Source: a virus
DNA: 64,000 bases
Strand: one strand, 5' to 3'
Virus record (IMG/VR): IMGVR_UViG_3300035703_000033
Location: 32,001 to 96,000 of that record
Both the position numbers and the translations under genes were made by a program. Below the pieces are notes generated by a model, which saw only the letters and a program-made list of their open reading frames with translations, had not been told where the DNA came from and did not search any database. Numbering within the stretch: the first letter of the stretch is position 1; each line of letters begins with the position of its first letter. Of this stretch, positions 1 through 64,000 are shown piece after piece.

Positions 1-246
1 TCCGCTAAAATGCAGGTGCGTGATACCAAGGGCGGAAGTAAATTAGCTTTTACTCTAACATCCCCTTCTGGTGGAATTACTATTGACGAGCCAAATGGAA
101 AATTGACTATTAAGATCACTCCTACTCAAACCAATAAAATGTTTTATCCTAAATCAGCATATGACATAATGGTAGTAGACTCAAACGGCAATAAAATAAA
201 ATTGCTTGAGGGTTTTATGACACTGAGTAGGAGTGTGACTATTTAA
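1..246 (+). CDS. virion structural/baseplate-type protein, 5'-truncated by window edge
   Basis: Frame is open from base 1 (tcc gct aaa atg); heads the tail-fibre cluster. Confidence 0.5.
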   Translation, partial: SAKMQVRDTKGGSKLAFTLTSPSGGITIDEPNGKLTIKITPTQTNKMFYPKSAYDIMVVDSNGNKIKLLEGFMTLSRSVTI

Positions 247-695
247 TGGCAGATATAGTAAAAGTAATAGAGCAAAAAAATAAAGTAATTGTTTCTTCTC
301 CAGGACCTCAAGGGCCAAGGGGTAAAACCATTCTTAGTGGAAATGGTTTACCTGCCTCAAATTTAGGTTTAGAAGGAGATTTTTATTACGATAAAGATTC
401 TGCTGCATTTTATGGACCAAAGCTTTCAGACTTAAGTTGGTCAGATGCAACAGTAATTGAATTTGCTACAACAGAAAATGTATCTTATTCAACTTCGTGG
501 GAGCTTTCTCAAGTTGTTGGCCCAATAAATGGTGAATACTCTATACAAATAACACATAACTTAGGATACAGTCCAAGCGTTACGATTAAGTCAAGCTCTG
601 GAGATATTGTTGAAACTGGTATCAACTACGACTCACTTAATTCACTAACACTTGTAATGGCACAACCATTTTCTGGAACAGTATACCTATCATAA
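246..695 (+). CDS. tail-fibre accessory protein with short collagen-like GPQGPRG
   Basis: GPQGPRG, GDFYYD motif, C-terminal ITHNLG module shared with next ORF. Confidence 0.55.
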   Translation: MADIVKVIEQKNKVIVSSPGPQGPRGKTILSGNGLPASNLGLEGDFYYDKDSAAFYGPKLSDLSWSDATVIEFATTENVSYSTSWELSQVVGPINGEYSIQITHNLGYSPSVTIKSSSGDIVETGINYDSLNSLTLVMAQPFSGTVYLS

Positions 696-706
696 GGAGA
701 TAAAAA

Positions 707-1774
707 ATGGCAAGAAAATTTTTGGTAAGCGTCGACCTAAATAAAAATGAACTTCTCAATGCCAGAATTCAGAATTTAGGTAGTGCCCCATCCAGCCCAG
801 TAACTGGTCAAATTTATTACAATACTGGAGATAATACACTTTACTTCTGGAATGGATCAGACTGGATTCCAACATCTGGTTCTCAAGAAGTAATTCAAGA
901 TTTAATAGGCTCTTCTATAGAGGGTGGAACTGGGTTAACAAAAACCTATAATGATTCCACTGGAGTAACAACTTTAGATTTAGACAATACTGCAGTAACC
1001 CCAGGAAGTTATGGATCTTCAAATGCAATTCCAACATTTACCGTTGACGCACAGGGTAGATTAACTTCTGCAGGAGAGACAGATCTTCCAGATCCAGTAA
1101 TAACACTCTCTGGAGATGTAACTGGTTCTGCTACGATGACAGATCTTGGCGATGTTACTATAACAACTACCATACAGCCAAATTCTGTTGCGCTAGGTAC
1201 AGATACTACAGGAAATTACATTGCAACAATTTCTGGAACAGCAAATGAAATTGTTGTAAGCGGTTCTGGCTCTGAATCAGCTGCAGTTACAATTGGACTT
1301 CCAGATGACGTAGAGATAGCTGGCAATTTAACTGTAAATGGAAATTTAGATGTAGCAGGCTCAATTAATTCAGTAAATACAACAGAAGTCAATATACTTG
1401 ATAATAAGGTTGTATTGAATTCAAATGTAACTGGAGCTCCATCAGCTAATGCTGGATTAAAAGTAGAACGTGGAACATCTTCTGATGTTGAGTTATTATG
1501 GAATGAGACAGCAGATCAGTGGCAATTAACAAATGATGGAACCAACTATCATGAGGTTACTAGAAAGTATAAGCAAACACTTTCTACTTCTGCAACATCT
1601 TATACTGTCACACATAATTTAAATACTCAAGATGTTGTGGTTCAAATTTATGAAGTTGCTTCACCTTATCAGCAGGTATTTACAGATGTTGAGCATACAA
1701 GTGCAAATGTTGTAACAATCAAGTTTGCCGCAGCACCAACAGCTGGAGAATATAGAGTAGTAGTAATAGGATAA
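707..1774 (+). CDS. tail fibre-like protein
   Basis: SD aaggag; G/T/S-rich fibre motifs (TVDAQGRLTSA, GLKVERGT); C-terminal VTHNLN module. Confidence 0.65.
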   Translation: MARKFLVSVDLNKNELLNARIQNLGSAPSSPVTGQIYYNTGDNTLYFWNGSDWIPTSGSQEVIQDLIGSSIEGGTGLTKTYNDSTGVTTLDLDNTAVTPGSYGSSNAIPTFTVDAQGRLTSAGETDLPDPVITLSGDVTGSATMTDLGDVTITTTIQPNSVALGTDTTGNYIATISGTANEIVVSGSGSESAAVTIGLPDDVEIAGNLTVNGNLDVAGSINSVNTTEVNILDNKVVLNSNVTGAPSANAGLKVERGTSSDVELLWNETADQWQLTNDGTNYHEVTRKYKQTLSTSATSYTVTHNLNTQDVVVQIYEVASPYQQVFTDVEHTSANVVTIKFAAAPTAGEYRVVVIG

Positions 1775-1781
1775 AATAATA

Positions 1782-2156
1782 ATGGCCAAGTTTAAATCAT
1801 TATTAAATTTAGTAACACTCCAAGCAGATCCAAATTCTGGTTCTGCTGGAGATGTTTACTTTAATACTGTATCAAAAAATTTAAAGATACATAATGGTTT
1901 ATCTTGGGTTGACTTAACACCAGGTTCTTCCGATCCAGCTCCTTTTTATATGCATACACATACTTATGATGGAGATGTTCATACCATTACAATTGATAAC
2001 ATGGTAACTTTTGATGATGACATTAACAATATTGCATCAACAGAAGAACAAATTCCTGCTATAATTGGATTTGACGGCGGAAGTCCAAATTCAATATATG
2101 ACAATGTATCTTATAAAGAACTAACATTGTTAGACGGAGGCGAAATTGGCAACTAA
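1782..2156 (+). CDS. small fibre-associated protein
   Basis: N-terminus resembles that of 707..1774 (GDVYFNT vs GQIYYNT); C-terminal DGG motifs. Confidence 0.5.
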   Translation: MAKFKSLLNLVTLQADPNSGSAGDVYFNTVSKNLKIHNGLSWVDLTPGSSDPAPFYMHTHTYDGDVHTITIDNMVTFDDDINNIASTEEQIPAIIGFDGGSPNSIYDNVSYKELTLLDGGEIGN

Positions 2157-3240
2157 TTTCCCAGAAGAATTAGACAATTTATCTAATCCATCATCTACAG
2201 ATTCAATGCAGGGACATGCAGACCTTCACACAAATGTAAATGACGCTTTAGAGGCATTACAAACAAAAGTAGGTATAGACGGTTCAACAGACGCAACCTC
2301 TCTAGATTATAGAGTAACAGCGCTTGAGGTTGCTCCTCCAAGCACAGAAGCAAAGCTAATATATGAAACAGTAAGTAACAATACTGGTAGCGAAATAGCT
2401 AAAGGTAAAGCTGTTTACGTTAGCGGAGCAGTTGGCGCATCTGGTAAATTAAGAGTATCATTAGCATCTAATGCAGCAGAATCAACATCAACAAAAACTT
2501 TTGGAATAACTAGAGCTGCAATTGCAAATGGCTCTGAAGGAGAAGTTGTTTCAGAAGGATTGCTTCAAGGTATTAATACTGTTGGAGCAAATGACGGTGA
2601 TCCAGTCTGGCTTGGAACAGGCGGAAGCCTATTATTTGGTTTAGCAAATAAGCCATCAGCTCCATCGCACCTAGTATTTCTTGGTATAGTAATTAGAGGC
2701 GGTCAATCAAACACTGGCTCTATGTTTGTAAAAGTTCAAAATGGTTTTGAGCTAGAAGAACTTCATAATATACAATTAACAAACGTTCAAGACGGAGATG
2801 TATTAAAATATGATTCGTCATTGGGCTTATGGATAAACTCAAATGAGTTTGCAACAACATCTTATGTAGATGATGCAATATCTACTATTGGAAACTCAGT
2901 AGATTCAGTCACTACATTACTTGGTTTAGAGGGTAATAATGACCTGGTGATTTCTGGAATAGAAAATCAAACCCAAGTAGATCAGTTTGCTATATCAGAT
3001 TATAGAACAGTTAAATATCATCTACAGATATCAAGGGGAACAGATTTTTATGTTTCTGACTTTTTGTTGTTAGCAGATGGTACCAATATAAATGTAGTAG
3101 AATCAAATGTAATATCAAACACTTCAAATGCTCTTGCAAATATTAGTTTTGAAGAAAATTCAGGTATAATTAGTCTATATGTGACACCTACTGGATCTGC
3201 TGTAACAGCAAGATTTGTTAGAACGTCATTAAAGGCTTAA
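2146..3240 (+). CDS. tail fibre/minor structural protein
   Basis: TTG start after ggagg; C-terminal DYRTVKY domain paralogous to DYRSAKF in 3256..4800. Confidence 0.55.
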   Translation: MATNFPEELDNLSNPSSTDSMQGHADLHTNVNDALEALQTKVGIDGSTDATSLDYRVTALEVAPPSTEAKLIYETVSNNTGSEIAKGKAVYVSGAVGASGKLRVSLASNAAESTSTKTFGITRAAIANGSEGEVVSEGLLQGINTVGANDGDPVWLGTGGSLLFGLANKPSAPSHLVFLGIVIRGGQSNTGSMFVKVQNGFELEELHNIQLTNVQDGDVLKYDSSLGLWINSNEFATTSYVDDAISTIGNSVDSVTTLLGLEGNNDLVISGIENQTQVDQFAISDYRTVKYHLQISRGTDFYVSDFLLLADGTNINVVESNVISNTSNALANISFEENSGIISLYVTPTGSAVTARFVRTSLKA

Positions 3241-3255
3241 TAAGGGGGTTGCAAT

Positions 3256-4800
3256 ATGGCAACAGTAAACAAAAACTTTAGAATTAAAAATGGTTTGGTT
3301 GTTGAGGGATCAACAGCTACCGTAAACGGCGAGGATATCTTAACCAGATCCCAAGCCGATCAATCTTATATAGTCAATTTAATTGGCGGTACAGCAACTT
3401 CACAAAATACACCAGATACTGTTGTTAAAAGAGACGGATCTGGCAACTTTGCTGCAGGAACAATTACAGCAAACCTTACAGGTGATGTAACTGGTACAGT
3501 TTCAAGCATTTCTAACCACGATTCAGATGATTTATCAGAAGGTTCTTTAAACCTATATTTCACAGATGCTCGTGCAAGAGCTGCTCTATCAAGCGGAACA
3601 GGTATAGATTATAACTCATCAACAGGTGTAATAGCTGTTGATAACACAATTGCGACAAAGACATACGCAGATAATGCAGCAGAGTCAGCAGTAAATGCTC
3701 TCGATACAGATGATATCGAAGAGGGAGCATCTAATTTATACTTTACAAATCAGAGAGCGCTTGATGCAACAGCGGCTGCTTATGACGCAGCAGGTTCTGC
3801 TTCAACAGCACAGACTGCAGCACAAGGCTATACAGATTCTCAGCTAGAAGATTATACAACAACAGCACAGCTAGATACAGTTATTGATAATCTAGGATAT
3901 TTAAAGTCAGCAGACCTTACAGGATATGCAACAGAAGGATATGCCGATGGCGCAGCATCTAATGCACAATCAGCAGCAGAAGCAAATGCATCTACATATA
4001 CAGATAATGCCATAAATGCTTTAGATACAGACGATATTGAAGAGGGTACAGTAAATAAGTACTACACAGACACTAGAGTTTTATCATGGCTTTCTGATAA
4101 AGGTGGAACTGGAATTGATATTGACTCTGTAAGTGGTCAAATATCTATAGATAATACAGTTGCAACAACATCTTATGTCGATACAGCAATTAATAATCTT
4201 GTTGATGGAGCTCCAGGACTCCTAGATACTCTAAATGAGATTGCAGCAGCAATTAATGATGATGCAAATTACTTTACAACAGTAACAAATGCAATTAATG
4301 CTAAGCAGAACAACTTAACAGCTGGCGCAAATATTGATATCACAAACGATACAATATCTGTAACTGGTTTAGATACAGATGACGTTGCAGAAGGCACAAA
4401 CCTATATTTCACAGATGCCCGTGCTCGTGATGCAGTAGATGGAACAGACCGCTCATTTACATCTGTAGCAATTAATGAAGTTTCAAAGGAAGTTGCTGCA
4501 ACTACTGGTAATATTGCAACAGCAGCAGCCACAACAGCATATTCTTGGCTAAAGACAGATTATAGAAGCGCCAAGTTTATGGTTAAAATTAAGAATGGCA
4601 CACATACAGAGGTTTCTGAAATTCTCGTAACTCTTGATACTTCTGATAATGTTTATCTAACAGAATACGGAATGTCTTCAACTAGCGGAACATCTCTTGG
4701 AACAATTTCAGCAGATGTCAGCTCAAATGATGTAAGAATCCGTGTAACACCAGCAAACAACAACTCAGAAGTTATTGTAGCTGGAACACTATTAATATAA
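3256..4800 (+). CDS. tail fibre protein with four D(T/S)DDxxEG..NLYFT repeats
   Basis: Repeats visible in the translation; APGLLDTLNEIAAAI fibre motif. Confidence 0.7.
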   Translation: MATVNKNFRIKNGLVVEGSTATVNGEDILTRSQADQSYIVNLIGGTATSQNTPDTVVKRDGSGNFAAGTITANLTGDVTGTVSSISNHDSDDLSEGSLNLYFTDARARAALSSGTGIDYNSSTGVIAVDNTIATKTYADNAAESAVNALDTDDIEEGASNLYFTNQRALDATAAAYDAAGSASTAQTAAQGYTDSQLEDYTTTAQLDTVIDNLGYLKSADLTGYATEGYADGAASNAQSAAEANASTYTDNAINALDTDDIEEGTVNKYYTDTRVLSWLSDKGGTGIDIDSVSGQISIDNTVATTSYVDTAINNLVDGAPGLLDTLNEIAAAINDDANYFTTVTNAINAKQNNLTAGANIDITNDTISVTGLDTDDVAEGTNLYFTDARARDAVDGTDRSFTSVAINEVSKEVAATTGNIATAAATTAYSWLKTDYRSAKFMVKIKNGTHTEVSEILVTLDTSDNVYLTEYGMSSTSGTSLGTISADVSSNDVRIRVTPANNNSEVIVAGTLLI

Positions 4801-4865
4801 TTAAATAAAAGGCTAGGGGAGAGCCAGAAATCTCCCCAAAATCAAATTCGGGGGATAGGGAACTC

Positions 4866-5204
4866 GTGACAACAAACAATAAAGATTTTAAAGTTAAGAA
4901 TGGCCTTGTAGTTGAGGGTAATCAAATAACACTAGGAGATACTCCAGTGGCCTTCAATACCTCCACAAGCAAATTAGAGATTTATATAAATGGCGCTTGG
5001 CAGCCAATAGCATTTACTTCAGATATTCCAGATGTACCAGAAATTACATTTATGGATATTGGATTAGCTATTGACTATAATGGTGATCCAATATATACAG
5101 TTCAGGCTAACGGTGTAGTAACCTCAGCCACAAAATTCGCAGATGGGGGAACTCCATCAACATCTTCTTTTGGTATGACCTTTGACTCAGGTTCTATCAA
5201 TTAA
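4866..5204 (+). CDS. small fibre-associated protein
   Basis: N-terminus NKDFKVKNGLVVEG nearly identical to NKNFRIKNGLVVEG of 3256..4800. Confidence 0.55.
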   Translation: MTTNNKDFKVKNGLVVEGNQITLGDTPVAFNTSTSKLEIYINGAWQPIAFTSDIPDVPEITFMDIGLAIDYNGDPIYTVQANGVVTSATKFADGGTPSTSSFGMTFDSGSIN

Positions 5205-5234
5205 GAAGACAAAATGATATAATAAGGAGTAATT

Positions 5235-7598
5235 ATGGCAACAGTAAGAATTCAACTAAGAAGAGGCACAGCCGCTGAATGGACAGCCACAAACCCTGTC
5301 TTGGCCGCTGGCGAAATGGGTCTGGAGACAGACACTGGCGATTTTAAATTTGGTAATGGTACAGACACATGGAGCAACCTTGCATATTCATTAGGTAATG
5401 CAATAGATGACTACATTCCTTTATCTGAAAAGGGTGTAGCTGACGGAGTTGCTACCCTAGATTCATCAGGTTTAGTACCACTAGCACAGCTTCCAGGGGC
5501 AGCAGCTTTGGATGCAGAGGTAAGCTCAGCAATTTCTGATCATAATTCAGATACCACAAATGTACATGGTATAGCTGACACATCGATATTAGTAACAACA
5601 TCAGGAACACAAACATTAACTTCAAAGAGCTTAACTTCACCAGCTCTTACTGGAACACCTACCGCTCCAACAGCAGTAGTAGGAACAGATACAACTCAAA
5701 TTGCTACAACTGCATTCGTACAAGATGCAATCGAAGCAGTTGTAGGTGCAGCTCCAGCAGCATTAGATACATTGGCTGAAATTGCAACATCTTTAAATGA
5801 TGATGCGGATTTGGCTGGAACATTAACAACATCAATTTCAGAGAAGGTAGCCAAGTCTGGCGATACAATGTCTGGAGCTCTTGATATGGGGTCTAACAAG
5901 GTTACAAATCTTGCAAGTCCTACAACAATTTATGATGCAGCAAATAAGTTTTATGTAGATTCTAGATCAGCAGCAGATGTCGGAGGACACGCAAGCACCA
6001 CAACAAATGTTCATGGAATCGCAGATACTACACAATTAGTAGTGCAGTCTGATGAAAGATTAACAAACGAAAGATATCCTGTTCCTTTATCTGTTACAGA
6101 AGGCAAGATTGCTAATGCTGCTGTTACAGAATCAAAGATTGCAGATAGCTCAGTATCTAATTCAAAGCTTGCAGATGGATCAGTTACTACTGTAAAGATT
6201 GCAGATGATTCTGTTAGCACAGCAAAAATTGCTGATAATGCAATTTCTACAGATAAAATTGCTGATGCTGCTATAACAAATGCTAAAATAGCAGGAAACT
6301 CTATAACTGCTTCTTTAATGCAGGACAATTCAATAGATACAGCTGCAATAGTTGACAGTGCTGTAACTTCAGCTAAAATTGCAATTTCAGCAGTTGAGGA
6401 ATCAAAAATTGCAGATGATGCAGTTTCTACTTCTAAGATTCTTAATTTAGCTGTCACAGAAGATAAAATTAACACATCAGCTGTTACAGAAGGCAAGATT
6501 GCTAATGCTGCTGTTACAGAAAATAAAATCGCAGATGGTTCTGTAACTTCAGCTAAGATTGCAAATGGATCTATAGTTAATGAAGATATTTCAACTACTG
6601 CAGCAATTGCTCAGTCTAAAATTGCAGATTTAACAACAGATCTTGCAGCCAAAGCACTTGATTCAGATCTTGATGCACATATAAATGCAACTACTTCGGT
6701 ACATGGAATTGCAGACACATCTGTGCTTGCAACAGATTCTGATGTAAGTGCTGCACAGACAGCTGCAGAGGCGCATGCAGATTCTGCAGTATCTACACAC
6801 AATTCTGATACAACTTCTGTACATGGAATTTCTGATACTTCTCAGCTAGCATATAAGAATGCTGCAAATCAGACATTTACAGGAAATATGGAAGTTGATG
6901 GAAATCTTGTAGTAGATGGAGACTTTACTGTAAATGGAACAAACTTCTCTGCTTCAGCAACATCAATTGTCATCGAGGACAACATGGTTCAGCTTGCACA
7001 TCAAAATGCTGCAAATACAGTAGACCTTGGTCTTGTAGTTGCATATAATGATGGTTCAGCAAAGCACTCTGGTATTGTAAGAGATGTTTCTGCAGATAAG
7101 TGGAAGCTATTTAAGGGTGTAACAACAGAGCCAACAACCACAGTTGACTTTACACAGGGATCCCTAGATGATCTTCAGGTGAAGAACCTAGATGCTGTTG
7201 CAATTACAGCTACTGGAGCAATTACAGCATCTTCTTCTGGAGTAGTCTTTACAGATGGCACTCAGACAAAAGCTGGAGTTCCGTCTATCACACCAATTGC
7301 AGAAAAGACTGCAAACTATACACTTTCAAGCTTAACAGAAAGAGATACTCTTATTGAGGTAAATCATACAGGAGGAACTGCAGTTACAATTACTGTACCT
7401 TCAGATGCTACTGTAAACTTCCCAGTAGGAACATCAATCGATATTTTAAGAACAAATACTGGAGAAGTAACAATTGCTGGCTCAGGCGCTACAGTGAATG
7501 CTACACCAGGATTAAAGTTAAGAGCTCAGTGGTCAAGCGCAACTCTATTTAAGAGAGCGGCAAACACATGGGTACTATTCGGAGACCTAAAGGCATAA
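5235..7598 (+). CDS. long tail fibre: Mtd-N/hyaluronidase-type N-terminal anchor plus decapeptide repeats
   Basis: IQLRRGTAAEWTATNPVLAAGEMGLETDTG N-terminus; AVTxxKIADG repeats; C-terminal LRAQWSSATLFKR..WVLFGDL domain. Confidence 0.75.
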   Translation: MATVRIQLRRGTAAEWTATNPVLAAGEMGLETDTGDFKFGNGTDTWSNLAYSLGNAIDDYIPLSEKGVADGVATLDSSGLVPLAQLPGAAALDAEVSSAISDHNSDTTNVHGIADTSILVTTSGTQTLTSKSLTSPALTGTPTAPTAVVGTDTTQIATTAFVQDAIEAVVGAAPAALDTLAEIATSLNDDADLAGTLTTSISEKVAKSGDTMSGALDMGSNKVTNLASPTTIYDAANKFYVDSRSAADVGGHASTTTNVHGIADTTQLVVQSDERLTNERYPVPLSVTEGKIANAAVTESKIADSSVSNSKLADGSVTTVKIADDSVSTAKIADNAISTDKIADAAITNAKIAGNSITASLMQDNSIDTAAIVDSAVTSAKIAISAVEESKIADDAVSTSKILNLAVTEDKINTSAVTEGKIANAAVTENKIADGSVTSAKIANGSIVNEDISTTAAIAQSKIADLTTDLAAKALDSDLDAHINATTSVHGIADTSVLATDSDVSAAQTAAEAHADSAVSTHNSDTTSVHGISDTSQLAYKNAANQTFTGNMEVDGNLVVDGDFTVNGTNFSASATSIVIEDNMVQLAHQNAANTVDLGLVVAYNDGSAKHSGIVRDVSADKWKLFKGVTTEPTTTVDFTQGSLDDLQVKNLDAVAITATGAITASSSGVVFTDGTQTKAGVPSITPIAEKTANYTLSSLTERDTLIEVNHTGGTAVTITVPSDATVNFPVGTSIDILRTNTGEVTIAGSGATVNATPGLKLRAQWSSATLFKRAANTWVLFGDLKA
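6091..6630 (+). repeat. 30-bp / 10-aa tandem repeat (VTxxKIAxxA)
   Basis: Period visible in DNA and protein; 6091-6131 is identical to 6481-6521. Confidence 0.85.
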
Positions 7599-7608
7599 GG
7601 AGCAAATA

Positions 7609-8946
7609 ATGGCAATTAATAAAAGATCAGGAACAGGTTCTTCCGCACAGGATAACTTTATCGGACCAAATCCAGTTACTGGATTAACAGCAACAGATGT
7701 TGGTTCTGGAAGAGCATACAACGATGGTAGAATTGATTTGTCTTGGACAAACCCGTCTACTGGAAATACTCCAACAGGGTATAGAATTATTCGTGGTGGA
7801 ACTGAAATAGCAACAGTAGCTCATCCTAATAATACATACTCAAATACTGGGCTTTCTTCAGCCACTTCATATTCGTATGTAGTTCGTGCATATGATGATT
7901 ATGCTACAGCAGCAGATTCAAATACTGCTAGTGCTACAGCAACAACAGTTCCAGCTACAATGAGTGCTCCAAGTGCTACAGCTGGAGTTGATAAGGACAC
8001 ATTGTCTTGGACAGCACCAGCAAATGGTGGTTCAGCAATTACACTATATAGATGGACATCAAGCGACGGAAAGACTGGAACATCTACTGGAACATCAGTT
8101 GATATTTCTCAAGAAGCAAACACTGCACAAACATATCAAGTTAGAGCAGAGAATGCTAACGGAGCAGGAGTGTATTCTGGAAATTCAAATCAGGTTACAA
8201 CCCAGGCCCCAAGCTTCTTCGGTCCTCCAAGCTTCTTCGCCCCTCCAGGGTTCTTTGCCCCTCCAGGGTTCTTCGCCCCTCCAGGGTTCTTCGCCCCTCC
8301 AGGGTTCTTTGCCCCTCCAGGGTTCTTCGCCCCTCCAGGGTTCTTCGCCCCTCCAGGGTTCTTCGCCCCTCCAGGGTTCTTTTCTCCACCAAGCTTTTGG
8401 AAGTCTGTTGGAATTAACACTTTGATTAGAACACCTGGCGGAATGGTTTCTGCAGGACAGTTGGAAATTGGAGATGAGGTAATTGGTTTACGTATACCAG
8501 GTATACCAGATAACTATTGGTTACTTGATGACGGTTCATATGGCTCATACTCAGATTTTGTAATATCAGAAGAGCAATTAAATAATGCAGAAGAGACAAT
8601 TGTAACTGTTACAGGTAAGAGACTTCATGAGAATGCTGGAGCTGCAGCTGTTAATGGTGATATTTATACTATTAACCACTACATTCTAGCCAAGAGAAAT
8701 GGTGAAATTAAGTCTTTGAATGTTAAGGATTTATTGTCAGATGATCTTATATATAACTATCAGACAAAAGATTTTGTTCCAATAGAATCTCTTGAGATAA
8801 ATGAAGAAATTACAATTCAATCATATTCTATAAACGTAGAGCCATGGGACTTCTACTTTACAGAAAACGGTTTAACCTTTGATATGCAGGCGCTATCAGA
8901 GTCTCTGTCTGGATCTGATGATCCAGATGGTTCTGGCCCCCTATAA
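7609..8946 (+). CDS. 2x FN3 + (FFAPPG)n repeat + C-terminal Hint-like domain protein
   Basis: FN3 motifs (LSWTNP..GYRI; GLSSATSYSYVVRAY; YQVRAENANG); Pro-rich repeat; Hint blocks SVGINTLIRTPGG..LEIGDEV, TINH, YSINVEP..YFTENG. Confidence 0.8.
   Translation: MAINKRSGTGSSAQDNFIGPNPVTGLTATDVGSGRAYNDGRIDLSWTNPSTGNTPTGYRIIRGGTEIATVAHPNNTYSNTGLSSATSYSYVVRAYDDYATAADSNTASATATTVPATMSAPSATAGVDKDTLSWTAPANGGSAITLYRWTSSDGKTGTSTGTSVDISQEANTAQTYQVRAENANGAGVYSGNSNQVTTQAPSFFGPPSFFAPPGFFAPPGFFAPPGFFAPPGFFAPPGFFAPPGFFAPPGFFAPPGFFSPPSFWKSVGINTLIRTPGGMVSAGQLEIGDEVIGLRIPGIPDNYWLLDDGSYGSYSDFVISEEQLNNAEETIVTVTGKRLHENAGAAAVNGDIYTINHYILAKRNGEIKSLNVKDLLSDDLIYNYQTKDFVPIESLEINEEITIQSYSINVEPWDFYFTENGLTFDMQALSESLSGSDDPDGSGPL
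8215..8394 (+). repeat. 18-bp tandem repeat: 8 x ttcttYgcccctccaggg (FFAPPG) flanked by FFGPPS and FFSPPS
   Basis: Counted directly in the DNA; core 8233-8376. Confidence 0.97.
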
Positions 8947-8953
8947 AATATAG

Positions 8954-9493
8954 GTGAAATTTAAAGTAACAAGTACTGGTCAGGAGATAGAGAAATCTAT
9001 CTCCTATCAGTCTTTCCCAGAAGAGTTATATAATGAGGGTATATGGGGTCATTTTGCATTTATAGAAGATAAAGAAATGAATATTCGTGTTATATGTTCT
9101 GCTTATAACAATGATAGATATTCTCCAGGTACTGTTGTCGTATCGAATAAAATATTTAATGATTTTCCAATTGCTCAAAGTGCATGGAATATAAGTAATA
9201 AAATTAGTAGAATGTATGTTGATCCGTTTTATAGAAATAAAAAGGTTGCAACTTATAGTGTTATAACAAATGATATGTTAGCTAGAAAAATGGGTTATGA
9301 AATATGGTCTAATATATACGGAGAAAAAGGCGGTACTATAGCAGGCGACCAACTTTATAATAAAATATACGATTTAGGTTTTGAGGTAAAGAAAGCACAG
9401 ATAGACCTAAACGATATTTTTCAATATAGAAATTTTTCACACCCAATACATTACATAGATAAGAGACCAGTTTATGATGAATCAAGTCTATAG
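8954..9493 (+). CDS. GNAT-like acyltransferase
   Basis: RMYVDPFYRNKKVAT resembles GNAT motif A (V.P.YR..G.A). Confidence 0.5.
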   Translation: MKFKVTSTGQEIEKSISYQSFPEELYNEGIWGHFAFIEDKEMNIRVICSAYNNDRYSPGTVVVSNKIFNDFPIAQSAWNISNKISRMYVDPFYRNKKVATYSVITNDMLARKMGYEIWSNIYGEKGGTIAGDQLYNKIYDLGFEVKKAQIDLNDIFQYRNFSHPIHYIDKRPVYDESSL

Positions 9494-10049
9494 CAAAACC
9501 AAATTTTTAAAGAAAGAAGTCAATTTTGACTTTGATATAAAAAATATAAAAGATATGTCTTTTAAAAAAGATGAGTTATTTTTTGTTGATAATGGAAATC
9601 TTAATAAAAATAACGAAATTGTTTATAAATCAAAAAATATATTTACTATATACAGCAGAGACATCCACAGCCTATATAAAAGTATATCTAGTCTATTAGA
9701 TGAATCTTGTGATTTATATGAAATAAAAAAAGATATACAGAACTATATGATTTATGGCAAAATTTCAGAGTATGGTGAACATAATAGAGGAATATGGTAT
9801 GATTTTCCAGGAATAAATATTCCATACTTACACGGGTTTTTCTTCTTTGACTCCAGCTATGAGGTTAACTTTAAAAATCAAAATAATTTAGTTAAAGAAT
9901 TAATAAATACCAATACAATTATTATCAATAAGCCGACAGATTTAATAAACATTAAATCAGAAAAAGAGTCAGAGGTAATTGAATTCTATATAGTCCCTAT
10001 TGATATGTTAAAACATAATGAACCAGGCGTATGGGTTCCAATATTATAA
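9474..10049 (+). CDS. degenerate 2OG-Fe(II) oxygenase-like protein
   Basis: WYDFPG..LHGFFFFD pattern where HxD..SGxYY is expected; island context. Confidence 0.35.
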   Translation: MMNQVYSKTKFLKKEVNFDFDIKNIKDMSFKKDELFFVDNGNLNKNNEIVYKSKNIFTIYSRDIHSLYKSISSLLDESCDLYEIKKDIQNYMIYGKISEYGEHNRGIWYDFPGINIPYLHGFFFFDSSYEVNFKNQNNLVKELINTNTIIINKPTDLINIKSEKESEVIEFYIVPIDMLKHNEPGVWVPIL

Positions 10050-10064
10050 AACAAATGATATAAT
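10036..10064 (+). promoter_or_regulatory. sigma70-type promoter for the oxygenase array
   Basis: TTCCAA-17 bp-TATAAT with extended TG (TGATATAAT). Confidence 0.55.
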
Positions 10065-10084
10065 CATATCCAAGAGAAAGAGGC

Positions 10085-10786
10085 GTGATGTTAGAAAATG
10101 CAGAGTACCTAGCAACTGGAATAGTTGTATATAGAGATGTTTTTAAAAAGGAACATAACTATGTAGAGAGATTAGAAAAGGCTTTAGGGTCAGTAGAAGA
10201 AAATAGATACGGTTGGAAGCCAGGGTATACTGGCTACGGAGCAAAAAATCTTAATTATAGAGATTGTTTTGATTTTAAGATTAAGCATAATGAAGACGGC
10301 TCTCTAAGCGCACATATGGACTGTATTAAAAAAGAAGATCAAAACGAAACAGACAAAGATTTAATTAGAATTTGGGATGATGCATATTATGCACAGGTTC
10401 CACCAGTTGACGACTATAGAAGTATGTTTAGCCTGGCACCATTAAAATATTGGGAATCTTTTAATTTTATTAAGTATGGACCAGGACAGCATTTCCAGGT
10501 ACATTCAGATCATGGATATTCTTATACGTGTGTTCTTTCTTCAGTTGGGTATTTAAATGATGATTATGAAGGCGGAGAGCTTTATTTTGATAAGCTTAAC
10601 CTAAAGATTAAGCCAAAAGCAGGAGATCTTTATCTATTCCCATCTTCATATGTATACTCTCATGCTGCAATGCCAGTCACCTCTGGTACTAAGTACTCTA
10701 TAGTTACAATGTTAGATTATTTAGAAACAGCACATACTCCAGAATATAGAAACCTGGAAGCAAGATACTCTAAAAGCCTTCTTTAA
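10085..10786 (+). CDS. 2OG-Fe(II) oxygenase, prolyl-4-hydroxylase-like
   Basis: HSD; YLNDDYEGGEL; H..PVTSGTKY. Confidence 0.9.
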   Translation: MMLENAEYLATGIVVYRDVFKKEHNYVERLEKALGSVEENRYGWKPGYTGYGAKNLNYRDCFDFKIKHNEDGSLSAHMDCIKKEDQNETDKDLIRIWDDAYYAQVPPVDDYRSMFSLAPLKYWESFNFIKYGPGQHFQVHSDHGYSYTCVLSSVGYLNDDYEGGELYFDKLNLKIKPKAGDLYLFPSSYVYSHAAMPVTSGTKYSIVTMLDYLETAHTPEYRNLEARYSKSLL

Positions 10787-11481
10787 TGTATTCTATAACA
10801 GCCTATAATATAGGAGGTTTAGCTACCATTAGTCAGTCTCCAGTAAAAAGAGATTGGATGGAAGATACATATGATAAGCATGCCTATAATTGTTTCCCAG
10901 TAACAATTACAAATTCATTAGGGTGGAGCATATCTTTTCCAGAAGAAATTTCTTTTATTTGGGATGGCATATCAGATAGTTCAGCAGACCACGTTAAAGT
11001 TTTAAGTGGAGAAAAGTATGTTTCAACTAGAAGAGCTAATGGAACCATAAGCTTTAATTCTGGATTTGGTTTTAAAACACAAAATGACTTAAGCTTGTTA
11101 TGCATGCCAACACCAAACCAGTTTATAAGGGGTGCTCAATGTTTTACTACTTTAATATCAACATCTTTTTTTAATGGAGACTTCCCTATAGTTTGGAAAA
11201 TTACTGAGCCTATGATAAAAATAGTAATTCCTGCAAACACGCCAGTTGCTAATATTATTCCTATATCTTTAACAGAATTACAAAATTCTGAAATAAATTT
11301 TGAACCAGTAAGCAATATGCCATCCAGTAAATGTCCACCAGAATTTGCTATAAAAGCTGTTGAGAAAGCATACCAGACTGGCGGATGGACAAATTTTTAT
11401 AGAGATGCAGTAGATGCATGCGGGAACAGTATTGGGTCGCATGAAATAAAATCAATAAGATTGAAGGTAAATAATGCCTAA
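10786..11481 (+). CDS. DUF6065-like protein
   Basis: RDWM..AYNCFPVTITNSLGW signature; IPANTPVANIIP. Confidence 0.65.
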   Translation: MYSITAYNIGGLATISQSPVKRDWMEDTYDKHAYNCFPVTITNSLGWSISFPEEISFIWDGISDSSADHVKVLSGEKYVSTRRANGTISFNSGFGFKTQNDLSLLCMPTPNQFIRGAQCFTTLISTSFFNGDFPIVWKITEPMIKIVIPANTPVANIIPISLTELQNSEINFEPVSNMPSSKCPPEFAIKAVEKAYQTGGWTNFYRDAVDACGNSIGSHEIKSIRLKVNNA

Positions 11482-12187
11482 AATAACATTTCATTCAAAT
11501 AAAACTTATAATCAACCAGGACATGAATTAAATCCTAAACCAGCAAAGAAGAGCGTTCCTCAATGGTTTTCCGAATCAAGCAGGTACTGGTTTCCAGAAG
11601 TAAAAGACTCTCTTTCATTTAAAGCTTGCCCAGCATTAGTAGATGCATTTCTTGCAGGTTATGTTTTAAAAACTCCATGCGACATATATTTCCAAAAAGA
11701 GTCTAGCTCTGATGTTTTTAAGCACACTGATATATTTAAAGTTTATAAAGAACCAGGATATGATGATTTTTGTTGTTCAAGACCAGATATGCCAGGGTTT
11801 CCCAAGCCACACGGATTTGATAAACATTTTCATTGGTTTCCTAATTGGATGCCAGGGCTTGAGCCAGGCTACAGCGCTTTATATGTTCATCCATTAAATC
11901 GTTTTGATCTACCGTTCATCACCGTCTCTGGTATAATTGATAACGATAAGATGAATACCCCTGGTTTAATGCCTTTCTTCCTTAAAGAAGGTTTTGAAGG
12001 TCTGATTCCAAAGGGAACTCCATTTGTTCAGATAATTCCATTTAAAAGAGAAGATTGGGAATCAGAAGAGCAGATGTATTCCATAGAAGAGATATTTGAA
12101 AGACATAATTATCAAGCAAATAAGTTTAGAGTTCCAGAGGGCGGGGCTTATAAGAAAAAAGTTTGGTCAAGAAAGAGGTATGATTAA
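11474..12187 (+). CDS. DUF6065-related protein (possible dUTPase-like fold)
   Basis: KACPALVDAFLAGY; HPLNRFDLPF; SGIIDND; IPKGTPFVQIIPF. Confidence 0.55.
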   Translation: MPKITFHSNKTYNQPGHELNPKPAKKSVPQWFSESSRYWFPEVKDSLSFKACPALVDAFLAGYVLKTPCDIYFQKESSSDVFKHTDIFKVYKEPGYDDFCCSRPDMPGFPKPHGFDKHFHWFPNWMPGLEPGYSALYVHPLNRFDLPFITVSGIIDNDKMNTPGLMPFFLKEGFEGLIPKGTPFVQIIPFKREDWESEEQMYSIEEIFERHNYQANKFRVPEGGAYKKKVWSRKRYD

Positions 12188-12906
12188 TGAATATGAAACG
12201 TTGGGACACTAGCGGTAATTTAGCTAACTTTAATGCTAAGTCTATAACTCCATCTGGATTTTTTGGAGATTCAGATAAAAATATAGTTGAGGTTGAAGAT
12301 TTTATTACAGAAGAAGAAAATAATATATTTTTAGAGTTTGCAAGAAAAAATTCTTCTTTTGATGAAACACCAACAGAGTTTAATGAAAATGGCAATCTTA
12401 TTTATGACGAAAGACCGTGGGTAAATAGAGTAGCAACTGGAGAGACTCTATTGAAGAGTGGACCACACGTGATACCAGTTCTTACACATATGGTTACAAG
12501 ATTTCAAAAAATAATTGAAGATTTTTTTGATGTAGAAGTTACTCCTACAGGACCAGCAATTGTTAGGTGGCCAGTTGGAGCAAGACAAGAGCCACATGCA
12601 GATAAAGAGTTGCATGAGGGCCCAGATGCAGGAAAACCAAATTCTTTCCCGTGGTATGATATTGGAACTGTTTTTTATTTTAATGATGATTATGAGGGTG
12701 GAGAATTATATTTTCCAAAACAAGGTGTTGAGTTTAAGCCAAAAGCACGAGCTGCATATTTTTTCCCAGGCGATATGAACTATATTCATGGAGTAAGGCC
12801 AATAACAAAGGGATGTAGATACACTGCTCCATATTTTTGGACAATAAATAAGTTACCAGAAAAATATAATGGCCCAAAGGAGTTTAATTATGTGCCACAT
12901 AACTAA
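12187..12906 (+). CDS. 2OG-Fe(II) oxygenase, prolyl-4-hydroxylase-like
   Basis: HAD; YFNDDYEGGEL; HGVRPITKGCRY. Confidence 0.9.
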   Translation: MNMKRWDTSGNLANFNAKSITPSGFFGDSDKNIVEVEDFITEEENNIFLEFARKNSSFDETPTEFNENGNLIYDERPWVNRVATGETLLKSGPHVIPVLTHMVTRFQKIIEDFFDVEVTPTGPAIVRWPVGARQEPHADKELHEGPDAGKPNSFPWYDIGTVFYFNDDYEGGELYFPKQGVEFKPKARAAYFFPGDMNYIHGVRPITKGCRYTAPYFWTINKLPEKYNGPKEFNYVPHN

Positions 12907-13615
12907 ACATAAGGAAGAATGTTTTACAATTGAGCATTTTTTAACAGAAGAAGAATGTAAAGCTATTATTTCGTATACGGAGTGGTTAGCTAGCAATAAC
13001 ATTTTAGAGTGGAATCAAATATCGTTTTATGATTCATTTGCAATGGGCTTTTGGGAAGAGGATCCAACTGGTGGCTGTGAGTTATTTGGACTTCCCAAAA
13101 ATTATTTTCATGGTGTTTTAAAACAAAAAATAAAAGATGCTTGTGAAAATGCTTTAGGAAAAGATTTAGCTGAGGTTAGTTATCATGCTCAAAAATGGAA
13201 AGATGGAGCATATGCATCATTTCATTCCGATAACTCTGACGAGCATGGAAACCCTTCAGAGTTTGAAAGAAGTAAGTATGCTGCATTTATCTATCTTAAT
13301 GAAGACTTTAAAGGTGGAAATTTAAATTTTAAACATCACGATGTAAACATAAAACCAAAAGCTGGTATGCTTGCAGTTTTTGCAGGCGGGTATACAAATG
13401 AACATGAAGTTACAAAAGTTCATGGAGGTACTCGTTATACCGTAGGATCATTTTGGGATAACGCAGATGCTGTTTATACTGAAGAGCAAATTAAAGAAAG
13501 AGAAGAAAGATTAAAGAAAACTAGAGCTGAGCAAGATTTAACTTATCAGCAGTGGGCAAAGCAAAAAGAATTGGGAATAACTCAAGACTATGTTGGAAAA
13601 TACGGTGAAGTATGA
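12869..13615 (+). CDS. 2OG-Fe(II) oxygenase, prolyl-4-hydroxylase-like
   Basis: HSD; YLNEDFKGGNL; HEVTKVHGGTRY; start position uncertain. Confidence 0.9.
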   Translation: MAQRSLIMCHITKHKEECFTIEHFLTEEECKAIISYTEWLASNNILEWNQISFYDSFAMGFWEEDPTGGCELFGLPKNYFHGVLKQKIKDACENALGKDLAEVSYHAQKWKDGAYASFHSDNSDEHGNPSEFERSKYAAFIYLNEDFKGGNLNFKHHDVNIKPKAGMLAVFAGGYTNEHEVTKVHGGTRYTVGSFWDNADAVYTEEQIKEREERLKKTRAEQDLTYQQWAKQKELGITQDYVGKYGEV

Positions 13616-14469
13616 ATAGAATAGAAATTTATCCAAGAGTAGTTGTGTATAAAAATACGCTACCTAGATGGAAAGAGTATGTAGATCTTTTAAAAAAGTC
13701 TGAATCAGAGCCACCAAGATACTACTTCAAGGATTGGGAAGATTGGTATGGTTTTGGAAAAATGATGAATCTATCAATGAATAATCCAAATGTTTCATAC
13801 AATATTGATTCTGATGATGAATATGCAAAACTACAGCAAGATTTTTTACAAGATGTAACAGATGCCTATTATAATGTTACAGCAGATTATGTAAAAACAT
13901 ACGGCATCTCTTTACCAAATTGGGTCAATAATGGTATATCGATTTGCAAATATTGGGAAAGCCCTAAGCAAAATGAAATGGCAATGCACTATCATACAGA
14001 TTATGTTGGCGCAAATGCAGATGCCCCAGGTAAAAAATTTGCTATTACTTGTACAATTTATATTAATGACGATTATGATGGCGGAGGACTATCATTTCTA
14101 AGGGAGGATACTGGTGATGTTATTGACTATAAGCCAGAGGCTGGAGATATAGTTGTATTCCCATCAGGAGATCCTATTACTGGAGCTTCTCATTATTTCC
14201 ACGGCGTAGATAGAGTCGATAATGGAGAAAAGTATTTTATAAGATGTTTTTGGTCATATGAGTTTGAAGGTACAAAAGAGTGGCATGAAGGTGTTGAAAA
14301 GTATGGAAAAGATATATGGGAAGATATGCAGCTTGAAAAAATGAAAGAGGATATAAAGTCTGGTAAATGGCATAGATATCTTGTCATGCCTGGTGAGGAA
14401 GACCCAAAGAAAGAAAGGTCTACCCCATTCTTTTTAAGGGATAAAGATGCTTATAAAAAAATTAGATGA
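13612..14469 (+). CDS. 2OG-Fe(II) oxygenase, prolyl-4-hydroxylase-like
   Basis: HTD; YINDDYDGGGL; HGVDRVDNGEKY. Confidence 0.9.
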   Translation: MNRIEIYPRVVVYKNTLPRWKEYVDLLKKSESEPPRYYFKDWEDWYGFGKMMNLSMNNPNVSYNIDSDDEYAKLQQDFLQDVTDAYYNVTADYVKTYGISLPNWVNNGISICKYWESPKQNEMAMHYHTDYVGANADAPGKKFAITCTIYINDDYDGGGLSFLREDTGDVIDYKPEAGDIVVFPSGDPITGASHYFHGVDRVDNGEKYFIRCFWSYEFEGTKEWHEGVEKYGKDIWEDMQLEKMKEDIKSGKWHRYLVMPGEEDPKKERSTPFFLRDKDAYKKIR

Positions 14470-15061
14470 GAATATTATCTATTATGAAAATGTATTAGAT
14501 AACCCATATGAATTTATTGAAAAAATAGAAAGTTTAGATATATCTAATAATAATTCAAGCCATATTAGCAAGTGGGAAAAGTGGAGTGCAAGTAATGCTG
14601 ATCAGCAGTACGGCATTTCTAAAAATGGTAGATTTTCTAATATGCATTACAGCACTGCGGAAGATATAGAAACCTCATTAATTTCGTATAAAATTAAAGC
14701 AATATCTGATTTATGTTTTGCTAACTATAAAGCTAACACTGGAGTGGATATGCTTAAGTTACCAGATTACTTTAGTATTAGGAAGTATGATACTGGAGCA
14801 GACATGGGAAAGCACGTGGATTCAGAGGATCCAACAGATAAGTCTCACCCAGTAGTTTCTGGAGTTCTTTATTTAAATGATAATTACGAGGGTGGAGAAA
14901 TTTACTTTCCAGAACAAGAAATTAAAATAAAGCCAAAAGCTGGAAGTATGATCATGTTTCCATCCTATAGACCATACTTTCATCACCCATTAGCAATTAC
15001 TAAAGGAAATAAATACATGATTCCATTTTTCTGGTATCCATTAGAAACGGTTTGGGAATAA
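14447..15061 (+). CDS. 2OG-Fe(II) oxygenase, prolyl-4-hydroxylase-like
   Basis: HVD; YLNDNYEGGEI; HHPLAITKGNKY. Confidence 0.9.
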   Translation: MLIKKLDENIIYYENVLDNPYEFIEKIESLDISNNNSSHISKWEKWSASNADQQYGISKNGRFSNMHYSTAEDIETSLISYKIKAISDLCFANYKANTGVDMLKLPDYFSIRKYDTGADMGKHVDSEDPTDKSHPVVSGVLYLNDNYEGGEIYFPEQEIKIKPKAGSMIMFPSYRPYFHHPLAITKGNKYMIPFFWYPLETVWE

Positions 15062-15068
15062 ATGTATA

Positions 15069-15728
15069 ATGAAAGCAAAACAAAATTTTTGGTCAACTCT
15101 ATATGAAAGGTCACAAACAAAAATGATGTACTTACCCAATGTTCTTGGAGATAGCTGTGTTTATTTTAGAAATACTATCTCTGAACCACAAAAATTAATA
15201 GAATTTATTGAAGAGTGCGAAAAAGATCAATCAACACATAAGTACCTAACCAGCTGGTCAGAGATGACTGACTCTATTATGTTTAAAAAGTTTTTGCTTG
15301 AAGAAAGCGATATATCAAAAAGGAATAAACAAAAGCTTCTTTATATATATAATAGCTTTAAGGCTGGGATAGACTATTGTAAAGAACATTATTCTAATTT
15401 TGCTAAACAAGAAACATCAGATATAAAGCCTTTATATCTATTTAAGTCTAAGCCACTATCAGAAGGAGAAAGAGATCAGGAGTACTCTTTGCCAGATAGC
15501 TCACAATCTATTTCTGTTTATTTGATGATGAATACAGAAGCTGAAGGTAAGGCATTCTGTTTAAATAAAGAAAAGTCTATATATATCTACCCAGAGCCAT
15601 GGAGTATTGTTATGGTTCCAGATAATCTTTCACACTCAGAAGGCATCAATGCTAATAGTGAGTTGTATTATTTAAAGACAAAGTTTGAGCTAGGGGCAGA
15701 AAAGCTGCAATGCAGTAATCTGCTATAA
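15069..15728 (+). CDS. degenerate 2OG-Fe(II) oxygenase paralogue (no HxD)
   Basis: N-terminus like its neighbours (YFRNTISEPQKLIEFIE); SVYLMMN..PEPWSIVMVP..H; HxD absent. Confidence 0.5.
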   Translation: MKAKQNFWSTLYERSQTKMMYLPNVLGDSCVYFRNTISEPQKLIEFIEECEKDQSTHKYLTSWSEMTDSIMFKKFLLEESDISKRNKQKLLYIYNSFKAGIDYCKEHYSNFAKQETSDIKPLYLFKSKPLSEGERDQEYSLPDSSQSISVYLMMNTEAEGKAFCLNKEKSIYIYPEPWSIVMVPDNLSHSEGINANSELYYLKTKFELGAEKLQCSNLL

Positions 15729-15729
15729 T
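15721..15729 (+). promoter_or_regulatory. extended -10 promoter, leaderless
   Basis: TGCTATAAT, 6 nt before ATG 15736; no SD. Confidence 0.6.
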
Positions 15730-15735
15730 TAAATA

Positions 15736-17421
15736 ATGTCATATTTAGCATCAGTACTCAAAGACTACCCAGTGGGATTCTGGCCACTTTCTTCAAGTGC
15801 AGAGGATAAGTCTGGATGCGGAAATGACGGGGTTGTAAGTGGCACACATCAGTTCGGCAAAAATTCTTTAATACCGTACTCTGGTGAATCAACAAGAATA
15901 GCTGGATCATCGTATATATCAATACCGCTAGATAAAGATTATTATTCTTCTTCTGTTTTGCCAGCAATTGCAAATAGCTCAAGTTCAACAAAAGAGTTTA
16001 CTATAGAGCTATGGTTTAAGCCAGAGTCTGATTTCTTACAAGAGTCTCCTTTGTTTGCTGACGTACTAAACGGCACTGGAATTTTTTATCAAAACGGTAA
16101 TATAATATTTAAAATAGAAGACGTTTCGTTAGAGTATACATTAAGCAATATAAATAAATCTTTATATATCGCATGTATTTATGGTGTTAATAGTATGTCA
16201 ATATATGTTGACGGAGAAATTGTTGCTACAAAAAATACAGACGGTTTTAAATTTGAGGCAGAGGGTGTAGATTTTCAGGTTGGCCCAGTCGTTGGACCGT
16301 CGGATTCATTTTTAATTAATGGAATTTCTGTTTACAGGTATGCATTAAGCTCAGATCAAATATATGGAAGATTTTCTAACTTATATAATATACCTCCAAT
16401 ACAAATAGCAGATCCAAATAATGGTTCATTATTTGAGATTAAAAATAAGGCATATGGTAGAAAATTTACATTTAGTTATCCAATCGATAAAGACTGGTCA
16501 GAAATAGCAGAAAGCCCTGTAAGGCGCAATGAAGGTTACGGGTACATAGAACTAAGCCAAACTGATGGCGAGGTCTCTAAAGAGCTTATAGACGTTCTAT
16601 CAATACCATCTATGGAAGAGTACAACCACTCAGTAATAGAATGGGAGGGAGACAATGGAGTATCAATCTATATATCTCAAGATAACTCTACTTTCAATGA
16701 ATGCAAAAATGGTCTTCCTCTTCCAATATCTGATTTTACAAAAAGTGTTATTTATTTAAAGATAAAATTTACTTCAAGTAATGCTCAGCGCTTTAATCCA
16801 AGATTACATAAATTAAATATATCTTTCTTTAAAGATGTAAGAATTTATTCAGAAAATAGCGCCAGCTATATTGCAAAGTCAACGGGCGGAAGCCATGATT
16901 TTGGTTTCACGTGGAACAATAAGCCAATACTCTCACAGTCTAAATATAACGGTCTACGGGCAGAGGCTAAATTCAGTTTATACACAGACAGAGATGTCCA
17001 TACCCTAGAAACCTTTTATACACCAGATTCTCTTGAGGCAGGATCATTATTTGATCAGCTTTCATGGAATGGGGCGGGAACACTAAGTAATCCCAATATC
17101 CTAGCCCTATATATCAACGGAGAAGACAAGACATCAGAAACATCAGTCTCTGGCTTATTTGAGGTAGGACAATTACACCATGTTGTAGTAGTCCTATCAG
17201 ACTCAATTACTGAAGAAATAGTATTTAATGATGGATCAAATGAGGCCCTATATCAGTATATAACCATATATGAGAGCCAAATGGATGCAGTTACTGCACA
17301 GGCTCATTATGAGATGTATGTGGATAGTGTCTCTACTATTGCCGTCGGCGGGTCACTGTCAATGACAGAAAATTCAATAAACTACTATGATAATGATTGG
17401 GTAGTGATACAAAATATTTAA
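15736..17421 (+). CDS. LamG/concanavalin-A-like domain minor structural protein
   Basis: PVGFWPL; FTIELWFK; SIYVDG; VYRYALSSDQI; second HHVVVV module. Confidence 0.7.
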   Translation: MSYLASVLKDYPVGFWPLSSSAEDKSGCGNDGVVSGTHQFGKNSLIPYSGESTRIAGSSYISIPLDKDYYSSSVLPAIANSSSSTKEFTIELWFKPESDFLQESPLFADVLNGTGIFYQNGNIIFKIEDVSLEYTLSNINKSLYIACIYGVNSMSIYVDGEIVATKNTDGFKFEAEGVDFQVGPVVGPSDSFLINGISVYRYALSSDQIYGRFSNLYNIPPIQIADPNNGSLFEIKNKAYGRKFTFSYPIDKDWSEIAESPVRRNEGYGYIELSQTDGEVSKELIDVLSIPSMEEYNHSVIEWEGDNGVSIYISQDNSTFNECKNGLPLPISDFTKSVIYLKIKFTSSNAQRFNPRLHKLNISFFKDVRIYSENSASYIAKSTGGSHDFGFTWNNKPILSQSKYNGLRAEAKFSLYTDRDVHTLETFYTPDSLEAGSLFDQLSWNGAGTLSNPNILALYINGEDKTSETSVSGLFEVGQLHHVVVVLSDSITEEIVFNDGSNEALYQYITIYESQMDAVTAQAHYEMYVDSVSTIAVGGSLSMTENSINYYDNDWVVIQNI

Positions 17422-17446
17422 TTTTGTCATATAGCATGACAAGATA

Positions 17447-17475
17447 TGGACTTTGGCACTATAAAGTGGTAGAAT
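17447..17475 (+). promoter_or_regulatory. promoter for the portal operon
   Basis: TGGACT-17 bp-TAGAAT with extended TG; inverted repeat ttgtcat/atgacaa at 17424-17442. Confidence 0.55.
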
Positions 17476-17484
17476 AGTCAACAT

Positions 17485-17826
17485 ATGGATATCAAAAGAA
17501 CTGGATTTAAAGTTAATGACCACGAGTCAACGCTTGGCATATACGTTTGGAAAATGCCAGATGGAAGATGGATTGGCGACGACGATGGAAATTTTCTTTC
17601 TATAACCTCAAAAGAAGGTAATAGAGAAAGAATGAACTTGCTTGCTGACGCAGTTAGATCATACGGTATTTATGAAGGACAACCTCACTTTTTATCTGGT
17701 CGTAGAAAGATTGATGACGAAGAATTTGAGTATCAACAGCAGAGATTGAAATGGGGTCTAACTCCAGATCCTCTTGATATTGGTGTATACAAGGATAGTC
17801 TTAAGGAGTTAAACGGTGGCAAATAA
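17485..17826 (+). CDS. hypothetical protein preceding portal
   Basis: Intact ORF behind a promoter, overlapping the portal start. Confidence 0.6.
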   Translation: MDIKRTGFKVNDHESTLGIYVWKMPDGRWIGDDDGNFLSITSKEGNRERMNLLADAVRSYGIYEGQPHFLSGRRKIDDEEFEYQQQRLKWGLTPDPLDIGVYKDSLKELNGGK

Positions 17827-19411
17827 TATGATGGAATTTGAAGATGAAAACAACTCTGTCGAAGAGATTGAGATTTCAAATACAGCAGACTGGATGAAGT
17901 TCTCTTCTCCAGTTGTGCAAACAAGCAATGATCCATTTAAGATTGAAAATGAAGAAATTTTAAAGGTATCAGGAATGTCTCCTACTTTCAGAAGAAAAGT
18001 AAGTAGAGATTTGCAAAAACGTTTTACTGGAATTGATGGAGCACAGACACAGCAAAATCTTTTACAGCAGGCAGTCACTGGCTATGCAATGTTTGATTTG
18101 GTTGAGCCACCATATAACCTTGAATACCTATCTTCTATTTATGAAATATCTCCATATAACTACGCAGCTATTAATGCGAAGGTGGCAAATATTGTAGGAT
18201 TAGGTTTTGATTTTATTGAAACAAGAAAAACAAATGATGCTCTTGATGAAATTGCAGATGAGAAGCAATTAGAAAGAGCACGACGAAAGCTAAGCAGAAT
18301 TAGACAAGATCTACATGAGTGGCTTGAAGATTGCAATGATGAAGAAACATTTAAAGAAACATTAATTAAGTTTTATACCGACGTTGAGTCTACAGGAAAT
18401 GGATATCTTGAAATCGGAAGAACTACATCTGGAAAGATTGGATATATTGGACATATCCCATCCAAGACAATGCGTGTAAGAAGATTACGTGATGGTTTTA
18501 TTCAGTTGCTTTATGGCAAGGCTGTGTACTTTAGAAACTTTGGCGATCAGGAAACACCAAATCCTATAGCTGGTGGACTTGATAGACCAAATGAAATTAT
18601 TCATTTGAAGAAGTATACCCCTAAGAATAACTACTATGGAATTCCAGATATTATTGCTGCTCAAAATGCAATGGCTGGAAATGAGTTTGCAGGAAAGTAC
18701 AACCTAGATTATTTTGAAAATAAGGCAGTTCCAAGATATATTATTACTGTTAAGGGTGCAAAGCTTTCATCAGAGTCAGAGCGTAAGTTGCTTGAATTTT
18801 TCCAAGTAGGATTGAAGGGTAAAAACCACAGATCTCTGTACATACCTCTTCCAGCAGATTCTCCAGACTCAAAGGTTGAATTTAAAATGGACCCAATTGA
18901 GGCGGGGTCTCAAGAGTCATCATTTAATATTTATCGTACATCAAATAGAGATGAAATATTAATGGCTCATAGAACTCCTATTAATAAGATAGGAACACCA
19001 GCTGGTGTTAATTTGGCAGCAGCTAGAGATGCCGATAAAACATTTAAAGAGCAGGTTTGCAGACCAGCTCAAGAAAATTTAGAAAAGAAATTAAATAAAA
19101 TTATTGAAGAAATGACTGATGCCTTGAAATTAAAATTCAATGAATTAACCTTGACAGATGAGGATACTCAGTCAAAAATTGATGAAAGATATTTAAGATT
19201 CCAGGTAATGACACCTAATGAAATTAGATTAAGAATGGGTCTTGTGCCAAGAGAAGGCGGAGATAAACCAGTAGATTTAGCAGCCCAGGCTGCTGAGGTT
19301 AAAGCTCAGGCACTTCAGACCAGAACTAGAGACCAGGAAAGATCCTCTAACTCCCCAGATATTTCGGGGGATGGTAGAAATGCAAAGGGAGATGGAAGAC
19401 AAGTTGAGTAG
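17816..19411 (+). CDS. portal protein (PBSX/HK97-like)
   Basis: GNGYLEI; EIIHLK..YYGIPD; YFENKAVP; MTPNEIR; position before protease and capsid. Confidence 0.92.
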   Translation: MANNMMEFEDENNSVEEIEISNTADWMKFSSPVVQTSNDPFKIENEEILKVSGMSPTFRRKVSRDLQKRFTGIDGAQTQQNLLQQAVTGYAMFDLVEPPYNLEYLSSIYEISPYNYAAINAKVANIVGLGFDFIETRKTNDALDEIADEKQLERARRKLSRIRQDLHEWLEDCNDEETFKETLIKFYTDVESTGNGYLEIGRTTSGKIGYIGHIPSKTMRVRRLRDGFIQLLYGKAVYFRNFGDQETPNPIAGGLDRPNEIIHLKKYTPKNNYYGIPDIIAAQNAMAGNEFAGKYNLDYFENKAVPRYIITVKGAKLSSESERKLLEFFQVGLKGKNHRSLYIPLPADSPDSKVEFKMDPIEAGSQESSFNIYRTSNRDEILMAHRTPINKIGTPAGVNLAAARDADKTFKEQVCRPAQENLEKKLNKIIEEMTDALKLKFNELTLTDEDTQSKIDERYLRFQVMTPNEIRLRMGLVPREGGDKPVDLAAQAAEVKAQALQTRTRDQERSSNSPDISGDGRNAKGDGRQVE

Positions 19412-19428
19412 TCCTGCTCAACCATTAT

Positions 19429-19457
19429 TTGCCTTTTTATATATAGCATATTAAAAT
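19429..19457 (+). promoter_or_regulatory. promoter, leaderless
   Basis: TTGCCT-17 bp-TAAAAT, 7 nt before ATG 19465; no SD. Confidence 0.6.
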
Positions 19458-19464
19458 TAACTAT

Positions 19465-20823
19465 ATGAATATCGAAAAATCCTATTGGTCTTCTAATGGC
19501 GATGCCATTAATTTATCAGTTCCTTTCACTAAAGTCAACCGTGAAAGACGAACTGTATCTGGCTTTGCAACGCTAGATAACATAGATCAAACTGGTGATT
19601 TGGTTACAGCAGAAGCAAGCCTAGAAGCATTTGAAAAGTTCCGTGGAAACATTCGTGAGATGCATGGATCAAATGCAGTTGGCAAAATGTTATCCTTTAG
19701 ACCAGAAACATTTTATAATCCAGAAACACAAGAGATGCACACTGGTGTATATGTAGATGCATATGTTTCAAAGGGCGCACAAGATACCTGGGAGAAAGTT
19801 CTAGATGGAACTCTTTCAGGTTTTTCTATTGGCGGAAAGATTATTGAATCAGATAATGAAGTAAATAAGTCTACAGGAAAGTCTGTGCGATTTATTAAGA
19901 AGTATGCTTTACTTGAGTTGTCCCTTGTCGACTCACCAGCAAATGAATTATGTAATGTTCTTTCTATCTCAAAGTCAAACGGACAAATGGTATATAAAGG
20001 AATTGCAGTAGAAACAGAAACAGAAAATATTTTTTATTGTGAAGAAAGCGATTCAGTTTTTCTATCGCCAGAAGAAACATATGTCTCACCAGTAAGTGGA
20101 AAGAATGCAACACTAATTGGATGGGTAGAAAAGAATGATAGCAATAAGGCTAAAGAAATAAATAAGATTCTTGATTCGTTTAAGAATTCAAGATTACCGT
20201 TGCCTGATACACATATCGCAAAACAGGCAATTGGAGAAGGAGGTAATGAAGTGGAAAACGTAGAGAATACAGAAATTGTAGAAAAGCTACGGGCACCAGA
20301 AGCTCCAGCAGTGGAGCCAGCAGCAGAAGTTGTTGCTGAGCCAGTTGTTGAAGCGACTCCAGATTCTCCTGCATCTGATGAAGATGCCGCAGAAGAAGAA
20401 GTAGCTACAGAAGACACTTCTGCCGAAACTCTCGAAAAGGCAGCCGACGTATCAGAAGTTGAGGTTGATGAACCTGATTTTGCAAAGATGCTCGGTGATC
20501 TTAAGGGATTCTTTGCGGAAACCCTTAATAAGGCGTCGGAAAACAATGCTGCACAGGTTACAGAGATTAAGTCTACTGTTGAATCTTTCAGCAAGAGTGT
20601 CGACACAAGAATTTCGGAGTTAGCAGAACAACATACTGCTTTATCAAAAGCAGTTGAAGAAATAAAGAACACAATCTCTACAGTAGAGAAGCGTGTTGAC
20701 GCAGTAGAATCAGATACTGCAATTAAGAAGTCCTCAGACCTCGGCGGGTCTCAGGAGATTACAATCAAAAAGTCAAGATGGAACGGTTCTTTCCTCGGTT
20801 CTGTCAATGAACTATTTAACTAA
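19465..20823 (+). CDS. prohead protease fused to acidic/coiled-coil scaffold
   Basis: VSGFAT; REMH; GFSIGG; ELSLVDSPAN; C-terminal E/A-rich region and coiled coil. Confidence 0.88.
   Translation: MNIEKSYWSSNGDAINLSVPFTKVNRERRTVSGFATLDNIDQTGDLVTAEASLEAFEKFRGNIREMHGSNAVGKMLSFRPETFYNPETQEMHTGVYVDAYVSKGAQDTWEKVLDGTLSGFSIGGKIIESDNEVNKSTGKSVRFIKKYALLELSLVDSPANELCNVLSISKSNGQMVYKGIAVETETENIFYCEESDSVFLSPEETYVSPVSGKNATLIGWVEKNDSNKAKEINKILDSFKNSRLPLPDTHIAKQAIGEGGNEVENVENTEIVEKLRAPEAPAVEPAAEVVAEPVVEATPDSPASDEDAAEEEVATEDTSAETLEKAADVSEVEVDEPDFAKMLGDLKGFFAETLNKASENNAAQVTEIKSTVESFSKSVDTRISELAEQHTALSKAVEEIKNTISTVEKRVDAVESDTAIKKSSDLGGSQEITIKKSRWNGSFLGSVNELFN
20251..20823 (+). CDS. probable nested in-frame scaffold protein
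   Basis: AAGGAGGT (20237-20244), 6 nt, then in-frame GTG at the domain boundary. Confidence 0.6.
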   Translation: MENVENTEIVEKLRAPEAPAVEPAAEVVAEPVVEATPDSPASDEDAAEEEVATEDTSAETLEKAADVSEVEVDEPDFAKMLGDLKGFFAETLNKASENNAAQVTEIKSTVESFSKSVDTRISELAEQHTALSKAVEEIKNTISTVEKRVDAVESDTAIKKSSDLGGSQEITIKKSRWNGSFLGSVNELFN

Positions 20824-20841
20824 AGGTAGGTGAAAAAAATA

Positions 20842-21897
20842 ATGAGCAATGAACTATTAGAAAAAGCAGTTGCAGCTGATACTACCGTAACAGGTACTAT
20901 GGAAGGCGCTCTCTCAGGTTCTGGCATCCACGTTGGTGCTACATCTAAGGGTGGTCTTTTGAATCCAGAGCAGTCTGCTCGTTTTCTCGATTACATGTTC
21001 GATGCAACAGTAATCGGTAAGGTGGCTCGTACAGTTCGAATGAGAGCTGACACCACCGAGATAGATCGTATTGGTGTTGGTGAAAAGCTAATGAAGCTTG
21101 CTACTGAAGCAGATAATACTGCATCAAATTCAGCAGTTACTTTCTCCAAGATCTCTCTCACAACAAAGAAGCTTCGCCTAGATTGGGAACTTTCGACTGA
21201 ATCTCTTGAAGACAATATCGAAGGTGCTGATCTCGAAGATCATATTGCCAGAATGATGGCAACACAGGCAGGTAACGACATTGAGGATGTTCTCCTTAAT
21301 GGTGATACCTCTCTAACAGGAGATGCACTTTATAAGTCTTTCGATGGTGCTGTTAAGCTTTCAAAGGCTAACGGTCACGTCGTTGACGCAGAGGGTGCTG
21401 CAATTTCACGTGCTGTATTCAACAGCGCATTGAAGGCACTTCCACGTAAGTACAAGCAGCGTCGTGCAGACCTTAGATTCCTTTCAGGTTCAAACTTGAT
21501 CCAGGATTATCTATACTCTGCATCACTACTTGGAGATTACGGCTCAAACAACCCACAGGATATCGCTTCAAGCGTAATCCGTGGAGCTGGCGTACAGCCA
21601 CTAGGTGGCCCAGCAGGATATGTCGCACCATTTGCGTTCGGCATTCCAGTAGTTGAAGTTCCACTTCTTCCAGAAGCACAGGACGGAGACTACTCTGGCG
21701 CAACAGGAAACCACGGTGATATTCACTTGACATTCCCAAATAACGTTGTTATTGGTATCAAGCGTGATGTTACTGTATATCGTTTCTTCTGGCCACGTAA
21801 GGACTCTATCGAGTACACAATGTATACTCGTGTAGGTGTTCAAATCGAGCAGGCAGACGCTTGGGTCGTTGTTAAGAACGTAAAGGTTGCTTCCTAA
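20842..21897 (+). CDS. major capsid protein (HK97 fold)
   Basis: GGLLNPEQS; LSTESLEDNIEG; FGIPVVEVP; followed by a strong terminator; ATG 20842 preferred over GTG 20830. Confidence 0.92.
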   Translation: MSNELLEKAVAADTTVTGTMEGALSGSGIHVGATSKGGLLNPEQSARFLDYMFDATVIGKVARTVRMRADTTEIDRIGVGEKLMKLATEADNTASNSAVTFSKISLTTKKLRLDWELSTESLEDNIEGADLEDHIARMMATQAGNDIEDVLLNGDTSLTGDALYKSFDGAVKLSKANGHVVDAEGAAISRAVFNSALKALPRKYKQRRADLRFLSGSNLIQDYLYSASLLGDYGSNNPQDIASSVIRGAGVQPLGGPAGYVAPFAFGIPVVEVPLLPEAQDGDYSGATGNHGDIHLTFPNNVVIGIKRDVTVYRFFWPRKDSIEYTMYTRVGVQIEQADAWVVVKNVKVAS

Positions 21898-21917
21898 TTT
21901 TTAGGAATTAAACTGCC

Positions 21918-21954
21918 GAAAAGCCCCTAATTAAATTTAGGGGCTTTTCCTTTT
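21918..21954 (+). terminator. intrinsic terminator after capsid gene
   Basis: 13-bp stem gaaaagcccctaa/ttaggggcttttc followed by a T-run. Confidence 0.9.
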
Positions 21955-21998
21955 AATTGACTAATGCTATAATTTATTTAAGTAGAATAGGAGATTTT

Positions 21999-22400
21999 AT
22001 GTCATTTGAGACATTAAAAGTATCTGAGTTAAAGAAGGTAGCCGAAGAATTCGGTGTAGATACAGAAGGACTAAAAAATAAGTCTGATATTGTGGCCGCA
22101 TTGGCTGAAGAGGGAATTACCTGGAATCTATATCAGGATACAATAAAGAAAATTGAGGAAGAATCAGTGCCAGTAGAACAAGAAGTTTTACCAAAGTTTG
22201 ATGCAACTAAAGAGATTGCTGAAGATCAAGTATTGGTTAGAATGACACGAGCTAATTTTAGATACGATATAATGGGTAAGACATTTACAAAAGAGCACCC
22301 ATTTGTTGCTATGACAAAAGATGATGCTCAGAAAATTTTTGATAAGGAGGAGGGCTTTAGACTAGCAACTCCAGCGGAAGTTAGAGAGTTCTATAACTAA
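21999..22400 (+). CDS. Rho-N/HeH-like domain protein
   Basis: LKVSELKKVAEEFGV..KSDIVAAL; TGCTATAAT (21965-21973) and SD aggag favour ATG 21999. Confidence 0.55.
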   Translation: MSFETLKVSELKKVAEEFGVDTEGLKNKSDIVAALAEEGITWNLYQDTIKKIEEESVPVEQEVLPKFDATKEIAEDQVLVRMTRANFRYDIMGKTFTKEHPFVAMTKDDAQKIFDKEEGFRLATPAEVREFYN

Positions 22401-22409
22401 GCCTATAAA

Positions 22410-23393
22410 ATGGCAGAGGTATTAAAAAATACAAACGCTCCAGTTTACCATCAGGTATTCTGGAAAGGCGGTGTACAGGATGCAGATGATCTACCAGTAG
22501 TTAAGGTATATGATATTTCTGAAGATCCATTTACCGACTCTCCTTCTGAATCATACTATCTTTTAGATATAACTGCTGAAAAGGATGAAACAAACATAGG
22601 GCTGTATGCAGTTTATATACCAGTGCTATACACATCAAGTAATGCTACTCTTAGATTAATGTGGCAGTATGAAGTTGAGTCACAAGAAATGGAATACAGC
22701 CATGATTTATTTGTGGTTACTCCGTATGCAGATTTATATCAAGCATCCAATATGCTTGGCATAAATACAGATCCATCAGACCCAAACTATAGGTCATATA
22801 AAGAACTAGCAGCGGCTGAAAGATATGCAAGAAAAAGAATTGAAAACGCTACTGGGCAAAAATTTTATCTATATAATGATGTTGCCAGAGTAATTGGCTA
22901 TGGTTCAGATATTTTACCATTACCAGAAAAAATATTTAGGTTAAGAAAATTATATATGAACGATATTCTAATGGTTGATAATGTTACATATCCAAATGTA
23001 AATAATTTTGGGTTCGATGTAGAAATTTCAGAGACTGGTTTTGGCTTAAGGATAAATAAATCCAGCTTACTTGATAACACGGTATATGTAGCAAATGGTA
23101 TGGTTCCACCAACAATACATGACTCAAGTGGTGTGTTTAAGAATAATGTTGAGTACGAGATACAGGCTACATTTGGATGGAAGAAGGTTCCAGACGAAAT
23201 AGAATTAGCTGCTATAGAGTTAATGAAAGACTTTTTCTCTAAAGACACTGTTTGGAAAAATCAATATATTAAAAATATACAGACATTTGACTGGCAGTTT
23301 GAGTATAACTCTGATGTATTGAGTGGAACTGGAAATGCATATGCAGATAAGTTAATTTCTGGATATGTAATGGACAAGGTTGAAATAATATAA
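22410..23393 (+). CDS. head-tail adaptor/connector
   Basis: Position; ARKRIENATGQKF; FGWKKVPDEIELAAIEL; TGNAYADKLI. Confidence 0.7.
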   Translation: MAEVLKNTNAPVYHQVFWKGGVQDADDLPVVKVYDISEDPFTDSPSESYYLLDITAEKDETNIGLYAVYIPVLYTSSNATLRLMWQYEVESQEMEYSHDLFVVTPYADLYQASNMLGINTDPSDPNYRSYKELAAAERYARKRIENATGQKFYLYNDVARVIGYGSDILPLPEKIFRLRKLYMNDILMVDNVTYPNVNNFGFDVEISETGFGLRINKSSLLDNTVYVANGMVPPTIHDSSGVFKNNVEYEIQATFGWKKVPDEIELAAIELMKDFFSKDTVWKNQYIKNIQTFDWQFEYNSDVLSGTGNAYADKLISGYVMDKVEII

Positions 23394-23821
23394 TGTCATC
23401 CGTAATAGATGCCGTTTTATCCATGAGAATGGATGTATATAAACAAGTTGATTTGCAAGATCCAAATACTGGAGCATTAAAAAAAGAGTGGATGTTTGAC
23501 AGAACAGTAGATTGTCACGCAAAAGGGGTTATAAGTAATTCCGCTACCTCAAGATCTAGCGATAAGCAAACCTTTGATAATAGATATTCTAATGATCAGG
23601 TTATACAGGTCAGAACATCTGGTAGGATTACAGCAAGAGAAAAGATAACAAATATACAAAATAGAGAAGGTGTTTGTATATGGACAGAAATAAATTTTCC
23701 TAGCGACACTCCAACAGTTTTTGAAGTAGTAGGAACAACTCCTATTACAGACCCCTTTGGCAGAGTTGTAGGATATAACTCTACAATGAAGAGGTCGGAG
23801 AATCAGCAAATTGGCATCTAA
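23393..23821 (+). CDS. head closure/stopper protein
   Basis: Size and synteny. Confidence 0.55.
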   Translation: MSSVIDAVLSMRMDVYKQVDLQDPNTGALKKEWMFDRTVDCHAKGVISNSATSRSSDKQTFDNRYSNDQVIQVRTSGRITAREKITNIQNREGVCIWTEINFPSDTPTVFEVVGTTPITDPFGRVVGYNSTMKRSENQQIGI

Positions 23822-24593
23822 TTTTTTATTTGTAAATGTTGCTAGCGGTTTAGAGCCATTAATGCAGTCACCGCAGCATAGCCATATTAAGCAATCAATG
23901 GTTGCTCAAATTTCTGCTGCAGTCTATTATCAAGCTAAAGTATTAGAAAAATTAGAAGACAGCGAAAGCTTTAAAAGACAATTTAGAACTGTTATATTTA
24001 ATCAGATTGAAAAAGAGTTTGGTCAGTATATAGATGCAAAAGCTAGAACAAGTCCAAAATCACTACATCACGTATATGAATGGAAGAAAATTGGACAGCC
24101 AGAGGCTAGGTTATTTAAATTAAATCAGCTAGAAGGGCAAGGCATATCATTTAAAATATCTACAGAACTTCTACCATCAACATCTTTTGTACCAACTGGG
24201 AAGGGAAGACATAGACATGTTTTCTCAAATAAGGCAGAGGTTATGGAAGCTGGAAAACCAGTTATAATTTCACCTAAGTATTCAGAAAGATTAGTTTTTG
24301 AAATAGATGGAAATACTGTTTATATGCCTAAAGGTGCATCTGTAACTGTTAATAGACCTGGAGGACCAGGAGCTACAAATCAATTCTACCTAGCAACTAA
24401 TCAATATTTCAAAAGTAATATGGTAAACTTAGCTATAAAGAACTCTGGTTTTCAAAGATTATTTACTGCATCTTTAAAGAAAGCAATGTCTGTTCCATCA
24501 GATATTAGAACTGTGAAATATAAGTTTAGTCCAAATATGATTAAAAGCCAGGCTGACTTTGCAGTAAATGCAGCATTCGGAGGTGTAATGTGA
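23811..24593 (+). CDS. neck/tail-completion protein
   Basis: Synteny; LHHVYEW motif. Confidence 0.5.
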   Translation: MASNFLFVNVASGLEPLMQSPQHSHIKQSMVAQISAAVYYQAKVLEKLEDSESFKRQFRTVIFNQIEKEFGQYIDAKARTSPKSLHHVYEWKKIGQPEARLFKLNQLEGQGISFKISTELLPSTSFVPTGKGRHRHVFSNKAEVMEAGKPVIISPKYSERLVFEIDGNTVYMPKGASVTVNRPGGPGATNQFYLATNQYFKSNMVNLAIKNSGFQRLFTASLKKAMSVPSDIRTVKYKFSPNMIKSQADFAVNAAFGGVM

Positions 24594-25102
24594 GTCCAAA
24601 TTATAATATAGACTCAATGTATGAGATTAGAAAGTTCTTGTGGCAAGGGCTGCAAGATGCTAATTTAATAGATGCCGATGACTACTATAGCGATAACCTT
24701 GGCGAGGCTATAAACCCAATTATTCCAGTACAACAGCTTGCAGAAATGAATCAGTTTTTGAGCGGGAAAACTCATATTGTTTATGACAAAATAGGAATGT
24801 CTTATGAGCAAAATTGGTTGATATGCTGCGAGCAATTATTATTTACGATATATTCTACAGATTTTGCAGAGATAAATAGAATTAGAAATTACATGCTGGA
24901 CCAGTTCAGACGCATGGATGAGTCGGCAAGAGATCTTAATTATTGGGAAGATGTTTCAGATATGGTTAAATTCCATAGCATATTTGTTGCAGACATATCT
25001 CCTACAGCCCCTTCAGAGGAGCTACAAGGCTTTCTGGCAGCCGATGTCATACTTGAGGTCAAATACTCTAGGATAACAGACCTAAACGGCAGATTTGCTT
25101 AA
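24590..25102 (+). CDS. tail terminator-like protein
   Basis: Immediately before the major tail gene; typical size. Confidence 0.55.
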   Translation: MSPNYNIDSMYEIRKFLWQGLQDANLIDADDYYSDNLGEAINPIIPVQQLAEMNQFLSGKTHIVYDKIGMSYEQNWLICCEQLLFTIYSTDFAEINRIRNYMLDQFRRMDESARDLNYWEDVSDMVKFHSIFVADISPTAPSEELQGFLAADVILEVKYSRITDLNGRFA

Positions 25103-25103
25103 A

Positions 25104-25132
25104 TTGCTTTAGGCAACTGAATATTGTAAAAT
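25104..25132 (+). promoter_or_regulatory. promoter for major tail gene
   Basis: TTGCTT-17 bp-TAAAAT. Confidence 0.6.
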
Positions 25133-25205
25133 TATCTATAGAGGAAAGGGCCTAGCCAGCCACTTTATATATATATAAATAATTTCATGAAATAGGAGGA
25201 AACTC

Positions 25206-25931
25206 ATGGCACAAGCAGTAGGTAATGCAAGAAATATTCTTGTTGGTGCTTCACCATTGTTCCTATCAACACTAGATTCCACAGCAGCAGGTTATGATGC
25301 AGACATGGAAGCTGGAGTTGCTAAAGCAGGCACAGTTGGTGGAAATAATAAGGTCCCAGCATTTGCTTCAGGTGTATCTTATACAGATACACTAAACGCA
25401 CAGGATGCTAGATTTGGCGATGACGGAGCATACCGTAACGTTGGTTACACAAATAACGGTCTTCAGATCACCTATAACCCAACATATGATTCTGTAACTG
25501 TTGACCAGCTTCTTGATACAGCTAAGCTGTTCAAGTCTGCGATGGAAGTTATGATTGCAACAGAAATGTCCGAAGGTACTCTAGAGAACGTTCTAGTCGT
25601 TTTCGGTCAAGGAAGAAGCACTCTAGACGAGTCAGATGGAACAAAGGATGTTTTAGGTTTGGAAGCAGGTGCACTAGGTGCAGCTCCAACAGAGCGTCAA
25701 TTAATTGCAGTTGGACAAGCTCCAGGAACTGACGTTGAAGGTAATACAATTACAAGAACAGAGCGTGTATATTATGCACGTCGTGTTCTTTCAGTACAGC
25801 AGTCACAGTTCTCTTTGGCTCGTACAGCTCCAACTACATTCCCAGTAACATTCCGTCTTCTACCATCTGGTGACGCAGCTCACGCAGGTAAGGAATACGG
25901 TTTAATTATTGACCGTGTAGTTACAGCTTAA
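25206..25931 (+). CDS. major tail (tube) protein
   Basis: SD aggagg; RNILVGA; VGYTNNGLQITYNP; PVTFRLLP; followed by terminator and chaperones. Confidence 0.85.
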   Translation: MAQAVGNARNILVGASPLFLSTLDSTAAGYDADMEAGVAKAGTVGGNNKVPAFASGVSYTDTLNAQDARFGDDGAYRNVGYTNNGLQITYNPTYDSVTVDQLLDTAKLFKSAMEVMIATEMSEGTLENVLVVFGQGRSTLDESDGTKDVLGLEAGALGAAPTERQLIAVGQAPGTDVEGNTITRTERVYYARRVLSVQQSQFSLARTAPTTFPVTFRLLPSGDAAHAGKEYGLIIDRVVTA

Positions 25932-25951
25932 TAATTAATTTTAATTATTAA

Positions 25952-25979
25952 ATAAAGCCCCCAGAAATGGGGGCTTTAT
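25952..25979 (+). terminator. intrinsic terminator after major tail gene
   Basis: 12-bp stem ataaagccccca/tgggggctttat with GAAA loop. Confidence 0.85.
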
Positions 25980-25981
25980 AC

Positions 25982-26010
25982 TTGTAACCGTATAATCCTT
26001 ATGTTATAAT
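25982..26010 (+). promoter_or_regulatory. promoter for chaperone/tape-measure operon
   Basis: TTGTAA-17 bp-TATAAT with extended TG. Confidence 0.65.
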
Positions 26011-26036
26011 AATTGAGACAGCCAAAGGAGGATAAA

Positions 26037-26363
26037 TTGGCAACTACGGTATATAATACAGAAGAAATTGTATTACAAAATGGAAATAAGGTAACACTTA
26101 AGCCATTAACTATTAAGCAGTTAAGAAAGTTTATGGTGGTAGTAAATAAGCTATCAGAAACAACTACAGAAGATGAAAGCCTCAGTACATTATTAGAGGC
26201 ATGTTCAATTGCATTAGAAAAGCAATTAGATGATGTTTCGACTGAAACATTAGAAGACATTTTGGACGTTCCAACTATTAACCGCATCCTAGAAGTATGT
26301 GGAGGAATTAAGATGGACGACCCAAACCTTCTAGCGGCGGCGGTTCTGGCTGGTCAGAACTAG
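26037..26363 (+). CDS. tail assembly chaperone (G)
   Basis: SD aaggagg then TTG 26037; lies between major tail and tape measure genes. Confidence 0.8.
   Translation: MATTVYNTEEIVLQNGNKVTLKPLTIKQLRKFMVVVNKLSETTTEDESLSTLLEACSIALEKQLDDVSTETLEDILDVPTINRILEVCGGIKMDDPNLLAAAVLAGQN
26321..26327 (+). other. -1 programmed ribosomal frameshift site C CCA AAC
   Basis: X XXY YYZ in the correct phase; -1 frame open to 26692. Confidence 0.8.
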
Positions 26364-26692
26364 ACCTTGCCGCATTGGAAGGAGAGATCTTTCTTCTCGG
26401 ACATTGGAAAAATTACGAGGAGCTAGAAGAAAATCTCTCAATGCCAGAGTTAATACAAACAATTAAGTCTATGCAAAAAACTGAAGAAGAAAAAAGAAAA
26501 TTCTTAGCTTCGCTTCAAGGTATAAACTTAAATGAAGAAGAAAATAAAGATGCTTTAACTTTTGAAGATGTCAAAAGAAGAGCTCTTGGAATAAATGCTT
26601 CAGGAGATGACGTAGTTTCACTTCAAGGAAGTTTTGCACAAGAGTCTGGTTTTGGAATTGGTATGGGGTTAGGGTATAGTAGGAGTAATTAG
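26327..26692 (+). CDS. tail assembly chaperone T segment (expressed as G-T fusion)
   Basis: -1 frame reads PSSGGGSGWSELDLAALEGEIFLLGHWK...; no SD at 26375. Confidence 0.75.
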   Translation, partial: PSSGGGSGWSELDLAALEGEIFLLGHWKNYEELEENLSMPELIQTIKSMQKTEEEKRKFLASLQGINLNEEENKDALTFEDVKRRALGINASGDDVVSLQGSFAQESGFGIGMGLGYSRSN

Positions 26693-29600
26693 TGGCTGAA
26701 GAAAATATTATCACTAATATTACGGCAAGGGCTGACTTCTCAAGTCTTATAAAAGATTTGAATAGGGTAACGGCCTCATTGTCGTCCCTACAGCAAACAG
26801 TTGGCGCAACTAATAAAGCAATCTCTAGTCAAATAGATGCAATCAATAGAGGATTTGCAAATACAGTTAGAAGTACAGGACAGTTTTCTTCACACTATGT
26901 TTCTTTATCTTCAGATGTTGAAAAGTTTGGTAGAAGCCTAGACTCTGGAAGATTAAAACTAAAGGATTATTTTAGAACCTGGCAGGATCATACCAGAACC
27001 TCTGGCGGATTAATTAGAGATCTTGCAAAACAGCAAGTACAATTACAAAATGCAATCCTCCAGCCATTGGGACGAAATGCCCAAGGCTTAATGCAATTTA
27101 ATGTCCATGTTCCAAGAGGGCTTGATGTAATTAAAAATAAAACAGCTCTAACAACACAAGAGCTGAAGATTATGAATAAAGTTGTACAGGATGGAGCAGT
27201 ACAACTTATCAACTGGGGTAAGAATACTCAGTGGGCAGGACGTCAGCTTACAGTAGGTTTAACTCTTCCATTAGCAGCATTTGGTAAAGCTGCAGCAGAT
27301 GCATTTAGAAGTGCAGATCAAGAGTTAACAAGACTAACAAAGGTTTATGGCGATATAGCTGGTGCAACTTCAGCAGAGCTTGGGCAGATTAGAAATGATG
27401 TATCTAAGACTGCAAAAGAACTCGCTTCTAGCATGGGAGTTAATTTTCAAGAAACTATAGCGTTAGCAGCAGACATTGCGGCAACTGGAAAAACTGGAAA
27501 TGAATTATTATCTTCAGTTTCTGAAACAACTAGATTGGCAGTTCTTGGTGAAGTAGATAGACAAGAAGCTATGAAAGCAACTCTTGCAATACAGTCAGCT
27601 TTCAAGTCAAATACAGAAGAGCTTAGCCAGTCAATTAACTTTTTAAACGCAGTAGAAAACCAAACATCAACTACTCTTAATGACCTTGTAGAGGCTATTC
27701 CAAAGGCTGGCCCAGTTATTAAGGGTCTTGGTGGAAGTGTTCAAGATTTAGCTTTATATCTTACAGCAATGCGTGAGGGTGGAGTTTCTGCATCTGAAGG
27801 TGCAAATGCCCTTAAGTCAGCATTAGCTTCTTTAATTAACCCAACTGATGTTGCTGTTGCAAAATTTGAAGGGTTCGGTATAGATCTACTTGGTATTGTA
27901 AATAATAATGCAGGTAATGTAACACAAACTTTGATGTCATTACAAGGTGCATTAGATAAACTTGATCCATTGCAAAAGCAACAGGCAATTGAGCAGTTAT
28001 TTGGTAAGTTCCAATTCTCAAGACTTAATGCATTATTTGAAAACCTAGGAAGACAAGGAAGTCAGACGCTGCAGGTTCTTGATCTTATGAAGGCAAGCGC
28101 AGGAGATTTGGAAAATGTTGCAAGTCGAGAATTAGCAATGGTTACTGAATCAGCAGCAGGTAAATATAAGAGAGCAATAGAATCTCTAAAGGCTGACCTG
28201 GCTGGTGTTGGAGAGCAGTTCCTAAATATAGGAACAACAATAGTAACTGTATTAGATAATATTATTGATTTTGGTAAAAAGCTTCCAGAGCCACTTAAAA
28301 AGATATTAGCTTTTGGAACAGCATTCACTGCTATGGTAGGGCCAGTAATTATGTTAACTGGTTTGCTTGCAAACTTCTTTGGATACATAGTTAAGGGTGT
28401 TTTCCACTTTAAGTCGCTATTTAAGGGTGGAGAGGGATGGAGACTTCTAACTCCAGAAATTTTAGCTGCAGAAAAAGCAGGCTCTTTAGCAGAGCAAACA
28501 TTTTATAGTGATGCACAAGCCGCTACAATATTAAAGAAAGCATTAGCTGATTTATCAATGGAGTATGATGCTCTAGCAGCACGTCTTGCTTCTGGAAAAA
28601 TTTCAGTATCTCCAGCACTAACAACGATGGCTGGCTCAATAATTCAACCAGGATCTCCTGGGTATAGACCAGTAAATCCAAACCATCCTCTTGTTGGCGG
28701 AATGTCAAGCTCTCACTTAAATCCAAGAGACCCAAATAATCCAGCAACCCTATTTGGCCTAGTTCCAGGAGCCACTGGCGTAAATCAGAAAATCGGTAGA
28801 AATCCACAAATTATGATGGAGGAGAGGCTTCCAAATATTGAAGGCTTAACTTCTGTAGGTGGAGTTTCAACTGGAGTTGTAGCATCAGAGGCTGCTAGAT
28901 ATCAGGCACTTATGGCAACACTTGGAATGCAGTCTCAAAAAGAAATTGAAGATTTAAAGAAAACTATTAGAATGGGTGGAGCAGTAAGCTCTCAATTTAT
29001 TCAAACATTTGATGATATTTTGCCTTTAACAACTCAAATAACTCAAAATGTTGCAGCACAGTCAGCAGCAGTAATTGCAGAGCTAAGAGCTGGTAAGTTA
29101 ACTGTTGATCAAGCTAAGGCTCAAATTATTGCATTGAATGCACAACTTGAAGCAGATCTAGGTAGAACAGTAAGCGCATATGCTAGTTCAACTGGAAGAA
29201 GCATAGATTTAACTAGAGTGCCACTAATAGATCAGCCAGTAGTTGATGCAACTGGAAAGTCAAATATGAGAGCATTATTTAGAAAGGGCAGAATGCGTGA
29301 TATCATGCAAGCCCTTGGAAGAGCTACCAGAACAAGAACTATGGGTGCTCCATACAGCATAGAGACTACTAATCTGCCTAAGTTTAATACTGGTGGTCAA
29401 GTTTATGTGTCACCAGGAAGCGTTGTTCCTGGCCCTAACGTTAATGCGGATGTCGTACCAGCAATGCTTACTGCTGGAGAGTTTGTTGTTAATAGAGAAG
29501 CTACAGCAGCTAATTTACCATTACTACAAGCAATTAATGGTCAAGGTTCAAGGGGCCCAGGGTTTAATTTAGGATCTTCAAGAGAAATTAGAAACAGATA

Positions 29601-32600
29601 TTCTGGAAGACAACTGGCACATTTAACAGATGCAATTACTGGAGACACTCTTTCTGTAGATGCAAAAGCTAGACTTATGAGGCAGTTTGGTTTAACTTAT
29701 GATCAAGTTTCTGCACCAAGTACTAGAGTTAATAGCTCTTTATTTGCAGCATATGATAAGTTCTTTAATCAGGGTACAAATGATGGGAATTTAAGTATAA
29801 GTAAAGCAATAGATTATTTAAGTGGTAAGCCAGTATTTGATCCAAAATTTGCAAAAGGTCCAGTGGTTCATAACCCGCTAATAGCATATGAAGGAATGAT
29901 GGCAGACCTTGGAATACCAGTCAAAGACAGACCAGCATTTGCAAGATCGCTAGATGCAGCAATTGTTTCAAGGTTAAAAACTTTAGCAACATCTGGAGCA
30001 GATACTCTTTCAGATTCACCAACAAGACCTGGACAAGTTAAAGCATCCATAATTGGAGATGCCATAACAGATCAGATAGTTAGTTCAAAAGATCCAAGAA
30101 TTATTAAAGCATTAGAAAGATTAAAAACCCCTGGAGAAGTTAGAGTTTATAATCCAAGACGTGGAACAAGTGATAGGTTTTTCCCTAAAGCTACAAGTAG
30201 AATTAGTACGCTTCTTGCATCAATAGTTGCAAAAAGAAGAATGCCTTCAGTATCTGCAGCAGTTGCTGCGGCATTTCCATCAATAAGAACTAAGATTGCA
30301 GATCAGCCAGCAGCGCCAACAAGAAGCACACTACCTAGAGGAACGTTTACCCCTGGAGCATACAGAGGATATTTCCCAAGAAGAAATCGTGGCGGAGTTA
30401 TTGGATATAATTCTGGAGGTTATGTACAAGCATTGAATAATGGCGGAATAAAAACTGATCTTGGAATGCCAACAATGGGTCCTACTGCTCAATGGAGGGG
30501 AGACCATGTTTCTCCTATGCAAAGATTTAAGGGTCAAGGCGGACCAATGATGGCTGGATTCGGATTGCAGATGGCAGGACAAATGATAGGTGGTCAAGCT
30601 GGAAATGCAATGATGTTTGGCGGACTTGCAATGCAACTTTCTCCTTTGTTAGGAATGATGAAGGGTCTCAGCGCTTCAATGATTTCATTTAAGTCTATAG
30701 GAACAGTAGCAATGAGTGCGGTTACTAAGACTGTTGGTGTTCTAAGAGCTGCTCTTGTATTCTTAACGGGACCAGTTGGAGCAACAATTGCAGCATTGAC
30801 AGCAGTATCTATAGTTTTATTAAATATGAAGAAGAATGCAGAAGCAGCTGGAAAAGCAAATAGATTAGCTTTAGGCGGAACTTCTGAATCATTCTCTTCT
30901 GTTGGAATTAAAAATTATAAAACTGTTTCTGACAGACTTAAAGAAATTAATGACCAGATGGAGCTTAATAGGGCAAAGGCAAAATCTATTGCAGATTCAT
31001 ATAATCAAGCAGGCCCTACAGGTGTTACTTTATCAATCAAGCAATTAAATGAAGCAATTAAAAATGCTAAAGCAAATCAAAAAGATTACGTGGACGCATT
31101 TAACTCAATTGATCCTTCTAAGGTAGTATCTTATGCTGCACAGATTAAAGCACAGTTTGTAGCTATGGGAATGAGTGCTGAGCAGGCATCTAATCAAATA
31201 TTTGCAATAATTAAAGCTTCTGAAAAAGCATCTCAAGCATTTTCTGCTGTATCATCTTCAGAATTTAGAAATATTACAAGTCAGGTTACAGCACTTAAAT
31301 CATTATTTACCACAATGGCAAAAGCATCTAGCTCATCTCTATTTAACGCAGAAGAGTTCACACAAGGCTTAGATACGCTAGTATCTTCAGTTCTTGCATA
31401 TAGAGATTCATTAATTGGAACTAAGGATGCTGCACAAAATATATTAGATGAGTCTGATGCAACCAAGAAGGTAATGGATGAGATCAGCAAGGTAAAGAAT
31501 GCCGATGCCCAGCTAGACCAAAAGGTAATTCAAGGACTCAAGGAGCAAAGCTTAACTTATGCAACAATTTTAAATTCAGCAGAAAGCTTAGAGAGTATAA
31601 CTGCAAAAATATTACTATACCAGTCAGGATTATCAAATATAGTTGATTTAGCTGCAATGGGAGCACAGGCTGCAGTTACAATGGCAAAGAATTTATCAGT
31701 AATACAAGGTGGAATTAATAATATTACTGAAAGCACAGATCCAAAACTTAACCCATTATCAGGCTTAGCTGTTTCCATTAATGCAGCTGATAAAGCTCAA
31801 AATGCATTTAATAATAAAATTAAAGCTGCAAAAAAGATGGATGAAGATTATTATAAGAACAAAATCAAGGCAATAGATAAGGTTATAGATAAGCTTCAAG
31901 AAGAAGCAGACGAAAGAATTAAGGCAATTCGTGCAGAACAAGATGCAAGAAATGTAGCCACCGATATACAGCAAGAGCAGCTTAAGTATCAGCAAGCCCT
32001 CATGGCTGGAGATATGGAATCTGCAGCACAGGCACAGCTAGAAATTCAAAGACTTGTAAAACAAAAGCAAGAAGAAGATGCTATTGCAGCAATTGAAAAG
32101 AAGTTAGCTGAGGAACTAAAGAAGCAAAAAGCTGAGCAAGAAAGATTAGCAGATCTTGATGAAAAGAGAAGAAAGGGTCTTGAAAATATGACCACTTCTT
32201 CTCAAGCAAACCAAGCTTCATCTTCTGAAATGAAGTCTGCAAGAGACAGGCTAGAGGCCATAATAGCGCCTTTCTCTGGGAAAGACATAAAAGATGTTCC
32301 AAAGGATGTCAGAGACCAAGTTGTTACTATATTAGAAGAAATGAAGAATAGCACAAACAAGGCTTTGAGAGATGAATACTCAAGATTGTTTAATGAATTT
32401 AGAGGAAAGGCTGGCAAGGGGCCACAGGATATAGCAACGCCTTTAATTAAAGAATTTTTAAAGTCTATTAATAACTACGGTTCACAGGCTGGTAATTCAG
32501 AATTTTTGGCTGCAGTTAAGCAATTCTCTGCAGCAGTTGATGCCTTCTCTGGCAAGACAGGCTTACCTTTCTTTAAGCCAGGAGCTGGAGATTTTAAGAA

Positions 32601-33186
32601 TAATAAGTTTGCTCCAGATACTACATTTATGCAATTTACGGATTCAAAGGGTAAGAATCCAATTCAGTTCATGGTGGCTTCCTATGATTATGAAAATGCT
32701 TATAATAAGTACACAGCAGCTGGCTGGAAGTTTACAGGATATTCTGCAAATAAAGTTCAGGGTATTAATGAAATCAAATACATAAAAGGACTGCCAGCAA
32801 AGAAGTCAGCGATGGGCGGATTAATATCTGGCCCAGGAACTGGTACCTCAGATTCAATTCCAGCATTACTTTCTAACGGAGAATTTGTTATAAATGCTGC
32901 ATCTGCCTCTAAGATAGGATATCCAACTCTTGAAAAAATTAATAAGTATGCTGGCGGAGGAATGGTATCTTATGATGTGCCTAAGATGGCAAGTGGCGGA
33001 TTAGTAAATGGATCCACACTAGGACAAGTATTCCATGTTGTAAATAACCCAGAGATTAAGGTATATGCTGCAGAAGGACAAAATGCAGAAGAGATAGCAA
33101 GAACTGTATATAAGCTTGTTGCAAAAACACAAAAGGATGCTATGATTAAACTTGGAGAACCAATAGGTTACGGAGGAAGAAATTAA
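26692..33186 (+). CDS. tape measure protein
   Basis: 2164 aa, Ala/Leu-rich helical; follows the chaperones; DSIPALLSNGEFV motif. Confidence 0.95.
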   Translation: MAEENIITNITARADFSSLIKDLNRVTASLSSLQQTVGATNKAISSQIDAINRGFANTVRSTGQFSSHYVSLSSDVEKFGRSLDSGRLKLKDYFRTWQDHTRTSGGLIRDLAKQQVQLQNAILQPLGRNAQGLMQFNVHVPRGLDVIKNKTALTTQELKIMNKVVQDGAVQLINWGKNTQWAGRQLTVGLTLPLAAFGKAAADAFRSADQELTRLTKVYGDIAGATSAELGQIRNDVSKTAKELASSMGVNFQETIALAADIAATGKTGNELLSSVSETTRLAVLGEVDRQEAMKATLAIQSAFKSNTEELSQSINFLNAVENQTSTTLNDLVEAIPKAGPVIKGLGGSVQDLALYLTAMREGGVSASEGANALKSALASLINPTDVAVAKFEGFGIDLLGIVNNNAGNVTQTLMSLQGALDKLDPLQKQQAIEQLFGKFQFSRLNALFENLGRQGSQTLQVLDLMKASAGDLENVASRELAMVTESAAGKYKRAIESLKADLAGVGEQFLNIGTTIVTVLDNIIDFGKKLPEPLKKILAFGTAFTAMVGPVIMLTGLLANFFGYIVKGVFHFKSLFKGGEGWRLLTPEILAAEKAGSLAEQTFYSDAQAATILKKALADLSMEYDALAARLASGKISVSPALTTMAGSIIQPGSPGYRPVNPNHPLVGGMSSSHLNPRDPNNPATLFGLVPGATGVNQKIGRNPQIMMEERLPNIEGLTSVGGVSTGVVASEAARYQALMATLGMQSQKEIEDLKKTIRMGGAVSSQFIQTFDDILPLTTQITQNVAAQSAAVIAELRAGKLTVDQAKAQIIALNAQLEADLGRTVSAYASSTGRSIDLTRVPLIDQPVVDATGKSNMRALFRKGRMRDIMQALGRATRTRTMGAPYSIETTNLPKFNTGGQVYVSPGSVVPGPNVNADVVPAMLTAGEFVVNREATAANLPLLQAINGQGSRGPGFNLGSSREIRNRYSGRQLAHLTDAITGDTLSVDAKARLMRQFGLTYDQVSAPSTRVNSSLFAAYDKFFNQGTNDGNLSISKAIDYLSGKPVFDPKFAKGPVVHNPLIAYEGMMADLGIPVKDRPAFARSLDAAIVSRLKTLATSGADTLSDSPTRPGQVKASIIGDAITDQIVSSKDPRIIKALERLKTPGEVRVYNPRRGTSDRFFPKATSRISTLLASIVAKRRMPSVSAAVAAAFPSIRTKIADQPAAPTRSTLPRGTFTPGAYRGYFPRRNRGGVIGYNSGGYVQALNNGGIKTDLGMPTMGPTAQWRGDHVSPMQRFKGQGGPMMAGFGLQMAGQMIGGQAGNAMMFGGLAMQLSPLLGMMKGLSASMISFKSIGTVAMSAVTKTVGVLRAALVFLTGPVGATIAALTAVSIVLLNMKKNAEAAGKANRLALGGTSESFSSVGIKNYKTVSDRLKEINDQMELNRAKAKSIADSYNQAGPTGVTLSIKQLNEAIKNAKANQKDYVDAFNSIDPSKVVSYAAQIKAQFVAMGMSAEQASNQIFAIIKASEKASQAFSAVSSSEFRNITSQVTALKSLFTTMAKASSSSLFNAEEFTQGLDTLVSSVLAYRDSLIGTKDAAQNILDESDATKKVMDEISKVKNADAQLDQKVIQGLKEQSLTYATILNSAESLESITAKILLYQSGLSNIVDLAAMGAQAAVTMAKNLSVIQGGINNITESTDPKLNPLSGLAVSINAADKAQNAFNNKIKAAKKMDEDYYKNKIKAIDKVIDKLQEEADERIKAIRAEQDARNVATDIQQEQLKYQQALMAGDMESAAQAQLEIQRLVKQKQEEDAIAAIEKKLAEELKKQKAEQERLADLDEKRRKGLENMTTSSQANQASSSEMKSARDRLEAIIAPFSGKDIKDVPKDVRDQVVTILEEMKNSTNKALRDEYSRLFNEFRGKAGKGPQDIATPLIKEFLKSINNYGSQAGNSEFLAAVKQFSAAVDAFSGKTGLPFFKPGAGDFKNNKFAPDTTFMQFTDSKGKNPIQFMVASYDYENAYNKYTAAGWKFTGYSANKVQGINEIKYIKGLPAKKSAMGGLISGPGTGTSDSIPALLSNGEFVINAASASKIGYPTLEKINKYAGGGMVSYDVPKMASGGLVNGSTLGQVFHVVNNPEIKVYAAEGQNAEEIARTVYKLVAKTQKDAMIKLGEPIGYGGRN

Positions 33187-33188
33187 AA

Positions 33189-33788
33189 ATGGCATTTGAA
33201 AATTTACCAAAAGGTTCAATTCTATATATAGAAGCTAAAGACCCGCTAGCTATAGATACTGGAACTACAACCAATAATTTTTCTTTTGGTGGAGCAACTC
33301 TTTCTGCACCAGGGCAAAGATATACTTCTTCCGTTGCCTCTAGAAATAAGTTAGCTTATTCAGATATTAATAATATGAAATTTAGAAGAGTTTCAGAGCA
33401 TAATAGATCAGAATTTTCTATAAGCCCAATAAGAATAGAGCAACAGACAAGAATGGCAAATGGATATATGCGTAAATATTTTACAGCAGAAAAAAAGCAA
33501 TTTTCCTTATCTTGGGATATGCTACCATCATATAGAAATGAAACTGTAGATGGTGCATGGGCTGCGGAAGATCTAAAGTATTTTTATGAAAGCTCAGCAG
33601 GAAGAGGCTCATTTCGAATAAGAATTAACCCAACAGTCCTTACTCCAGCAATGTACCTTGAAGACTCTTCTAGCCAGCTTTTAGATGACTATACTTATAC
33701 AGTAGTTTTTACATCATGTAATTTTACTGTTGCTAAGAGAGGTATTCAGCCTTACTGGAATGTAAGCATGACTTTGGAGGAGGTATAA
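33189..33788 (+). CDS. distal tail/minor tail protein
   Basis: First gene after tape measure; RMANGYMRKY..FSLSWDMLP. Confidence 0.7.
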   Translation: MAFENLPKGSILYIEAKDPLAIDTGTTTNNFSFGGATLSAPGQRYTSSVASRNKLAYSDINNMKFRRVSEHNRSEFSISPIRIEQQTRMANGYMRKYFTAEKKQFSLSWDMLPSYRNETVDGAWAAEDLKYFYESSAGRGSFRIRINPTVLTPAMYLEDSSSQLLDDYTYTVVFTSCNFTVAKRGIQPYWNVSMTLEEV

Positions 33789-33791
33789 TAA

Positions 33792-36005
33792 ATGGAAATT
33801 TCTCCATCTCTAAAAACACTGCTAAATACCTCACAGTCTTTGCAAATAAACTCAGGATGCTTCATTGAGTATAATATGAATAATATGCTGGATAGCATAT
33901 CTGTATCTTATCCAGATGATTTAGAAGTATTTTATAAGACACATAATAACTCAGATGGAACAGTGGTTGATTCATTTAATAAATATAGAAAGCTTTTCCC
34001 TGTAGACTCCGTAACAAGACCAATCCGCCCACTCAATTCTGGAATTAAATACTTTATATGGACAGAAGGTAAGACAGAGGTTAGTGAAAGTTCTTTTGAG
34101 TCTCCAAGAGTTTCTTTATACCCAGTAGATAAAGCTAGGGTCTACTATCCAGGAGTGGAAAATCAATATAAGTATTGGGTTACTCCTATTAATAAAAATG
34201 CTGATATTACTGTAAACTATTCCGTATCAACAGCAAAAATAACTCAAGCTTATTTTAATGGAACATCTGTAGTATATAAAACATTTTTTCCTCATGGGTT
34301 CCTGTCTGGAATGAGAGTAAATATAACTGGGCTATCTATATCTGCATATAATCTTTCAAATGTTTTAATTTCTAATATAATAGATCAGTATACATTTGAG
34401 GTTAGCAGCTCTGCAGTCGGAGCCTGGGCAGAAAATCAAAATGGAACAGCCACCCTAGTAACTGCTACTAAAGCAGCAACTGCTAATAAAATAGTTATAA
34501 GATTTGAAAAGTTTCACGATAAGCCAACCGCTATAAATGTTACGATAAATGCTGAAACTCCAATAGCTTTGACAATACCAGCAAGTGACTGGAGCGGAGA
34601 GCATATTTTATATTACAATGGTTCATCTTGGTCTACATCTAAACCATCTTCTCCGTCTAGTCCTATAAACGTATCAACCGTTAGGGTACAGGCTACAAAT
34701 AGCGCATCTGGAAAAGCATTAGGCGTTATAGAGGTTTCAGCTAGATGGTACAAAGATATATCTTCAGATATAGTGTCTATGAAAATATCTAAAGAGTCTT
34801 CTTCAGATAACACAAGAATATTACCTGTTGGATATGTTACGGCAAACGATATGAGCTTAGAGTTAGTAAAATATGATCAAGACCAGGTTAAGATATTAGA
34901 GTATAATAAGTCTGACAGCATAGATGCCTCAAAAATATATTTATATAAAAATGCTGAGCTAACACCGTACATAGAAGTTGAAGGAAATAAAATTAATCAA
35001 GGATATTTTTATATTAAAAACTTTGATATAGATCAATATGGCTCAGCAAGCGTAATGGCATTAGACTCAGCTAAATTTTTAATGGAAACAATTGCTCCAG
35101 AAATTTTATGCGAGTCATATCCAGCTACAGCAGTCCTAAGAAGATTGCTGGATTCAGTTGGATTTTCCAGCTATAATTTTAATGTAGAAGAAAATGATGA
35201 CTCAGTTCCAGTGATAAATTATTGGTACTCCACTAATACAGAAACAGTCTGGGGGCTAATACAAGACTTATGTCGAGACATTCAAATGAATGCTTTTGTT
35301 GATGAAAATAATGTTTTACAGTTCTATAGTAGAAATAAGATATATAATAACTTAAGTGTAGACTGGCAATTTTTTTATGACACTGAAATGTCTGGGGCAT
35401 CAGTAGTTGGTCTACCAAATATTCAGTCTTTAAATAAACAAGAAATTGCATCTGCTAATGAGGTTCAAATATTATGGAGTTCTCCAGTAACTTCAAACTA
35501 CCTAGGTAACTCTACATTTATTTGGCAGACTCCCACTAGATTTTTGGGAGCTGGAGGACTCAAAACTTCGATAGAGAGAGATACAACTCCTGTTGATACA
35601 ATACTTGATATTGATTTAAATACATACGCAGACGCATATAGCGAAGCTCAATCACTATACAGTTTTAGCGGGTACGTGTTAATAAATTCTGAAGTTATAG
35701 AATATGATGCTATACAATATCAGTATGTTCCAAAAGAAGCATCGGATGATGCGGTGCCAGAAAAAATTTGGGTAACTTCCGCTTTAGATTTAAATAAATA
35801 TAGATGGTTATCAAAGCCAGGCTATAAAGACCCTAAAAAACCAGAAACAGCTTTCTTTAGGCCAACTGGAAAGTACAGGGTAAAAACAAGAGGAGCTCTT
35901 GGAACTAATAGGGGAGAACATCCAGCTTCTGCAATTGATTTTGTTAATCCGAGCCATTCAGAAGATTTAACTAAATGGAATCAGGGGGTGCTAGAGTTTA
36001 AATGA
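33792..36005 (+). CDS. minor tail (hub/Tal-like) protein, N-terminal part
   Basis: Synteny; TVWGLIQDLC..AFVDENNVLQFYSR. Confidence 0.65.
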   Translation: MEISPSLKTLLNTSQSLQINSGCFIEYNMNNMLDSISVSYPDDLEVFYKTHNNSDGTVVDSFNKYRKLFPVDSVTRPIRPLNSGIKYFIWTEGKTEVSESSFESPRVSLYPVDKARVYYPGVENQYKYWVTPINKNADITVNYSVSTAKITQAYFNGTSVVYKTFFPHGFLSGMRVNITGLSISAYNLSNVLISNIIDQYTFEVSSSAVGAWAENQNGTATLVTATKAATANKIVIRFEKFHDKPTAINVTINAETPIALTIPASDWSGEHILYYNGSSWSTSKPSSPSSPINVSTVRVQATNSASGKALGVIEVSARWYKDISSDIVSMKISKESSSDNTRILPVGYVTANDMSLELVKYDQDQVKILEYNKSDSIDASKIYLYKNAELTPYIEVEGNKINQGYFYIKNFDIDQYGSASVMALDSAKFLMETIAPEILCESYPATAVLRRLLDSVGFSSYNFNVEENDDSVPVINYWYSTNTETVWGLIQDLCRDIQMNAFVDENNVLQFYSRNKIYNNLSVDWQFFYDTEMSGASVVGLPNIQSLNKQEIASANEVQILWSSPVTSNYLGNSTFIWQTPTRFLGAGGLKTSIERDTTPVDTILDIDLNTYADAYSEAQSLYSFSGYVLINSEVIEYDAIQYQYVPKEASDDAVPEKIWVTSALDLNKYRWLSKPGYKDPKKPETAFFRPTGKYRVKTRGALGTNRGEHPASAIDFVNPSHSEDLTKWNQGVLEFK

Positions 36006-37684
36006 CATATCCAGATAGAAATGAATACAGTGGTATATCTAGTTCTTTAAATTTAAGATTTACACCAACAATAACCGACAATATGGATGGTTCTGTTGAA
36101 ATATCAATAGATAGCTCATTTGTTACAACACTTCCATCTCTATATAGGGTAGAATATAGAAAAGCTTCAGATACATCATTACCATTCACAACTGTCACAA
36201 GCCCCATAGGCGTGTTAACAATTTCTGGCTTATCCAGAGGTACGACATACACTTTTAAAATAAGGGCAGAAGACGGTTCGTTGTATGGTAACTATTCAAT
36301 TGTTGAAAAATATATTTCAAAAGACTCAAAGGTAGCAGGCGATGGTTCTAAGCAGGTTAATGGATCAAGCCAAACAAAATCTTTGTTAGAGTTAACTAAT
36401 ACAAAAGATAATTTTAAAAATAAAAAGTGGGCTATTGTATATAAGAGATTTGATAATATACCAGTAGAGCCAGAGGGTGATACTGAGACATACTATTCTT
36501 ATGGAACTGCTCTCTACATGGATTCTAATTTTGACAACCCAAATCAAAGCGCAGCTATAGGATTCTTTATTTCCAATCAGGGCCAGAAAGGGTACTATCT
36601 ATCGCTAGAGACAACCAGCCTAGCAGCATCTGCAAATAAAAAAGAATTAAGAATTATGAAAGCAACAGGTGGAGGCAATCTAGTTGCAATAAAAGACAGT
36701 CAGACTACAATAGCGGAGAGCTTAAACGGTGTTTATGGCGGAAGAGAATACTTGGTAAACATAAAGGTTAAGTTTAAAAGAGTTGCTGGAGTAAAGACAG
36801 TTAATATATATGGATCAGTAAATGGGTATAAGTTTTCTGCGACAGATACAGACTATGAAAATACAGAAGAAAAAACTAAAAATGTTGCGCTTACTCCAAC
36901 AAAACAAGTAGCACTAGTTTGTAAATCTGGTAAGGTAGCTTTTGATTATGTCTACGCAACAGATATCAAGGATAAGAAGTCTTTTGATAGATTACAACTT
37001 GTCGGATCTATACAGAATGGTATATTTAACAATGATTTCCTTGAGTCTGGATTTGGAAATTTAATATATAATCAAAATACCGATGAGGATGCAAAAATAA
37101 TTCCAGCTGACGCAATTGAAGAATTTGGTACAACTGTTAGAGAGATACATACAGCTAAATTAAAATTTGATGCAAGACCAGTCTTTCCAATAAACATATC
37201 GACTGGTTTAAATACTGGAGCAAGTCTAATAGGATCTAAAATGGGAAGCTTTGATGCTGAACTATACCTATTAAATAATAGCTCTACAACAATACCCATA
37301 GATGGTTCAAGTCTTTATATATATGGAAATACTCTATCAGACTCTGGACAGTTAGAATATAAGACAAATGAAACGTCAGAGTATGTCTATAAAGAGCCAG
37401 TAATTTTTGAAACTAAATGGATTCAAAATTTAGACGACGTAGAAAAACTAGCAAACTGGATTAAGGGTAACGTAATAAATAAAGGTAAAATTGTAGATAT
37501 GGAAATATTTGGAAATCCAGCAATTTCAATTGGTGAAATTATTACCATTAAATACCCATATGTTGAGATGAGCGGGGATTCTGAAAAAGAAAGATTTATA
37601 GTTACTAACGTAAAGCATGAGTACAAGGATGGAGGTCTAACTACTATACTGTCTGCTAGAAAGATTCACTTCTCTAGCTTATAA
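36002..37684 (+). CDS. minor tail protein, C-terminal part with N-terminal FN3
   Basis: ISGLSRGTTYTFKIRAE; IFGNPAISIGEIITI hub-type C-terminus. Confidence 0.6.
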   Translation: MTYPDRNEYSGISSSLNLRFTPTITDNMDGSVEISIDSSFVTTLPSLYRVEYRKASDTSLPFTTVTSPIGVLTISGLSRGTTYTFKIRAEDGSLYGNYSIVEKYISKDSKVAGDGSKQVNGSSQTKSLLELTNTKDNFKNKKWAIVYKRFDNIPVEPEGDTETYYSYGTALYMDSNFDNPNQSAAIGFFISNQGQKGYYLSLETTSLAASANKKELRIMKATGGGNLVAIKDSQTTIAESLNGVYGGREYLVNIKVKFKRVAGVKTVNIYGSVNGYKFSATDTDYENTEEKTKNVALTPTKQVALVCKSGKVAFDYVYATDIKDKKSFDRLQLVGSIQNGIFNNDFLESGFGNLIYNQNTDEDAKIIPADAIEEFGTTVREIHTAKLKFDARPVFPINISTGLNTGASLIGSKMGSFDAELYLLNNSSTTIPIDGSSLYIYGNTLSDSGQLEYKTNETSEYVYKEPVIFETKWIQNLDDVEKLANWIKGNVINKGKIVDMEIFGNPAISIGEIITIKYPYVEMSGDSEKERFIVTNVKHEYKDGGLTTILSARKIHFSSL

Positions 37685-37693
37685 TGGTATAAT
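37665..37693 (+). promoter_or_regulatory. promoter, leaderless or near-leaderless
   Basis: TTCACT-17 bp-TATAAT with extended TG; ATG 8 nt downstream. Confidence 0.55.
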
Positions 37694-37701
37694 AAATTAT
37701 T

Positions 37702-38157
37702 ATGGTAAAAGCAGTGGACCAAAAAATTAATGCTCAAGACATCACAAGAGGTGCTCCAGTAGTATTAGTTCCTGGACATCCAGATACTCAATTTTTGAGA
37801 CCTGGCGAGTACATAGAAAAAAATATTCAAAATCTAACAATAAAGGGAACAGCCGCAGGAATATCTGGCTACTCTTCGGGTGCTGGATCAAAAGAAGTAA
37901 ATACTGAAAATCCAGAAGAAAAGAAGCCGTTATTTCCAAGAGAAGTAGTTCATAAGTGGGGTCCAAAAAGTTTAGCATATCCAATAGTTTTGCCAGACAC
38001 ACCAGATTTAAGTGATATTGTAAGTGTTCAGTTTACTAAATATTATGATATAGCTAATAAATTAAGAGTAAAGGCAGAAATAAAAATCAAAAACTCTAGT
38101 GTTCGAAAAGACAGCGTAATAGGTGTAGACGCTAGAATATTTAATGTGGGGTCGTAA
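37702..38157 (+). CDS. hypothetical tail-region protein
   Basis: Intact ORF coupled to the next gene. Confidence 0.5.
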   Translation: MVKAVDQKINAQDITRGAPVVLVPGHPDTQFLRPGEYIEKNIQNLTIKGTAAGISGYSSGAGSKEVNTENPEEKKPLFPREVVHKWGPKSLAYPIVLPDTPDLSDIVSVQFTKYYDIANKLRVKAEIKIKNSSVRKDSVIGVDARIFNVGS

Positions 38158-39089
38158 TGATTAAGGGTACATATATATATTATCAAGATGGTGTAGAGAT
38201 ATACAGATCTTCAAATATTATAACAAAGTTTGGGAAAAGATTCCTAACAAATTTTATAGCTGGAAGATCATCGTTCAACGAAAAGTCTTTAGCAATAGGA
38301 ATTGATAGCACTGTAGCTACAGAGAATGATACACGCTTAGGTCTTGAGTTCTATAGAACACCAGTGGAGTTTGGTAGCACGGACATTAGTACGGTTGACG
38401 GTGTTTCTTCATATTCAGTAGTATATAAGGCTACGCTTCCACAGGCGCTAGCTGGCGTTATACATGAAATTGGTTTATACCCACAAAATACAATATCTTT
38501 AAATAATTATGACAGCAAGTTTTTAGCTGGTTTTGATAGCCAGCTAGATTGGTATGATTCTTCTCAAGCAAGCCCAGATTTTGTGGCTGAAAACTCTAGG
38601 GTCGGAGAGAACATCCTAGAATTTATATCTGGAAATGATGAACCAAAAGAATATTTTTCTAATATCAATTCATTAGATTTATCTGGTTATAGTATTAATG
38701 ACACAGTTAGATTTGCATATTATCAAAATGACACAAATTTATCTACAATAAAAATTAAGCTGTATAGCTCAAATACAGATTACTATACTGCCTCAGTAAC
38801 ACCTGGGGCGGAGGCTGGATATCAAATATCATCAGACATTTCAATGAGTGAGTTTTTGAATAATCCAGTTGGTAATCCTAATGTTTCCGATATTACTAAA
38901 ATTGGCATTGAAGTATTTCCAGTTTCTGGAGAACAAACATCAATAGGTGCAGATGCTTTAAGAATAAACGATGAAGATACATTTAATCCAATCTACGGCA
39001 TAATTAGTAGATCTGTTTTAAGTACACCACTAACTAAATTGGCTGGAAGACAAGTAGATGTAGAATATAGATTGGATTTAAGCTTCTAA
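38157..39089 (+). CDS. minor tail/baseplate protein
   Basis: NIITKFGKRFL; DTRLGLEFYR; IHEIGLY resemble fibre-anchor N-terminal folds. Confidence 0.55.
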   Translation: MIKGTYIYYQDGVEIYRSSNIITKFGKRFLTNFIAGRSSFNEKSLAIGIDSTVATENDTRLGLEFYRTPVEFGSTDISTVDGVSSYSVVYKATLPQALAGVIHEIGLYPQNTISLNNYDSKFLAGFDSQLDWYDSSQASPDFVAENSRVGENILEFISGNDEPKEYFSNINSLDLSGYSINDTVRFAYYQNDTNLSTIKIKLYSSNTDYYTASVTPGAEAGYQISSDISMSEFLNNPVGNPNVSDITKIGIEVFPVSGEQTSIGADALRINDEDTFNPIYGIISRSVLSTPLTKLAGRQVDVEYRLDLSF

Positions 39090-39090
39090 A

Positions 39091-41283
39091 ATGGCATACG
39101 AAGATTTACTTAAGGATACATCAGTTCAAAGCTCAGATCCTGGGTATTTCATTGTTACAATTACAGATCTTGATCCATTAAAGCTATACCCGCTTCAGTT
39201 AAGATGGAAGTATAACGATAATACTTTTGGCCCATGGTCTGCTGTTAAATCAATAACAACTCCATCTGAAACAGTTCCATCAACTCCAAATTTAGGAGTC
39301 AGCGATGTTGTTGGCGGAAATGGTTATATAAAAATTACTTGGGATGGAAAAGATTCAAGCGGCAACCCAATACAAAATATTGACAGAGTTAATATACACA
39401 TCTCTGGCGGTACATTTGGTATAGGCACACAGGTCGTAGATTTTTTTAAAACAGCAGGAACAAAAACAATTGTTGCAGCTCCAGGAACATATATTGTTCA
39501 ATTAAAATCTATAACAGTAGCAAATACAACGTCATTCTTCAGCTTGTCTAGAACTGTAGAAGTTACAGGCACAGAAGACATAATATCTGATCCAGAAGAT
39601 CCGTCAGCGCCAACATTATCAGCTGGAAAGGCATCTATAATTGTAAGCTGGGACGGAAAGAATTCAAGCAATACAAATTTTACTGCAGGTAGCTTTTTTG
39701 GTGCAAAGGTATATATTGGAAAAACTTCTAACTTTACTCCATCAGAAAATAATTGGGTTCATACACTAAACTTTGCAAATGGTTCCAACCAAGTCTCTAT
39801 TGGTGTTGGAACAATTATAGATAAGTCTACCTCAGAGTCTTTAGATTTTGATACAAATTACTATATTAAAATAGGTACACTAAACGCAAACGGTGAAACA
39901 ACAGGAAACTTTATATCAGCAACTGGGAACCCTATTCAAGTTGAAAAAACTGCGTTTAGCGAGATAGAGGCTGGTATCTTATCAGCAGATGCTTATATAC
40001 AAGCAGGTCCATCAGGCGGGCAGAAGGTCATCCTTTCTGGAGGAGCTGAGCCTTTTGTTATATACGGCTCAGATGGTGTCACAAAACTTTTATCATTTCA
40101 ATCTCAGTTGGGCGGTGTAGGAAAGTTAAGCATTATTGGATCTGGTACATTCACTGGAGATATTTCTGCTGCTACTGGAACGCTAACTAATGCTTTAAAT
40201 ATAGGAACGCCAAGCGGTGGACTTTACCCGTTTAGCGTTAGCTCTACTGGAGTTGTAAGAGCCATATCTGGAACTATTGGCGGAATGACACTAGCAGCTG
40301 ATGGTATACAAAATAGTACAGGAAGCTTTAAGCTAGACACAGACGGTAAAGCAAAATTCGGTTCTATAGACATTTCTCCAACAATAGGTATTTATCATAA
40401 TAGTGGATCATTTAGTCTTGGAGCAAATGGAAGTCTATCACTTACTGGAAGCGTTACAGCAACAGAAGGAAGTATAGCTAATTGGACAATAATTGGATCC
40501 ACCTTAACTGCAAATAACATAACGCTAGACGCATCTACTGGAACTATTTATTCAGGAAATTCTGCAGGATCTCATATTCAATTAAGTAATGCTTATGGCT
40601 TGCGACACATGAACAATGCATCAACTACTGGAAACTTTGTTCTTACACCACTTGGTGATTTAACAATACGTGGAACAGTAACAGCAGTATCTGGTTATAT
40701 TGGAACTCCAGAAAGTGGTTGGTATATAGATAGTGTGGGTATTAGAAACTCTCAATATGGAGTAACCCCAAACACGTTTTTATATAACCCAAATAGCTTT
40801 ACCGATAATAATGTTATATTTCAAATTGCTGATGCGGATAAGTTTAGTGTAACAAAGGCTGGAAATTTGACAGCTTCTAACGCAGACATATCTGGAACAA
40901 TACGTGGTTCTGAAGTTATTGGTTCTACATTTTGGATTGGAGCAAATGCTAATTCTACTGATTATATAAATTGGGATGGTACGTTTAGCCTTGCAGGAGG
41001 AAGATTAGTTGGATCTCCATCTGTATTAACATTGAATCCAAATAAACTTGGTCCATCTCAATTTAAATTTTATTTAAACGCAGTAAGTAATGGCGACGGA
41101 ACAGCTGGAGATAAAACACTTGTTCAAGATGCAGATACAGGAGAAATAACATTAGGACGTGCATTCTTCTATGCTGGAAATCAATACCCAGATGGAAGAA
41201 CAGATAGAAGTCAATTTGCAGGTGGAGACCAAGGCTCTGGAGCATTTGATACTGGAGACATAATATTAAGTAGGAAAGCATAA
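39091..41283 (+). CDS. tail tip/fibre protein with FN3/Ig-like and beta-strand repeats
   Basis: ITWDGK/VSWDGK modules; G-rich GTIGG/GSIANW repeats. Confidence 0.6.
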   Translation: MAYEDLLKDTSVQSSDPGYFIVTITDLDPLKLYPLQLRWKYNDNTFGPWSAVKSITTPSETVPSTPNLGVSDVVGGNGYIKITWDGKDSSGNPIQNIDRVNIHISGGTFGIGTQVVDFFKTAGTKTIVAAPGTYIVQLKSITVANTTSFFSLSRTVEVTGTEDIISDPEDPSAPTLSAGKASIIVSWDGKNSSNTNFTAGSFFGAKVYIGKTSNFTPSENNWVHTLNFANGSNQVSIGVGTIIDKSTSESLDFDTNYYIKIGTLNANGETTGNFISATGNPIQVEKTAFSEIEAGILSADAYIQAGPSGGQKVILSGGAEPFVIYGSDGVTKLLSFQSQLGGVGKLSIIGSGTFTGDISAATGTLTNALNIGTPSGGLYPFSVSSTGVVRAISGTIGGMTLAADGIQNSTGSFKLDTDGKAKFGSIDISPTIGIYHNSGSFSLGANGSLSLTGSVTATEGSIANWTIIGSTLTANNITLDASTGTIYSGNSAGSHIQLSNAYGLRHMNNASTTGNFVLTPLGDLTIRGTVTAVSGYIGTPESGWYIDSVGIRNSQYGVTPNTFLYNPNSFTDNNVIFQIADADKFSVTKAGNLTASNADISGTIRGSEVIGSTFWIGANANSTDYINWDGTFSLAGGRLVGSPSVLTLNPNKLGPSQFKFYLNAVSNGDGTAGDKTLVQDADTGEITLGRAFFYAGNQYPDGRTDRSQFAGGDQGSGAFDTGDIILSRKA

Positions 41284-44200
41284 TGAGTTGGTGGAGAAAA
41301 GCAAGTTCTACCGACACGGGTAGTCATAATATAGATGGATGGATCAAAATACAGAGTATCTGGAGAAAAGCCAGCGCTTCTGATTCATACAACTCTTCAC
41401 TAAGTACAAATCCTTGGGTAATAGATGGATGGCTTAGAATTAAAAGTGCTTGGAGGCACGAGGGTGGTGGAATTTGGTCAAGAATATTTAGTGCCTTAAG
41501 TGTTCCAATTCCAAAAGACCCATTACCTACATTATATTTTAAATGGCCAGATACATTTGAAACTACTGATTCTCCAATAAATGGCTCAAAGATGTTTGTA
41601 ACAAGAGGAGCTTGGACAGAAGAGCCAAATGAATTTAGAATAAGAATTCAGGAATTAGAGCCATACGGCACTTGGACTACAATATATGATACTACTAAAA
41701 CATATACAGAATATTTAGAGTCAGATGATTTGGATAGATTCCCGTCAAATGCAAATGATTCATCTAGACCAACAATATCAAAGGCAAAGACCTTAGCTGG
41801 ATATAAATTTAGAGCAAGGGTTGATGCTACTAATGTGAATAATGACACAAATTTTCATATTACAGATCCAATGATGCCAAGATTAGATTTTATAATATCT
41901 TCTTTAGTTGTAAATTCAGAGACCTCATCTGGTGCAACATTTTCTTGGGACTATGCCCCGTATGTAAACTCTGGATCAATTAATTCATCAACAGACATAT
42001 ACTCTCAGGTTATAACAATTTATGATGAGCTTGGAGATGAAGTTTATTCAGAATCAATTCCAGCAGGGACTACATATGTTATTCTTTCAAATGCAGCTTT
42101 GCTACCAGGCACTACATATACTGCAGAGTTATGGTCTATTGCGTACGACGGCTATGTTTTTGAAACAGATCAAACTTTTGATTTTACAAGTGTAGATTTT
42201 ACTACAACTGATGCTATACCAGAAATAGAAGTTAATCCAACCCTCACATTAATTTCTGGAGAATCTGCTTGCGTGGGTTCTGTTTATAGACTATCCAGTG
42301 GATCTTGGACAAATAATCCAACAGGATTTAGATATTATTTTGATAGACAAAATTTTGCTGGTTCAAATATATTAACATATCCAAGTACTTCTACATATAC
42401 TACTGATACATATTATGACTATACTCTTGCAAGTGAAAATGCACAAGGAATAGATGCATATACAATTGCAGCAAATAATAATGGTGAAGCACAACTATAT
42501 GCATATGCAACAAGCAGCATAACTGGGCCAATTAAATTACCAAGACCTACTGGTGTCTCTGCAACAGCATCTGGCTCTTCAATTAGTATAAGTTGGACCC
42601 CACACCCATCAGCTACAAAATATAGAATTTATTGGGCTTCATCTTCAGCATACGAGCCTGGCCCAGCAAGTTCTTCTTTTGATGAAGAAAAAACCACCAC
42701 TTCGTGGACATGGAGTTCAAGCGATCCAGATAAAAATGGAGTATCTCCATCTCAAGGTTCTTCATATGTTTTTTATGTTTCTCAATCTGTTGGAGGAACA
42801 ATCTGGAGTAACTGGTCTACAGCTTCAGCTAGTGTAACAATGCCTTCAACTCCAGTAAATACATCAAGACCAGTATTTAGTTTACAGTCTGGTACAGCAA
42901 ATAAAGTTGGATCCACTTATAGATTATCTAGTGGATCTTGGGCAAATAATCCTACACCAACACAGTTTAGATATATACTAGAATTAAACAATGTTTCTGG
43001 CACACGTTTTGTGCAGTATCCGTCATCTACAGGATGGACAACAGACAGTTATTATGATCATACATTTTCTTCAAGCACATCCTCATCTATTTCTGGAGTA
43101 GTTGTTGCTTATAATGGCTTGTCTGCAGAAGCTTATAGTACGACTAGTATTGGTCCAATTACATATCCAACATATACAATAACATATAATGGAAATGGCG
43201 GAACTCCAACAAGGTCTTCTGATATTGTAAATGCTGGTTCTTCAATTACTTTACCAAGTGCTTCAAGAAATTATAATACATTTTATGCATGGTATGATTC
43301 AGCAGTTGGTGGCTCATATGTAGGGACTGCTGGAGCTACCTATACACCTACATCAGATATCACCCTATATGCTAGATGGACTCCAATAGAATGGACTGTA
43401 ACCTGGAATGGAAATGGAGGTACTGTAAATAATAATAATAGCAGCACTTATGCAGTTACATTTAATGCAGGTTCTACTCTTACAGCTCCATATGCAACTA
43501 GGGCGAACTATACACATACTGGTTGGCGTTACCCGTCGTCTGGAGATATTTGGTATAGCGCCTCACCAGGAGGCTCATTCACACCAGATAGTAGCATAAT
43601 AATGTATGCAACATGGTCAAGGAATAGTTATTTCCTATATTATTCAGAAGAAGGTGGAACGGCAGTTTCAGATGCTACAGTATTGGCTGGAGATTCAACA
43701 ACACTACCAGCAACTACAAGAACTGGATATACGTTTAATGGTTGGTATAGCGATGGTATAAGGTTGGGAGGAGCTGGTTCTACTTATACGCCAACATCTA
43801 ATATGACAATATATGCATCCTGGACACCAATACAATATACTGTAACTTGGAATGCAAATGGTGGCTCTGTAAGCCCAAGCAGCACTACAGGAAACTTTGA
43901 TTCAGTTATATATGCCCCAACACCAACCAGGGCTGGGTATACCTTTTTATATTGGAGAGATGATACAAGAGCTCAAAATTATCTTTATCAGGTAAATGCA
44001 GGAGGTCAATGGACAATTGCTGGAAATATTACATTCTATGCTATTTGGCAAGTTGCAATTCCGCCAACACCATCATGGGTAAGTGCTTCTACAGACAGAA
44101 CTGATGGAATTAGATTAGAGTGGGGTTTGATTGATGGAGCAACTTCTTATGAAATTTGGTGGGGATCTAGCGCACCTTCAGATAGTTTATCTACACCTGA

Positions 44201-44921
44201 TTTTTATCCAGGCAATACTTACTACTATTTAGATACATCAGTTAGTTCTGGTAGCTCTAGAACATACTATATTCGTGCAAGAAATTCAGCAGGAGCTTCA
44301 TCTTGGTCTAGTGGAATAACTGGAACTAGGGCGAACACACAATATACTGTAACTTGGAATGCCAACGGAGGTACTGGCGGAGGATCTACTACCCAAAATG
44401 CTGGAGTAGCACATATAGCACCATCACCTGGAACCAGAACTGGCTATACTTTTAATGGATATTATGACAGAACATCTGGAGACTATTTATATGGACCAAT
44501 TGCATCTGGTGGCTCATTTAACCCGCCATCTTCAATTACAATGAGCGCAAGATGGTCATCAGCTACCACCACAACTACTACCACTACTACAACAACAACC
44601 ACTACAACGTCATGCGTATGTAATTACTCAGATTATGGAACTTATTATTTCTCACCACAATGCTGTTCTGCTAATGCTCCGTACACGGGCCTCCCAGCTG
44701 GGCTTTCCCCAGGATCTGGGTCATGTTGTCCAAATGTCAACAAGCCAGCTGCCACCACAACTACCACCACAACCACAACAACCACGGCAGCTCCATGTAA
44801 TACCGTATATTGGAAATGCAATTTAACAGATGTGCAAAATTATAGTAATCCATGTCAATTTGTTGGTCAATGTAGGTATGAGGGGAATGACTATTATTCT
44901 GCAGGATGTTGCTCAGTATGA
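41283..44921 (+). CDS. large surface/fibre protein: Ig-like, FN3, five Listeria-Bacteroides-type repeats, Thr tracts, Cys-rich modules
   Basis: VGS.YRLSSGSW.NNPT x2; YTVTWNANGG..PTR.GYTF..W-type repeat x5; T15 and T11 tracts; two 6-Cys modules. Confidence 0.75.
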   Translation: MSWWRKASSTDTGSHNIDGWIKIQSIWRKASASDSYNSSLSTNPWVIDGWLRIKSAWRHEGGGIWSRIFSALSVPIPKDPLPTLYFKWPDTFETTDSPINGSKMFVTRGAWTEEPNEFRIRIQELEPYGTWTTIYDTTKTYTEYLESDDLDRFPSNANDSSRPTISKAKTLAGYKFRARVDATNVNNDTNFHITDPMMPRLDFIISSLVVNSETSSGATFSWDYAPYVNSGSINSSTDIYSQVITIYDELGDEVYSESIPAGTTYVILSNAALLPGTTYTAELWSIAYDGYVFETDQTFDFTSVDFTTTDAIPEIEVNPTLTLISGESACVGSVYRLSSGSWTNNPTGFRYYFDRQNFAGSNILTYPSTSTYTTDTYYDYTLASENAQGIDAYTIAANNNGEAQLYAYATSSITGPIKLPRPTGVSATASGSSISISWTPHPSATKYRIYWASSSAYEPGPASSSFDEEKTTTSWTWSSSDPDKNGVSPSQGSSYVFYVSQSVGGTIWSNWSTASASVTMPSTPVNTSRPVFSLQSGTANKVGSTYRLSSGSWANNPTPTQFRYILELNNVSGTRFVQYPSSTGWTTDSYYDHTFSSSTSSSISGVVVAYNGLSAEAYSTTSIGPITYPTYTITYNGNGGTPTRSSDIVNAGSSITLPSASRNYNTFYAWYDSAVGGSYVGTAGATYTPTSDITLYARWTPIEWTVTWNGNGGTVNNNNSSTYAVTFNAGSTLTAPYATRANYTHTGWRYPSSGDIWYSASPGGSFTPDSSIIMYATWSRNSYFLYYSEEGGTAVSDATVLAGDSTTLPATTRTGYTFNGWYSDGIRLGGAGSTYTPTSNMTIYASWTPIQYTVTWNANGGSVSPSSTTGNFDSVIYAPTPTRAGYTFLYWRDDTRAQNYLYQVNAGGQWTIAGNITFYAIWQVAIPPTPSWVSASTDRTDGIRLEWGLIDGATSYEIWWGSSAPSDSLSTPDFYPGNTYYYLDTSVSSGSSRTYYIRARNSAGASSWSSGITGTRANTQYTVTWNANGGTGGGSTTQNAGVAHIAPSPGTRTGYTFNGYYDRTSGDYLYGPIASGGSFNPPSSITMSARWSSATTTTTTTTTTTTTTTSCVCNYSDYGTYYFSPQCCSANAPYTGLPAGLSPGSGSCCPNVNKPAATTTTTTTTTTTAAPCNTVYWKCNLTDVQNYSNPCQFVGQCRYEGNDYYSAGCCSV

Positions 44922-44933
44922 TGATAAATACTA

Positions 44934-44962
44934 TTGACAAAAATAATCTAAATTGGTAAAAT
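44934..44962 (+). promoter_or_regulatory. near-consensus promoter, leaderless
   Basis: TTGACA-17 bp-TAAAAT with extended TG; ATG 44969 is 6 nt after the -10. Confidence 0.8.
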
Positions 44963-44968
44963 GGCATA

Positions 44969-45328
44969 ATGTTATTAAGTAAAGATATTATTCACATAAT
45001 AAATCCTGGGAATGAGCAATATTTTAATGAAGAGGTACATGTTGCCGCATGTTTTATTATTGATGATATAGTTGTTGAAAATGGTATGTATTCTAGAGAG
45101 TTTTTTGATTTGTTCAATAGATCTCATATTGAAGAAAAAGAACAATATGAAAACGGAGATATACGCATTGCATTAACAGAAAGCGGTAGTGTGGAAAAAC
45201 AACACATGATATTAGATGAAAGGCTTGCTTCTATAATGTTAAGTAATCCACAGTTAATTGAAGTCCCAGAAAATATGCGATGGGTTACAATTGGGTCTCA
45301 ATATATAGATGGAGTGTTCTATCCATGA
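44969..45328 (+). CDS. hypothetical protein (possible fibre chaperone)
   Basis: Directly after the fibre gene; first gene of a coupled operon. Confidence 0.5.
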   Translation: MLLSKDIIHIINPGNEQYFNEEVHVAACFIIDDIVVENGMYSREFFDLFNRSHIEEKEQYENGDIRIALTESGSVEKQHMILDERLASIMLSNPQLIEVPENMRWVTIGSQYIDGVFYP

Positions 45329-45579
45329 CAGAAAAAACTAAATGGGAACAGTATTTAGAAAAGCAAAAAGATAAAAGTCCAAATAAATCTGTAAAGCCGT
45401 GGGATTTAATAAATCCAAATACAGAATATGTGGATAAAGAAATTTCAGCACAAAGATATGAAATTTGTAAGCAGTGTCCTGAGCTTTTTGATTTAACAAA
45501 ACAGTGTAAAAAATGCGGATGCTTTATGGCATTAAAAACTAAGCTGACAGAGGCTACATGCCCTATAGGTAAATGGTAA
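45325..45579 (+). CDS. small Cys-rich DUF6171-like protein
   Basis: RYEICKQCP..QCKKCGCFM..KTKL..ATCPIGKW; ATGA overlap favours start 45325. Confidence 0.65.
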   Translation: MTEKTKWEQYLEKQKDKSPNKSVKPWDLINPNTEYVDKEISAQRYEICKQCPELFDLTKQCKKCGCFMALKTKLTEATCPIGKW

Positions 45580-46472
45580 TGTCTAGTATATTTGTTCAAA
45601 TACCATCTTATCATGATTATGAATTAAAAAGAACTATTGTTGATGCCATAAAACAAAGCTCTGGATCACATATAATTAATTTTGGAGTTCATGTTACATA
45701 TTTTGACAATATTGATTTTGATATTCCAGACCTTCCAAATGTAAGGCTAGAGATATCCAAAGCTCCTAAAAATATTGGAGTCGGAGCTAGCAGGTATATA
45801 GCAAATTCACTATATTCTGGGGAAGACTATTACTTGCAAATAGATTCTCATATGAGGTTTGAAAAAAATTGGGATCATAATTTAATTACAGATTATCTTG
45901 ATAAAAAAGCACATGGAGCAAATCCAGTAATATCCGCCTACCCAGGGGCATATGAGTACAATAATGGTAGCCTCAATATACTAAATAGCAAAGCACATGT
46001 TGCATATACAGATTTTATTCAGGAGTTAAGTTTTCAGGGAGATGTTGTTCCGCATCAAAGAGCCGTAGGTAATTTCTCCAATAATATTTTTACTAGATCT
46101 GTTTCTGCTGCATCTATTTTTTCAGATGGATCAATTGCGTCCATAAAGCCAAACAAAAAGATATTTTTCTGGGGAGAAGAGATATTAACTGCCGTAAGGC
46201 TTTTTACACATGGGTATGACCTCATGCTTCCAGTTTCTCAAAACCTATATCATCTTTATTACAAGCCAGAAGATGGGTTTAAAAATTTAAGAAGGCAGGT
46301 TGGGGTAGATTTTGAACAAGAATCTATCTTAATGGATATAGAGTCAAAAAAGGAAATAGAATCGATTATTTTGAACAATATTGTTGGGGAGTATGCGCTG
46401 GGCAGCTCTAGGACCTTGGCTGATTACCAAGAGTATGCTAGAATAGATTTTACCAATAAGGTAATTCTTTAA
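45573..46472 (+). CDS. GT60/Gnt1-like polypeptide GlcNAc transferase
   Basis: IFVQIPSYHD.EL..TI; GVGASR..ANSLYSGEDYYLQIDSHMRF..NWD; ISAYP; FWGEEI..AVRLFTHGYD; HLY. Confidence 0.8.
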   Translation: MVMSSIFVQIPSYHDYELKRTIVDAIKQSSGSHIINFGVHVTYFDNIDFDIPDLPNVRLEISKAPKNIGVGASRYIANSLYSGEDYYLQIDSHMRFEKNWDHNLITDYLDKKAHGANPVISAYPGAYEYNNGSLNILNSKAHVAYTDFIQELSFQGDVVPHQRAVGNFSNNIFTRSVSAASIFSDGSIASIKPNKKIFFWGEEILTAVRLFTHGYDLMLPVSQNLYHLYYKPEDGFKNLRRQVGVDFEQESILMDIESKKEIESIILNNIVGEYALGSSRTLADYQEYARIDFTNKVIL

Positions 46473-46483
46473 GGAGGAATATA

Positions 46484-46693
46484 ATGCTATCAAATAGTGA
46501 TAAGCTAGTAATTGTTGAGCAAAAGATCAAAAATCTTGAGTACCAAAAGTATGGTATAGAGCTAGACTTGCAGCTAGAAAATGCAACGTCTGTACCAGAT
46601 CAGGAAAACTTAGATTCAATTAATACAAGACTTGCAGACGCAAACGCTAAGCTTGATGTTTTAAATGCAGAAAAAGCATCTCTAGGAGAATAG
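46484..46693 (+). CDS. hypothetical coiled-coil protein
   Basis: Strong SD aaggagg. Confidence 0.6.
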   Translation: MLSNSDKLVIVEQKIKNLEYQKYGIELDLQLENATSVPDQENLDSINTRLADANAKLDVLNAEKASLGE

Positions 46694-46701
46694 GAATATA
46701 A

Positions 46702-46875
46702 GTGTCAGATAAAGCAGAACTTATGATTATTGCCTTGCAACAAAGAATAGGCGAATTGGTTTCTGGGTATGAATCACAAATTGCTATGCTTAGAGCAGAA
46801 CTTACTGAATTAATTAGGGAAAAGGAAGAGCATGAGAAAGCTATTCAAGACTACTCAGACTCCCTCCCTGGTTAA
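46702..46875 (+). CDS. hypothetical coiled-coil protein (57 aa, not in ORF track)
   Basis: GTG start; MSDKAELMIIALQQRIGELVSGYESQIAMLRAEL...; fills an intergenic gap. Confidence 0.6.
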   Translation: MSDKAELMIIALQQRIGELVSGYESQIAMLRAELTELIREKEEHEKAIQDYSDSLPG

Positions 46876-47242
46876 TCAACCAACCACATTCCCATCAGGA
46901 TTAGCGGTTAAAACAGAATCTGCCACCTACTGGATCAAAGATAATAAAAGATACAAGCTTATTTCTGAAAGAGCTGCAAGATCTTGGTCTTTTGTTACAG
47001 TTAACGCAACAGAGAATGCCATATCTCATATCAAGATAGTTGGAAAATTGGGATTTAGAGATGGGACTATCATTAAAAATATATCAGATAGCAAGATATA
47101 TCTAATATCTCAAAATAAAAGAAGGCATGTGGTAAGTCCAGATGTCTTCGTTAGATATGGGCTAAGCCGAGATGCTATAATTGAGGTATCAGATGCAGAA
47201 TCCAATATGCATAATTTAGGAGAAGATTTAAATGCCATATGA
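46832..47242 (+). CDS. hypothetical protein with internal duplicated module
   Basis: YWIKDNKRYKLIS / YLISQNKRRHVVS. Confidence 0.55.
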   Translation: MRKLFKTTQTPSLVNQPTTFPSGLAVKTESATYWIKDNKRYKLISERAARSWSFVTVNATENAISHIKIVGKLGFRDGTIIKNISDSKIYLISQNKRRHVVSPDVFVRYGLSRDAIIEVSDAESNMHNLGEDLNAI

Positions 47243-47663
47243 GTTTAAGAGGTTCGATGACGGAGAGCCGCTTGATGTAAATAAGTTAAATTTAATTGTA
47301 GATAATATTACACAATTAATTACAGATACAGCACCGCTTAGAGATTCAACAGACTCTGGCCAGGGTTACGCTTTAGTGGAGTCTGGGCTTATACAGTTTG
47401 AAGATGTAACTGGAAACGGCACTCCAGTTCAGCAGGCAATTACATTCAAAAAGATCAGCGCAGAGGCAGCACAAGCTGGGAAGGTGCATGTAGTTGCGTC
47501 ATTAAACAATGGATTACGTGCAGACGAAGATGTATTTGTTTCCGTAGGAGCAATATCGACTGGCACACCTCAAGTTATGTTGAAGGTAAATATTACTGGT
47601 AAGTCTATCAAGCCAAGAGCAACATACAATGTGCGTTGGATAGCTGTAGAGAACAAAATCTAG
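47232..47663 (+). CDS. hypothetical structural protein
   Basis: Last gene before the terminator; C-terminal VRWIAV. Confidence 0.5.
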   Translation: MPYEFKRFDDGEPLDVNKLNLIVDNITQLITDTAPLRDSTDSGQGYALVESGLIQFEDVTGNGTPVQQAITFKKISAEAAQAGKVHVVASLNNGLRADEDVFVSVGAISTGTPQVMLKVNITGKSIKPRATYNVRWIAVENKI

Positions 47664-47665
47664 TA

Positions 47666-47693
47666 TTGACAAGTTTGTATTTAATGCTACACT
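47666..47693 (+). promoter_or_regulatory. promoter for replication module
   Basis: TTGACA-16 bp-TACACT with extended TG. Confidence 0.6.
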
Positions 47694-47707
47694 ATCGGTG
47701 TAGTATC

Positions 47708-47732
47708 AAAGTCACGCACCCGTGACTTTTTT
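47708..47732 (+). terminator. intrinsic terminator-like hairpin
   Basis: aaagtcacg-cacc-cgtgacttt followed by a T-run. Confidence 0.75.
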
Positions 47733-47747
47733 AATATAGGGAATTTA

Positions 47748-48551
47748 ATGAGTAATGATTTAAAGTGGATGCTGTCTTCTGATCAGCAATTTCCATATCA
47801 AGATGATAAGATGATCGAGCTTTGGTTTAAGGTAATGAAGTGGTTTAAGCCAGACGTAGTAGATTATCTTGGAGATACAGATGATCAAGCATGTTACAGT
47901 AAGTACAATGAGGGATTGTCTTCAGAATTTTTAGCTCTGCATAAGACAGATAGCAAAGATTTAATTGTTCCAATGATGCGACATGAGGCTAAAGGTGCAA
48001 GAGATTTTTATACAAAAACAAGAGAGATGCTTCCAGATGCTCAGCTATTTTCAGCATTAGGAAATCATGATATTAGAATTTTTAATTATATGGATGCAAA
48101 GCTTCCAGAATATCTAAATGATGTAACTCCAGAAACTTTATGGAATTTAGATTCTTTGGGGTATGAGTATATTTATTATGATTCATTGCCAAAACGTCGT
48201 TTTGGAGATATACATGTTCATCACGGAATTTCAATTTCTGCCACTGGATCAGTTAGAAAAGACATGGAAGACATGCAGGTATCTTTAATTCGTGGGCACT
48301 CTCATAGAATTGCTTCACATATGGTAACTTATGAACTAAGAAATAATGGAAATGGCGAGACGCTAAGAGGTTATGAGATTGGACATATGTGTGATGAAAA
48401 GGGTCCAGGGATGAAGTATACTCAGCACCACGATTGGCAAAAAGGTTTTGCTATTGCTCATATTGAAAATGGAGAATATCCACACATTCAAATGATCCAC
48501 GTATCACCAGATTACTCGTGTGTGGTAGATGGAAAGTTATTTAAGCTATGA
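47748..48551 (+). CDS. calcineurin-like metallophosphoesterase
   Basis: SDxQ; GDxxD; GNHD; HHG; GHSH. Confidence 0.85.
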   Translation: MSNDLKWMLSSDQQFPYQDDKMIELWFKVMKWFKPDVVDYLGDTDDQACYSKYNEGLSSEFLALHKTDSKDLIVPMMRHEAKGARDFYTKTREMLPDAQLFSALGNHDIRIFNYMDAKLPEYLNDVTPETLWNLDSLGYEYIYYDSLPKRRFGDIHVHHGISISATGSVRKDMEDMQVSLIRGHSHRIASHMVTYELRNNGNGETLRGYEIGHMCDEKGPGMKYTQHHDWQKGFAIAHIENGEYPHIQMIHVSPDYSCVVDGKLFKL

Positions 48552-48736
48552 TGAGTTGTGGTAAGTGTAATGGTAGAGTTTTTGTTGATAGGGTATTTTC
48601 ACAAAAACTACATGTAGAGCTTTTCTGCATAATGTGCGGTAAAAGATGGATGCTGAATAAGGATAGAAGTGCGCTTGGAAGATGGCTAGAGGAGACAGAA
48701 TTAAACCAGCAAAAAAACTTAGCTATTTTTTCTTAA
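48548..48736 (+). CDS. small Zn-ribbon protein
   Basis: CGKC...CIMCG. Confidence 0.6.
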   Translation: MMSCGKCNGRVFVDRVFSQKLHVELFCIMCGKRWMLNKDRSALGRWLEETELNQQKNLAIFS

Positions 48737-49167
48737 ATAACAAAATACATAAAGTATTAAAGTTATCTAGAGCTAAAGATGAGTTAATTGCTTGGTGCTA
48801 TCCTGATAAAAAAAGAGTTCTATATTCTTATTCACAGGTAAAGAAGAATATGGAAAATGCATACAGCACACAAAACGTTTCTGATATTCTAGGTAAGCAC
48901 AAGGTTACAATAGAGGATTATATTTTAGATGGTAAAATAAAAAGACCACACGTGGTTTATCCTATTGGAAATCCAGACAGCTCCTGGTATAAGTTTATGT
49001 TTTCTATAAATGATATTTTAGATCTGCATGACTTTATATTAGAATCAGGATACTCTAAAAATATGCCATCAAAAAACGAGCTACTTGCCAGATTGAGGCA
49101 CAATATGATATTGTATACCAAAACGACTAACGGCGATTTTGTTCCAGTATGGAAGGCGGAAGAGTGA
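48682..49167 (+). CDS. putative HTH DNA-binding protein
   Basis: YSTQNVSDILGKHKVTIEDYILDGKI resembles a MerR/excisionase HTH. Confidence 0.55.
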   Translation: MARGDRIKPAKKLSYFFLNNKIHKVLKLSRAKDELIAWCYPDKKRVLYSYSQVKKNMENAYSTQNVSDILGKHKVTIEDYILDGKIKRPHVVYPIGNPDSSWYKFMFSINDILDLHDFILESGYSKNMPSKNELLARLRHNMILYTKTTNGDFVPVWKAEE

Positions 49168-49274
49168 GTGGTAGATTTGTTATATGCAGTATTTGCAAAA
49201 AAGAAATTGAATTACGATGGGGTATTTTTGGACATCAAACCCTTTCTCGTCACAATGCTAAGGAGCACAAATAA
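49164..49274 (+). CDS. 36-aa C2H2 zinc-finger-like protein (not in ORF track)
   Basis: MSGRFVICSICKKEIELRWGIFGHQTLSRHNAKEHK; GTGA and TAATG overlaps with both neighbours. Confidence 0.6.
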   Translation: MSGRFVICSICKKEIELRWGIFGHQTLSRHNAKEHK

Positions 49275-49483
49275 TGTCTGAAACAAAGGTTAAGGTTGAT
49301 CTATCTTTTACAAGAAATCTAGGAAACTATGAGAGTATTAAAATTGGTATTGGCGTTGAGGACAATGTTCGTGAAGGAGAAAACGTCGACACTGCTACAG
49401 AAAGAGTTTATAGGTTTGTTGAAAGTAAATTAATTGAAAAGACAAATGAGGTAGAAGAGGAATTAAAGGGTGGCGGAAAGTAA
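49274..49483 (+). CDS. hypothetical protein
   Basis: SD aaggag; TRNLGNYESIKI. Confidence 0.6.
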   Translation: MSETKVKVDLSFTRNLGNYESIKIGIGVEDNVREGENVDTATERVYRFVESKLIEKTNEVEEELKGGGK

Positions 49484-49784
49484 ACAACCTTATATTTTAT
49501 TAAGCTTATATCAAAATTTATATAAGGATAGATATAATAAACAGGCAAAGCTTAATAAATATCGTGATAAGTGGGCTATGCAAGATGTCATAGATACTGT
49601 AGGATATGATAGGGCTAAAGAGCTTCTAGAATATTATTTTAAAACAGGTAAGGTTGGGCACCCGCTACAATTTTTCTTTTATAACTTTGATTCAATGGAT
49701 AGGATTAAGGAAGAGTCTGATAAAGATAAAGTAAATAGAATTAAGTTGCGTGAACAAACAAAAAGAATGGTGGAGGAAGAGTGA
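49470..49784 (+). CDS. hypothetical protein upstream of helicase
   Basis: Coupled to the helicase gene. Confidence 0.55.
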   Translation: MAESKQPYILLSLYQNLYKDRYNKQAKLNKYRDKWAMQDVIDTVGYDRAKELLEYYFKTGKVGHPLQFFFYNFDSMDRIKEESDKDKVNRIKLREQTKRMVEEE

Positions 49785-51031
49785 ATACAGAGGCGGAACT
49801 AATATCTGCAGTATGCAAAAACAAAGACATTAGCGTACTTCTTGCAGATAACGTAGATGAAATTTTTACTTCTCACAAAGATATATGGGAGGGATTAAAA
49901 AGCTATTACTATAAATTTAGAGCCGTACCAGAAGCTGGTATCTTGCAAGAAAAATTTAGTGATTTTGAGCCAGTAGCTACCAAAGCAGAGACTGGGTATT
50001 ATCTTGAAAAGCTAAAAAATGAATATTTAACTTCAAGGTTAAAGTCAATTATACTCCATGCTGGAGCAGCCCTAAAGGAAGATGCAGCAGCCAGGGTATT
50101 GGCTGATGTTCAGGGTAGACTGTCTAACCTAAGTAGATATACAAATAACGTTAGAGACATTGATGTTACTGATATTGAGGCTGCAGAAAAACACTTTTTA
50201 TCAGTAAAGGAAAGATCAGCTGTAATGGGTGGAAGCCCAGGAATCCTAACTGGTTTTGATGCCATAGATAAAGCTTACCCTACAGGAATGGCCCCAGGAC
50301 ACCTTATAGTCGCCATTGGCTGGCCAGGTAGGGGTAAGACATGGTTTACCTCGTATCTAGCCTGTAAGGCCTGGGAACAGGGTTTTAGACCTATGATTAT
50401 TTCTCTTGAGATGTCTCCAGAAAATATGCGTGACCGTATTTATACACTCCTAGGTTCTGGTATTTTTAAAGCTAGCGACTTATCTAAGGGAGATATTAAT
50501 ATTGATGACTTTAAGTCTTGGGGAAAGAAAAAGTTTGATAATAAGGGAAGTTTTGTTCTTGTTTCAAACGAAGGGTTTGGAGAGGTTACTCCTGCCACGG
50601 TTCAAGGTAAGATTGACCAACATAAGCCAGATTTAGTTATTCTTGACTACCATCAACTATTTAATGACAATAAACGTAGTAATTCTGAAGTAGAAAGAAA
50701 TAGAAATATTTCACGTGAGTTTAAATTGCTTGCAGTTACAAATAATATTCCTATTATTGATATTACTGCTGCAACTGCTGATGACATATCTGATCAAGAC
50801 GATCCTCCAATGATGAGTCAAGTAGCTTGGTCGAAGGCTATCGAATATGATGCTGATATGGCTATGGCTATTCATAGGTATCCGAATACAAACATGATTG
50901 AGGTTGTTAGCAGAAAAAATAGGCATGGTCATGAATTTGATTTCTATCTGGACTGGGATATCAATCGTGGAATAATTAAGCCTATTTATGAGAGTTTGCC
51001 AGATATGAAGAATGCTGCACAGGCAAATTAA
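49781..51031 (+). CDS. dnaB: DnaB-like replicative helicase
   Basis: GWPGRGKT; ISLEM; VILDY; IEYDAD; KNRHG. Confidence 0.92.
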   Translation: MNTEAELISAVCKNKDISVLLADNVDEIFTSHKDIWEGLKSYYYKFRAVPEAGILQEKFSDFEPVATKAETGYYLEKLKNEYLTSRLKSIILHAGAALKEDAAARVLADVQGRLSNLSRYTNNVRDIDVTDIEAAEKHFLSVKERSAVMGGSPGILTGFDAIDKAYPTGMAPGHLIVAIGWPGRGKTWFTSYLACKAWEQGFRPMIISLEMSPENMRDRIYTLLGSGIFKASDLSKGDINIDDFKSWGKKKFDNKGSFVLVSNEGFGEVTPATVQGKIDQHKPDLVILDYHQLFNDNKRSNSEVERNRNISREFKLLAVTNNIPIIDITAATADDISDQDDPPMMSQVAWSKAIEYDADMAMAIHRYPNTNMIEVVSRKNRHGHEFDFYLDWDINRGIIKPIYESLPDMKNAAQAN

Positions 51032-51308
51032 AAGATTTCAGATTGATGTAGAGTTTAAAGATGACTCTGATATTATCCGAATTAGAAATCAGTATGAAAA
51101 TATGATTACTATGGATATGAGGCAAAAGGGTTATCTTAGACTACTTGACATAGACCCAGTATTTTCTGTAGAATTTACTGGAGAGACATGGAAGTTCTTA
51201 ATGACTATCTATGGTATATACGTTGGAAAGAAGAAGGCATGGGTTTCAGAGGGGGTATCTCAGTGGAAAATAATTCCACGTACACGCCATCGCATATCAA
51301 GTCTGTAA
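51012..51308 (+). CDS. hypothetical protein
   Basis: ORF between helicase and primase. Confidence 0.5.
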   Translation: MLHRQIKRFQIDVEFKDDSDIIRIRNQYENMITMDMRQKGYLRLLDIDPVFSVEFTGETWKFLMTIYGIYVGKKKAWVSEGVSQWKIIPRTRHRISSL

Positions 51309-52234
51309 TTAAAAACTTAGGGCTTAATGTACTGTCTGAATCAAATGATAATTTAAGTTTATACTGCCCTTTTCATAACAATACAAATACATACAGCTTT
51401 AGCATAAGTGCAATAAATGGTGCATGGCTTTGTTTTAATCCATCTTGTGGAGAGTCTGGTTCATTAACTGATCTTGTTAAAAAGATTTTAAATAAAAATG
51501 ATTTTCAGGCATTAAGATTTATAATGTCTTATGCTAATTCAGAAGACGATATGTTTGATGAAGAGCTCAGGTCGCTGCTTGAGGATAAGCCAGACTTTGA
51601 AGAGTTTTCTCAAGAAACACTAAATAACTTATATCAAGAGCTGGGCAAGTCTGAAAATGCACGAGAATATTTTAAGTCAAGAAAAATTAATGAAGACTCT
51701 ATGCATTATTTTAAATTAGGATATTCATCTAATATGAATATGGTTATAGTTCCAGTACATAGTCCAGATGGAATTCCAGTTGGTTTGGTTGGTAGATCAA
51801 TTTCTGATAAGCGGTTTAAAAATAGCACCAACTTGCCAAAAAATAAAACTATGTTTAATATACATAGAGCAAAAAAAGTAGGAAGCAATGTAATTATTGT
51901 TGAGTCTGCATTTGATGCGATATTAGTCCATCAAGCAGGATTTCCTAATGTGGTTGCAACTTTAGGTGGTCATATTTCAAAAGATAATATATCATCTTTA
52001 AATAGGTACTTTAATAAGATAATAATCATGACAGACTCAGACGAAGCAGGTAGAAAACTTGGTTTGAATATCTCAGATAGATTAAAAAACAAAGAGGTCT
52101 TGTGGGCTTCTTACGAATATGGTAAGATATACCCACATGGTGCAAAAGATGCAGGCGACATGTCAGATACTGAAATTAAGCAATGCATCAATAATGCAGT
52201 TTCCGATATCGAATATCGATCTTGGAACCCATAG
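51188..52234 (+). CDS. dnaG: DNA primase (CHC2 Zn finger + TOPRIM)
   Basis: CPFH..CFNPSC; VESAFD; DSDEAG; true start probably downstream. Confidence 0.9.
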   Translation: MEVLNDYLWYIRWKEEGMGFRGGISVENNSTYTPSHIKSVIKNLGLNVLSESNDNLSLYCPFHNNTNTYSFSISAINGAWLCFNPSCGESGSLTDLVKKILNKNDFQALRFIMSYANSEDDMFDEELRSLLEDKPDFEEFSQETLNNLYQELGKSENAREYFKSRKINEDSMHYFKLGYSSNMNMVIVPVHSPDGIPVGLVGRSISDKRFKNSTNLPKNKTMFNIHRAKKVGSNVIIVESAFDAILVHQAGFPNVVATLGGHISKDNISSLNRYFNKIIIMTDSDEAGRKLGLNISDRLKNKEVLWASYEYGKIYPHGAKDAGDMSDTEIKQCINNAVSDIEYRSWNP

Positions 52235-52280
52235 TATAAAATAACAGATGGATATATACCATCAAATATAAGGAGAAAAA

Positions 52281-52952
52281 ATGGGTATCGTAAAAGGTCT
52301 TAAGGATCTAAATAAAGCACTCGATAAGCCACAGTCTAGCAGTGGTGAGGGTTCAAAGGCACGTTGGTTGAAGCTAGAAGATGGTGAAAGTATCAAGATT
52401 CGTTTCTTGCAGGAATTGGATCCAGATTCACCAGAATACAATGACAAGCTTGGATTAGGCTTTATTGCAGTAGAACATACAAATCCAGGTGACTATCGAC
52501 GTAAAGCTCTATGCTCTATGGACGATCAGGGTAAGTGTTGGGGTTGCGAACAGCACCGCAAGGATTACAAGAAGGGCTGGAAGGGTCGCTCACGACTTTA
52601 CATCAACGTGCTAGTTGATGACGGTAAGGAAGAGCCTTATGTAGCAGTTCTTTCTCAAGGAAGCAGCGGAAAGACTATCACTCCAACCGTAATTGAATAT
52701 GCTGGAGAAATGGGATCAATCACTAATTTGATGTGGCGAATTAAGCGTTCAGGCACAAAGACAGACACAAGCTACACAATTATTCCTCTTGCAAAAGATG
52801 AAGAAAAGTTTGATTCTTCTTCATTAGAGCTTTATAAGCTTGAAGAGGTTGCAGTACGTGATTTGCCATATACAGAACAAGAAGCTTTCTTTAACGGAGA
52901 AGGCGGACACGAAGAAACAGCAGACTCTACCTCAAGCACGGTAGACTGGTAA
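52281..52952 (+). CDS. single-stranded DNA-binding protein (gp32-like)
   Basis: IKIRFL; H..C..C..C Zn ligands; acidic tail ending in DW; strong SD. Confidence 0.7.
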   Translation: MGIVKGLKDLNKALDKPQSSSGEGSKARWLKLEDGESIKIRFLQELDPDSPEYNDKLGLGFIAVEHTNPGDYRRKALCSMDDQGKCWGCEQHRKDYKKGWKGRSRLYINVLVDDGKEEPYVAVLSQGSSGKTITPTVIEYAGEMGSITNLMWRIKRSGTKTDTSYTIIPLAKDEEKFDSSSLELYKLEEVAVRDLPYTEQEAFFNGEGGHEETADSTSSTVDW

Positions 52953-52975
52953 TATAGAGTTAGGCGGAGAGTTAA

Positions 52976-55900
52976 GTGGATTTTGTACACCTTCATGTGC
53001 ATTCTTATTATTCATTAATGGATGGGCTTAACTCTCCTGCCGAACTTGTCCTAGCAGCAAAAGATGCTGGGCAAACAGCAATTGCAATAACTGATCACGG
53101 CACACTAGCATCACATAGAGATTTTCAAATTGCATGTAAGGAAAACAATATAAAGCCAATTCTTGGTGTTGAGGCATATATTTCTCCAACAGATAGATTT
53201 GACAGGTCATCTAAAACAGATAAATCAATTCAGGCCTACAACCACATTATCCTACTAGCAAAAAATAAAAAAGGTTTAGAGAATATTAATTCCCTACAGG
53301 AACTTGCTTGGAACGAAGGCTTTTACCATAAGCCACGTATTGATAGAGAGATTTTAAAAGAATATGCGGAAGGTATTATTGTACTTAGCGGATGCCTTAA
53401 TGGTCTTATTAGTAAAGCTATTGAACGCCAGGAATTCTCTGAAGCAAAGCTTATACTCAAAGACTTTAAGCAAACTTTTGGTGATGACTTTTACATTGAG
53501 GTCCAATCTCACAATCCAAAAGAAGTAAATGAAAAACTATTAGAGCTTGCAGATGAGCTAAATATTAAGCCAGTAGCTACTGGAGATGCACATTTTGCCA
53601 GAGGCGAGGATAAAATTCTTGAAGAAGCAATGCTTATTCTTTCTACAAATCCAAAGGTAGATAAGGAAGCAGACTTCGACATGTCTAGAAATATGAAAGA
53701 TTATTTAGATAGATTTAATTATCTTTATCCAGATCGTCGTATTTCATTTCAAGATTATAATTTATTTATTCAAAGTCGCAAAGAGATAGAAGAAGATTTT
53801 GTTGCTTCTGGTTTAATCAGAACTGATATTTATCAAAATACGTTAGAGATTGCAAGTAAAGTCGAAGAGTATGATTTTTATCAGAACCTAGACCTACTGC
53901 CAGTTCCTAAAACAAATGCTGATAAAAAATTAAAAGACATGGCATTGGAAGGACTAAAAAGACTAGGGCTTAGTGGTAATGAGGTATATGATAATAGGCT
54001 TGAGGAAGAACTTGCAATAATTAAGGATAAGAAGTTTGCTTCGTACTTTTTGGTTGTTGCAGATATGATTAACTGGGCAAAGGGTGAAGGCATATTAGTT
54101 GGGCCAGGACGTGGTTCAGCAGCAGGATCTTTAGTTTGTTATTCATTAGGAATCACTGACGTTGATCCAATCAAATATGATCTTTTGTTCTTCCGTTTTA
54201 TTAACCCAGAGCGAAATGACTTTCCAGATATTGACACTGACTTTGAAGATCGTCGTAGAAAAGAAGTAAAGGATTACCTTAAGAAGAAGTTTAAGCACGT
54301 AGCCTCTATCTCAACATTTACTTATTTTAAAGATAAGGGTGTTGTTCGTGATGCATCACGTGTATTTATGGTTCCGCTAGGTGATGTTAATAAAGCCTTG
54401 AAATCAGTAGACACTTTTGAAGACTATCTTGATTCTCCTAATACAAAAGAGTTTAGGACAAAGTATCCAGAGGTAACTTGGTTAGCTGAAAAGCTTAGAG
54501 GCAAAATTAGATCTGTAGGAGTCCACGCTGCTGGAGTTGTTGTGGCTAAAGATGATATTAGAAAATATGCACCAGTAGAGTCTCGTGAGGACGCACAGGA
54601 TAAGGTATCAGGCAGAATACCAGTAGTTGCGTATGACATGGATACTGTTGCAGATATTGGTTTGATTAAGTTAGATGCACTTGGTTTAAAAACACTTTCT
54701 GTTATTTCAGATACACTAAAATCCATTAAAGATAGACACAATAAGGATATTATTCTATCTGATTTGCCTTTAGATAATCAGGATGTTTATCGTACATTAA
54801 GCGAAGGATATACAAAAGGTGTATTCCAGGCTGAAGCAACCCCATATACAAACCTATTAATTAAAATGGGTGTCAACACATTTGAAGATCTTGCTGCATC
54901 AAACGCACTCGTAAGACCTGGAGCAATGGACACCGTAGGTGCTGAGTATATTGAAAGAAAGCATGGACAAAAAGCTGTGCAATATATTCATCCATTAATG
55001 AAGCCTTTTACAGAAAACACTTATGGTGTTATTATTTATCAGGAACAGGTTATGCAAGCATGTGTGCATTTAGGCGGCATGTCTTGGTCAGAGGCTGATA
55101 AGGTTAGAAAGATTATTGGAAAGAAGAAAGATGCAAAAGAATTTGATCAGTTCAAGGATAAGTTTATTGATGGCGCTTCAAAGCACATTTCTAAAAAAGA
55201 AGCGGAGGACCTTTGGAAGACTTTTGAGGCACATGCTAACTATTCTTTCAATCGCTCTCATGCCGTTGCTTATTCTATGCTTTCTTATTATACTGCTTGG
55301 CTTAAATATCATTATCCTACTGAATTCATGTTTGCAATTCTTAAAAATGAAAATGATAAAAATGCTAAAACTGAATATTTAATCGAGGCAAAAAGACTTG
55401 GTATTAAAATTATGCTACCACATATTAATGAGTCTGATGTGTATTTTTCATTAAAGAAAGATGGAGTCATATTTGGTTTAGCAGAAGTAAAGTTTATTTC
55501 TGATGGAATTGCCAATAAAATTATAGAGAATAGGCCATTTAAAAATTATGCAGACTTTATTGAAAAGGCGTCTAAAAAGGGTAGCGGCATTAACAGCAGG
55601 GCTGTTGCTGCTCTCAACGCCATTGGTGGCGCTGCTTTTGATGATAATCCACGCACTGGATCTGAAAAAGAAAACTACTACGAATACCTAGGTATACCAT
55701 CATTTAACTTAGACTCTATACCACCAAGAATTAAAGCGCAGGCAAGACCTATTGATCAGTTTGATGAGCTTGGATCATTTGTAATGTTTGGCATGGTCAA
55801 GAATATTAAACGTGGTAATGGTTGGGCTAGAGTAGAATTGGTAGATGAAAGCGGTTCAATAGGACTATTTCATCATGAGCAGACTCAAATTGAAACTAAC

Positions 55901-56245
55901 CAGATGTATTTTATATTAGTTGGAGATAATAGAATATCTAGGTATGTTAAGGTTTCTGATATTAAGCCAGATTCTGAAGATTTGTTTGTTCAATACCTAT
56001 ATAGAAAAGAATATGACTTACAGGAAGATGAGATGTATGTTGTTAATTTTAATCCATATAAAACTAAACAAGGCAAAACAATGTCACATATAGTGATGTG
56101 TGATAAAAATAAAAATTTGACCAGAGCTATTGCGTTCCCATCTATGTATAAAATAACTCTGGCAAAAATGCGAGAGGGCATGGTATGTAAGCCTGTACTC
56201 TCTACGCTAGACGACGGAACGCTAATGATAAAGGAGATAAAATGA
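52976..56245 (+). CDS. dnaE: DNA polymerase III alpha subunit
   Basis: HLHVHS.YSLMDG; GPGRGSAAGS; PDIDTDF; YQEQVM; FNRSHA. Confidence 0.97.
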   Translation: MDFVHLHVHSYYSLMDGLNSPAELVLAAKDAGQTAIAITDHGTLASHRDFQIACKENNIKPILGVEAYISPTDRFDRSSKTDKSIQAYNHIILLAKNKKGLENINSLQELAWNEGFYHKPRIDREILKEYAEGIIVLSGCLNGLISKAIERQEFSEAKLILKDFKQTFGDDFYIEVQSHNPKEVNEKLLELADELNIKPVATGDAHFARGEDKILEEAMLILSTNPKVDKEADFDMSRNMKDYLDRFNYLYPDRRISFQDYNLFIQSRKEIEEDFVASGLIRTDIYQNTLEIASKVEEYDFYQNLDLLPVPKTNADKKLKDMALEGLKRLGLSGNEVYDNRLEEELAIIKDKKFASYFLVVADMINWAKGEGILVGPGRGSAAGSLVCYSLGITDVDPIKYDLLFFRFINPERNDFPDIDTDFEDRRRKEVKDYLKKKFKHVASISTFTYFKDKGVVRDASRVFMVPLGDVNKALKSVDTFEDYLDSPNTKEFRTKYPEVTWLAEKLRGKIRSVGVHAAGVVVAKDDIRKYAPVESREDAQDKVSGRIPVVAYDMDTVADIGLIKLDALGLKTLSVISDTLKSIKDRHNKDIILSDLPLDNQDVYRTLSEGYTKGVFQAEATPYTNLLIKMGVNTFEDLAASNALVRPGAMDTVGAEYIERKHGQKAVQYIHPLMKPFTENTYGVIIYQEQVMQACVHLGGMSWSEADKVRKIIGKKKDAKEFDQFKDKFIDGASKHISKKEAEDLWKTFEAHANYSFNRSHAVAYSMLSYYTAWLKYHYPTEFMFAILKNENDKNAKTEYLIEAKRLGIKIMLPHINESDVYFSLKKDGVIFGLAEVKFISDGIANKIIENRPFKNYADFIEKASKKGSGINSRAVAALNAIGGAAFDDNPRTGSEKENYYEYLGIPSFNLDSIPPRIKAQARPIDQFDELGSFVMFGMVKNIKRGNGWARVELVDESGSIGLFHHEQTQIETNQMYFILVGDNRISRYVKVSDIKPDSEDLFVQYLYRKEYDLQEDEMYVVNFNPYKTKQGKTMSHIVMCDKNKNLTRAIAFPSMYKITLAKMREGMVCKPVLSTLDDGTLMIKEIK

Positions 56246-56436
56246 ACGAAGAAAAGTTAAATGAGGTTATGCAAACAATGAGCGCCTCAAGAATTTTAGT
56301 TGCAATATTAGAGCATTTAGGGTCTGTTATTATTCCTACAGAAAAATTTATGTCTGCCAATGAGGTTGATCGTAATTTATCAGTATCTTATAATGATGAT
56401 ACTTTGTCTTTTGAATTTAGCTTGAAAGAGGATTAA
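56242..56436 (+). CDS. hypothetical protein
   Basis: SD aaggag; ATGA overlap. Confidence 0.55.
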   Translation: MNEEKLNEVMQTMSASRILVAILEHLGSVIIPTEKFMSANEVDRNLSVSYNDDTLSFEFSLKED

Positions 56437-56437
56437 T

Positions 56438-56779
56438 TTGAATAATATATTGAATGACTATGGGGTAGATGCCCTAGCTGCAGTTCTTCATGAGACTGCA
56501 GTAGAAAAAGGGTTTTGGGATGGAGAAATAACACATGATAAAGTGGGCAATAAACTTGCTCTTGTACATTCAGAAGTTACTGAAGTTCTTGAAGCTATCC
56601 GCAAAAATAAAGGGTCTAAAGAAATTGTAGAGGAAATGTCAGATATTATTATTCGCTTATTAGATCTTTATGCTGCAATGCGTAATTCAGATATGATTAC
56701 GGATAGCCTTGAGGAAGCACTAGAAAATAAAATTAATAAAAATAAAGAGCGTCCAAGACTTCACGGCAACCTGTTTTAA
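56438..56779 (+). CDS. MazG-like NTP pyrophosphohydrolase
   Basis: LVHSEVTEVLEAIRK..EEMSDIIIRLLD..K..KNKER. Confidence 0.8.
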   Translation: MNNILNDYGVDALAAVLHETAVEKGFWDGEITHDKVGNKLALVHSEVTEVLEAIRKNKGSKEIVEEMSDIIIRLLDLYAAMRNSDMITDSLEEALENKINKNKERPRLHGNLF

Positions 56780-56788
56780 TGCTATACT
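56760..56788 (+). promoter_or_regulatory. promoter upstream of recA
   Basis: TTCACG-17 bp-TATACT with extended TG. Confidence 0.55.
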
Positions 56789-56808
56789 ATAGATAAAGAA
56801 AGAAGAAC

Positions 56809-57813
56809 ATGACAATTGTATTAGACGAAATACTAGCAAAGCTAGATCCAAAAACTAGAGCAAGAGTTCAATCAGCACAAGATGTAAAGGTTGAAAAACA
56901 ATTAACTCCAAGCATAGGTCTTAATATGGCTTTGCGTGGCGGGCTTGGCTATGGAAGGCAGGTGCTGGTTTGGGGCAATAAGTCTGCTGGAAAATCATCA
57001 TTTTGTTTACAGATGATTGCAAAAGCACAAAAGGAAGGAAAAACCTGTGCTTGGATAGATGCAGAAGCCTCATATGATCAAGCTTGGGCAGAGTCGCTTG
57101 GAGTAGACTCGTCTAAATTAATTTATTCACCAGCAAAAACTGTTAATGATATGGTTGATGTTGCAACTAAGCTAATGGAAGCAGATGTAGATATGATTGT
57201 TGTTGACTCTATTTCTGCTCTGCTTCCAGCAATTTATTTTGAAAAAGATGGAAACGAATTAAAGGATTTGCAAGATACTAAGCAAATCGGCGCTGAAGCA
57301 AAGGATATGACCCACGCAGTCAAAATGTTAAATTATGCAAACAAAAACACACTACTTGTTCTCATCTCACAACAACGAAATCAATTTGGATCTATGCATG
57401 CTAGTCACATCCCCACAGGTGGCATGGCAGTCAAGTTCTTTTCTTCCACAGTCATCAAGCTCTGGTCTTCTGAAGCTGAGGCTAATGCTATTAAGGCTGG
57501 GGTTAAAGTTGGCGACAAAATCATTGAACAGAGAGTCGGAAGGCCAGTTAACTGGATTATTGATTACAACAAGCTTGGCCCCCCAAATTTATCAGGACAA
57601 TATGACTTTTACTACCAAGGGGAAACTCTTGGTGTAGATCAAGTTGGAGAGACACTAGATGTTGCAGAAATGTGCGGACTTATAGAAAAAGGCGGAGCAT
57701 GGTACACCGTAAACGAAGAGCGTTTTCAGGGTAGAGCAAAAGCTGTTCAATATCTAAGAGACAACCCAGACGTTGTAGAAAAATTACAATCGGAGATTTA
57801 TGCCAAATATTAA
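56809..57813 (+). CDS. recA: RecA-like recombinase
   Basis: GNKSAGKS; WIDAE; VVDSISAL; TGGMAVKF; KGGAWY. Confidence 0.93.
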   Translation: MTIVLDEILAKLDPKTRARVQSAQDVKVEKQLTPSIGLNMALRGGLGYGRQVLVWGNKSAGKSSFCLQMIAKAQKEGKTCAWIDAEASYDQAWAESLGVDSSKLIYSPAKTVNDMVDVATKLMEADVDMIVVDSISALLPAIYFEKDGNELKDLQDTKQIGAEAKDMTHAVKMLNYANKNTLLVLISQQRNQFGSMHASHIPTGGMAVKFFSSTVIKLWSSEAEANAIKAGVKVGDKIIEQRVGRPVNWIIDYNKLGPPNLSGQYDFYYQGETLGVDQVGETLDVAEMCGLIEKGGAWYTVNEERFQGRAKAVQYLRDNPDVVEKLQSEIYAKY

Positions 57814-57994
57814 TGAGTTTATTGGCCCAAAGCCAACAGTAGATTCTATGTCTAATTTAGAAAAATTAATTGGTCAAAAACCTTGTTCTAAATGTGATCT
57901 TGATGTCACAGAATACTATTGGGATCCAGCCAACTTTATAATGACATGGACATGCAACGCTGGACATTTAAATACAGTAAAGGTCAATGTATGA
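57800..57994 (+). CDS. small Zn-binding protein
   Basis: CSKC...CNAGH. Confidence 0.55.
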   Translation: MPNINEFIGPKPTVDSMSNLEKLIGQKPCSKCDLDVTEYYWDPANFIMTWTCNAGHLNTVKVNV

Positions 57995-58779
57995 TATTTG
58001 ATTACGAAAAAGTTGTTGTTGCTCCACAAATAGTAATATATAAAAATATATTTAAGCACAGCGCTGAGCTAATCAATTTATTAAATTCTGATAGGGATTC
58101 TATAATTTCCCCATGGTCTTCTTGGTATGAAAACGGATATAGATGTGGCACTTTATTTAAAGATATGGATATTTTAGAGTCAGATCCAGAATCAATAAAA
58201 GAAGAAAAAAGATACCTAAAAGAATTCTATGATATCTTAGAGTTTATTAAAAAAGATTATTTATTAGAATTTAATAAAGATAATGGCATATGGCCAGACT
58301 TTATTTCTGATTGGGATCAACTTCTAAATAATAACATAGATTATTATATTGATTTTTTTAGATATGATATTAACAAAATTGATTTATCTGAAAATAAATT
58401 ATTGATGGAGTATCATGTTGATGAAGATGAGTACCTGGCAGAAGGTGAGATTAAGTCTCTTAAAAATGTTGCAACAATAAATATTTATTTAAATAATGAG
58501 TATCATGGTGGTGAAATTTGCGCCTATGATTCGTTTACAAATAAAAGCTATAGTTACAAAGCTAACCCAGGTGATGCCGTAATTATGCCATCCTGTTCAC
58601 CATTTTACCATGCTGTCAAAAAATTTAGTGGAAGCGATAGATATTTTATGAGATCATTTTTTAAATATATTTCAACGTCAACAAGCACAAAATCTGAAAT
58701 AGAAAAGCAAAAAGATGAATATTTAAAAAATAATTTACAAATGCGTAAAGTGGATATAGATGAGATTGAGGTATTTTGA
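57991..58779 (+). CDS. 2OG-Fe(II) oxygenase, prolyl-4-hydroxylase-like
   Basis: YHVD; YLNNEYHGGEI; HAVKKFSGSDRY; ATGA overlap favours start 57991. Confidence 0.85.
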   Translation: MIFDYEKVVVAPQIVIYKNIFKHSAELINLLNSDRDSIISPWSSWYENGYRCGTLFKDMDILESDPESIKEEKRYLKEFYDILEFIKKDYLLEFNKDNGIWPDFISDWDQLLNNNIDYYIDFFRYDINKIDLSENKLLMEYHVDEDEYLAEGEIKSLKNVATINIYLNNEYHGGEICAYDSFTNKSYSYKANPGDAVIMPSCSPFYHAVKKFSGSDRYFMRSFFKYISTSTSTKSEIEKQKDEYLKNNLQMRKVDIDEIEVF

Positions 58780-59078
58780 TAATGTCTGAAAAGAGTGAAG
58801 CAATAAGAGATGGCGCAAGGCAACAAAAAAATTCTGGACGTGGCAAGTACCAAAAGGGTGATGCTATATGGCATAACTTTGTTGTTGACTACAAAGAATC
58901 AAATTCATCATTCACATTAAATAAAGATGTTTGGTCTAAAATATGCACAGACACATTTAAGGTTAGTAGAGATATGCATCCAGCGTTAAAACTAATCATT
59001 GGGGAAAATTCAAAAATAAGGCTTGCTGTTATAGAGTGGTCAATTTTAGAAGATTTATTAGGAGAAAAAAATGTATAA
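58776..59078 (+). CDS. PD-(D/E)XK Holliday-junction resolvase-like nuclease
   Basis: SE..DGA..NSGRG..KGDA..VDYKE..SFTL. Confidence 0.65.
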   Translation: MIMSEKSEAIRDGARQQKNSGRGKYQKGDAIWHNFVVDYKESNSSFTLNKDVWSKICTDTFKVSRDMHPALKLIIGENSKIRLAVIEWSILEDLLGEKNV

Positions 59079-59763
59079 TATTACAGCATATATTGATGAT
59101 CCAGTACGTGGGCATGCAAAGATTAGACAGCTTAGCCCAAAGCGAGAGTGGATGAATTCTGGTCATTATAATTGCTATCCACTAAATGTAGCAAATAGTG
59201 TAGGCTACGGTGTATATTTTGATGAAGATATATCTTTTATATGGGATGGTGTTGCAGAAAATCCACCTAAAGGAATACTTGGATCTAAGTATATATGGGA
59301 GGGAAGAAGTAATGGAGCAGCAAGTTTAGCTACAGGGCTTGTTTTTAAAAGTGATCCAGACGTAAGTCTTATGACTATGCCAATTCCTAATTATTTTAGA
59401 AAAGAATTTAATGTCGTAAGCACTGTTTTATCTACTTCATTTTTTACTGGAGAACTGTCAATAGCATTGCAGATACAGGAAGACTACATAAATAAAGAAA
59501 TTGTTTTGCCAGCAAATACTGACATAGCTTGTATAATTCCAATATCTATTTCTCAATTTAATGAGTCTACTATAAATATTGCAAATCAAAGATACCCATT
59601 TGATAGAATTCATGATAGAAAAGAATATGTTGATGCGTTACATAAGCACTTCAGAGAAACTGGCAAAAGATTAAGACTTTATAAAAATGGTAAAGATGAA
59701 AAGAATAATAAAATAGGAGATCATGAATTGTCTTCCTTAAAAATGAATGTAAAAGAGGTATAA
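59071..59763 (+). CDS. DUF6065-like protein (paralogue of 10786..11481)
   Basis: Both begin MY.ITAY and share R.WM, YNC.P, EDISFIWDG/EEISFIWDG, STSFF.G. Confidence 0.7.
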   Translation: MYNITAYIDDPVRGHAKIRQLSPKREWMNSGHYNCYPLNVANSVGYGVYFDEDISFIWDGVAENPPKGILGSKYIWEGRSNGAASLATGLVFKSDPDVSLMTMPIPNYFRKEFNVVSTVLSTSFFTGELSIALQIQEDYINKEIVLPANTDIACIIPISISQFNESTINIANQRYPFDRIHDRKEYVDALHKHFRETGKRLRLYKNGKDEKNNKIGDHELSSLKMNVKEV

Positions 59764-59766
59764 ATA

Positions 59767-59922
59767 ATGCGTGAAGTTTTTCTTACAACATTAACTGGTG
59801 CAGGTGTCGGTGCAATTTTTGCACTGTTTAAGCTTCCAGTTCCAGCTCCTCCAGTATTTGCAGGAGTTATGGGTATTGTTGGTTTATGGATCGGATATGG
59901 ATTGATTGGAAAACTAGTATAA
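59767..59922 (+). CDS. XapX/DUF1427-like small membrane protein (51 aa, not in ORF track)
   Basis: G.GVGAIFALFKLPVPAPPVFAGVMGIVGLWIGY; SD gaggt. Confidence 0.75.
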   Translation: MREVFLTTLTGAGVGAIFALFKLPVPAPPVFAGVMGIVGLWIGYGLIGKLV

Positions 59923-60020
59923 TGCTACAATTCCTATCAGGCGTTTTACTTGGCTTTATTATTGGATACCCGCTAGGCCTTTGGGCTATTGATTACACTA
60001 GGAAGCATAATGAGCGATAA
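59922..60020 (+). CDS. 32-aa membrane peptide (not in ORF track)
   Basis: MLQFLSGVLLGFIIGYPLGLWAIDYTRKHNER; TAATG coupling. Confidence 0.5.
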   Translation: MLQFLSGVLLGFIIGYPLGLWAIDYTRKHNER

Positions 60021-60345
60021 GAGCAGTTTAGAATTAATTAGTGACATTACAGAGTTTAATGATCTTCATGAATTCATGAAAGACGATCAGCTAGACAGAG
60101 CATTGGCTATTGTTGTAAAGTTGATGATGAATCCAGATGTGCCAGCAGCAAAGGCACCACAGCTTATTATTGAGCTTCAAGCAATGTCTACAAAGTTTTC
60201 TATGCTTGCAGCAGTCTACTCTACAATAGCAAAAGATAAAGCAGGAACGGTAAATAATAATAAAAAGAATGTATATTATTCAGCAAAGGAGTCAATAGAT
60301 AAACTTGTAGACGCACTCAAGTATATCGTTCGTTATAATGGGTAG
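60010..60345 (+). CDS. hypothetical protein
   Basis: ATG 60010 preferred; helical; precedes the exonuclease. Confidence 0.6.
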   Translation: MSDKSSLELISDITEFNDLHEFMKDDQLDRALAIVVKLMMNPDVPAAKAPQLIIELQAMSTKFSMLAAVYSTIAKDKAGTVNNNKKNVYYSAKESIDKLVDALKYIVRYNG

Positions 60346-61105
60346 AGATATTGTAAATAATTTAAAGTTTAAAAAAACTGTTGGAAACTTCGACACGGCA
60401 GTTTTTTCTAAGATGTTGGACGATGCCTATCTGTCTACAAAAAGAGCTGATGACGTAAGAACAAAAAATAGTTTTAGCCCAAGTAGTTTTGGTTACGGAT
60501 ATGGTAATTGTCCAAGATATTGGTACATGGCTTTTTCTGGCGCTATGTTTATAGATAATAATGACTCAATTGCAATTGCTAATATGTCTCAGGGCACACA
60601 GGCTCATGAAAGACTACAGGACATTATTAAAAAAACTGGAACTCTTAAGTATGAAGAGTTAGAGATAACTAATGAGTATCCGCCAATTAGAGGTTTTATA
60701 GATCTAGTTTTAGAATGGAATAACCAAGAGGTAATTGGAGAAATAAAGACTGCTAAGCAGGAAGTTTGGGATACAAAGCAGGCCGAAATGGAGCCTTCAG
60801 CAAACCATTTGCTTCAACTTTTAACTTATATGAAATTAAGAAAAGCTTCTGAAGGGTTTTTGATGTATGAAAATAAAAATACCCAAGAACTTTTACTTAT
60901 ACCTGTTAATATGAATGAAAAAAACAAAGCAAAGATAGACGGTTTATTTATATGGCTACAAGAGGTATATGACAACTATAGGGATGGTGGTCTTCCATTA
61001 AGACCATTTAAAAAAACATCATCAGCCTGTAAGTATTGTCCAATAAAAAAAGACTGCTGGAGTGCTGAAATTGGAGAGGTTCAAATTGAACCTTATGAGG
61101 TTTAA
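60338..61105 (+). CDS. Cas4-like PD-(D/E)XK exonuclease
   Basis: CPRY; GFIDLV; EIKT; QLLTY; CKYCP...C. Confidence 0.85.
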   Translation: MGRDIVNNLKFKKTVGNFDTAVFSKMLDDAYLSTKRADDVRTKNSFSPSSFGYGYGNCPRYWYMAFSGAMFIDNNDSIAIANMSQGTQAHERLQDIIKKTGTLKYEELEITNEYPPIRGFIDLVLEWNNQEVIGEIKTAKQEVWDTKQAEMEPSANHLLQLLTYMKLRKASEGFLMYENKNTQELLLIPVNMNEKNKAKIDGLFIWLQEVYDNYRDGGLPLRPFKKTSSACKYCPIKKDCWSAEIGEVQIEPYEV

Positions 61106-61107
61106 TA

Positions 61108-61392
61108 GTGATTTGTTTTAACTCTGATTGTGCAAAAGAATTTAATGCAAAAACACATAATCAAAAGTATTGCTCAGACGACTGTTGCAGAATTGCAACT
61201 AATAAAAAGATTATGGAAAAATATTATGAAAAAAAGGCTATTAAAAATGGTGCAAAAAGATTATGCAAACAATGTAAGGCTAGTCTAAGTAGATATAATA
61301 CAGAGATGATTTGTTCTTTATGCCTAAAGAGCAGTAATGCAAAACATAATAAAAAAATTATGGAGGCCCTAAATGACCCTAGCATCTCTTAA
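61108..61392 (+). CDS. Cys-rich Zn-finger protein
   Basis: C...C..F....NQKYCS..C; CKQC; CSLC. Confidence 0.65.
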   Translation: MICFNSDCAKEFNAKTHNQKYCSDDCCRIATNKKIMEKYYEKKAIKNGAKRLCKQCKASLSRYNTEMICSLCLKSSNAKHNKKIMEALNDPSIS

Positions 61393-61939
61393 AAAGGTTA
61401 ATGCGTCTAAAGTCTTAGGAATAGATGCATCTACAAATTCTTTTGCATTTTCTTTAATTGAAAATAATAAACCAACAAAGTGGGGCAAGGTTGAATTTTC
61501 TGGCGCTGATATTTATGAGAAAATATATGATGCAAAAATTAAAACAAAGGCTATGCTAAAAGAATTATCTTGCGATTATATTGCAATTGAGGGTGCAGTG
61601 CTTGTCAGATCACCAGATGCTGTGATAAAATTGTCATATGTTTATGGAGTTGTTATTTCAGAGCTTATGTCTACTGGCGCCAGTGTTATCGCTATTTCTC
61701 CTACTGCTTGGCAGGCATTTATTGGCAATAAAAATCCGACAAAAGATGAAAAATCTGCTTTAAAAGCTGCATACCCAGGTTACGCAGAATCTTGGTATAA
61801 AAATAAAATGAGAAATATAAGAAAGCAAAGAACAGCTGATTATTTTAACAATAAGTACGGCTTAAAGATAGAAGATTTCGATGTGGCTGACTCGATGGGT
61901 ATAGCCTATTATGCTAATGAGGTATTAACAAAAAGATGA
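61373..61939 (+). CDS. RuvC-like resolvase
   Basis: VLGIDAS; IAIEG; DVADSMGIA. Confidence 0.8.
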   Translation: MTLASLKKVNASKVLGIDASTNSFAFSLIENNKPTKWGKVEFSGADIYEKIYDAKIKTKAMLKELSCDYIAIEGAVLVRSPDAVIKLSYVYGVVISELMSTGASVIAISPTAWQAFIGNKNPTKDEKSALKAAYPGYAESWYKNKMRNIRKQRTADYFNNKYGLKIEDFDVADSMGIAYYANEVLTKR

Positions 61940-62694
61940 TTATTCAAATTATAGGACTTCCTGGGTCTGGCAAAACAGAGCTAGCAAAGGCTTTAAAGGA
62001 ACGCATAAATGCAATTCATCTTAATGCAGATGAGGTACGCTCTACAGTTAATTCAGATCTTGGTTTTACAAAGGAAGACAGAATAGAGCAGGCCAGACGT
62101 ATGGGAGAAATGGCTAGGCTTATATCAAAGCAAGGTGTTGCCCCAGTAATTGTAGATTTTGTGTGCCCAACAAAAGAAACAAGAGAGGCTTTTGGATTCG
62201 CTAACTTAGTTATTTGGGTGGATAGAATTAAAGAAGGTAGATTTGAAGATACTAATAAGATGTGGGAAGATCCAGATCATTTTGATATTAGAATTCTAGA
62301 TGGCTACACAGTAAAGCAAGAGGTAGACACAGTAATACAGGCTGGAGGTCTATTCGACTGGTCCTCTCCAACAACATTGCAGTTGGGAAGATATCAGCCA
62401 TGGCATGAAGGTCATCAGGCATTAAAGGACGAGGCTCATAAAAGAACTGATCAGGTTTTAGTTGGAGTTAGAAATACATACGGTACTTCAGAAAAAGATC
62501 CAATGACTTATTCAGAAGTAAGACACTATATTGAAAAGGATAATTTTTATAAAAATACCATTATATTAAGATTGCCTAATATTACAAACATTGTTTACGG
62601 TAGAGATGTTGGCTATAAGATTGAGCAAGTAGATTTGGGGGCTGAAATTCATGCTATTAGTGCTACTCAAAAGCGTAAAGAAATGGGTATATAG
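61936..62694 (+). CDS. adenylyl-sulfate kinase-like domain fused to HxGH nucleotidyltransferase
   Basis: GLPGSGKT; LNADEVR..DLGFTKEDR; GRYQPWHEGH. Confidence 0.8.
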   Translation: MIIQIIGLPGSGKTELAKALKERINAIHLNADEVRSTVNSDLGFTKEDRIEQARRMGEMARLISKQGVAPVIVDFVCPTKETREAFGFANLVIWVDRIKEGRFEDTNKMWEDPDHFDIRILDGYTVKQEVDTVIQAGGLFDWSSPTTLQLGRYQPWHEGHQALKDEAHKRTDQVLVGVRNTYGTSEKDPMTYSEVRHYIEKDNFYKNTIILRLPNITNIVYGRDVGYKIEQVDLGAEIHAISATQKRKEMGI

Positions 62695-62765
62695 TTTTAT
62701 TTTTGACAACAAGATTGCAGATGCAGAAGCAAGACTATATTCTGAATGGTTTAAGGAAGATAAAA

Positions 62766-62972
62766 GTGACAAAGGTATCTAAGAAAAGATCATTTGCTAA
62801 GTCTTTAACATGGAGAGTTATTGCATTAATAACAACTTTTATTACATTGTATGCTTTAAGTAAAGATATTAATATGGCTACAATGGCAACAGTTATAACT
62901 AATTTAGTTAATTTTGTTTGCTACTACTACCATGAAAGAGTATGGAATTCGGTATCTTGGGGTAAAGAATGA
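62766..62972 (+). CDS. DUF2061-like membrane protein
   Basis: RSFAKSLTWR...YYYHERVW; GTG 62766 preferred. Confidence 0.75.
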   Translation: MTKVSKKRSFAKSLTWRVIALITTFITLYALSKDINMATMATVITNLVNFVCYYYHERVWNSVSWGKE

Positions 62973-63190
62973 AAGTAACAAAAGCAAGATCATTTGCTAA
63001 GGCATTAAGTTATCGAATATGGGGAACACTGTCTTCTTTCATTGTTGCATATATATTAACAGGTAATGCAACATTATCAGGGGCTATTGCATTTTGGGAA
63101 ACTGTAGTTAAAGTATTTATATATTATGCACATGAACGTGGATGGAACTATATAAAGTGGGGTAGAATAAATGAAACTATATCAAAGTAA
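62969..63190 (+). CDS. DUF2061-like membrane protein
   Basis: RSFAKALSYR...YYAHERGW. Confidence 0.75.
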   Translation: MKVTKARSFAKALSYRIWGTLSSFIVAYILTGNATLSGAIAFWETVVKVFIYYAHERGWNYIKWGRINETISK

Positions 63191-63314
63191 AGATTGGCTT
63201 CGCAGAAGATATGTATTGCAAAGAAAAACTGTAACAGAAATTGCTGCTGAATGCCAGGTTTCAGCAATGACAATACAAAGGTACCTGGAGAAATTTGGAT
63301 TACTTAGAAAATGA
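63171..63314 (+). CDS. 47-aa HTH DNA-binding protein (not in ORF track)
   Basis: MKLYQSKDWLRRRYVLQRKTVTEIAAECQVSAMTIQRYLEKFGLLRK; ATGA overlap with next gene. Confidence 0.7.
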   Translation: MKLYQSKDWLRRRYVLQRKTVTEIAAECQVSAMTIQRYLEKFGLLRK

Positions 63315-63913
63315 TTAAAACAATTTTTATCATAGGAGAGTCTCAGATAGCCTACATGTCTGGCGGAGTTATACACTCTGGTCCACCAAAAGCATTAGAG
63401 TATGGTTCTTATTCAAGAGAGAAGAATGGATACAACATAGTATTTCTATGGCAGCACAGTAGAACAGCATTTAAGGTAGATTTTAATTACCTAGAAGATT
63501 TATTTAAAGATCATTTAGATAAATTAAATGAGGATGCCGTTATAGTCTCTGAATTTGGTGGAATGGATGCAGCTCTAGGACAATATCAAAAGCATAATAA
63601 TATGTCTCAAATTATGACAAAATATACTTCAGAGTGTATTAAATTTGCAAATAAATATAATACTAATTTAGTATTTATGGCACCTTGGTGGCAGGTAGAT
63701 GATGATAATGCTTATAAGCTGTGGTTTGATATTACAGATTTATTAAAAGATATATCTAAGAGCAACCTATTGCCAGAACCCATAGAAATTATGTATAATG
63801 TGGTTCAAAGGCAATATCCAGTATTAGACGAGTGGAAGCATCATACTCCAGAGGACTCTGAGAGAATAGTAGAATATACTATATCACAAATAGAAAAGAT
63901 ATATAATGCTTAA
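63311..63913 (+). CDS. hypothetical protein, possibly SGNH/GDSL-like
   Basis: IFIIGES; FGGMD; C-terminal D..KH. Confidence 0.4.
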   Translation: MIKTIFIIGESQIAYMSGGVIHSGPPKALEYGSYSREKNGYNIVFLWQHSRTAFKVDFNYLEDLFKDHLDKLNEDAVIVSEFGGMDAALGQYQKHNNMSQIMTKYTSECIKFANKYNTNLVFMAPWWQVDDDNAYKLWFDITDLLKDISKSNLLPEPIEIMYNVVQRQYPVLDEWKHHTPEDSERIVEYTISQIEKIYNA

Positions 63914-64000
63914 TCCAGTATTTCCAGATTCAAAAGACTTTAATTGTCAAGATTTATATTTGCTTACAGTCGGTACAGAGGCAGGAAAAGAAATTCTAGA
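63906..64000 (+). CDS. hypothetical protein, 3'-truncated by window edge
   Basis: MLNPVFPDSKDFNCQDLYLLTVGTEAGKEIL.. open to the end. Confidence 0.5.
   Translation, partial: MLNPVFPDSKDFNCQDLYLLTVGTEAGKEIL

Follow-up and report, generated by a model that had tools for sequence, protein, structure and literature searches.

What are several prolyl-hydroxylase-like oxygenases doing downstream of a phage fibre gene that ends in a Hint domain? This question is raised by a locus in a 64,000-nucleotide stretch of viral DNA (the window; positions are counted from its first letter), whose source belongs to a lineage of ~100-kb freshwater siphophages, distant kin of Stanwilliamsviridae. The first-pass annotation had seen here a repeat protein with a dedicated set of tailoring enzymes, organized by the logic of RiPP systems. 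Our analysis indicates a real module, undescribed before, which is quite possibly a late-operon unit for the maturation and tailoring of a protein on the virion surface, a reading that we hold tentatively. The features involved are the following.

246-7598: run of fibre-like genes (PHROG tail-fibre matches), of which the next gene is the last
7609-8946, + strand: fibre-cluster protein P0001, 445 aa, with an FN3 domain, an FN3-like stretch, ten FFxPPG/S units and a Ser1 Hint domain
8215-8394, + strand: repeat tract, residues 203-262 (TRF, translation)
8401-8406, + strand: autoprocessing junction Lys265/Ser266, predicted from family conservation
8404-8946, + strand: C-terminal Hint (BIL-like) domain (AF2, Foldseek, family profile)
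8954-9493, + strand: A, GNAT-like, 179 aa, directly 3' of the Hint gene
9474-10049, + strand: B, 191 aa, second near-constant partner of the Hint gene
10085-10786, + strand: 2OG-Fe(II) oxygenase 1, P4H-type, intact HxD...H plus Lys (PF13640 E 1.2e-15; motifs)
10786-11481, + strand: DUF6065 protein a (PF19541 E 5.8e-28)
11474-12187, + strand: DUF6065-like protein b (phrog_7084 E 4.6e-31; Atlas 0.98; profile A6)
12187-12906, + strand: 2OG-Fe(II) oxygenase 2, intact (Pfam, motifs)
12869-13615, + strand: 2OG-Fe(II) oxygenase 3, intact (Pfam, motifs)
13612-14469, + strand: 2OG-Fe(II) oxygenase 4, intact (Pfam, motifs)
14447-15061, + strand: 2OG-Fe(II) oxygenase 5, intact (Pfam, motifs)
15069-15728, + strand: oxygenase-like protein, diverged and probably inactive, in which the HxD...H ligands are missing (hhalign to the 14447 family)
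15736-17421, + strand: LamG/concanavalin-like protein, 561 aa (PF13385 E 1.6e-12)
57919-59763, + strand: in the replication/recombination module, a second oxygenase (57919-58779), a 100-aa ORF and a DUF6065 gene (59071-59763)

According to the ORF calls, and as already described in the first-pass annotation, the gene at 7609-8946 is followed head to tail by ten co-oriented genes. Neighbours across 7609-17421 overlap or are spaced by 7-35 nt. The LamG gene closes the array, and the portal gene comes next at 17816. The LamG protein, likely a receptor-binding protein, is the most variable of the module (28-98% identity between relatives). The array is 65-92% identical between close relatives and in this resembles a core gene set.

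P0001 starts with a Pfam fn3 domain (residues 38-98, E 2e-7) and continues with a second FN3-like stretch (~117-200) that was recognized by eye and received no Pfam call. The repeat DNA is an 18-bp tandem array (8215-8381, 9.3 copies, 94% matches in TRF), and the protein repeat consists of ten FF[GAS]PP[GS] units, namely FFGPPS, eight FFAPPG and FFSPPS, with about 10 -Pro-Gly- sites. Collagen-type P4Hs have X-Pro-Gly as their substrate. In near homologues 2-10 units were counted, numbers that are unreliable because short-read contigs break inside the repeat. The window repeat reads G-F-F-A-P-P with Ala at alternate triplets, so it lacks the Gly at every third residue that defines collagen. Some relatives carry perfect (GFF-GPP)n, (GAF)n or (GNY)n repeats and others repeats of period 4 or 5, and Pfam Collagen matched none of 68 relatives. 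The N-terminal parts of these relatives contain fn3 (19/68), PASTA (17/68) and also Ig domains in Pfam. Such folded FN3, PASTA or Ig parts, which reach ~950 aa, are typical of virion surface proteins.

Pfam and PDB searches with the single P0001 sequence missed its Hint domain. The AF2 model of the C-terminal domain (mean pLDDT 89.5, pTM 0.84) gave as top Foldseek matches the C. thermocellum BIL domain 2lwy (E 6e-8) and then Tetrahymena BIL2 (6y75), followed by many inteins and Hedgehog 1at0. There were 52 PDB matches at E<=0.001, and all of those listed are inteins, BIL or Hedgehog domains. In addition, the family profile matched 2lwy at E 2e-4, and 3/68 relatives matched Pfam Intein_splicing. 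The hallmarks of the Hint superfamily are present: the fold, the first-residue nucleophile Ser266 and a Thr-x-x-His block B, which in P0001 is TINH (T354-I-N-H357; His357 at nt 8677-8679). The block B His is invariant across 68 sequences, with [TS]xxH in near homologues. Among 98 distinct family genes, the +1 residue is Ser in 97 and Cys in 1, and the -1 residue is Lys in 86. P0001 has neither the C-terminal His-Asn nor the C-extein of inteins and A-type BIL domains; its Hint domain ends in ...LTFD (family consensus VHD), a 20-residue tail and the stop codon. This tail is of low confidence (pLDDT 54-55, model residues 171-186), and nothing else stands where Hedgehog proteins have their sterol-recognition region. 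The family is large, with 92 representative clusters and at least 262 viral contigs, and in all its members the domain is C-terminal.

Altogether, the predicted fold confirms the C-terminal domain as a Ser1 Hint domain nearest to BIL domains, in line with the Hint domain named in the first-pass annotation. Self-cleavage is the expected chemistry of such a domain, which supports the proposed maturation by Hint cleavage. The Hint domain would probably catalyse an N-to-O acyl shift at Lys265/Ser266 and then remove itself. The mature product would be FN3-FN3-(FFxPPG)n-SFWK, akin to fibres matured by C-terminal autocleaving domains.

Several known systems resemble parts of this protein. B-type BIL domains (Amitai 2003, Dassa 2004, reviewed in PMC7765530) share with it the fold, the N-terminal nucleophile and the TxxH block, as well as occurrence in variable surface-type proteins, an expected N-terminal cleavage and the lack of the intein C-terminal motif, and the solved BIL domain 2lwy is its best structural and profile match. 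However, the phage family has Ser instead of Cys at +1 and a conserved Lys at -1, always lies at the extreme C-terminus without a C-flank, always follows an aromatic/Pro/Gly low-complexity repeat, has fixed partner genes and closes with the conserved block CEPYDxFFTExMLVHD. Hedgehog (1at0) is alike in fold and in its C-terminal Hint domain, which detaches itself via an ester intermediate from the functional N-terminal part, whereas P0001 has Ser in place of Cys and, with only ~20 residues after the Hint domain, no sterol-recognition region. The second-best fold match is the BIL2 of Tetrahymena BUBL (6y75, 6tmm), in which a lysine resolves the (thio)ester and the upstream domain is conjugated to a target (PMC8616854); unlike the P0001 domain, BIL2 carries Cys1 and Asn and is flanked by a ubiquitin-like domain on each side. 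Within a fibre gene cluster, gp108 of Dickeya phage vB_DsoM_AD1 and its Erwinia jumbo-phage homologues likewise combine repeats with a C-terminal Hint domain. AD1 gp108 is annotated as a virion structural protein, with collagen Gly-X-Y repeats and a Cys1...HN Hint domain. This group differs from P0001 by Cys1, terminal His-Asn and an identity of 24-27%, and its neighbours include no GNAT-like, B, oxygenase or DUF6065 genes. Peptidase S74-type chaperone domains are C-terminal in phage tail spikes and fibres and self-cleave at a conserved Ser after aiding assembly. Although unrelated in fold and chemistry, and although P0001 has no Pfam S74 match, they are our favoured functional analogy for its Hint domain.

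Two genes accompany the Hint gene almost constantly. Among the 82 distinct repeat-Hint loci with at least 6 kb of downstream sequence, A follows the Hint gene in 74 and B in 78, and this linkage was tested both ways, with 80 distant Hint loci as one starting point and 54 loci retrieved through A as the other. In the case of A, the best 50 structural matches are all GNAT-fold enzymes (Z 5.0-5.9), the profile weakly matched AAC(2') in the PDB (E 1.2) and one relative matched Pfam Acetyltransf_1 (E 0.0016). The GNAT-like assignment made earlier for A thus has moderate support, favoured by the uniform fold of these matches and tempered by a model pLDDT of 59. B has no Pfam or PDB match. Of the two genes formerly called degenerate oxygenases, 15069-15728 indeed aligns with the 14447 family (hhalign 86%, E 5.6e-6, 155 columns) and has no HxD, but for B hhalign found no kinship to the oxygenases (under 5%). 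An Atlas lead connects B to PF13759/PF13640 clusters, and an HxH...H motif occurs in distant B homologues and is absent from the 9474-10049 copy. We consider it fairly probable that A and B are constant maturation partners of the Hint protein, and that the Hint step and A/B form one functional unit.

The five oxygenases (10085, 12187, 12869, 13612, 14447) match PF13640 at 30-58.7 bits (cut-off 27) and keep the HxD...H iron triad and a Lys/Arg for the 2OG C5-carboxylate, which bears out the earlier count of five intact P4H-like enzymes. In an alignment of 16 members H140, D142 and H193 are invariant, and the K/R lies in a G-x-[KR]-Y motif. The 10085 protein matched B. anthracis P4H at E 1.3e-6, and the nearest solved relatives of the oxygenases are P3H1 (2e-13), B. 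anthracis P4H (2e-12), PBCV-1 P4H, LH3 and PHD2; TET-like enzymes are marginal matches (E 0.003-0.006). By kinship, the five belong to the protein prolyl/lysyl-hydroxylase branch with catalytic residues intact, and hydroxylase activity is predicted. They share Pfam family and catalytic residues with P4Hs (B. anthracis 3itq/5hv0, PBCV-1 5c5t), whose established targets are -Pro-Gly- and Pro-rich repeat substrates; in contrast to known P4Hs, the predicted enzymes here are five paralogues in a row with DUF6065 partners. As regards the latter, both earlier assignments hold: 10786 is a DUF6065 protein (98.4 bits, cut-off 26.6), and 11474, which has no Pfam match, is tied to this family by phrog_7084, by the Atlas score to DUF6065 clusters and by profile A6. 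By eye, the DUF6065 motif G-[IV]-ID-[TS]-D recalls dUTPase motif III.

It is possible, and we propose it with some reserve, that the oxygenases are lineage-variable accessory enzymes, most likely hydroxylating the repeat at Pro of its -Pro-Gly- sites. Pro-rich tracts occur in two proteins only of the source genome, both encoded next to PF13640 genes, and the other protein would probably be hydroxylated too. Hydroxylation could stiffen or stabilise a polyproline-II/collagen-like stalk. Alternatively, it could create O-glycosylation sites for a GlcNAc-transferase-like enzyme encoded elsewhere, and the source genome, as well as 3/5 relatives, has a PF11397 'Glycosyltransferase (GlcNAc)' gene, a family that we take to be Gnt1/GT60. 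This gene parallels the Skp1 PhyA-Gnt1 pathway, in which hydroxylation is followed by GlcNAc addition (PMC3515798). The suggestion that the product is hydroxylated and possibly glycosylated fits the presence of this gene; hydroxylation of Phe and acylation, which had also been suggested, found no support.

The link from these enzymes to the repeat-Hint protein was also assessed by comparing loci. Oxygenases, present in 46/82 distinct loci, and DUF6065 genes, present in 48/82, vary from locus to locus. All repeat-Hint loci found form one syntenic phage group, and homologues of the upstream fibre genes w10-w5235 are common to them (34-66/80). The co-occurrence proposed as a test in the first-pass annotation is thus confounded by descent, and the adjacency of Hint and enzyme genes may reflect descent rather than function. 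That the gene set has been kept together across a deep phage lineage is supported by these comparisons. As to covariation of repeat and enzymes, the Pro-free (GAF)n repeats in no case have an adjacent PF13640 gene, although in one phage with (GAF)n repeats 4 such genes lie ~40 kb away from the Hint gene. The Hint tree shows at least 8 changes in oxygenase presence and 2 in Pro status; most oxygenase changes came without a change in Pro content, and Pro offers only 2 independent contrasts, too few to judge covariation. In loci L146-L152 very Pro-rich repeats are accompanied by A and B without an adjacent oxygenase. These observations, and the copies elsewhere in the genome, weaken the word 'dedicated'; a putative enzyme-substrate link between the oxygenases and the repeat-Hint protein is plausible.

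The rival that survives best, though we regard it as rather unlikely, sees in the oxygenases and DUF6065 proteins auxiliary enzymes of a general kind, with no specific tie to the repeat-Hint protein, placed at the fibre-portal junction as a permissive late-operon spot. Their targets could be host proteins, small molecules, 2OG pools or nucleic acids; bacterial PHDs act on EF-Tu. The frequent gain and loss of oxygenases speaks for it, as do two complete relative genomes with Hint-A-B and no PF13640 gene, the resemblance of the DUF6065 motif to that of dUTPases, and the extra copies, including the oxygenase-DUF6065 pair flanked by the genes for RecA and a PD-(D/E)XK nuclease (37.9 bits for the 59071 DUF6065). 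T4-like cyanophages, too, have several PF13640-type oxygenase genes per genome, for which DNA repair or 2OG drawdown was proposed (PMC3037559), and carry these many oxygenases without the repeat-Hint family, which tblastn did not detect in GenBank phages. In contrast to these myoviruses, the array here lies inside a fibre module. Hsp20 and carbamoyltransferase genes of cyanophage style are likewise present in the source genome. Against general enzymes stand the protein prolyl/lysyl hydroxylases as nearest solved kin with TET-like matches only marginal, the adjacency of both Pro-rich proteins to oxygenase genes, the polypeptide GlcNAc-transferase-like gene, the conservation of the array between close relatives and the lack of a dUTPase Pfam match in the source genome even at E 10.

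We find it quite improbable that the oxygenases modify other virion proteins, such as the LamG protein or the upstream fibres, instead of the repeat. The array does lie between two host-recognition gene sets, with the hypervariable LamG gene as nearest downstream neighbour, but neither Pro-rich nor Gly-X-Y tracts occur in the upstream fibres, and no further Pro-rich tract was found in the structural region. The RiPP-like reading, in which the repeat would serve as core peptide and, once tailored and excised, be set free as a small bioactive molecule, is very improbable: a substrate beside its enzymes, a self-cleaving C-terminal domain and variable enzyme sets recall it, but the gene lies within the fibre cluster, its family has folded adhesin-type N-terminal domains of up to ~950 aa, leader/core logic is missing, as is a second cut site 5' of the repeat, and Pfam and PHROG searches found no protease, exporter/transporter or immunity gene in the cluster.

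Maturation and tailoring of a virion surface protein remain our preferred reading. An improbable extension of it is that the Ser1 Hint ester at Lys265/Ser266 is resolved by an outside nucleophile, with A (and B) as the transferase. The usual acyl donors of GNAT enzymes are thioesters, and a protein ester would be novel in this role. The hydroxylated stalk with its FN3/PASTA adhesin could then be covalently joined, via its new C-terminus, to another protein of the virion or else to a small amine or a lipid. If true, virion assembly would make use of an ATP-independent protein ligation system resembling that of Hedgehog or BUBL.

The gene at 7609-8946 encodes a 445-residue product, P0001, which the first-pass annotation had read as two FN3 domains, ten FFxPPx units and a Hint domain. 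Its setting in the window is as follows.

246-7598: fibre-like genes matching PHROG tail-fibre families
5235-7598: tail fibre with an Mtd_N domain
7609-8946: P0001, the repeat-Hint protein
8954 onwards: ten co-oriented genes, overlapping or separated by 7-35 nt (the array)
15736: LamG-type protein, after the ten-gene array
between 15736 and 17816: small conserved ORF
17816-19411: portal

The tail fibre at 5235-7598 carries a long run of 11-residue repeats of the 'xSKIADxAVTx' type at about residues 286-470. Promoter and terminator scans gave signals no higher than in shuffled sequences, and megablast of the array region against GenBank phages gave no match.

In P0001, the first FN3 is borne out by Pfam (one fn3 domain), and the second is an FN3-like stretch recognised by eye only. 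The ten units are present, written FF[GAS]PP[GS]; at the DNA level they form a tandem array of an 18-bp repeat, 94% perfect. They are followed by a C-terminal domain of 180 residues. Pfam and PDB searches with the single P0001 sequence did not reveal a Hint domain, nor did tblastn of P0001 and of the further query P0047 against GenBank phages. A phmmer search of 1.8 billion cluster representatives gave 92 relatives of the domain, which sits at the extreme C-terminus in all 92, in proteins of 150-1100 residues. An AlphaFold2 model built on an alignment of 68 of these relatives reached pLDDT 89.5 and pTM 0.84, and Foldseek matched it best to a bacterial intein-like domain of C. thermocellum (2lwy, E 6e-8), followed by Tetrahymena BIL2, dozens of inteins and then the Hedgehog autoprocessing domain. 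The family profile also matches 2lwy by sequence (E 2e-4), and three of the 68 members reach Pfam Intein_splicing. Thus, the Hint assignment is confirmed by fold and by profile.

Among 98 distinct genes, Ser is the first Hint residue in 97 and is directly preceded by Lys in 86; the block-B His is invariant. As P0001 has neither the terminal His-Asn nor a C-extein, splicing is excluded. By analogy with established Hint chemistry (PMC7765530), the expected reaction would be N-terminal self-cleavage at Lys265|Ser266. Overall, the predicted autoprocessing of a fibre-module protein is well supported, sequence and fold both backing it.

In every full-length member, the stretch immediately before the Hint junction is a low-complexity repeat of aromatic, Pro and Gly residues, the kinds being FFxPPG, FGFTP, GAF, GNY, PGFN, poly-Pro and others. 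In the window repeat (8215-8394), G, A or S occupies every third residue, a collagen-like periodicity; among the relatives compared (L001, L009, L017, L019, L040, L025), the repeat is a perfect (GFF-GPP)n in some and (GAF)n or (GNY)n in other clades. This periodicity is no rule of the family, since further clades show a period of 4 or 5 (PGFN, FGFTP). In each of four metagenome runs, the Logan contigs break off or start again within the 18-bp repeat (window 8262-8353). Because short-read contigs break there, unit counts are unreliable, and the ten units of the present assembly and the 2-10 of relatives may be assembly-dependent. Some relatives (L018, L074, L087, L090) have two Hint-terminated genes: in L018 the extra one (2299-4471) has a DTIDTI repeat and then Cys at +1, with an oxygenase gene directly downstream, and in the other three, tandem FGFTP-repeat genes encode 914-944 and 452-464 residues.

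Five of the array genes pass Pfam PF13640; all five products keep HxD...H and the 2OG-binding Lys/Arg, and they are mutual paralogues (hhalign 96-99%). The closest solved relatives of their profile (16 members) are P3H1 (2e-13) and B. anthracis P4H (2e-12), followed by PBCV-1 P4H, lysyl hydroxylase LH3 and PHD2, with only marginal matches to TET-like enzymes. Of two degenerate copies proposed earlier, that at 15069-15728 is, judged by its sequence, a dead oxygenase: it aligns with the family of 14447 over 155 columns (86%, E 5.6e-6) and has no metal ligands. The other, the 9474 product (B), does not align with the oxygenases and is a possible degenerate oxygenase only, an Atlas lead pointing to 2OG-oxygenase clusters. 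Pfam gave no match for 28 B-family members; distant ones carry WH[DE]H...GHPH, which is absent from the window copy.

The 8954 product (A) gave a modest model (pLDDT 59), for which the 50 top structural hits are, without exception, acyl or aminoacyl transferases of the GNAT fold (Z 5.0-5.9). In hhalign comparisons A and B matched neither the oxygenases, DUF6065 nor each other. The product of 10786 is a DUF6065 protein and that of 11474 a divergent member; a dUTPase-like lead for this family was unsupported, as the dUTPase Pfam model had no match in the genome even at E 10. Profiles of A, B and DUF6065 found nothing significant among PDB sequences. A more novel but improbable reading, modelled on Hedgehog and on the isopeptide formation mediated by BIL2 (PMC8616854), would have the predicted Hint ester transferred instead of hydrolysed, with A as the transferase.

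Viral contigs with a Hint-family gene number at least 262. The whole array is found in the same order in 19 close relatives. Some searches for related loci used narrower subsets of the family alignments as queries. Of 262 loci found, 80 distant ones, with Hint domains 28-39% identical to that of P0001, were kept and scanned with HMMs made from the array genes. Of the 82 distinct loci for which 6 kb or more of downstream DNA was available, 74 had A, 78 B, 46 a PF13640-type oxygenase, 48 DUF6065 and 81 at least one of the four. The commonest architectures were A-O-B-O, A-B-D, A-B and A-B-O-D-D-O-O-O-O-o (O, oxygenase; D, DUF6065; o, dead copy). A reverse search from A gave 54 loci, with a Hint gene immediately upstream wherever the DNA extends there. 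These counts make Hint-A-B the constant core, likely a functional unit, and the oxygenases and DUF6065 variable add-ons. The fibre genes upstream are shared by the distant loci too, with an identity that often exceeds that of A and B. All these loci form one syntenic phage group, in which adjacency is partly inheritance. The proposed co-occurrence of repeat-Hint genes with oxygenase arrays, for which 46 of 82 loci have an oxygenase, is confounded by this common descent. In L005 and the same sub-clade (L011-L014), two genes without an array-HMM match were observed: one of 229 residues inside the oxygenase array (L005:14021-14710) and one of 197 residues replacing the dead copy (L005:16232-16825).

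Outside this group, a protein annotated as virion structural in Dickeya and Erwinia jumbo phages joins collagen repeats to a Hint domain; unlike in the present family, that domain has the canonical Cys1...His-Asn, and the gene is accompanied by none of the partner genes. Fibre proteins that end in a Hint domain are thus a wider theme, independent of oxygenases. A literature search found no paper on such phage fibres or on the present gene set, and none mentioning DUF6065.

Hydroxylation of the repeat prolines by the array oxygenases is plausible but tentative. In its favour, the enzymes are intact and of the protein-hydroxylase type; against it, A and B are the sole partners of very Pro-rich repeats in L146-L152. 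Whether repeat composition varies with the enzyme set, as suggested, was examined on the Hint-domain tree, where oxygenase presence changes at least eight times and DUF6065 six times but Pro content only twice, so that two independent contrasts leave the comparison no power. At the descriptive level, no oxygenase gene adjoins a Pro-free (GAF)n repeat. In one (GAF)n phage, four PF13640 genes lie some 40 kb away from the Hint gene, and two complete relatives have Hint-A-B with zero PF13640 genes in the whole record.

Alternatively, the oxygenases and DUF6065 proteins could be general auxiliary enzymes with nothing specific to P0001. The genome holds eight PF13640 matches and three DUF6065 genes. 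Some of them, with their neighbours, are placed as follows (G000, the full viral record; L157, a stretch of it beyond the window).

Window 52976, 56438 and 56809: Pol III alpha, MazG and RecA
Window 57919-59763: second oxygenase, 100-aa ORF and DUF6065 gene, in the replication/recombination module
Window 60338 and 61373: PD-(D/E)XK nuclease and RuvC
L157:120-4947 (G000:101619-106446): carbamoyltransferase, weak oxygenase-like ORF, PF11397 gene, Hsp20
L157:5005-7841 (G000:106504-109340): intact PF13640 oxygenase and 678-aa PA14 protein

An oxygenase-DUF6065 pair thus lies between RecA and the nuclease, away from the Hint gene, which speaks for this alternative; the two seem to travel together independently of the Hint gene. 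However, when all ORFs of the genome were scanned, Pro-rich tracts were found in only two proteins, P0001 and the PA14 protein, and both are near oxygenase genes. The latter, with a signal-like N-terminus, an (E/T/S)P tract of about 80 residues and a C-terminal hydrophobic anchor, has the intact oxygenase as its immediate upstream neighbour. By our rough estimate, chance alone would place both proteins no more than three genes from an oxygenase in about 5% of cases, which is suggestive, not decisive. Two genes further upstream of that oxygenase stands the PF11397 'Glycosyltransferase (GlcNAc)' gene (E 1.4e-21), a family which we take to be GT60, polypeptide and Skp1-hydroxyproline GlcNAc transferases. 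It recurs in three of five relatives checked, and its product had no match among PDB sequences. A Skp1-hydroxyproline GlcNAc pathway has been described (PMC3515798). The set at L157:120-4947 resembles cyanophage-style auxiliaries, in a phage with a Streptomyces-phage-like portal.

A RiPP reading is unlikely, the N-terminal parts of Hint-family relatives being fn3, PASTA (peptidoglycan-binding; 17 of 68) and Ig-type domains. These adhesin modules belong to surface proteins rather than to peptide precursors.

The PASTA domains and the portal, 59% identical to Stanwilliamsviridae Streptomyces phage portals, together hint at a Gram-positive freshwater host, perhaps a low-GC actinobacterium. Upstream of their portal, the Streptomyces phages carry nothing like this array; despite the portal likeness they have about 50% G+C, against about 35% in the window. 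The window covers bases 32001-96000 of an IMG/VR viral contig of 109.6 kb, an estimated 92% complete. Near-identical DNA occurs in metagenomes of eight studies, one maybe the source of the window DNA, from freshwater, aquatic, sediment, subsurface and soil habitats, with no RNA dataset among the runs listed. Across 185,579 GTDB species genomes, the single Hint-family match (L156) is JBBRXZ010000043.1, a 9.6-kb MAG contig binned as Candidatus Saccharimonadales and probably a phage contig in that bin.

To our knowledge, little work has addressed the post-translational chemistry of phage virion proteins. If the main reading is true, the fibre or whisker built by a widespread group of freshwater phages would contain hydroxyproline, might be glycosylated as well, and would owe its maturation to an intein-like domain. 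The 2OG oxygenases that aquatic phages carry in several copies, a puzzle in themselves, would then gain a concrete candidate substrate. In addition, a C-terminal Hint family starting with Ser1, with its fixed GNAT-like partner, is a compact candidate source of new protein tools for self-cleavage or ligation.

Follow-up and report, generated by a model that had tools for sequence, protein, structure and literature searches.

The window analysed here, a stretch of 64,000 nucleotides, comprises bases 32001-96000 of a 109.6 kb IMG/VR virus entry with an estimated completeness of 92%. Genes 3256-4800 and 5235-7598 of the window match PHROG tail-fibre families, and the tail-fibre block ends with a gene at 7609..8946, located on the plus strand as are all features described below, that encodes a protein of 445 amino acids in which two FN3 domains are followed by a collagen-like repeat, a Hint domain and a tail of 20 amino acids. 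Known Hint domains comprise inteins, the processing domains of Hedgehog proteins, bacterial intein-like domains (BILs) and pretoxin modules. The synteny around the gene is kept in more than 20 IMG/VR contigs, and four close homologues of its product share 63-80% identity with it. The same viral record also encodes a portal protein with 59% identity to the portals of Streptomyces phages.

Architecture of the Hint-terminated protein

The N-terminal part of the protein (residues 1-201, 7609..8211), the putative mature cargo, contains two stretches that match the FN3 domain (PF00041, E 2.1e-7), and the profile search also matches FN3 structures of titin and DSCAM. When the whole 445-aa protein was compared with GenBank phages, only the FN3 match was found. 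The following repeat (residues 202-264, 8212..8400), delineated with TRF and a periodicity script, consists of 21 triplets with G, A or S at each third position and with FF and PP alternating in the X-Y positions, which yields the pattern (G-F-F)(A-P-P)n, and ends with S-F-W. TRF recognizes an 18-bp unit in 9.3 copies (8215-8381), and the repeat stops directly ahead of FWK|S, so that the Hint domain indeed follows it immediately, as the first-pass annotation of this sequence had proposed. The repeat contains PPG motifs, the canonical target of collagen prolyl 4-hydroxylases. In close relatives, the repeats are built of GFFGPP and show perfect Gly-X-Y collagen periodicity with GPP triplets, and the number of units ranges from 8 to 20. 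Across the 80 viral loci, the repeats that precede the Hint domain are unrelated from lineage to lineage and include FFxPPG, FFPP, PFGFT, NYG plus PP, DPSFPA, NEPAF and poly-Pro types. The release of core peptides from the repeat, in the manner of RiPPs, was considered and set aside because the units are contiguous and lack spacers or protease sites, because the periodicity is the three-residue one of collagen, and because the sequence type varies freely across lineages while the stalk-like composition stays.

The Hint domain itself (S266-D425, 8404..8883) was delineated from an AlphaFold2 model, Foldseek searches and family profile matches. It is followed by the tail M426-L445 (8884..8946, including the stop codon at 8944-8946), which begins with MQAL in the ORF translation and ends with ..DPDGSGPL. 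This 20-aa tail is kept only within the closest subfamily, and the bulk of the family carries a 4-aa tail, S-x-x-I/V.

Fold, catalytic motifs and distribution of the Hint domain

Used as a single sequence, the domain is detected by no Pfam, PHROG or NCBIfam model, and a PDB search retrieves only a chance match to the transferrin receptor (E 0.9); the assignment is therefore based on the predicted fold and on profile comparisons. For residues 244-445, AlphaFold2 gave a model with a pLDDT of 83.5 and values of 90-98 for the core blocks, in which the repeat and the tail are disordered. The best 50 Foldseek matches of this model in the PDB are all Hint domains, with TM-scores of up to 0.80 on the target; the top match is the Tetrahymena BIL2 domain 6y75 (E 2.5e-7, probability 1.00), and others include the BIL domain 2lwy, many inteins and the Hedgehog domain 6tyy (E 4.7e-4). 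In BFVD, uncultured Caudovirales phages supply the best matches, a set of Hint, FN3 and PASTA proteins, some of which bear names such as ‘PASTA_pknB’, ‘Fibronectin type III’ and ‘Hint domain containing’. Profiles of the family match the Clostridium thermocellum BIL domain 2lwy (E 3e-6), the Ser1 intein of Aes123 PolB1 (9hth, E 6e-5) and the gp41-1 intein (6riz). Because the remote relatives, the profile matches to solved structures and the predicted fold agree, the claim of a Hint fold is secure, and residues 266-425 are best described, from sequence comparison and modelling, as a genuine but divergent Hint domain.

When 1.84 billion representatives were searched exhaustively with phmmer, 92 relatives were obtained. 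The weakest of these (P0090, P0092, P0094 and P0095) retain a canonical Cys1 and a terminal HN; P0094 exceeds the Pfam cut-offs for PT-HINT (51 bits), Intein_splicing and Hint_2, and P0092 and P0013 score 21.3 and 14.6 bits, respectively, against Hint_2, for which the cut-off is 28.4 bits. Some relatives in UniProt bear the automatic label ‘Hint domain containing protein’. The domain occupies the extreme C-terminus in nearly all of the 92 representative clusters and the 80 viral loci. The family is present in at least 291 IMG/VR contigs, and a pattern-based scan of 185,579 species genomes found it in cellular genomes only on two MAG contigs of ~10 kb, so that, within the reach of such a scan, it looks phage-restricted. 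A full-text literature search recovered nothing beyond the ordinary inteins that interrupt terminase or RNR genes of phages, and no description of this architecture; no account of the signature of this phage family, of its fixed place after collagen-like or Pro-rich stalks, or of its linkage to GNAT-like and P4H-like genes was found in the searchable literature.

The motifs expected of a Hint domain with a Ser1 nucleophile, as proposed in the first-pass annotation (the K|S junction, TINH, YSINVEP..FTENGLTFD), all proved correct in position and sequence on re-examination, and the structural model, Foldseek and the family profiles agree on Ser1, a block B of the form T-x-x-H and blocks F and G. 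The predicted scissile junction K265|S266 (8401..8406) is formed by the -1 Lys (aag, 8401-8403) and the Ser1 nucleophile (tct, 8404-8406). Conservation was counted in an alignment of 79 domain sequences, of which 70 cover position 266; this position is occupied by S in 67 and by C in 3, with no other residue. The -1 residue varies more widely among the 79 sequences (K in 34, Y in 11, N in 10; the Tyr junctions are Y|S in 10 and Y|C in 1), and K|S is found in nearly all of the 80 viral loci, throughout which the start of the Hint domain coincides exactly with the nucleophile. Block B, T354-I-N-H357 (8668..8679; act att aac cac), aligns to T-A-D-H of 9hth, and the [S/T]xxH motif is present in 79/79 sequences, with an invariant His357 (79/79) and either S (55) or T (24) at position 354.

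Blocks F and G, Y406-D425 (8824..8883; YSINVEPWDFYFTENGLTFD), align residue by residue to VYDIEVDGNHNFFGNDILVHA of 9hth, a crystal structure that ends with His-Ala as the terminal Asn had been mutated to Ala (N159A). The family signature S-I-N-C-E-P-Y-D-x-F-F-T-E-x-x-L-V-x-D likewise aligns to intein blocks F and G, with S407 at F:4, D414 of the E411-P412-x-D414 motif at F:13, F424 at G:6 and D425 at G:7; E411, P412, D414, T418 and L422 are each more than 90% conserved. The Asp found at F:4 of class 1 inteins is replaced by Ser407 and the His at F:13 by Asp414, so that the catalytic geometry differs from that of characterised inteins.

The protein thus ends its core with F-D in place of H-N, as had been noticed from the sequence, and the terminal Asp is a rare accepted substitute for the intein Asn (PMC4031507), here in a domain that lacks the His at G:6. 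Across the family, position 424 (G:6) is H in 39, F in 18 and Y in 16 sequences, and position 425 (G:7) is D in 63 and N in 12, so that a terminal D or N is found in 75/78. Three states of the C-terminal junction can be distinguished. In 4 remote members, all with Cys1, the core ends with HN and the next residue is a non-nucleophile; 30 of the 35 HD members have S or T at +1 (HD|S in 27), usually with the 4-aa tail; the third state, F/Y-D before any residue, is that of the window subfamily, and in the window protein (FD|M) the +1 residue is the non-nucleophile Met426. Taken together, the invariant N-terminal catalytic residues and the drifting C-terminal junction point to selection for the N-to-O acyl shift and N-terminal cleavage, as far as sequence conservation can indicate, although a structural role might in principle also explain why Ser1 and His are conserved.

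Neighbouring GNAT-like and oxygenase genes

Immediately downstream of the Hint gene lies a gene for a GNAT-like protein of 179 amino acids (8954..9493), for which no Pfam match was obtained. In its AlphaFold2 model (pLDDT 71), all Foldseek matches are GNAT acetyltransferases but weak (best E 2.5e-3, TM ~0.35), and in a language-model search of a protein atlas the nearest clusters are viral Acetyltransf_1 proteins (score 0.95). The site of the acetyl-CoA loop (R/Q-x-x-G-x-G/A) reads R-N-K-K-V-A in this GNAT-like protein and R-R-R-G-Y-W in its relatives. When the GNAT-like family was used as a query against viral contigs, a Hint-terminated gene was found upstream of the GNAT-like gene in 40/40 loci with enough upstream DNA; the gap is within 75 nt in 38 of them and ~600 nt in the remaining 2, in both of which an oxygenase match maps between the two genes.

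Further downstream, an array (10085..15061) comprises five P4H-type 2OG-Fe(II) oxygenases of the PF13640 family (10085-10786, 12187-12906, 12869-13615, 13612-14469 and 14447-15061) and two other ORFs, a DUF6065 gene (10786-11481, assigned with Pfam) and an ORF without an assigned family (11474-12187). The five oxygenases score 30-58.7 bits, the PF13640 cut-off being 27 bits, and the best PDB sequence match of the first is the prolyl 4-hydroxylase of Bacillus anthracis (3itq/5hv0, E 1.3e-6), followed by the collagen lysyl hydroxylase LH3. BLASTP similarity to these oxygenases was absent for o9474. The synteny of oxygenases with the Hint gene is conserved among viral contigs: of the 44 non-redundant loci whose downstream sequence extends for at least 7 kb, 37 encode one or more P4H-type oxygenases there, and the number of oxygenases tracks the Pro content of the repeat that precedes the Hint domain (Spearman rho 0.66, a value not corrected for relatedness). 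Given the gene neighbourhood and the PPG motifs, the P4H-type oxygenases plausibly hydroxylate the repeat at these motifs.

A predicted C-terminal pro-domain and its alternatives

The reading that we favour, with a probability of about 0.65 and on the strength of sequence and model evidence, is that the Hint domain is a removable C-terminal pro-domain of a phage fibre or decoration protein that would cleave itself at its N-terminus, at K265|S266, within a module that also comprises the GNAT-like and P4H-type genes. In this mechanism, Ser266, helped by Thr354 and His357 of block B, would attack the carbonyl of Lys265 in an N-to-O acyl shift, and the resulting Lys265-Ser266 ester would then be resolved, by water as the default, to split the protein of 47.0 kDa into a ~27.3 kDa FN3-FN3-(G/A/S-FF-G/A/S-PP)n product ending with ..SFWK and a ~19.8 kDa product comprising the Hint domain and the tail. 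From the observed fold, motifs, conservation and gene linkage we infer that cleavage takes place and when, what becomes of the acyl group, and that the stalk is hydroxylated. Points that count against the pro-domain reading are the divergent catalytic geometry and the slow resolution of Ser esters when no dedicated nucleophile is at hand.

The closest functional precedent is provided by the B-type BILs (Amitai et al. 2003; roughly Pfam Hint_2, PF13403), which retain all intein motifs but the C-terminal one and cleave at the N-terminus, as reviewed (PMC7765530). Like them, the window domain has a Hint fold with the N-terminal intein motifs kept and a degenerate C-terminal motif and sits in variable, non-conserved proteins, and a BIL domain, 2lwy, is among its top fold and profile matches. 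It differs from them in having Ser1 rather than Cys1, in being phage-encoded and always at the extreme C-terminus after Pro/aromatic repeats, and in having its own signature and GNAT-like and P4H-like genes linked to it. It also fails the Hint_2 model, with no match to PF13403 at E values up to 1 and relatives below the cut-off (14-21 bits vs 28.4 bits), and is therefore not filed as a member; of the known kinds, B-type BIL and Hog-type Hint domains come closest to it. With the Hog-type Hint domain of Hedgehog proteins it shares the absence of a terminal Asn and of splicing and the (here predicted) removal of a C-terminal Hint domain from an N-terminal cargo, in keeping with the fold match to 6tyy; the junction is, however, K|S rather than G|C, and with no more than 20 residues beyond the Hint core there is no sterol-recognition region and transfer of the cholesterol type is unsupported. 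The A-type BIL or PT-HINT domains (PF07591) have a conserved C-terminal His-Asn, whereas the window protein ends its Hint core with FD and has no Pfam match, and only the remote relative P0094 passes this model. A distant relative with a comparable layout, in which a C-terminal Hint domain comes after a collagen (Gly-X-Y) region, is gp108 of the Dickeya jumbo phage vB_DsoM_AD1 (YP_009811540, annotated as ‘virion structural protein’), together with its homologues in Erwinia and Yersinia phages. It is 22-26% identical to the HD-type domain, but has canonical Cys1, T-H-E-H and H-N|T motifs (junctions G|C ... HN|T), an Ig-like domain besides its true Gly-X-Y collagen region, and no GNAT or P4H neighbours in the annotated stretch. 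The Peptidase S74 intramolecular chaperone of tail spikes and fibres and the procollagen C-propeptide are functional analogues, in which a fibrous protein, once assembled, loses a C-terminal module through cleavage at Ser; their folds and chemistries are unrelated, and no sequence or fold match to them was obtained with the window protein.

It had been argued in the first-pass annotation that a Hint domain without the terminal Asn performs the N-terminal step only. The conservation of Ser/Cys1 (70/70) and of [S/T]xxH and the degenerate C-terminal junction point to this step, whereas the word ‘only’ may be too strong: the terminal D or N in 75/78 sequences suggests that the C-terminal junction still matters and that a description limited to N-terminal cleavage may be incomplete. 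Among inteins, cyclisation is also possible with Asp or Gln at the C-terminus, and His G:6 is missing from ~5% of those that work (PMC4031507). Because of these precedents and of the conserved terminal residue, cleavage at D425|M426 by Asp cyclisation, which would free the 20-aa tail as a 1.96 kDa peptide and leave a Hint fragment of 17.8 kDa, is possible by analogy. Another reading is complete splicing, in which the domain would join the tail to Lys265 in the manner of a true intein or of a BIL able to splice. It is conceivable elsewhere in the family, given that most HD members end with H-D|S/T and some carry tails of 30-90 aa, and that in some inteins Asn can be replaced by a C-terminal Asp (PMC4031507). 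For the window protein we nevertheless consider splicing excluded by the Phe at G:6 and the Met at +1, and the splicing reading as a whole carries almost no weight. A residue-level alignment with inteins, such as gp41-1 and the cysteine-less Aes123 PolB1 (9hth), is possible for blocks A, B, F and G, and Ser1 inteins exist, but the domain lacks a +1 nucleophile, the His-Asn pair and a homing endonuclease, and it occupies the same terminal position in all relatives instead of being inserted sporadically inside a conserved host protein. The terminal position in relatives, the +1 Met and the lack of an endonuclease also led us to reject the reading as a mobile intein.

Two further explanations accept the fold and differ on its chemistry. 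The loss of the penultimate His and the terminal Asn, the replacement of F:4 Asp and F:13 His and the retention of the 20-aa tail in the subfamily would all fit a catalytically silent Hint fold that stays in place as a permanent structural, oligomerisation or receptor-binding knob, and C-terminal knobs are common on phage fibres. We regard this as unlikely, considering that the residues usually lost by inactive Hint-like domains are the best conserved ones here (Ser/Cys1 and His), and that the domain boundary is the nucleophile in every lineage even though the upstream repeats are unrelated. The opposite possibility, to which we likewise give a low probability, is that the Hint domain drives a ligation to an acceptor, as also put forward in the first-pass annotation, whereby an amine or hydroxyl of a virion protein or of the host envelope would attack the Lys265-O-Ser266 ester and the FN3-stalk would be anchored covalently by its C-terminus, in a single-turnover, sortase-like reaction comparable to the cholesterol transfer of Hedgehog that the GNAT-like protein might catalyse or trap. 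Such a function would suit the order of variable binding domains, Pro-rich stalk and predicted C-terminal cleavage site found in all 80 loci, the -1 Lys, which is almost invariant in viral loci and unusual among inteins, and the coupling of the GNAT-like and Hint genes in 40/40 loci; moreover, the best structural matches are BIL2 domains of the Tetrahymena BUBL locus, which are reported to mediate conjugation. Nonetheless, the protein has no region resembling a sterol-recognition one and the acceptor is purely conjectural, acyl-CoA is the normal substrate of GNAT enzymes and the GNAT-like neighbour has an atypical CoA loop, and the gene linkage would be equally well explained if the GNAT-like protein acetylated something else. 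In its fullest form, which we consider decidedly improbable, these phages may carry a self-contained ligation and maturation system with a stalk hydroxylated by P4H-type enzymes, a Ser-Hint ester, trapping or aminolysis by the GNAT-like protein and covalent anchoring of the FN3-stalk; in it, the GNAT-like protein may act as an ester trap, for example by acetylating the freed amine of Ser1, or as a catalyst of aminolysis, and the FN3-stalk may be anchored on an acceptor of the virion or of the host surface.

If this ligation and maturation reading were true, it would represent Hint-based, sortase-like anchoring, which has not been described for any virus. The domain, a divergent member of a well-known superfamily that most likely works in a known manner, defines a Ser1, Asn-less Hint family that is specific to phage fibre or decoration proteins, at their C-termini, and lies outside all Pfam, PHROG and NCBIfam models. 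The decay of its C-terminal junction from HN through HD|S to FD, with invariant N-terminal residues, offers a natural series on which to study which half-reaction is selected, and a small Ser-dependent, N-cleaving Hint domain could serve protein engineering. The strict pairing with GNAT-like genes and the frequent occurrence of collagen-type prolyl hydroxylases beside PPG repeats provide a testable hypothesis for many unexplained 2OG oxygenases of aquatic phages. If the Hint domain is active, it would constitute a new way to mature the host-recognition structures of phages.

The repeat before the Hint domain and the oxygenase array

The 'FFAPPG' repeat that precedes the Hint domain (window 8212-8400) has a collagen-like, three-residue periodicity, with Gly, Ala or Ser occupying every third residue across its 21 triplets. 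The observation also concerns the same gene in loci L006-L008, L012-L014 and L022. Relatives carry a perfect Gly-X-Y repeat in the form GFFGPP, and the number of repeat units differs among close relatives, ranging from 8 to 20. Five paralogous P4H-type 2OG oxygenases are encoded at window 10085-15061, together with one DUF6065 gene and one unassigned ORF; among related phages, a higher proline content of the pre-Hint repeat is accompanied by more oxygenases per locus.

Other genes of the neighborhood

The gene for a 179-aa GNAT-like protein that belongs to no curated family (window 8954-9493) is closely preceded by a Hint-terminated gene in all 40 loci with enough upstream DNA. Near the C-terminus, distant relatives of this protein share a motif, E-P-P-R-D-P-x-[YF]-P-x-[IV]-W-x-x-x-R-x-G-G, that is conserved. 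Two conserved ORFs of the module (window 9474-10049 and 11474-12187, the second being the unassigned ORF of the oxygenase array) had no match in the family search, and their homologues are retained even in loci lacking oxygenases (for example, L068-L075). A 561-aa ORF (window 15736-17421), flanked by the oxygenase array on one side and the portal gene on the other, matched nothing in PHROG, Pfam or NCBIfam; judging from this location, it may be a gene for packaging or for the head.

Phage relatives and variant architectures of the Hint family

Among cultured jumbo phages, Dickeya phage vB_DsoM_AD1 encodes a relative, gp108 (L084:3002-4441), annotated as 'virion structural protein', which combines a Gly-X-Y collagen region of ~90 aa and an Ig-like part with a canonical C-terminal Hint domain (G|C..THEH..HN|T), and homologues of which are present in jumbo phages of Erwinia and Yersinia. 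The only 'cellular' matches in the scan of genome contigs, L082 and L083, are contigs of ~10 kb binned into one Saccharimonadales MAG and one Gammaproteobacteria MAG, and are probably mis-binned phage contigs.

Two relatives, P0082 (1108 aa) and P0094 (476 aa), carry a tandem pair of C-terminal Hint domains. A separate subfamily (L071, L079-L081; P0059, P0064 and P0073) combines FTPFG repeats with an HD|S junction and a conserved C-terminal tail of 30-90 aa (..LYQQWK..), and its members are the best candidates in the Hint family for genuine splicing.

What the first reader, a model, noticed from the sequence alone, without database searches (positions are those of the whole stretch)
44934..46472. 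GT60/Gnt1-like O-GlcNAc transferase operon directly behind the Thr-tract gene
Seen: a near-consensus promoter 12 nt after the fibre stop drives three overlapping genes ending in a glycosyltransferase with the QIDSHMRF signature. Established: GT60 enzymes add alpha-GlcNAc to Skp1 hydroxyproline (Dictyostelium Gnt1, acting after the prolyl hydroxylase PhyA) or to Thr of trypanosome mucins, and some actinophages glycosylate their virions. Inference: this genome holds both acceptor types (Thr tracts next door; Pro repeats plus hydroxylases at 7.6-15.7 kb), so it may encode a full Pro-to-Hyp-to-GlcNAc pathway. This is a second substrate-plus-enzyme cassette parallel to the first.
Basis: partly seen in the sequence, partly recalled or inferred. 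Interest (0 to 1): 0.82.

Follow-up and report, generated by a model that had tools for sequence, protein, structure and literature searches.

The report
Phage sugar-transferase cassette behind poly-threonine fibre
An uncultured 110-kb freshwater phage of actinobacteria has, right after its last tail-fibre gene, a small operon ending in an enzyme built like those that start mucin sugar chains; related phages keep this enzyme next to threonine-rich fibre proteins, so it probably sugar-coats the fibre stalk, though no sugar has been measured.

Summary
A TTGACA-17-TAAAAT promoter begins 12 nt after the fibre stop and keeps its position in eight relatives. It always lies 6 nt before the ATG, so the mRNA is probably leaderless. 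Three coupled genes follow: orf119, a DUF6171 Cys-rich protein and a 297-aa glycosyltransferase. The transferase is a true PF11397/GT60 member (E 2e-36) with an invariant DxH. Its 29 best solved structural matches are all mucin-type ppGalNAc-transferases (Z 19-22.5).

In about 38 non-redundant viral loci the same cassette follows at least ten unrelated fibre-like proteins. Each has a Thr-rich linker (poly-Thr-AAP, ATTAAP, TPTPTS) and a Cys-rich tip. In this genome the adjacent fibre is the only protein with long poly-Thr runs.

The best reading is cytoplasmic O-glycosylation of the fibre's Thr linkers, like the T. cruzi GT60 acting on KPPT8KPP.

The proposed Pro-to-Hyp-to-GlcNAc pathway is neither shown nor excluded. 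Hydroxylase genes flank the enzyme in sister clades but lie 30 kb away here. The donor sugar is unknown.

Earlier follow-ups of this scan reported the same GT60/Thr-tract theme on at least eight other genomes. I found no paper describing it.

The parts
41283..44921 (+). 1212-aa distal tail-fibre-like protein, the proposed acceptor. It has five Listeria-Bacteroides (Flg_new) repeats, then a T15 run (44565-44609), a 6-Cys module of about 45 aa, a T11 run (44754-44786) and a second 6-Cys module at the C-terminus.
   Evidence: Pfam Flg_new E 1e-33. It is the last gene of the tail block that follows the tape-measure and minor tail proteins. It is the only protein in the 109.6-kb genome with Thr runs of 6 or more. 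The runs use mixed ACC/ACA/ACT/ACG codons.
44934..44962 (+). Sigma-70/SigA-type promoter TTGACA-17-(TG)TAAAAT. The -10 ends 6 nt before the ATG, so the transcript is predicted to be leaderless.
   Evidence: 11/12 match. (genome-wide enrichment, 23 sites against 6.2 expected). (position conserved in 8 relatives, constant 6-nt gap to the ATG in the 7 that have orf119).
44969..45328 (+). orf119: small conserved protein of unknown role. Family core: F-V-I-D-x-E-V ... A-L-x-S-N-P-x-V-V ... G-W-x-Y-D-G-x-F. Possibly associated with the fibre.
   Evidence: No Pfam or PHROG hit. Homologues occupy the same slot in more than 20 loci. AF2 pLDDT 86.9. Only weak leads to function: Pam3 fibre N-terminus at Z 5.0 and an Atlas tail-fibre-assembly cluster at 0.80.
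45325..45579 (+). DUF6171: 84-aa Cys-rich (CxxC...CxxCxC...C), probably zinc-binding protein, translationally coupled on both sides.
   Evidence: PF19668 E 3e-7 and phrog_13558 E 1e-16. It lies within 40 nt upstream of the GT in 25 of 38 clade-A loci and within 2 kb in 33 of 38. It also occurs without a GT60 in cultured cyanophages and in Stenotrophomonas and Rhizobium phages.
45579..46472 (+). 297-aa soluble GT-A glycosyltransferase, family GT60/PF11397. It has DxH (D89-S-H91), a WGEE motif (E201) and an invariant H225. It has no lectin domain, signal peptide or membrane segment.
   Evidence: Pfam E 2.4e-36. phrog_24687. Invariant columns. AF2 pLDDT 95.7. Nearest solved structures are ppGalNAc-Ts, Z 18.8-22.5 over about 260 of 297 residues.
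46484..47663 (+). Four small downstream genes (69, 57, 136 and 143 aa), tightly packed and probably co-transcribed. Function unknown.
   Evidence: ORF spacing and the AGGAGG site before 46484. phrog_9616 for the 136-aa protein. Synteny with the cassette holds in close relatives. Contigs from RNA libraries of four studies cover 46478-46957, which is a weak hint because contigs may derive from DNA.
47708..47729 (+). First terminator-like hairpin with a T-run after the cassette; probable end of the transcription unit.

Best explanation
Proposed mechanism. This is a late, fibre-linked protein-glycosylation cassette. A host-type promoter just behind the last tail-fibre gene drives a probably leaderless mRNA. 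The mRNA encodes a small fibre-associated protein (orf119), a Cys-rich DUF6171 protein and a soluble GT60-family retaining GT-A glycosyltransferase. In the infected cell's cytoplasm, before virion assembly, the transferase binds a UDP-sugar through Mn2+ held by D89-x-H91 (plus H225). It transfers the sugar onto Thr hydroxyls of the T15 and T11 linkers that separate the Cys-rich tip modules of the adjacent 1212-aa fibre protein. The result would be a stiff, protease-resistant, mucin-like stalk. By family precedent the donor is most likely UDP-GlcNAc, which every bacterium makes.

Shown: family membership, fold, catalytic motifs, operon anatomy, and recurrent gene linkage with Thr-rich-linker proteins.

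Inferred: the acceptor, the donor, the timing, and any role for DUF6171 or orf119.
For: - Family: PF11397 at 126 bits.
- Motifs: DxH, E201 and H225 are invariant in 46 homologues.
- Fold: the AF2 model has pLDDT 95.7. The top 29 PDB entries are all mucin-type ppGalNAc-Ts, Z 18.8-22.5, aligned over the whole catalytic domain. Generic GT2-type enzymes reach 17.2 or less (Foldseek E 4e-11).
- Literature: GT60 and GT27 group together, share DxH and share polypeptide Ser/Thr O-glycosylation (PMC7185993). The T. cruzi GT60 enzyme is Mn2+-dependent and glycosylates KPPTTTTTTTTKPP (PMC3769586, PMC9472816).
- Gene linkage, clade A: in the 39-row GT clade that holds this gene, 22 of 35 evaluable non-redundant loci have a protein with a Thr run of 6 or more within 2.6 kb upstream on the same strand. 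That is 23 of 93 upstream ORFs against 2 of 276 elsewhere (odds ratio 45). The count is 0 of 178 ORFs around GTs of the clade that lacks DUF6171 (17 loci).
- Other linkers: most remaining clade-A loci carry ATTAAP, TPTPTS, PTPA or TTA linkers.
- Carriers: they belong to at least 10 unrelated architectures but nearly all end in a module of 4-8 Cys.
- This genome: the fibre is the only poly-Thr protein.
- Linker ends: 50 of 83 Thr runs are followed by xxP, mostly AAP. From my own knowledge, Pro at +3 is the preference of ppGalNAc-Ts.
- Location: the cassette closes the tail gene block. The promoter is conserved.
Against: - No biochemical or mass-spectrometric data exist.
- The loci are related phages, so the odds ratio overstates independence.
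- 11 of 38 clade-A loci have P4H-like oxygenases beside the GT, and every near-complete clade-A genome checked has such genes. Hyp cannot be excluded as acceptor.
- One long-branch locus (L062) pairs the GT with a pure PPFF repeat that has almost no Thr.
- In 80 bacterial loci with homologues of 33% identity or less, Thr/Pro-rich neighbours were seen in only 11 and DUF6171 in none. The linkage is therefore shown only for the phage clade.
- Donor specificity cannot be read from sequence. Two relatives have an NAD-dependent sugar epimerase directly after the GT, which hints at a different or additional sugar.
Confidence: 0.6

Rival explanations
1. Skp1-type two-step pathway. P4H-like 2OG oxygenases encoded elsewhere in the genome first hydroxylate Pro, either in the AAP that ends each Thr run or in the FFAPPG repeats of the protein at 7609-8946. 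The GT60 then adds alpha-GlcNAc to the hydroxyproline, as Dictyostelium and Toxoplasma Gnt1 do after PhyA.
For: - The genome holds at least 7 2OG-FeII_Oxy_3 genes.
- In two sister subclades of the same GT clade, and in the paralog-2 clade, P4H-like genes directly abut the GT. Examples: L032, L035, L038, L041, L043, L060, L062, L072/73, L084.
- Some carriers hold poly-Thr and PPFFPP or PPYFPP in one protein (L019, L032, L035), and L062 has only PPFF repeats.
- GT60 includes a characterised Hyp-directed enzyme (literature found, e.g. PMC11570480).
Against: - In this genome the P4H cluster lies about 30 kb away, and the FFAPPG gene has no GT beside it.
- None of the 19 rows of the window's own subclade has a P4H within 6 kb, yet 17 of the 19 have a Thr-rich linker and 16 of the 19 have DUF6171 directly upstream.
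- A 100%-complete phage carrying a GT60 of another clade has no PF13640 gene at all (G005).
- P4H-like genes are very common in these phages, so adjacency is weaker evidence than it looks.
Confidence: 0.17
2. The acceptor is not a virion protein. The enzyme would modify a host envelope glycopolymer, a lipid-linked precursor or phage DNA, for example to block superinfection or restriction, as many other phage glycosyltransferases do.
For: - Phage GTs that modify DNA or O-antigen are well documented (reviewed in PMC12619734, section 12).
- A GT-A fold alone does not fix the acceptor, and GT2-type polysaccharide enzymes still score Z 15-17.
- PHROG files the family under 'moron, auxiliary metabolic gene and host takeover'.
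Against: - The nearest structures by a clear margin are peptide-glycosylating enzymes, and every characterised GT60 acts on polypeptides (PMC9472816, PMC7185993).
- The gene sits at the end of the late tail block, translationally coupled to fibre-linked genes. It is not among the early or DNA-metabolism genes, which start at 49.8 kb.
- The recurrent linkage to Thr-rich linker proteins is unexplained by this reading.
- The protein has no membrane segment.
Confidence: 0.1
3. The enzyme glycosylates a host protein such as a receptor, a surface protein or a cytoplasmic factor as a takeover or exclusion function. The neighbouring fibre gene would be coincidental.
For: It is a soluble cytoplasmic peptide-type GT. 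Actinobacterial surface proteins often carry Thr/Pro linkers (my own knowledge, not tested here).
Against: Linkage to phage-encoded Thr-linker proteins holds across at least 10 carrier architectures. The gene sits in a late operon. No host target can be named.
Confidence: 0.05

Closest known systems
Protist CAZy GT60 polypeptide alpha-GlcNAc-transferases (T. cruzi TcOGNT1/2; Dictyostelium Golgi pp-alphaGlcNAcT)
   Same: Same Pfam family (PF11397) and the same DxH metal motif. The characterised acceptor is a Thr run flanked by Pro (KPPT8KPP; Mn2+-dependent; PMC3769586), close to the phage T(9-22)-AAP linkers.
   Different: The protist enzymes are type-II Golgi membrane proteins acting in the secretory pathway. 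The phage enzyme is a bare 297-aa soluble catalytic domain that must act in a bacterial cytoplasm. Its activity, anomer and donor are untested. I did not align it to the protist sequences because none was available by reference.
Gnt1 (GT60), cytoplasmic UDP-GlcNAc:hydroxyproline-Skp1 GlcNAc-transferase of Dictyostelium and Toxoplasma, acting after prolyl hydroxylase PhyA
   Same: Same family, soluble and cytoplasmic. The phage genome also encodes P4H-like oxygenases, and these flank the GT in sister phage clades.
   Different: There is no Skp1-like acceptor. The hydroxylases are not linked to this gene in this genome. The constant partners are DUF6171 and Thr-rich linkers.
Animal and apicomplexan polypeptide GalNAc-transferases (GT27, e.g. 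human GalNAc-T2, PDB 2FFU, 4D0T, 6NQT)
   Same: These are the closest solved structures (Z up to 22.5, rmsd about 3.2 A over about 260 residues, the whole catalytic domain). They share the DxH motif and a WG(G)E-type motif, and they start mucin-type O-glycosylation on Thr/Ser with Pro nearby.
   Different: Sequence identity is only 10-15%. There is no sequence-level hit to any PDB chain, no ricin-type lectin domain and no membrane anchor. The phage enzyme is not a GT27 member.
Mycobacteriophage virion glycosylation (Freeman et al. 2023, Cell Host Microbe, as cited in PMC12619734)
   Same: An actinophage-encoded glycosyltransferase next to structural genes, decorating the phage's own virion proteins.
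   Different: There the glycans sit on C-terminal tails of the capsid and tail-tube subunits. Here the proposed target is poly-Thr linkers of a distal fibre, with a conserved DUF6171 partner. I could not read that paper, so I did not compare the GT families.

Membership tests
CAZy GT60 / Pfam PF11397 (GlcNAc) | Sequence match to the family model above its curated threshold | tested here: met
   126.4 bits against a cut-off of 21, E 2.4e-36, residues 57-294. Also found by a six-frame family search of the genome.
CAZy GT60 / Pfam PF11397 (GlcNAc) | GT-A fold with DxH in place of DxD as the metal-binding motif | tested here: met
   The AF2 model (pLDDT 95.7) has a GT-A fold. D89-S-H91 is invariant in 46 homologues. 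DxH is stated for GT27 and GT60 in PMC7185993.
CAZy GT60 / Pfam PF11397 (GlcNAc) | C-terminal His completing the metal site | tested here: inconclusive
   H225 is invariant. I did not check its equivalence to the C-His of GT27 residue by residue.
CAZy GT60 / Pfam PF11397 (GlcNAc) | Retaining transfer of GlcNAc from UDP-GlcNAc to Thr or Hyp of a polypeptide | not testable with these tools
   This needs an enzyme assay or mass spectrometry. The only evidence here is gene-neighbourhood support for a Thr-rich polypeptide acceptor.
GT27 polypeptide GalNAc-transferases | Catalytic-domain structure | tested here: met
   The top 29 PDB entries are all ppGalNAc-Ts, Z 18.8-22.5, with model residues 1-297 aligned to residues 135-439 of GalNAc-T2.
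GT27 polypeptide GalNAc-transferases | Sequence-level membership and a C-terminal ricin-type lectin domain | tested here: not met
   There is no PDB sequence hit with the single sequence or the profile. PF11397 is the only Pfam hit. The protein ends with the catalytic domain at 297 aa.
Skp1-type Pro-to-Hyp-to-GlcNAc pathway (PhyA + Gnt1) | A prolyl 4-hydroxylase-type oxygenase functionally paired with the GT | tested here: inconclusive
   2OG-FeII_Oxy_3 genes are present in the genome. None lies within 6 kb of this GT or of any GT in its 19-row subclade. They are adjacent to the GT in sister subclades.
Skp1-type Pro-to-Hyp-to-GlcNAc pathway (PhyA + Gnt1) | A defined Pro/Hyp acceptor protein (Skp1 or an analogue) | not tested
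   I made no search for Skp1. The candidate analogues (FFAPPG repeats at 7609-8946; the AAP after each Thr run) are only inferred.
Phage virion-glycosylation systems (mycobacteriophage type) | A phage-encoded GT beside structural genes whose product carries the glycan | tested here: inconclusive
   The position at the end of the tail block is met. Glycan on the virion cannot be tested here.

The most novel reading that the evidence does not exclude
Freshwater phages carry a modular 'fibre-tip maturation' toolkit that turns low-complexity Thr/Pro linkers of their distal fibres into mucin- or extensin-like glycomodules in the bacterial cytoplasm. The toolkit comprises a GT60 transferase, a DUF6171 zinc protein and a small orf119-type protein. 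Optional additions are P4H-like hydroxylases, a radical-SAM/SPASM enzyme, a sugar epimerase and a second GT. The 'TxxP' ends of the Thr runs would act as the recognition signal, and Thr-O- and Hyp-O-glycosylation would be alternative or combined outputs of one system. DUF6171 would be an obligatory partner of the transferase.
Probability: 0.25. Interest if true: 0.8.

Novelty: new variant of a known kind. Interest (0 to 1): 0.6.

Why it matters
If confirmed, this would be mucin-type O-glycosylation started by a soluble viral enzyme inside a bacterial cell, on the phage's own receptor-binding apparatus.

It would explain why poly-Thr and Thr/Pro linkers are so common in fibres of uncultured aquatic phages. 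It would extend virion glycosylation beyond the mycobacteriophage capsid and tail-tube case. It would also give glyco-engineers a minimal 297-aa peptide-glycosylating enzyme with a simple recognisable acceptor (Thr run + AAP).

The cassette offers a direct in vitro test of whether GT60 enzymes choose Thr or Hyp. It also gives a first functional context for DUF6171.

Tried and rejected
- Sequence search of the PDB with the protein and with a 46-sequence profile found nothing. There is no solved GT60 structure to compare with.
- DNA search of cultured phages found only an 82-nt match, inside DUF6171, in a cyanophage. Protein search found four jumbo Xanthomonas and Stenotrophomonas phages at 25-28% identity. 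No cultured relative carries the cassette.
- orf119 has no Pfam hit for any of 20 family members, except that L039 has a GNAT acetyltransferase in that slot, which is a different protein. Its fold search gave only Z 5.0 to the N-terminus of the cyanophage Pam3 fibre, with PH-like folds at Z 4-4.6. The Atlas gave tail-fibre-assembly clusters at 0.80. These are too weak to name a function.
- In 80 bacterial loci with homologues (33% identity or less, many phyla) there was no DUF6171. P4H-like genes occurred in 10 loci and Thr/Pro-rich ORFs in 11, and there was no control. This neither supports nor refutes the linkage outside phages.
- Contigs from four RNA libraries cover only 46478-46957, 47561-47711 and low-complexity Thr-codon stretches. 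None covers the GT. They give no evidence for or against its transcription and no start site.
- I rejected ATG 45573 as the GT start, because it arises from the conserved Lys-Trp codons of DUF6171. I rejected ATG 45280 as the DUF6171 start.
- I considered slippage-prone DNA as the origin of the Thr runs. The mixed codon usage argues for selection at the protein level.
- I could not place the enzyme relative to Gnt1 versus the Golgi pp-alphaGlcNAcTs, because no eukaryotic GT60 sequence was available by reference.
Full report
**Setting.** The window is bases 32001-96000 of a 109.6-kb IMG/VR phage record that is 92% complete and 36% G+C. The phage encodes a WhiB-like regulator, which fits an actinobacterial host.

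The + strand carries these genes in order: portal, protease, head-tail adaptor, a 2164-aa tape-measure protein, minor tail proteins, a 730-aa protein and a 1212-aa protein. The flagged cassette follows. DNA replication genes begin at 49.8 kb: DnaB helicase, primase, Pol III alpha and RecA. The cassette therefore closes the late tail block.

**The observation.**
- *Promoter.* The fibre ORF stops at 44919-44921. TTGACA begins 12 nt later at 44934, with a 17-nt spacer, a TG extension and TAAAAT ending at 44962. It is the only 11/12 match in the surrounding 10 kb.
- *Chance.* Such sites are enriched genome-wide, 23 observed against 6.2 +/- 2.0 in Markov shuffles.
- *Conservation.* Eight relatives with diverged spacer sequence keep both hexamers in place. 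In the seven that have orf119, the -10 lies exactly 6 nt before the ATG with no Shine-Dalgarno sequence. That geometry predicts a leaderless mRNA, which is common in actinobacteria (my own knowledge).
- *Coupling.* The orf119 stop overlaps the DUF6171 start as ATGA at 45325-45328. The DUF6171 stop overlaps the transferase start as TAATG at 45577-45581. The true starts are 45325 and 45579. The earlier ATGs listed by the ORF finder are by-products.
- *Extent.* Four more small genes follow without gaps up to 47663. The first terminator-like hairpin is at 47708-47729. The unit is probably seven genes, not three.

**The enzyme.**
- It matches Pfam PF11397 at 126 bits against a cut-off of 21 (E 2.4e-36), and it matches phrog_24687.
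- More than 1150 metagenomic homologues exist. Many lie on contigs of 105-115 kb.
- In a 46-sequence alignment reaching down to 23% identity, these residues are invariant: G67, R72, D83, Q87, D89, H91, W98, D99, F181, G199, E201, G212 and H225.
- The literature states that GT27 and GT60 replace DxD by DxH, group together, and share polypeptide Ser/Thr O-glycosylation (PMC7185993).
- No PDB chain matches by sequence.
- The AF2 model is very confident (pLDDT 95.7, pTM 0.93). All of its 29 best PDB entries are mucin-type polypeptide GalNAc-transferases (VIA-align Z 18.8-22.5, rmsd 3.1-3.4 A, about 260 of 297 residues, covering the whole catalytic domain). Generic GT2-type enzymes follow at Z 17.2 or less.
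- The protein is a bare catalytic domain with no lectin domain, signal peptide or membrane segment.

It is not met.

**Comparative genomics.** A scan of IMG/VR gave 79 loci. A maximum-likelihood tree of the 64 distinct GTs shows three groups:
- a 39-row clade (SH-aLRT 95) that holds the window gene;
- a small clade that holds the genome's second PF11397 paralog;
- a clade of phage and giant-virus GTs without the cassette.

Within the 39-row clade a four-part module recurs:
1. A fibre-like 'carrier' protein. Its N-terminal part varies (Flg_new repeats, FN3 or others). A low-complexity linker follows, then one or more small modules with 4-8 Cys at the very C-terminus.
2. A small orf119-type protein.
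3. DUF6171, within 40 nt of the GT in 25 of 38 non-redundant loci and within 2 kb in 33 of 38.
4. The GT.

The linkers are poly-Thr runs of up to 22 residues, or ATTAAP, TPTPTS, PTPA, TTA, or occasionally PPFF or PPSFTA repeats.

Counts for Thr runs of 6 or more:
- They occur in 23 of 93 ORFs within 2.6 kb upstream, against 2 of 276 ORFs elsewhere in the same loci. The odds ratio is 45 and Fisher p is 3e-13, which is inflated by relatedness.
- They occur in 0 of 178 ORFs around GTs of the 17 loci that lack DUF6171.

The carriers fall into at least ten architectures that do not align with one another. The linkage is therefore not simply inherited synteny.

In the window's own genome the fibre is the only protein with long Thr runs. 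These runs use four different Thr codons. Of 83 Thr runs in the carriers, 41 are followed by AAP and 9 more by PAP or QAP. That places Pro at +3 of the last Thr, the position that ppGalNAc-Ts favour (my own knowledge; a lead, not a test).

The characterised T. cruzi GT60 enzyme is Mn2+-dependent and is assayed on KPPTTTTTTTTKPP (PMC3769586). It makes GlcNAc-alpha-1-O-Thr in mucins (PMC9472816).

**The hydroxyproline idea.**
- The genome holds several PF13640 (P4H-type) oxygenases: at 10085-15058, at 57919-58779, and next to the second GT60 paralog.
- In relatives, P4H-like genes often abut the GT. Examples are L030-L045, L060, L062, L072/73 and L084.
- Some of those loci also carry a radical-SAM/SPASM enzyme between DUF6171 and the GT, a TauD dioxygenase, a glutathione peroxidase, an NAD-dependent sugar epimerase, or a second GT.
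- Three carriers hold poly-Thr and PPFFPP-type motifs in one protein.

On the tree, however, P4H adjacency is confined to two sister subclades. None of the 19 rows of the window's subclade has it, whereas 17 of the 19 keep a Thr-rich linker and 16 of the 19 keep DUF6171. A complete phage with a GT60 of another clade has no PF13640 gene.

The hydroxylases therefore look like an optional add-on to a fibre-modification island, not the obligate first step for this enzyme. The data cannot exclude Hyp, for example in the AAP ends, as an acceptor.

**The small partners.**
- DUF6171 has a strongly conserved motif, C-x2-C ... TKQCKKCGC ... CPIGKW. It occurs in many cultured phages without GT60, including T4-like cyanophages and Stenotrophomonas, Rhizobium and Xanthomonas phages. 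In Synechococcus phage WH25-B it lies at the end of a run of hypothetical genes that follows a tail-fibre gene. No paper mentions it.
- orf119 folds confidently (pLDDT 86.9) but has no convincing structural relative.
- The roles of both proteins are open.

**Distribution.** Near-identical DNA occurs in runs labelled freshwater, reservoir, aquatic, estuary, soil and subsurface. Bacterial homologues are widespread but share 33% identity or less and lack DUF6171. UniProt already labels similar uncultured-phage proteins 'Glycosyltransferase, GlcNAc'. My searches found no paper describing the cassette or its link to poly-Thr fibres.

Earlier follow-ups of this scan reached the same reading on at least eight other genomes. 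Those are AI notes, not independent evidence. I reached the DUF6171, radical-SAM and poly-Thr conclusions from my own analyses before reading them.

**Verdict.**
- The family assignment is sound.
- The most likely function, at about 0.6, is cytoplasmic O-glycosylation of the Thr linkers of the adjacent fibre.
- The Pro-to-Hyp-to-GlcNAc pathway remains a minority possibility, at about 0.17.
- This is a new variant of known kinds (GT60 mucin-type initiation; actinophage virion glycosylation). It is moderately to highly interesting and directly testable.

Noticed in passing
L003:3641-13337 (G000 99.6-109.3 kb, beyond the window's end): A second, diverged PF11397 paralog (L003:9039-9968, E 1e-21) sits in a cluster with a zinc-type dehydrogenase, a NodU/CmcH-type carbamoyltransferase, HSP20, a 2OG-FeII_Oxy_3 oxygenase and a PA14 protein with a long PEPSP/PEPTP stalk. 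It looks like a second glycan-tailoring island. On the tree the paralog groups with P4H-linked GTs.
   Followed up: partly
L030:4983-5996, L043:5033-6001 (also L037, L041, L042): In relatives a radical-SAM/SPASM enzyme lies between DUF6171 (plus a P4H-like gene) and the GT60. This suggests a further modification of the Cys-rich fibre tip or of DUF6171 itself.
   Followed up: partly
L043:6890-7720, L048:6881-7726, L023:5121-6005: Two relatives have an NAD-dependent sugar epimerase/dehydratase directly after the GT60. One has a DUF7164/galactosyltransferase-like gene directly before it. These hint at other donors or at chain extension in those phages.
   Followed up: no
window 44969 and relatives L009, L010, L012, L014, L017, L049: The -10 hexamer lies a constant 6 nt before the ATG with no Shine-Dalgarno sequence, so the late cassette mRNA is predicted to be leaderless. 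L008 instead has a longer leader with AAGGAG.
   Followed up: yes
whole genome G000: Near-consensus sigma-70-type promoters (11/12 or better) are about fourfold enriched (23 against 6.2 expected). They cluster in the first 30 kb (the early region). Only two lie in the long late block covered by the window.
   Followed up: partly
carrier proteins in L006-L050, e.g. L025:4371-5360, L044:4742-5449: Half of all Thr runs are followed by Ala-Ala-Pro (41 of 83). Nearly all carriers end in a module of 30-50 aa with 4-8 Cys. This fibre-tip architecture is widespread and unnamed.
   Followed up: partly
L085:4912-5166 (Synechococcus phage WH25-B) and 86 other cultured-phage records: DUF6171 occurs in T4-like cyanophages and in Stenotrophomonas, Rhizobium, Xanthomonas and Leptospira phages without a GT60. 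In WH25-B it ends a run of hypothetical genes that follows a tail-fibre gene.
   Followed up: partly
window 57919-58779, 59071-59763 and 61936-62694: Among the replication genes there is another 2OG-FeII_Oxy_3 oxygenase plus a DUF6065 protein (a 2OG-FeII_Oxy_3 gene and a DUF6065 gene also lie side by side at 10085-11481), and a protein with an APS-kinase domain (E 1.5e-16) and a weak cytidylyltransferase-like match that is below the Pfam threshold.
   Followed up: no
window 46478-46957: Contigs from metatranscriptome libraries of four studies match the two small genes just after the GT at 99% or better. This could reflect transcription or carried-over DNA.
   Followed up: partly
L039:3419-3916: In one relative the slot of orf119 is taken by a GNAT-type acetyltransferase (Pfam Acetyltransf_13/7/1).
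   Followed up: no
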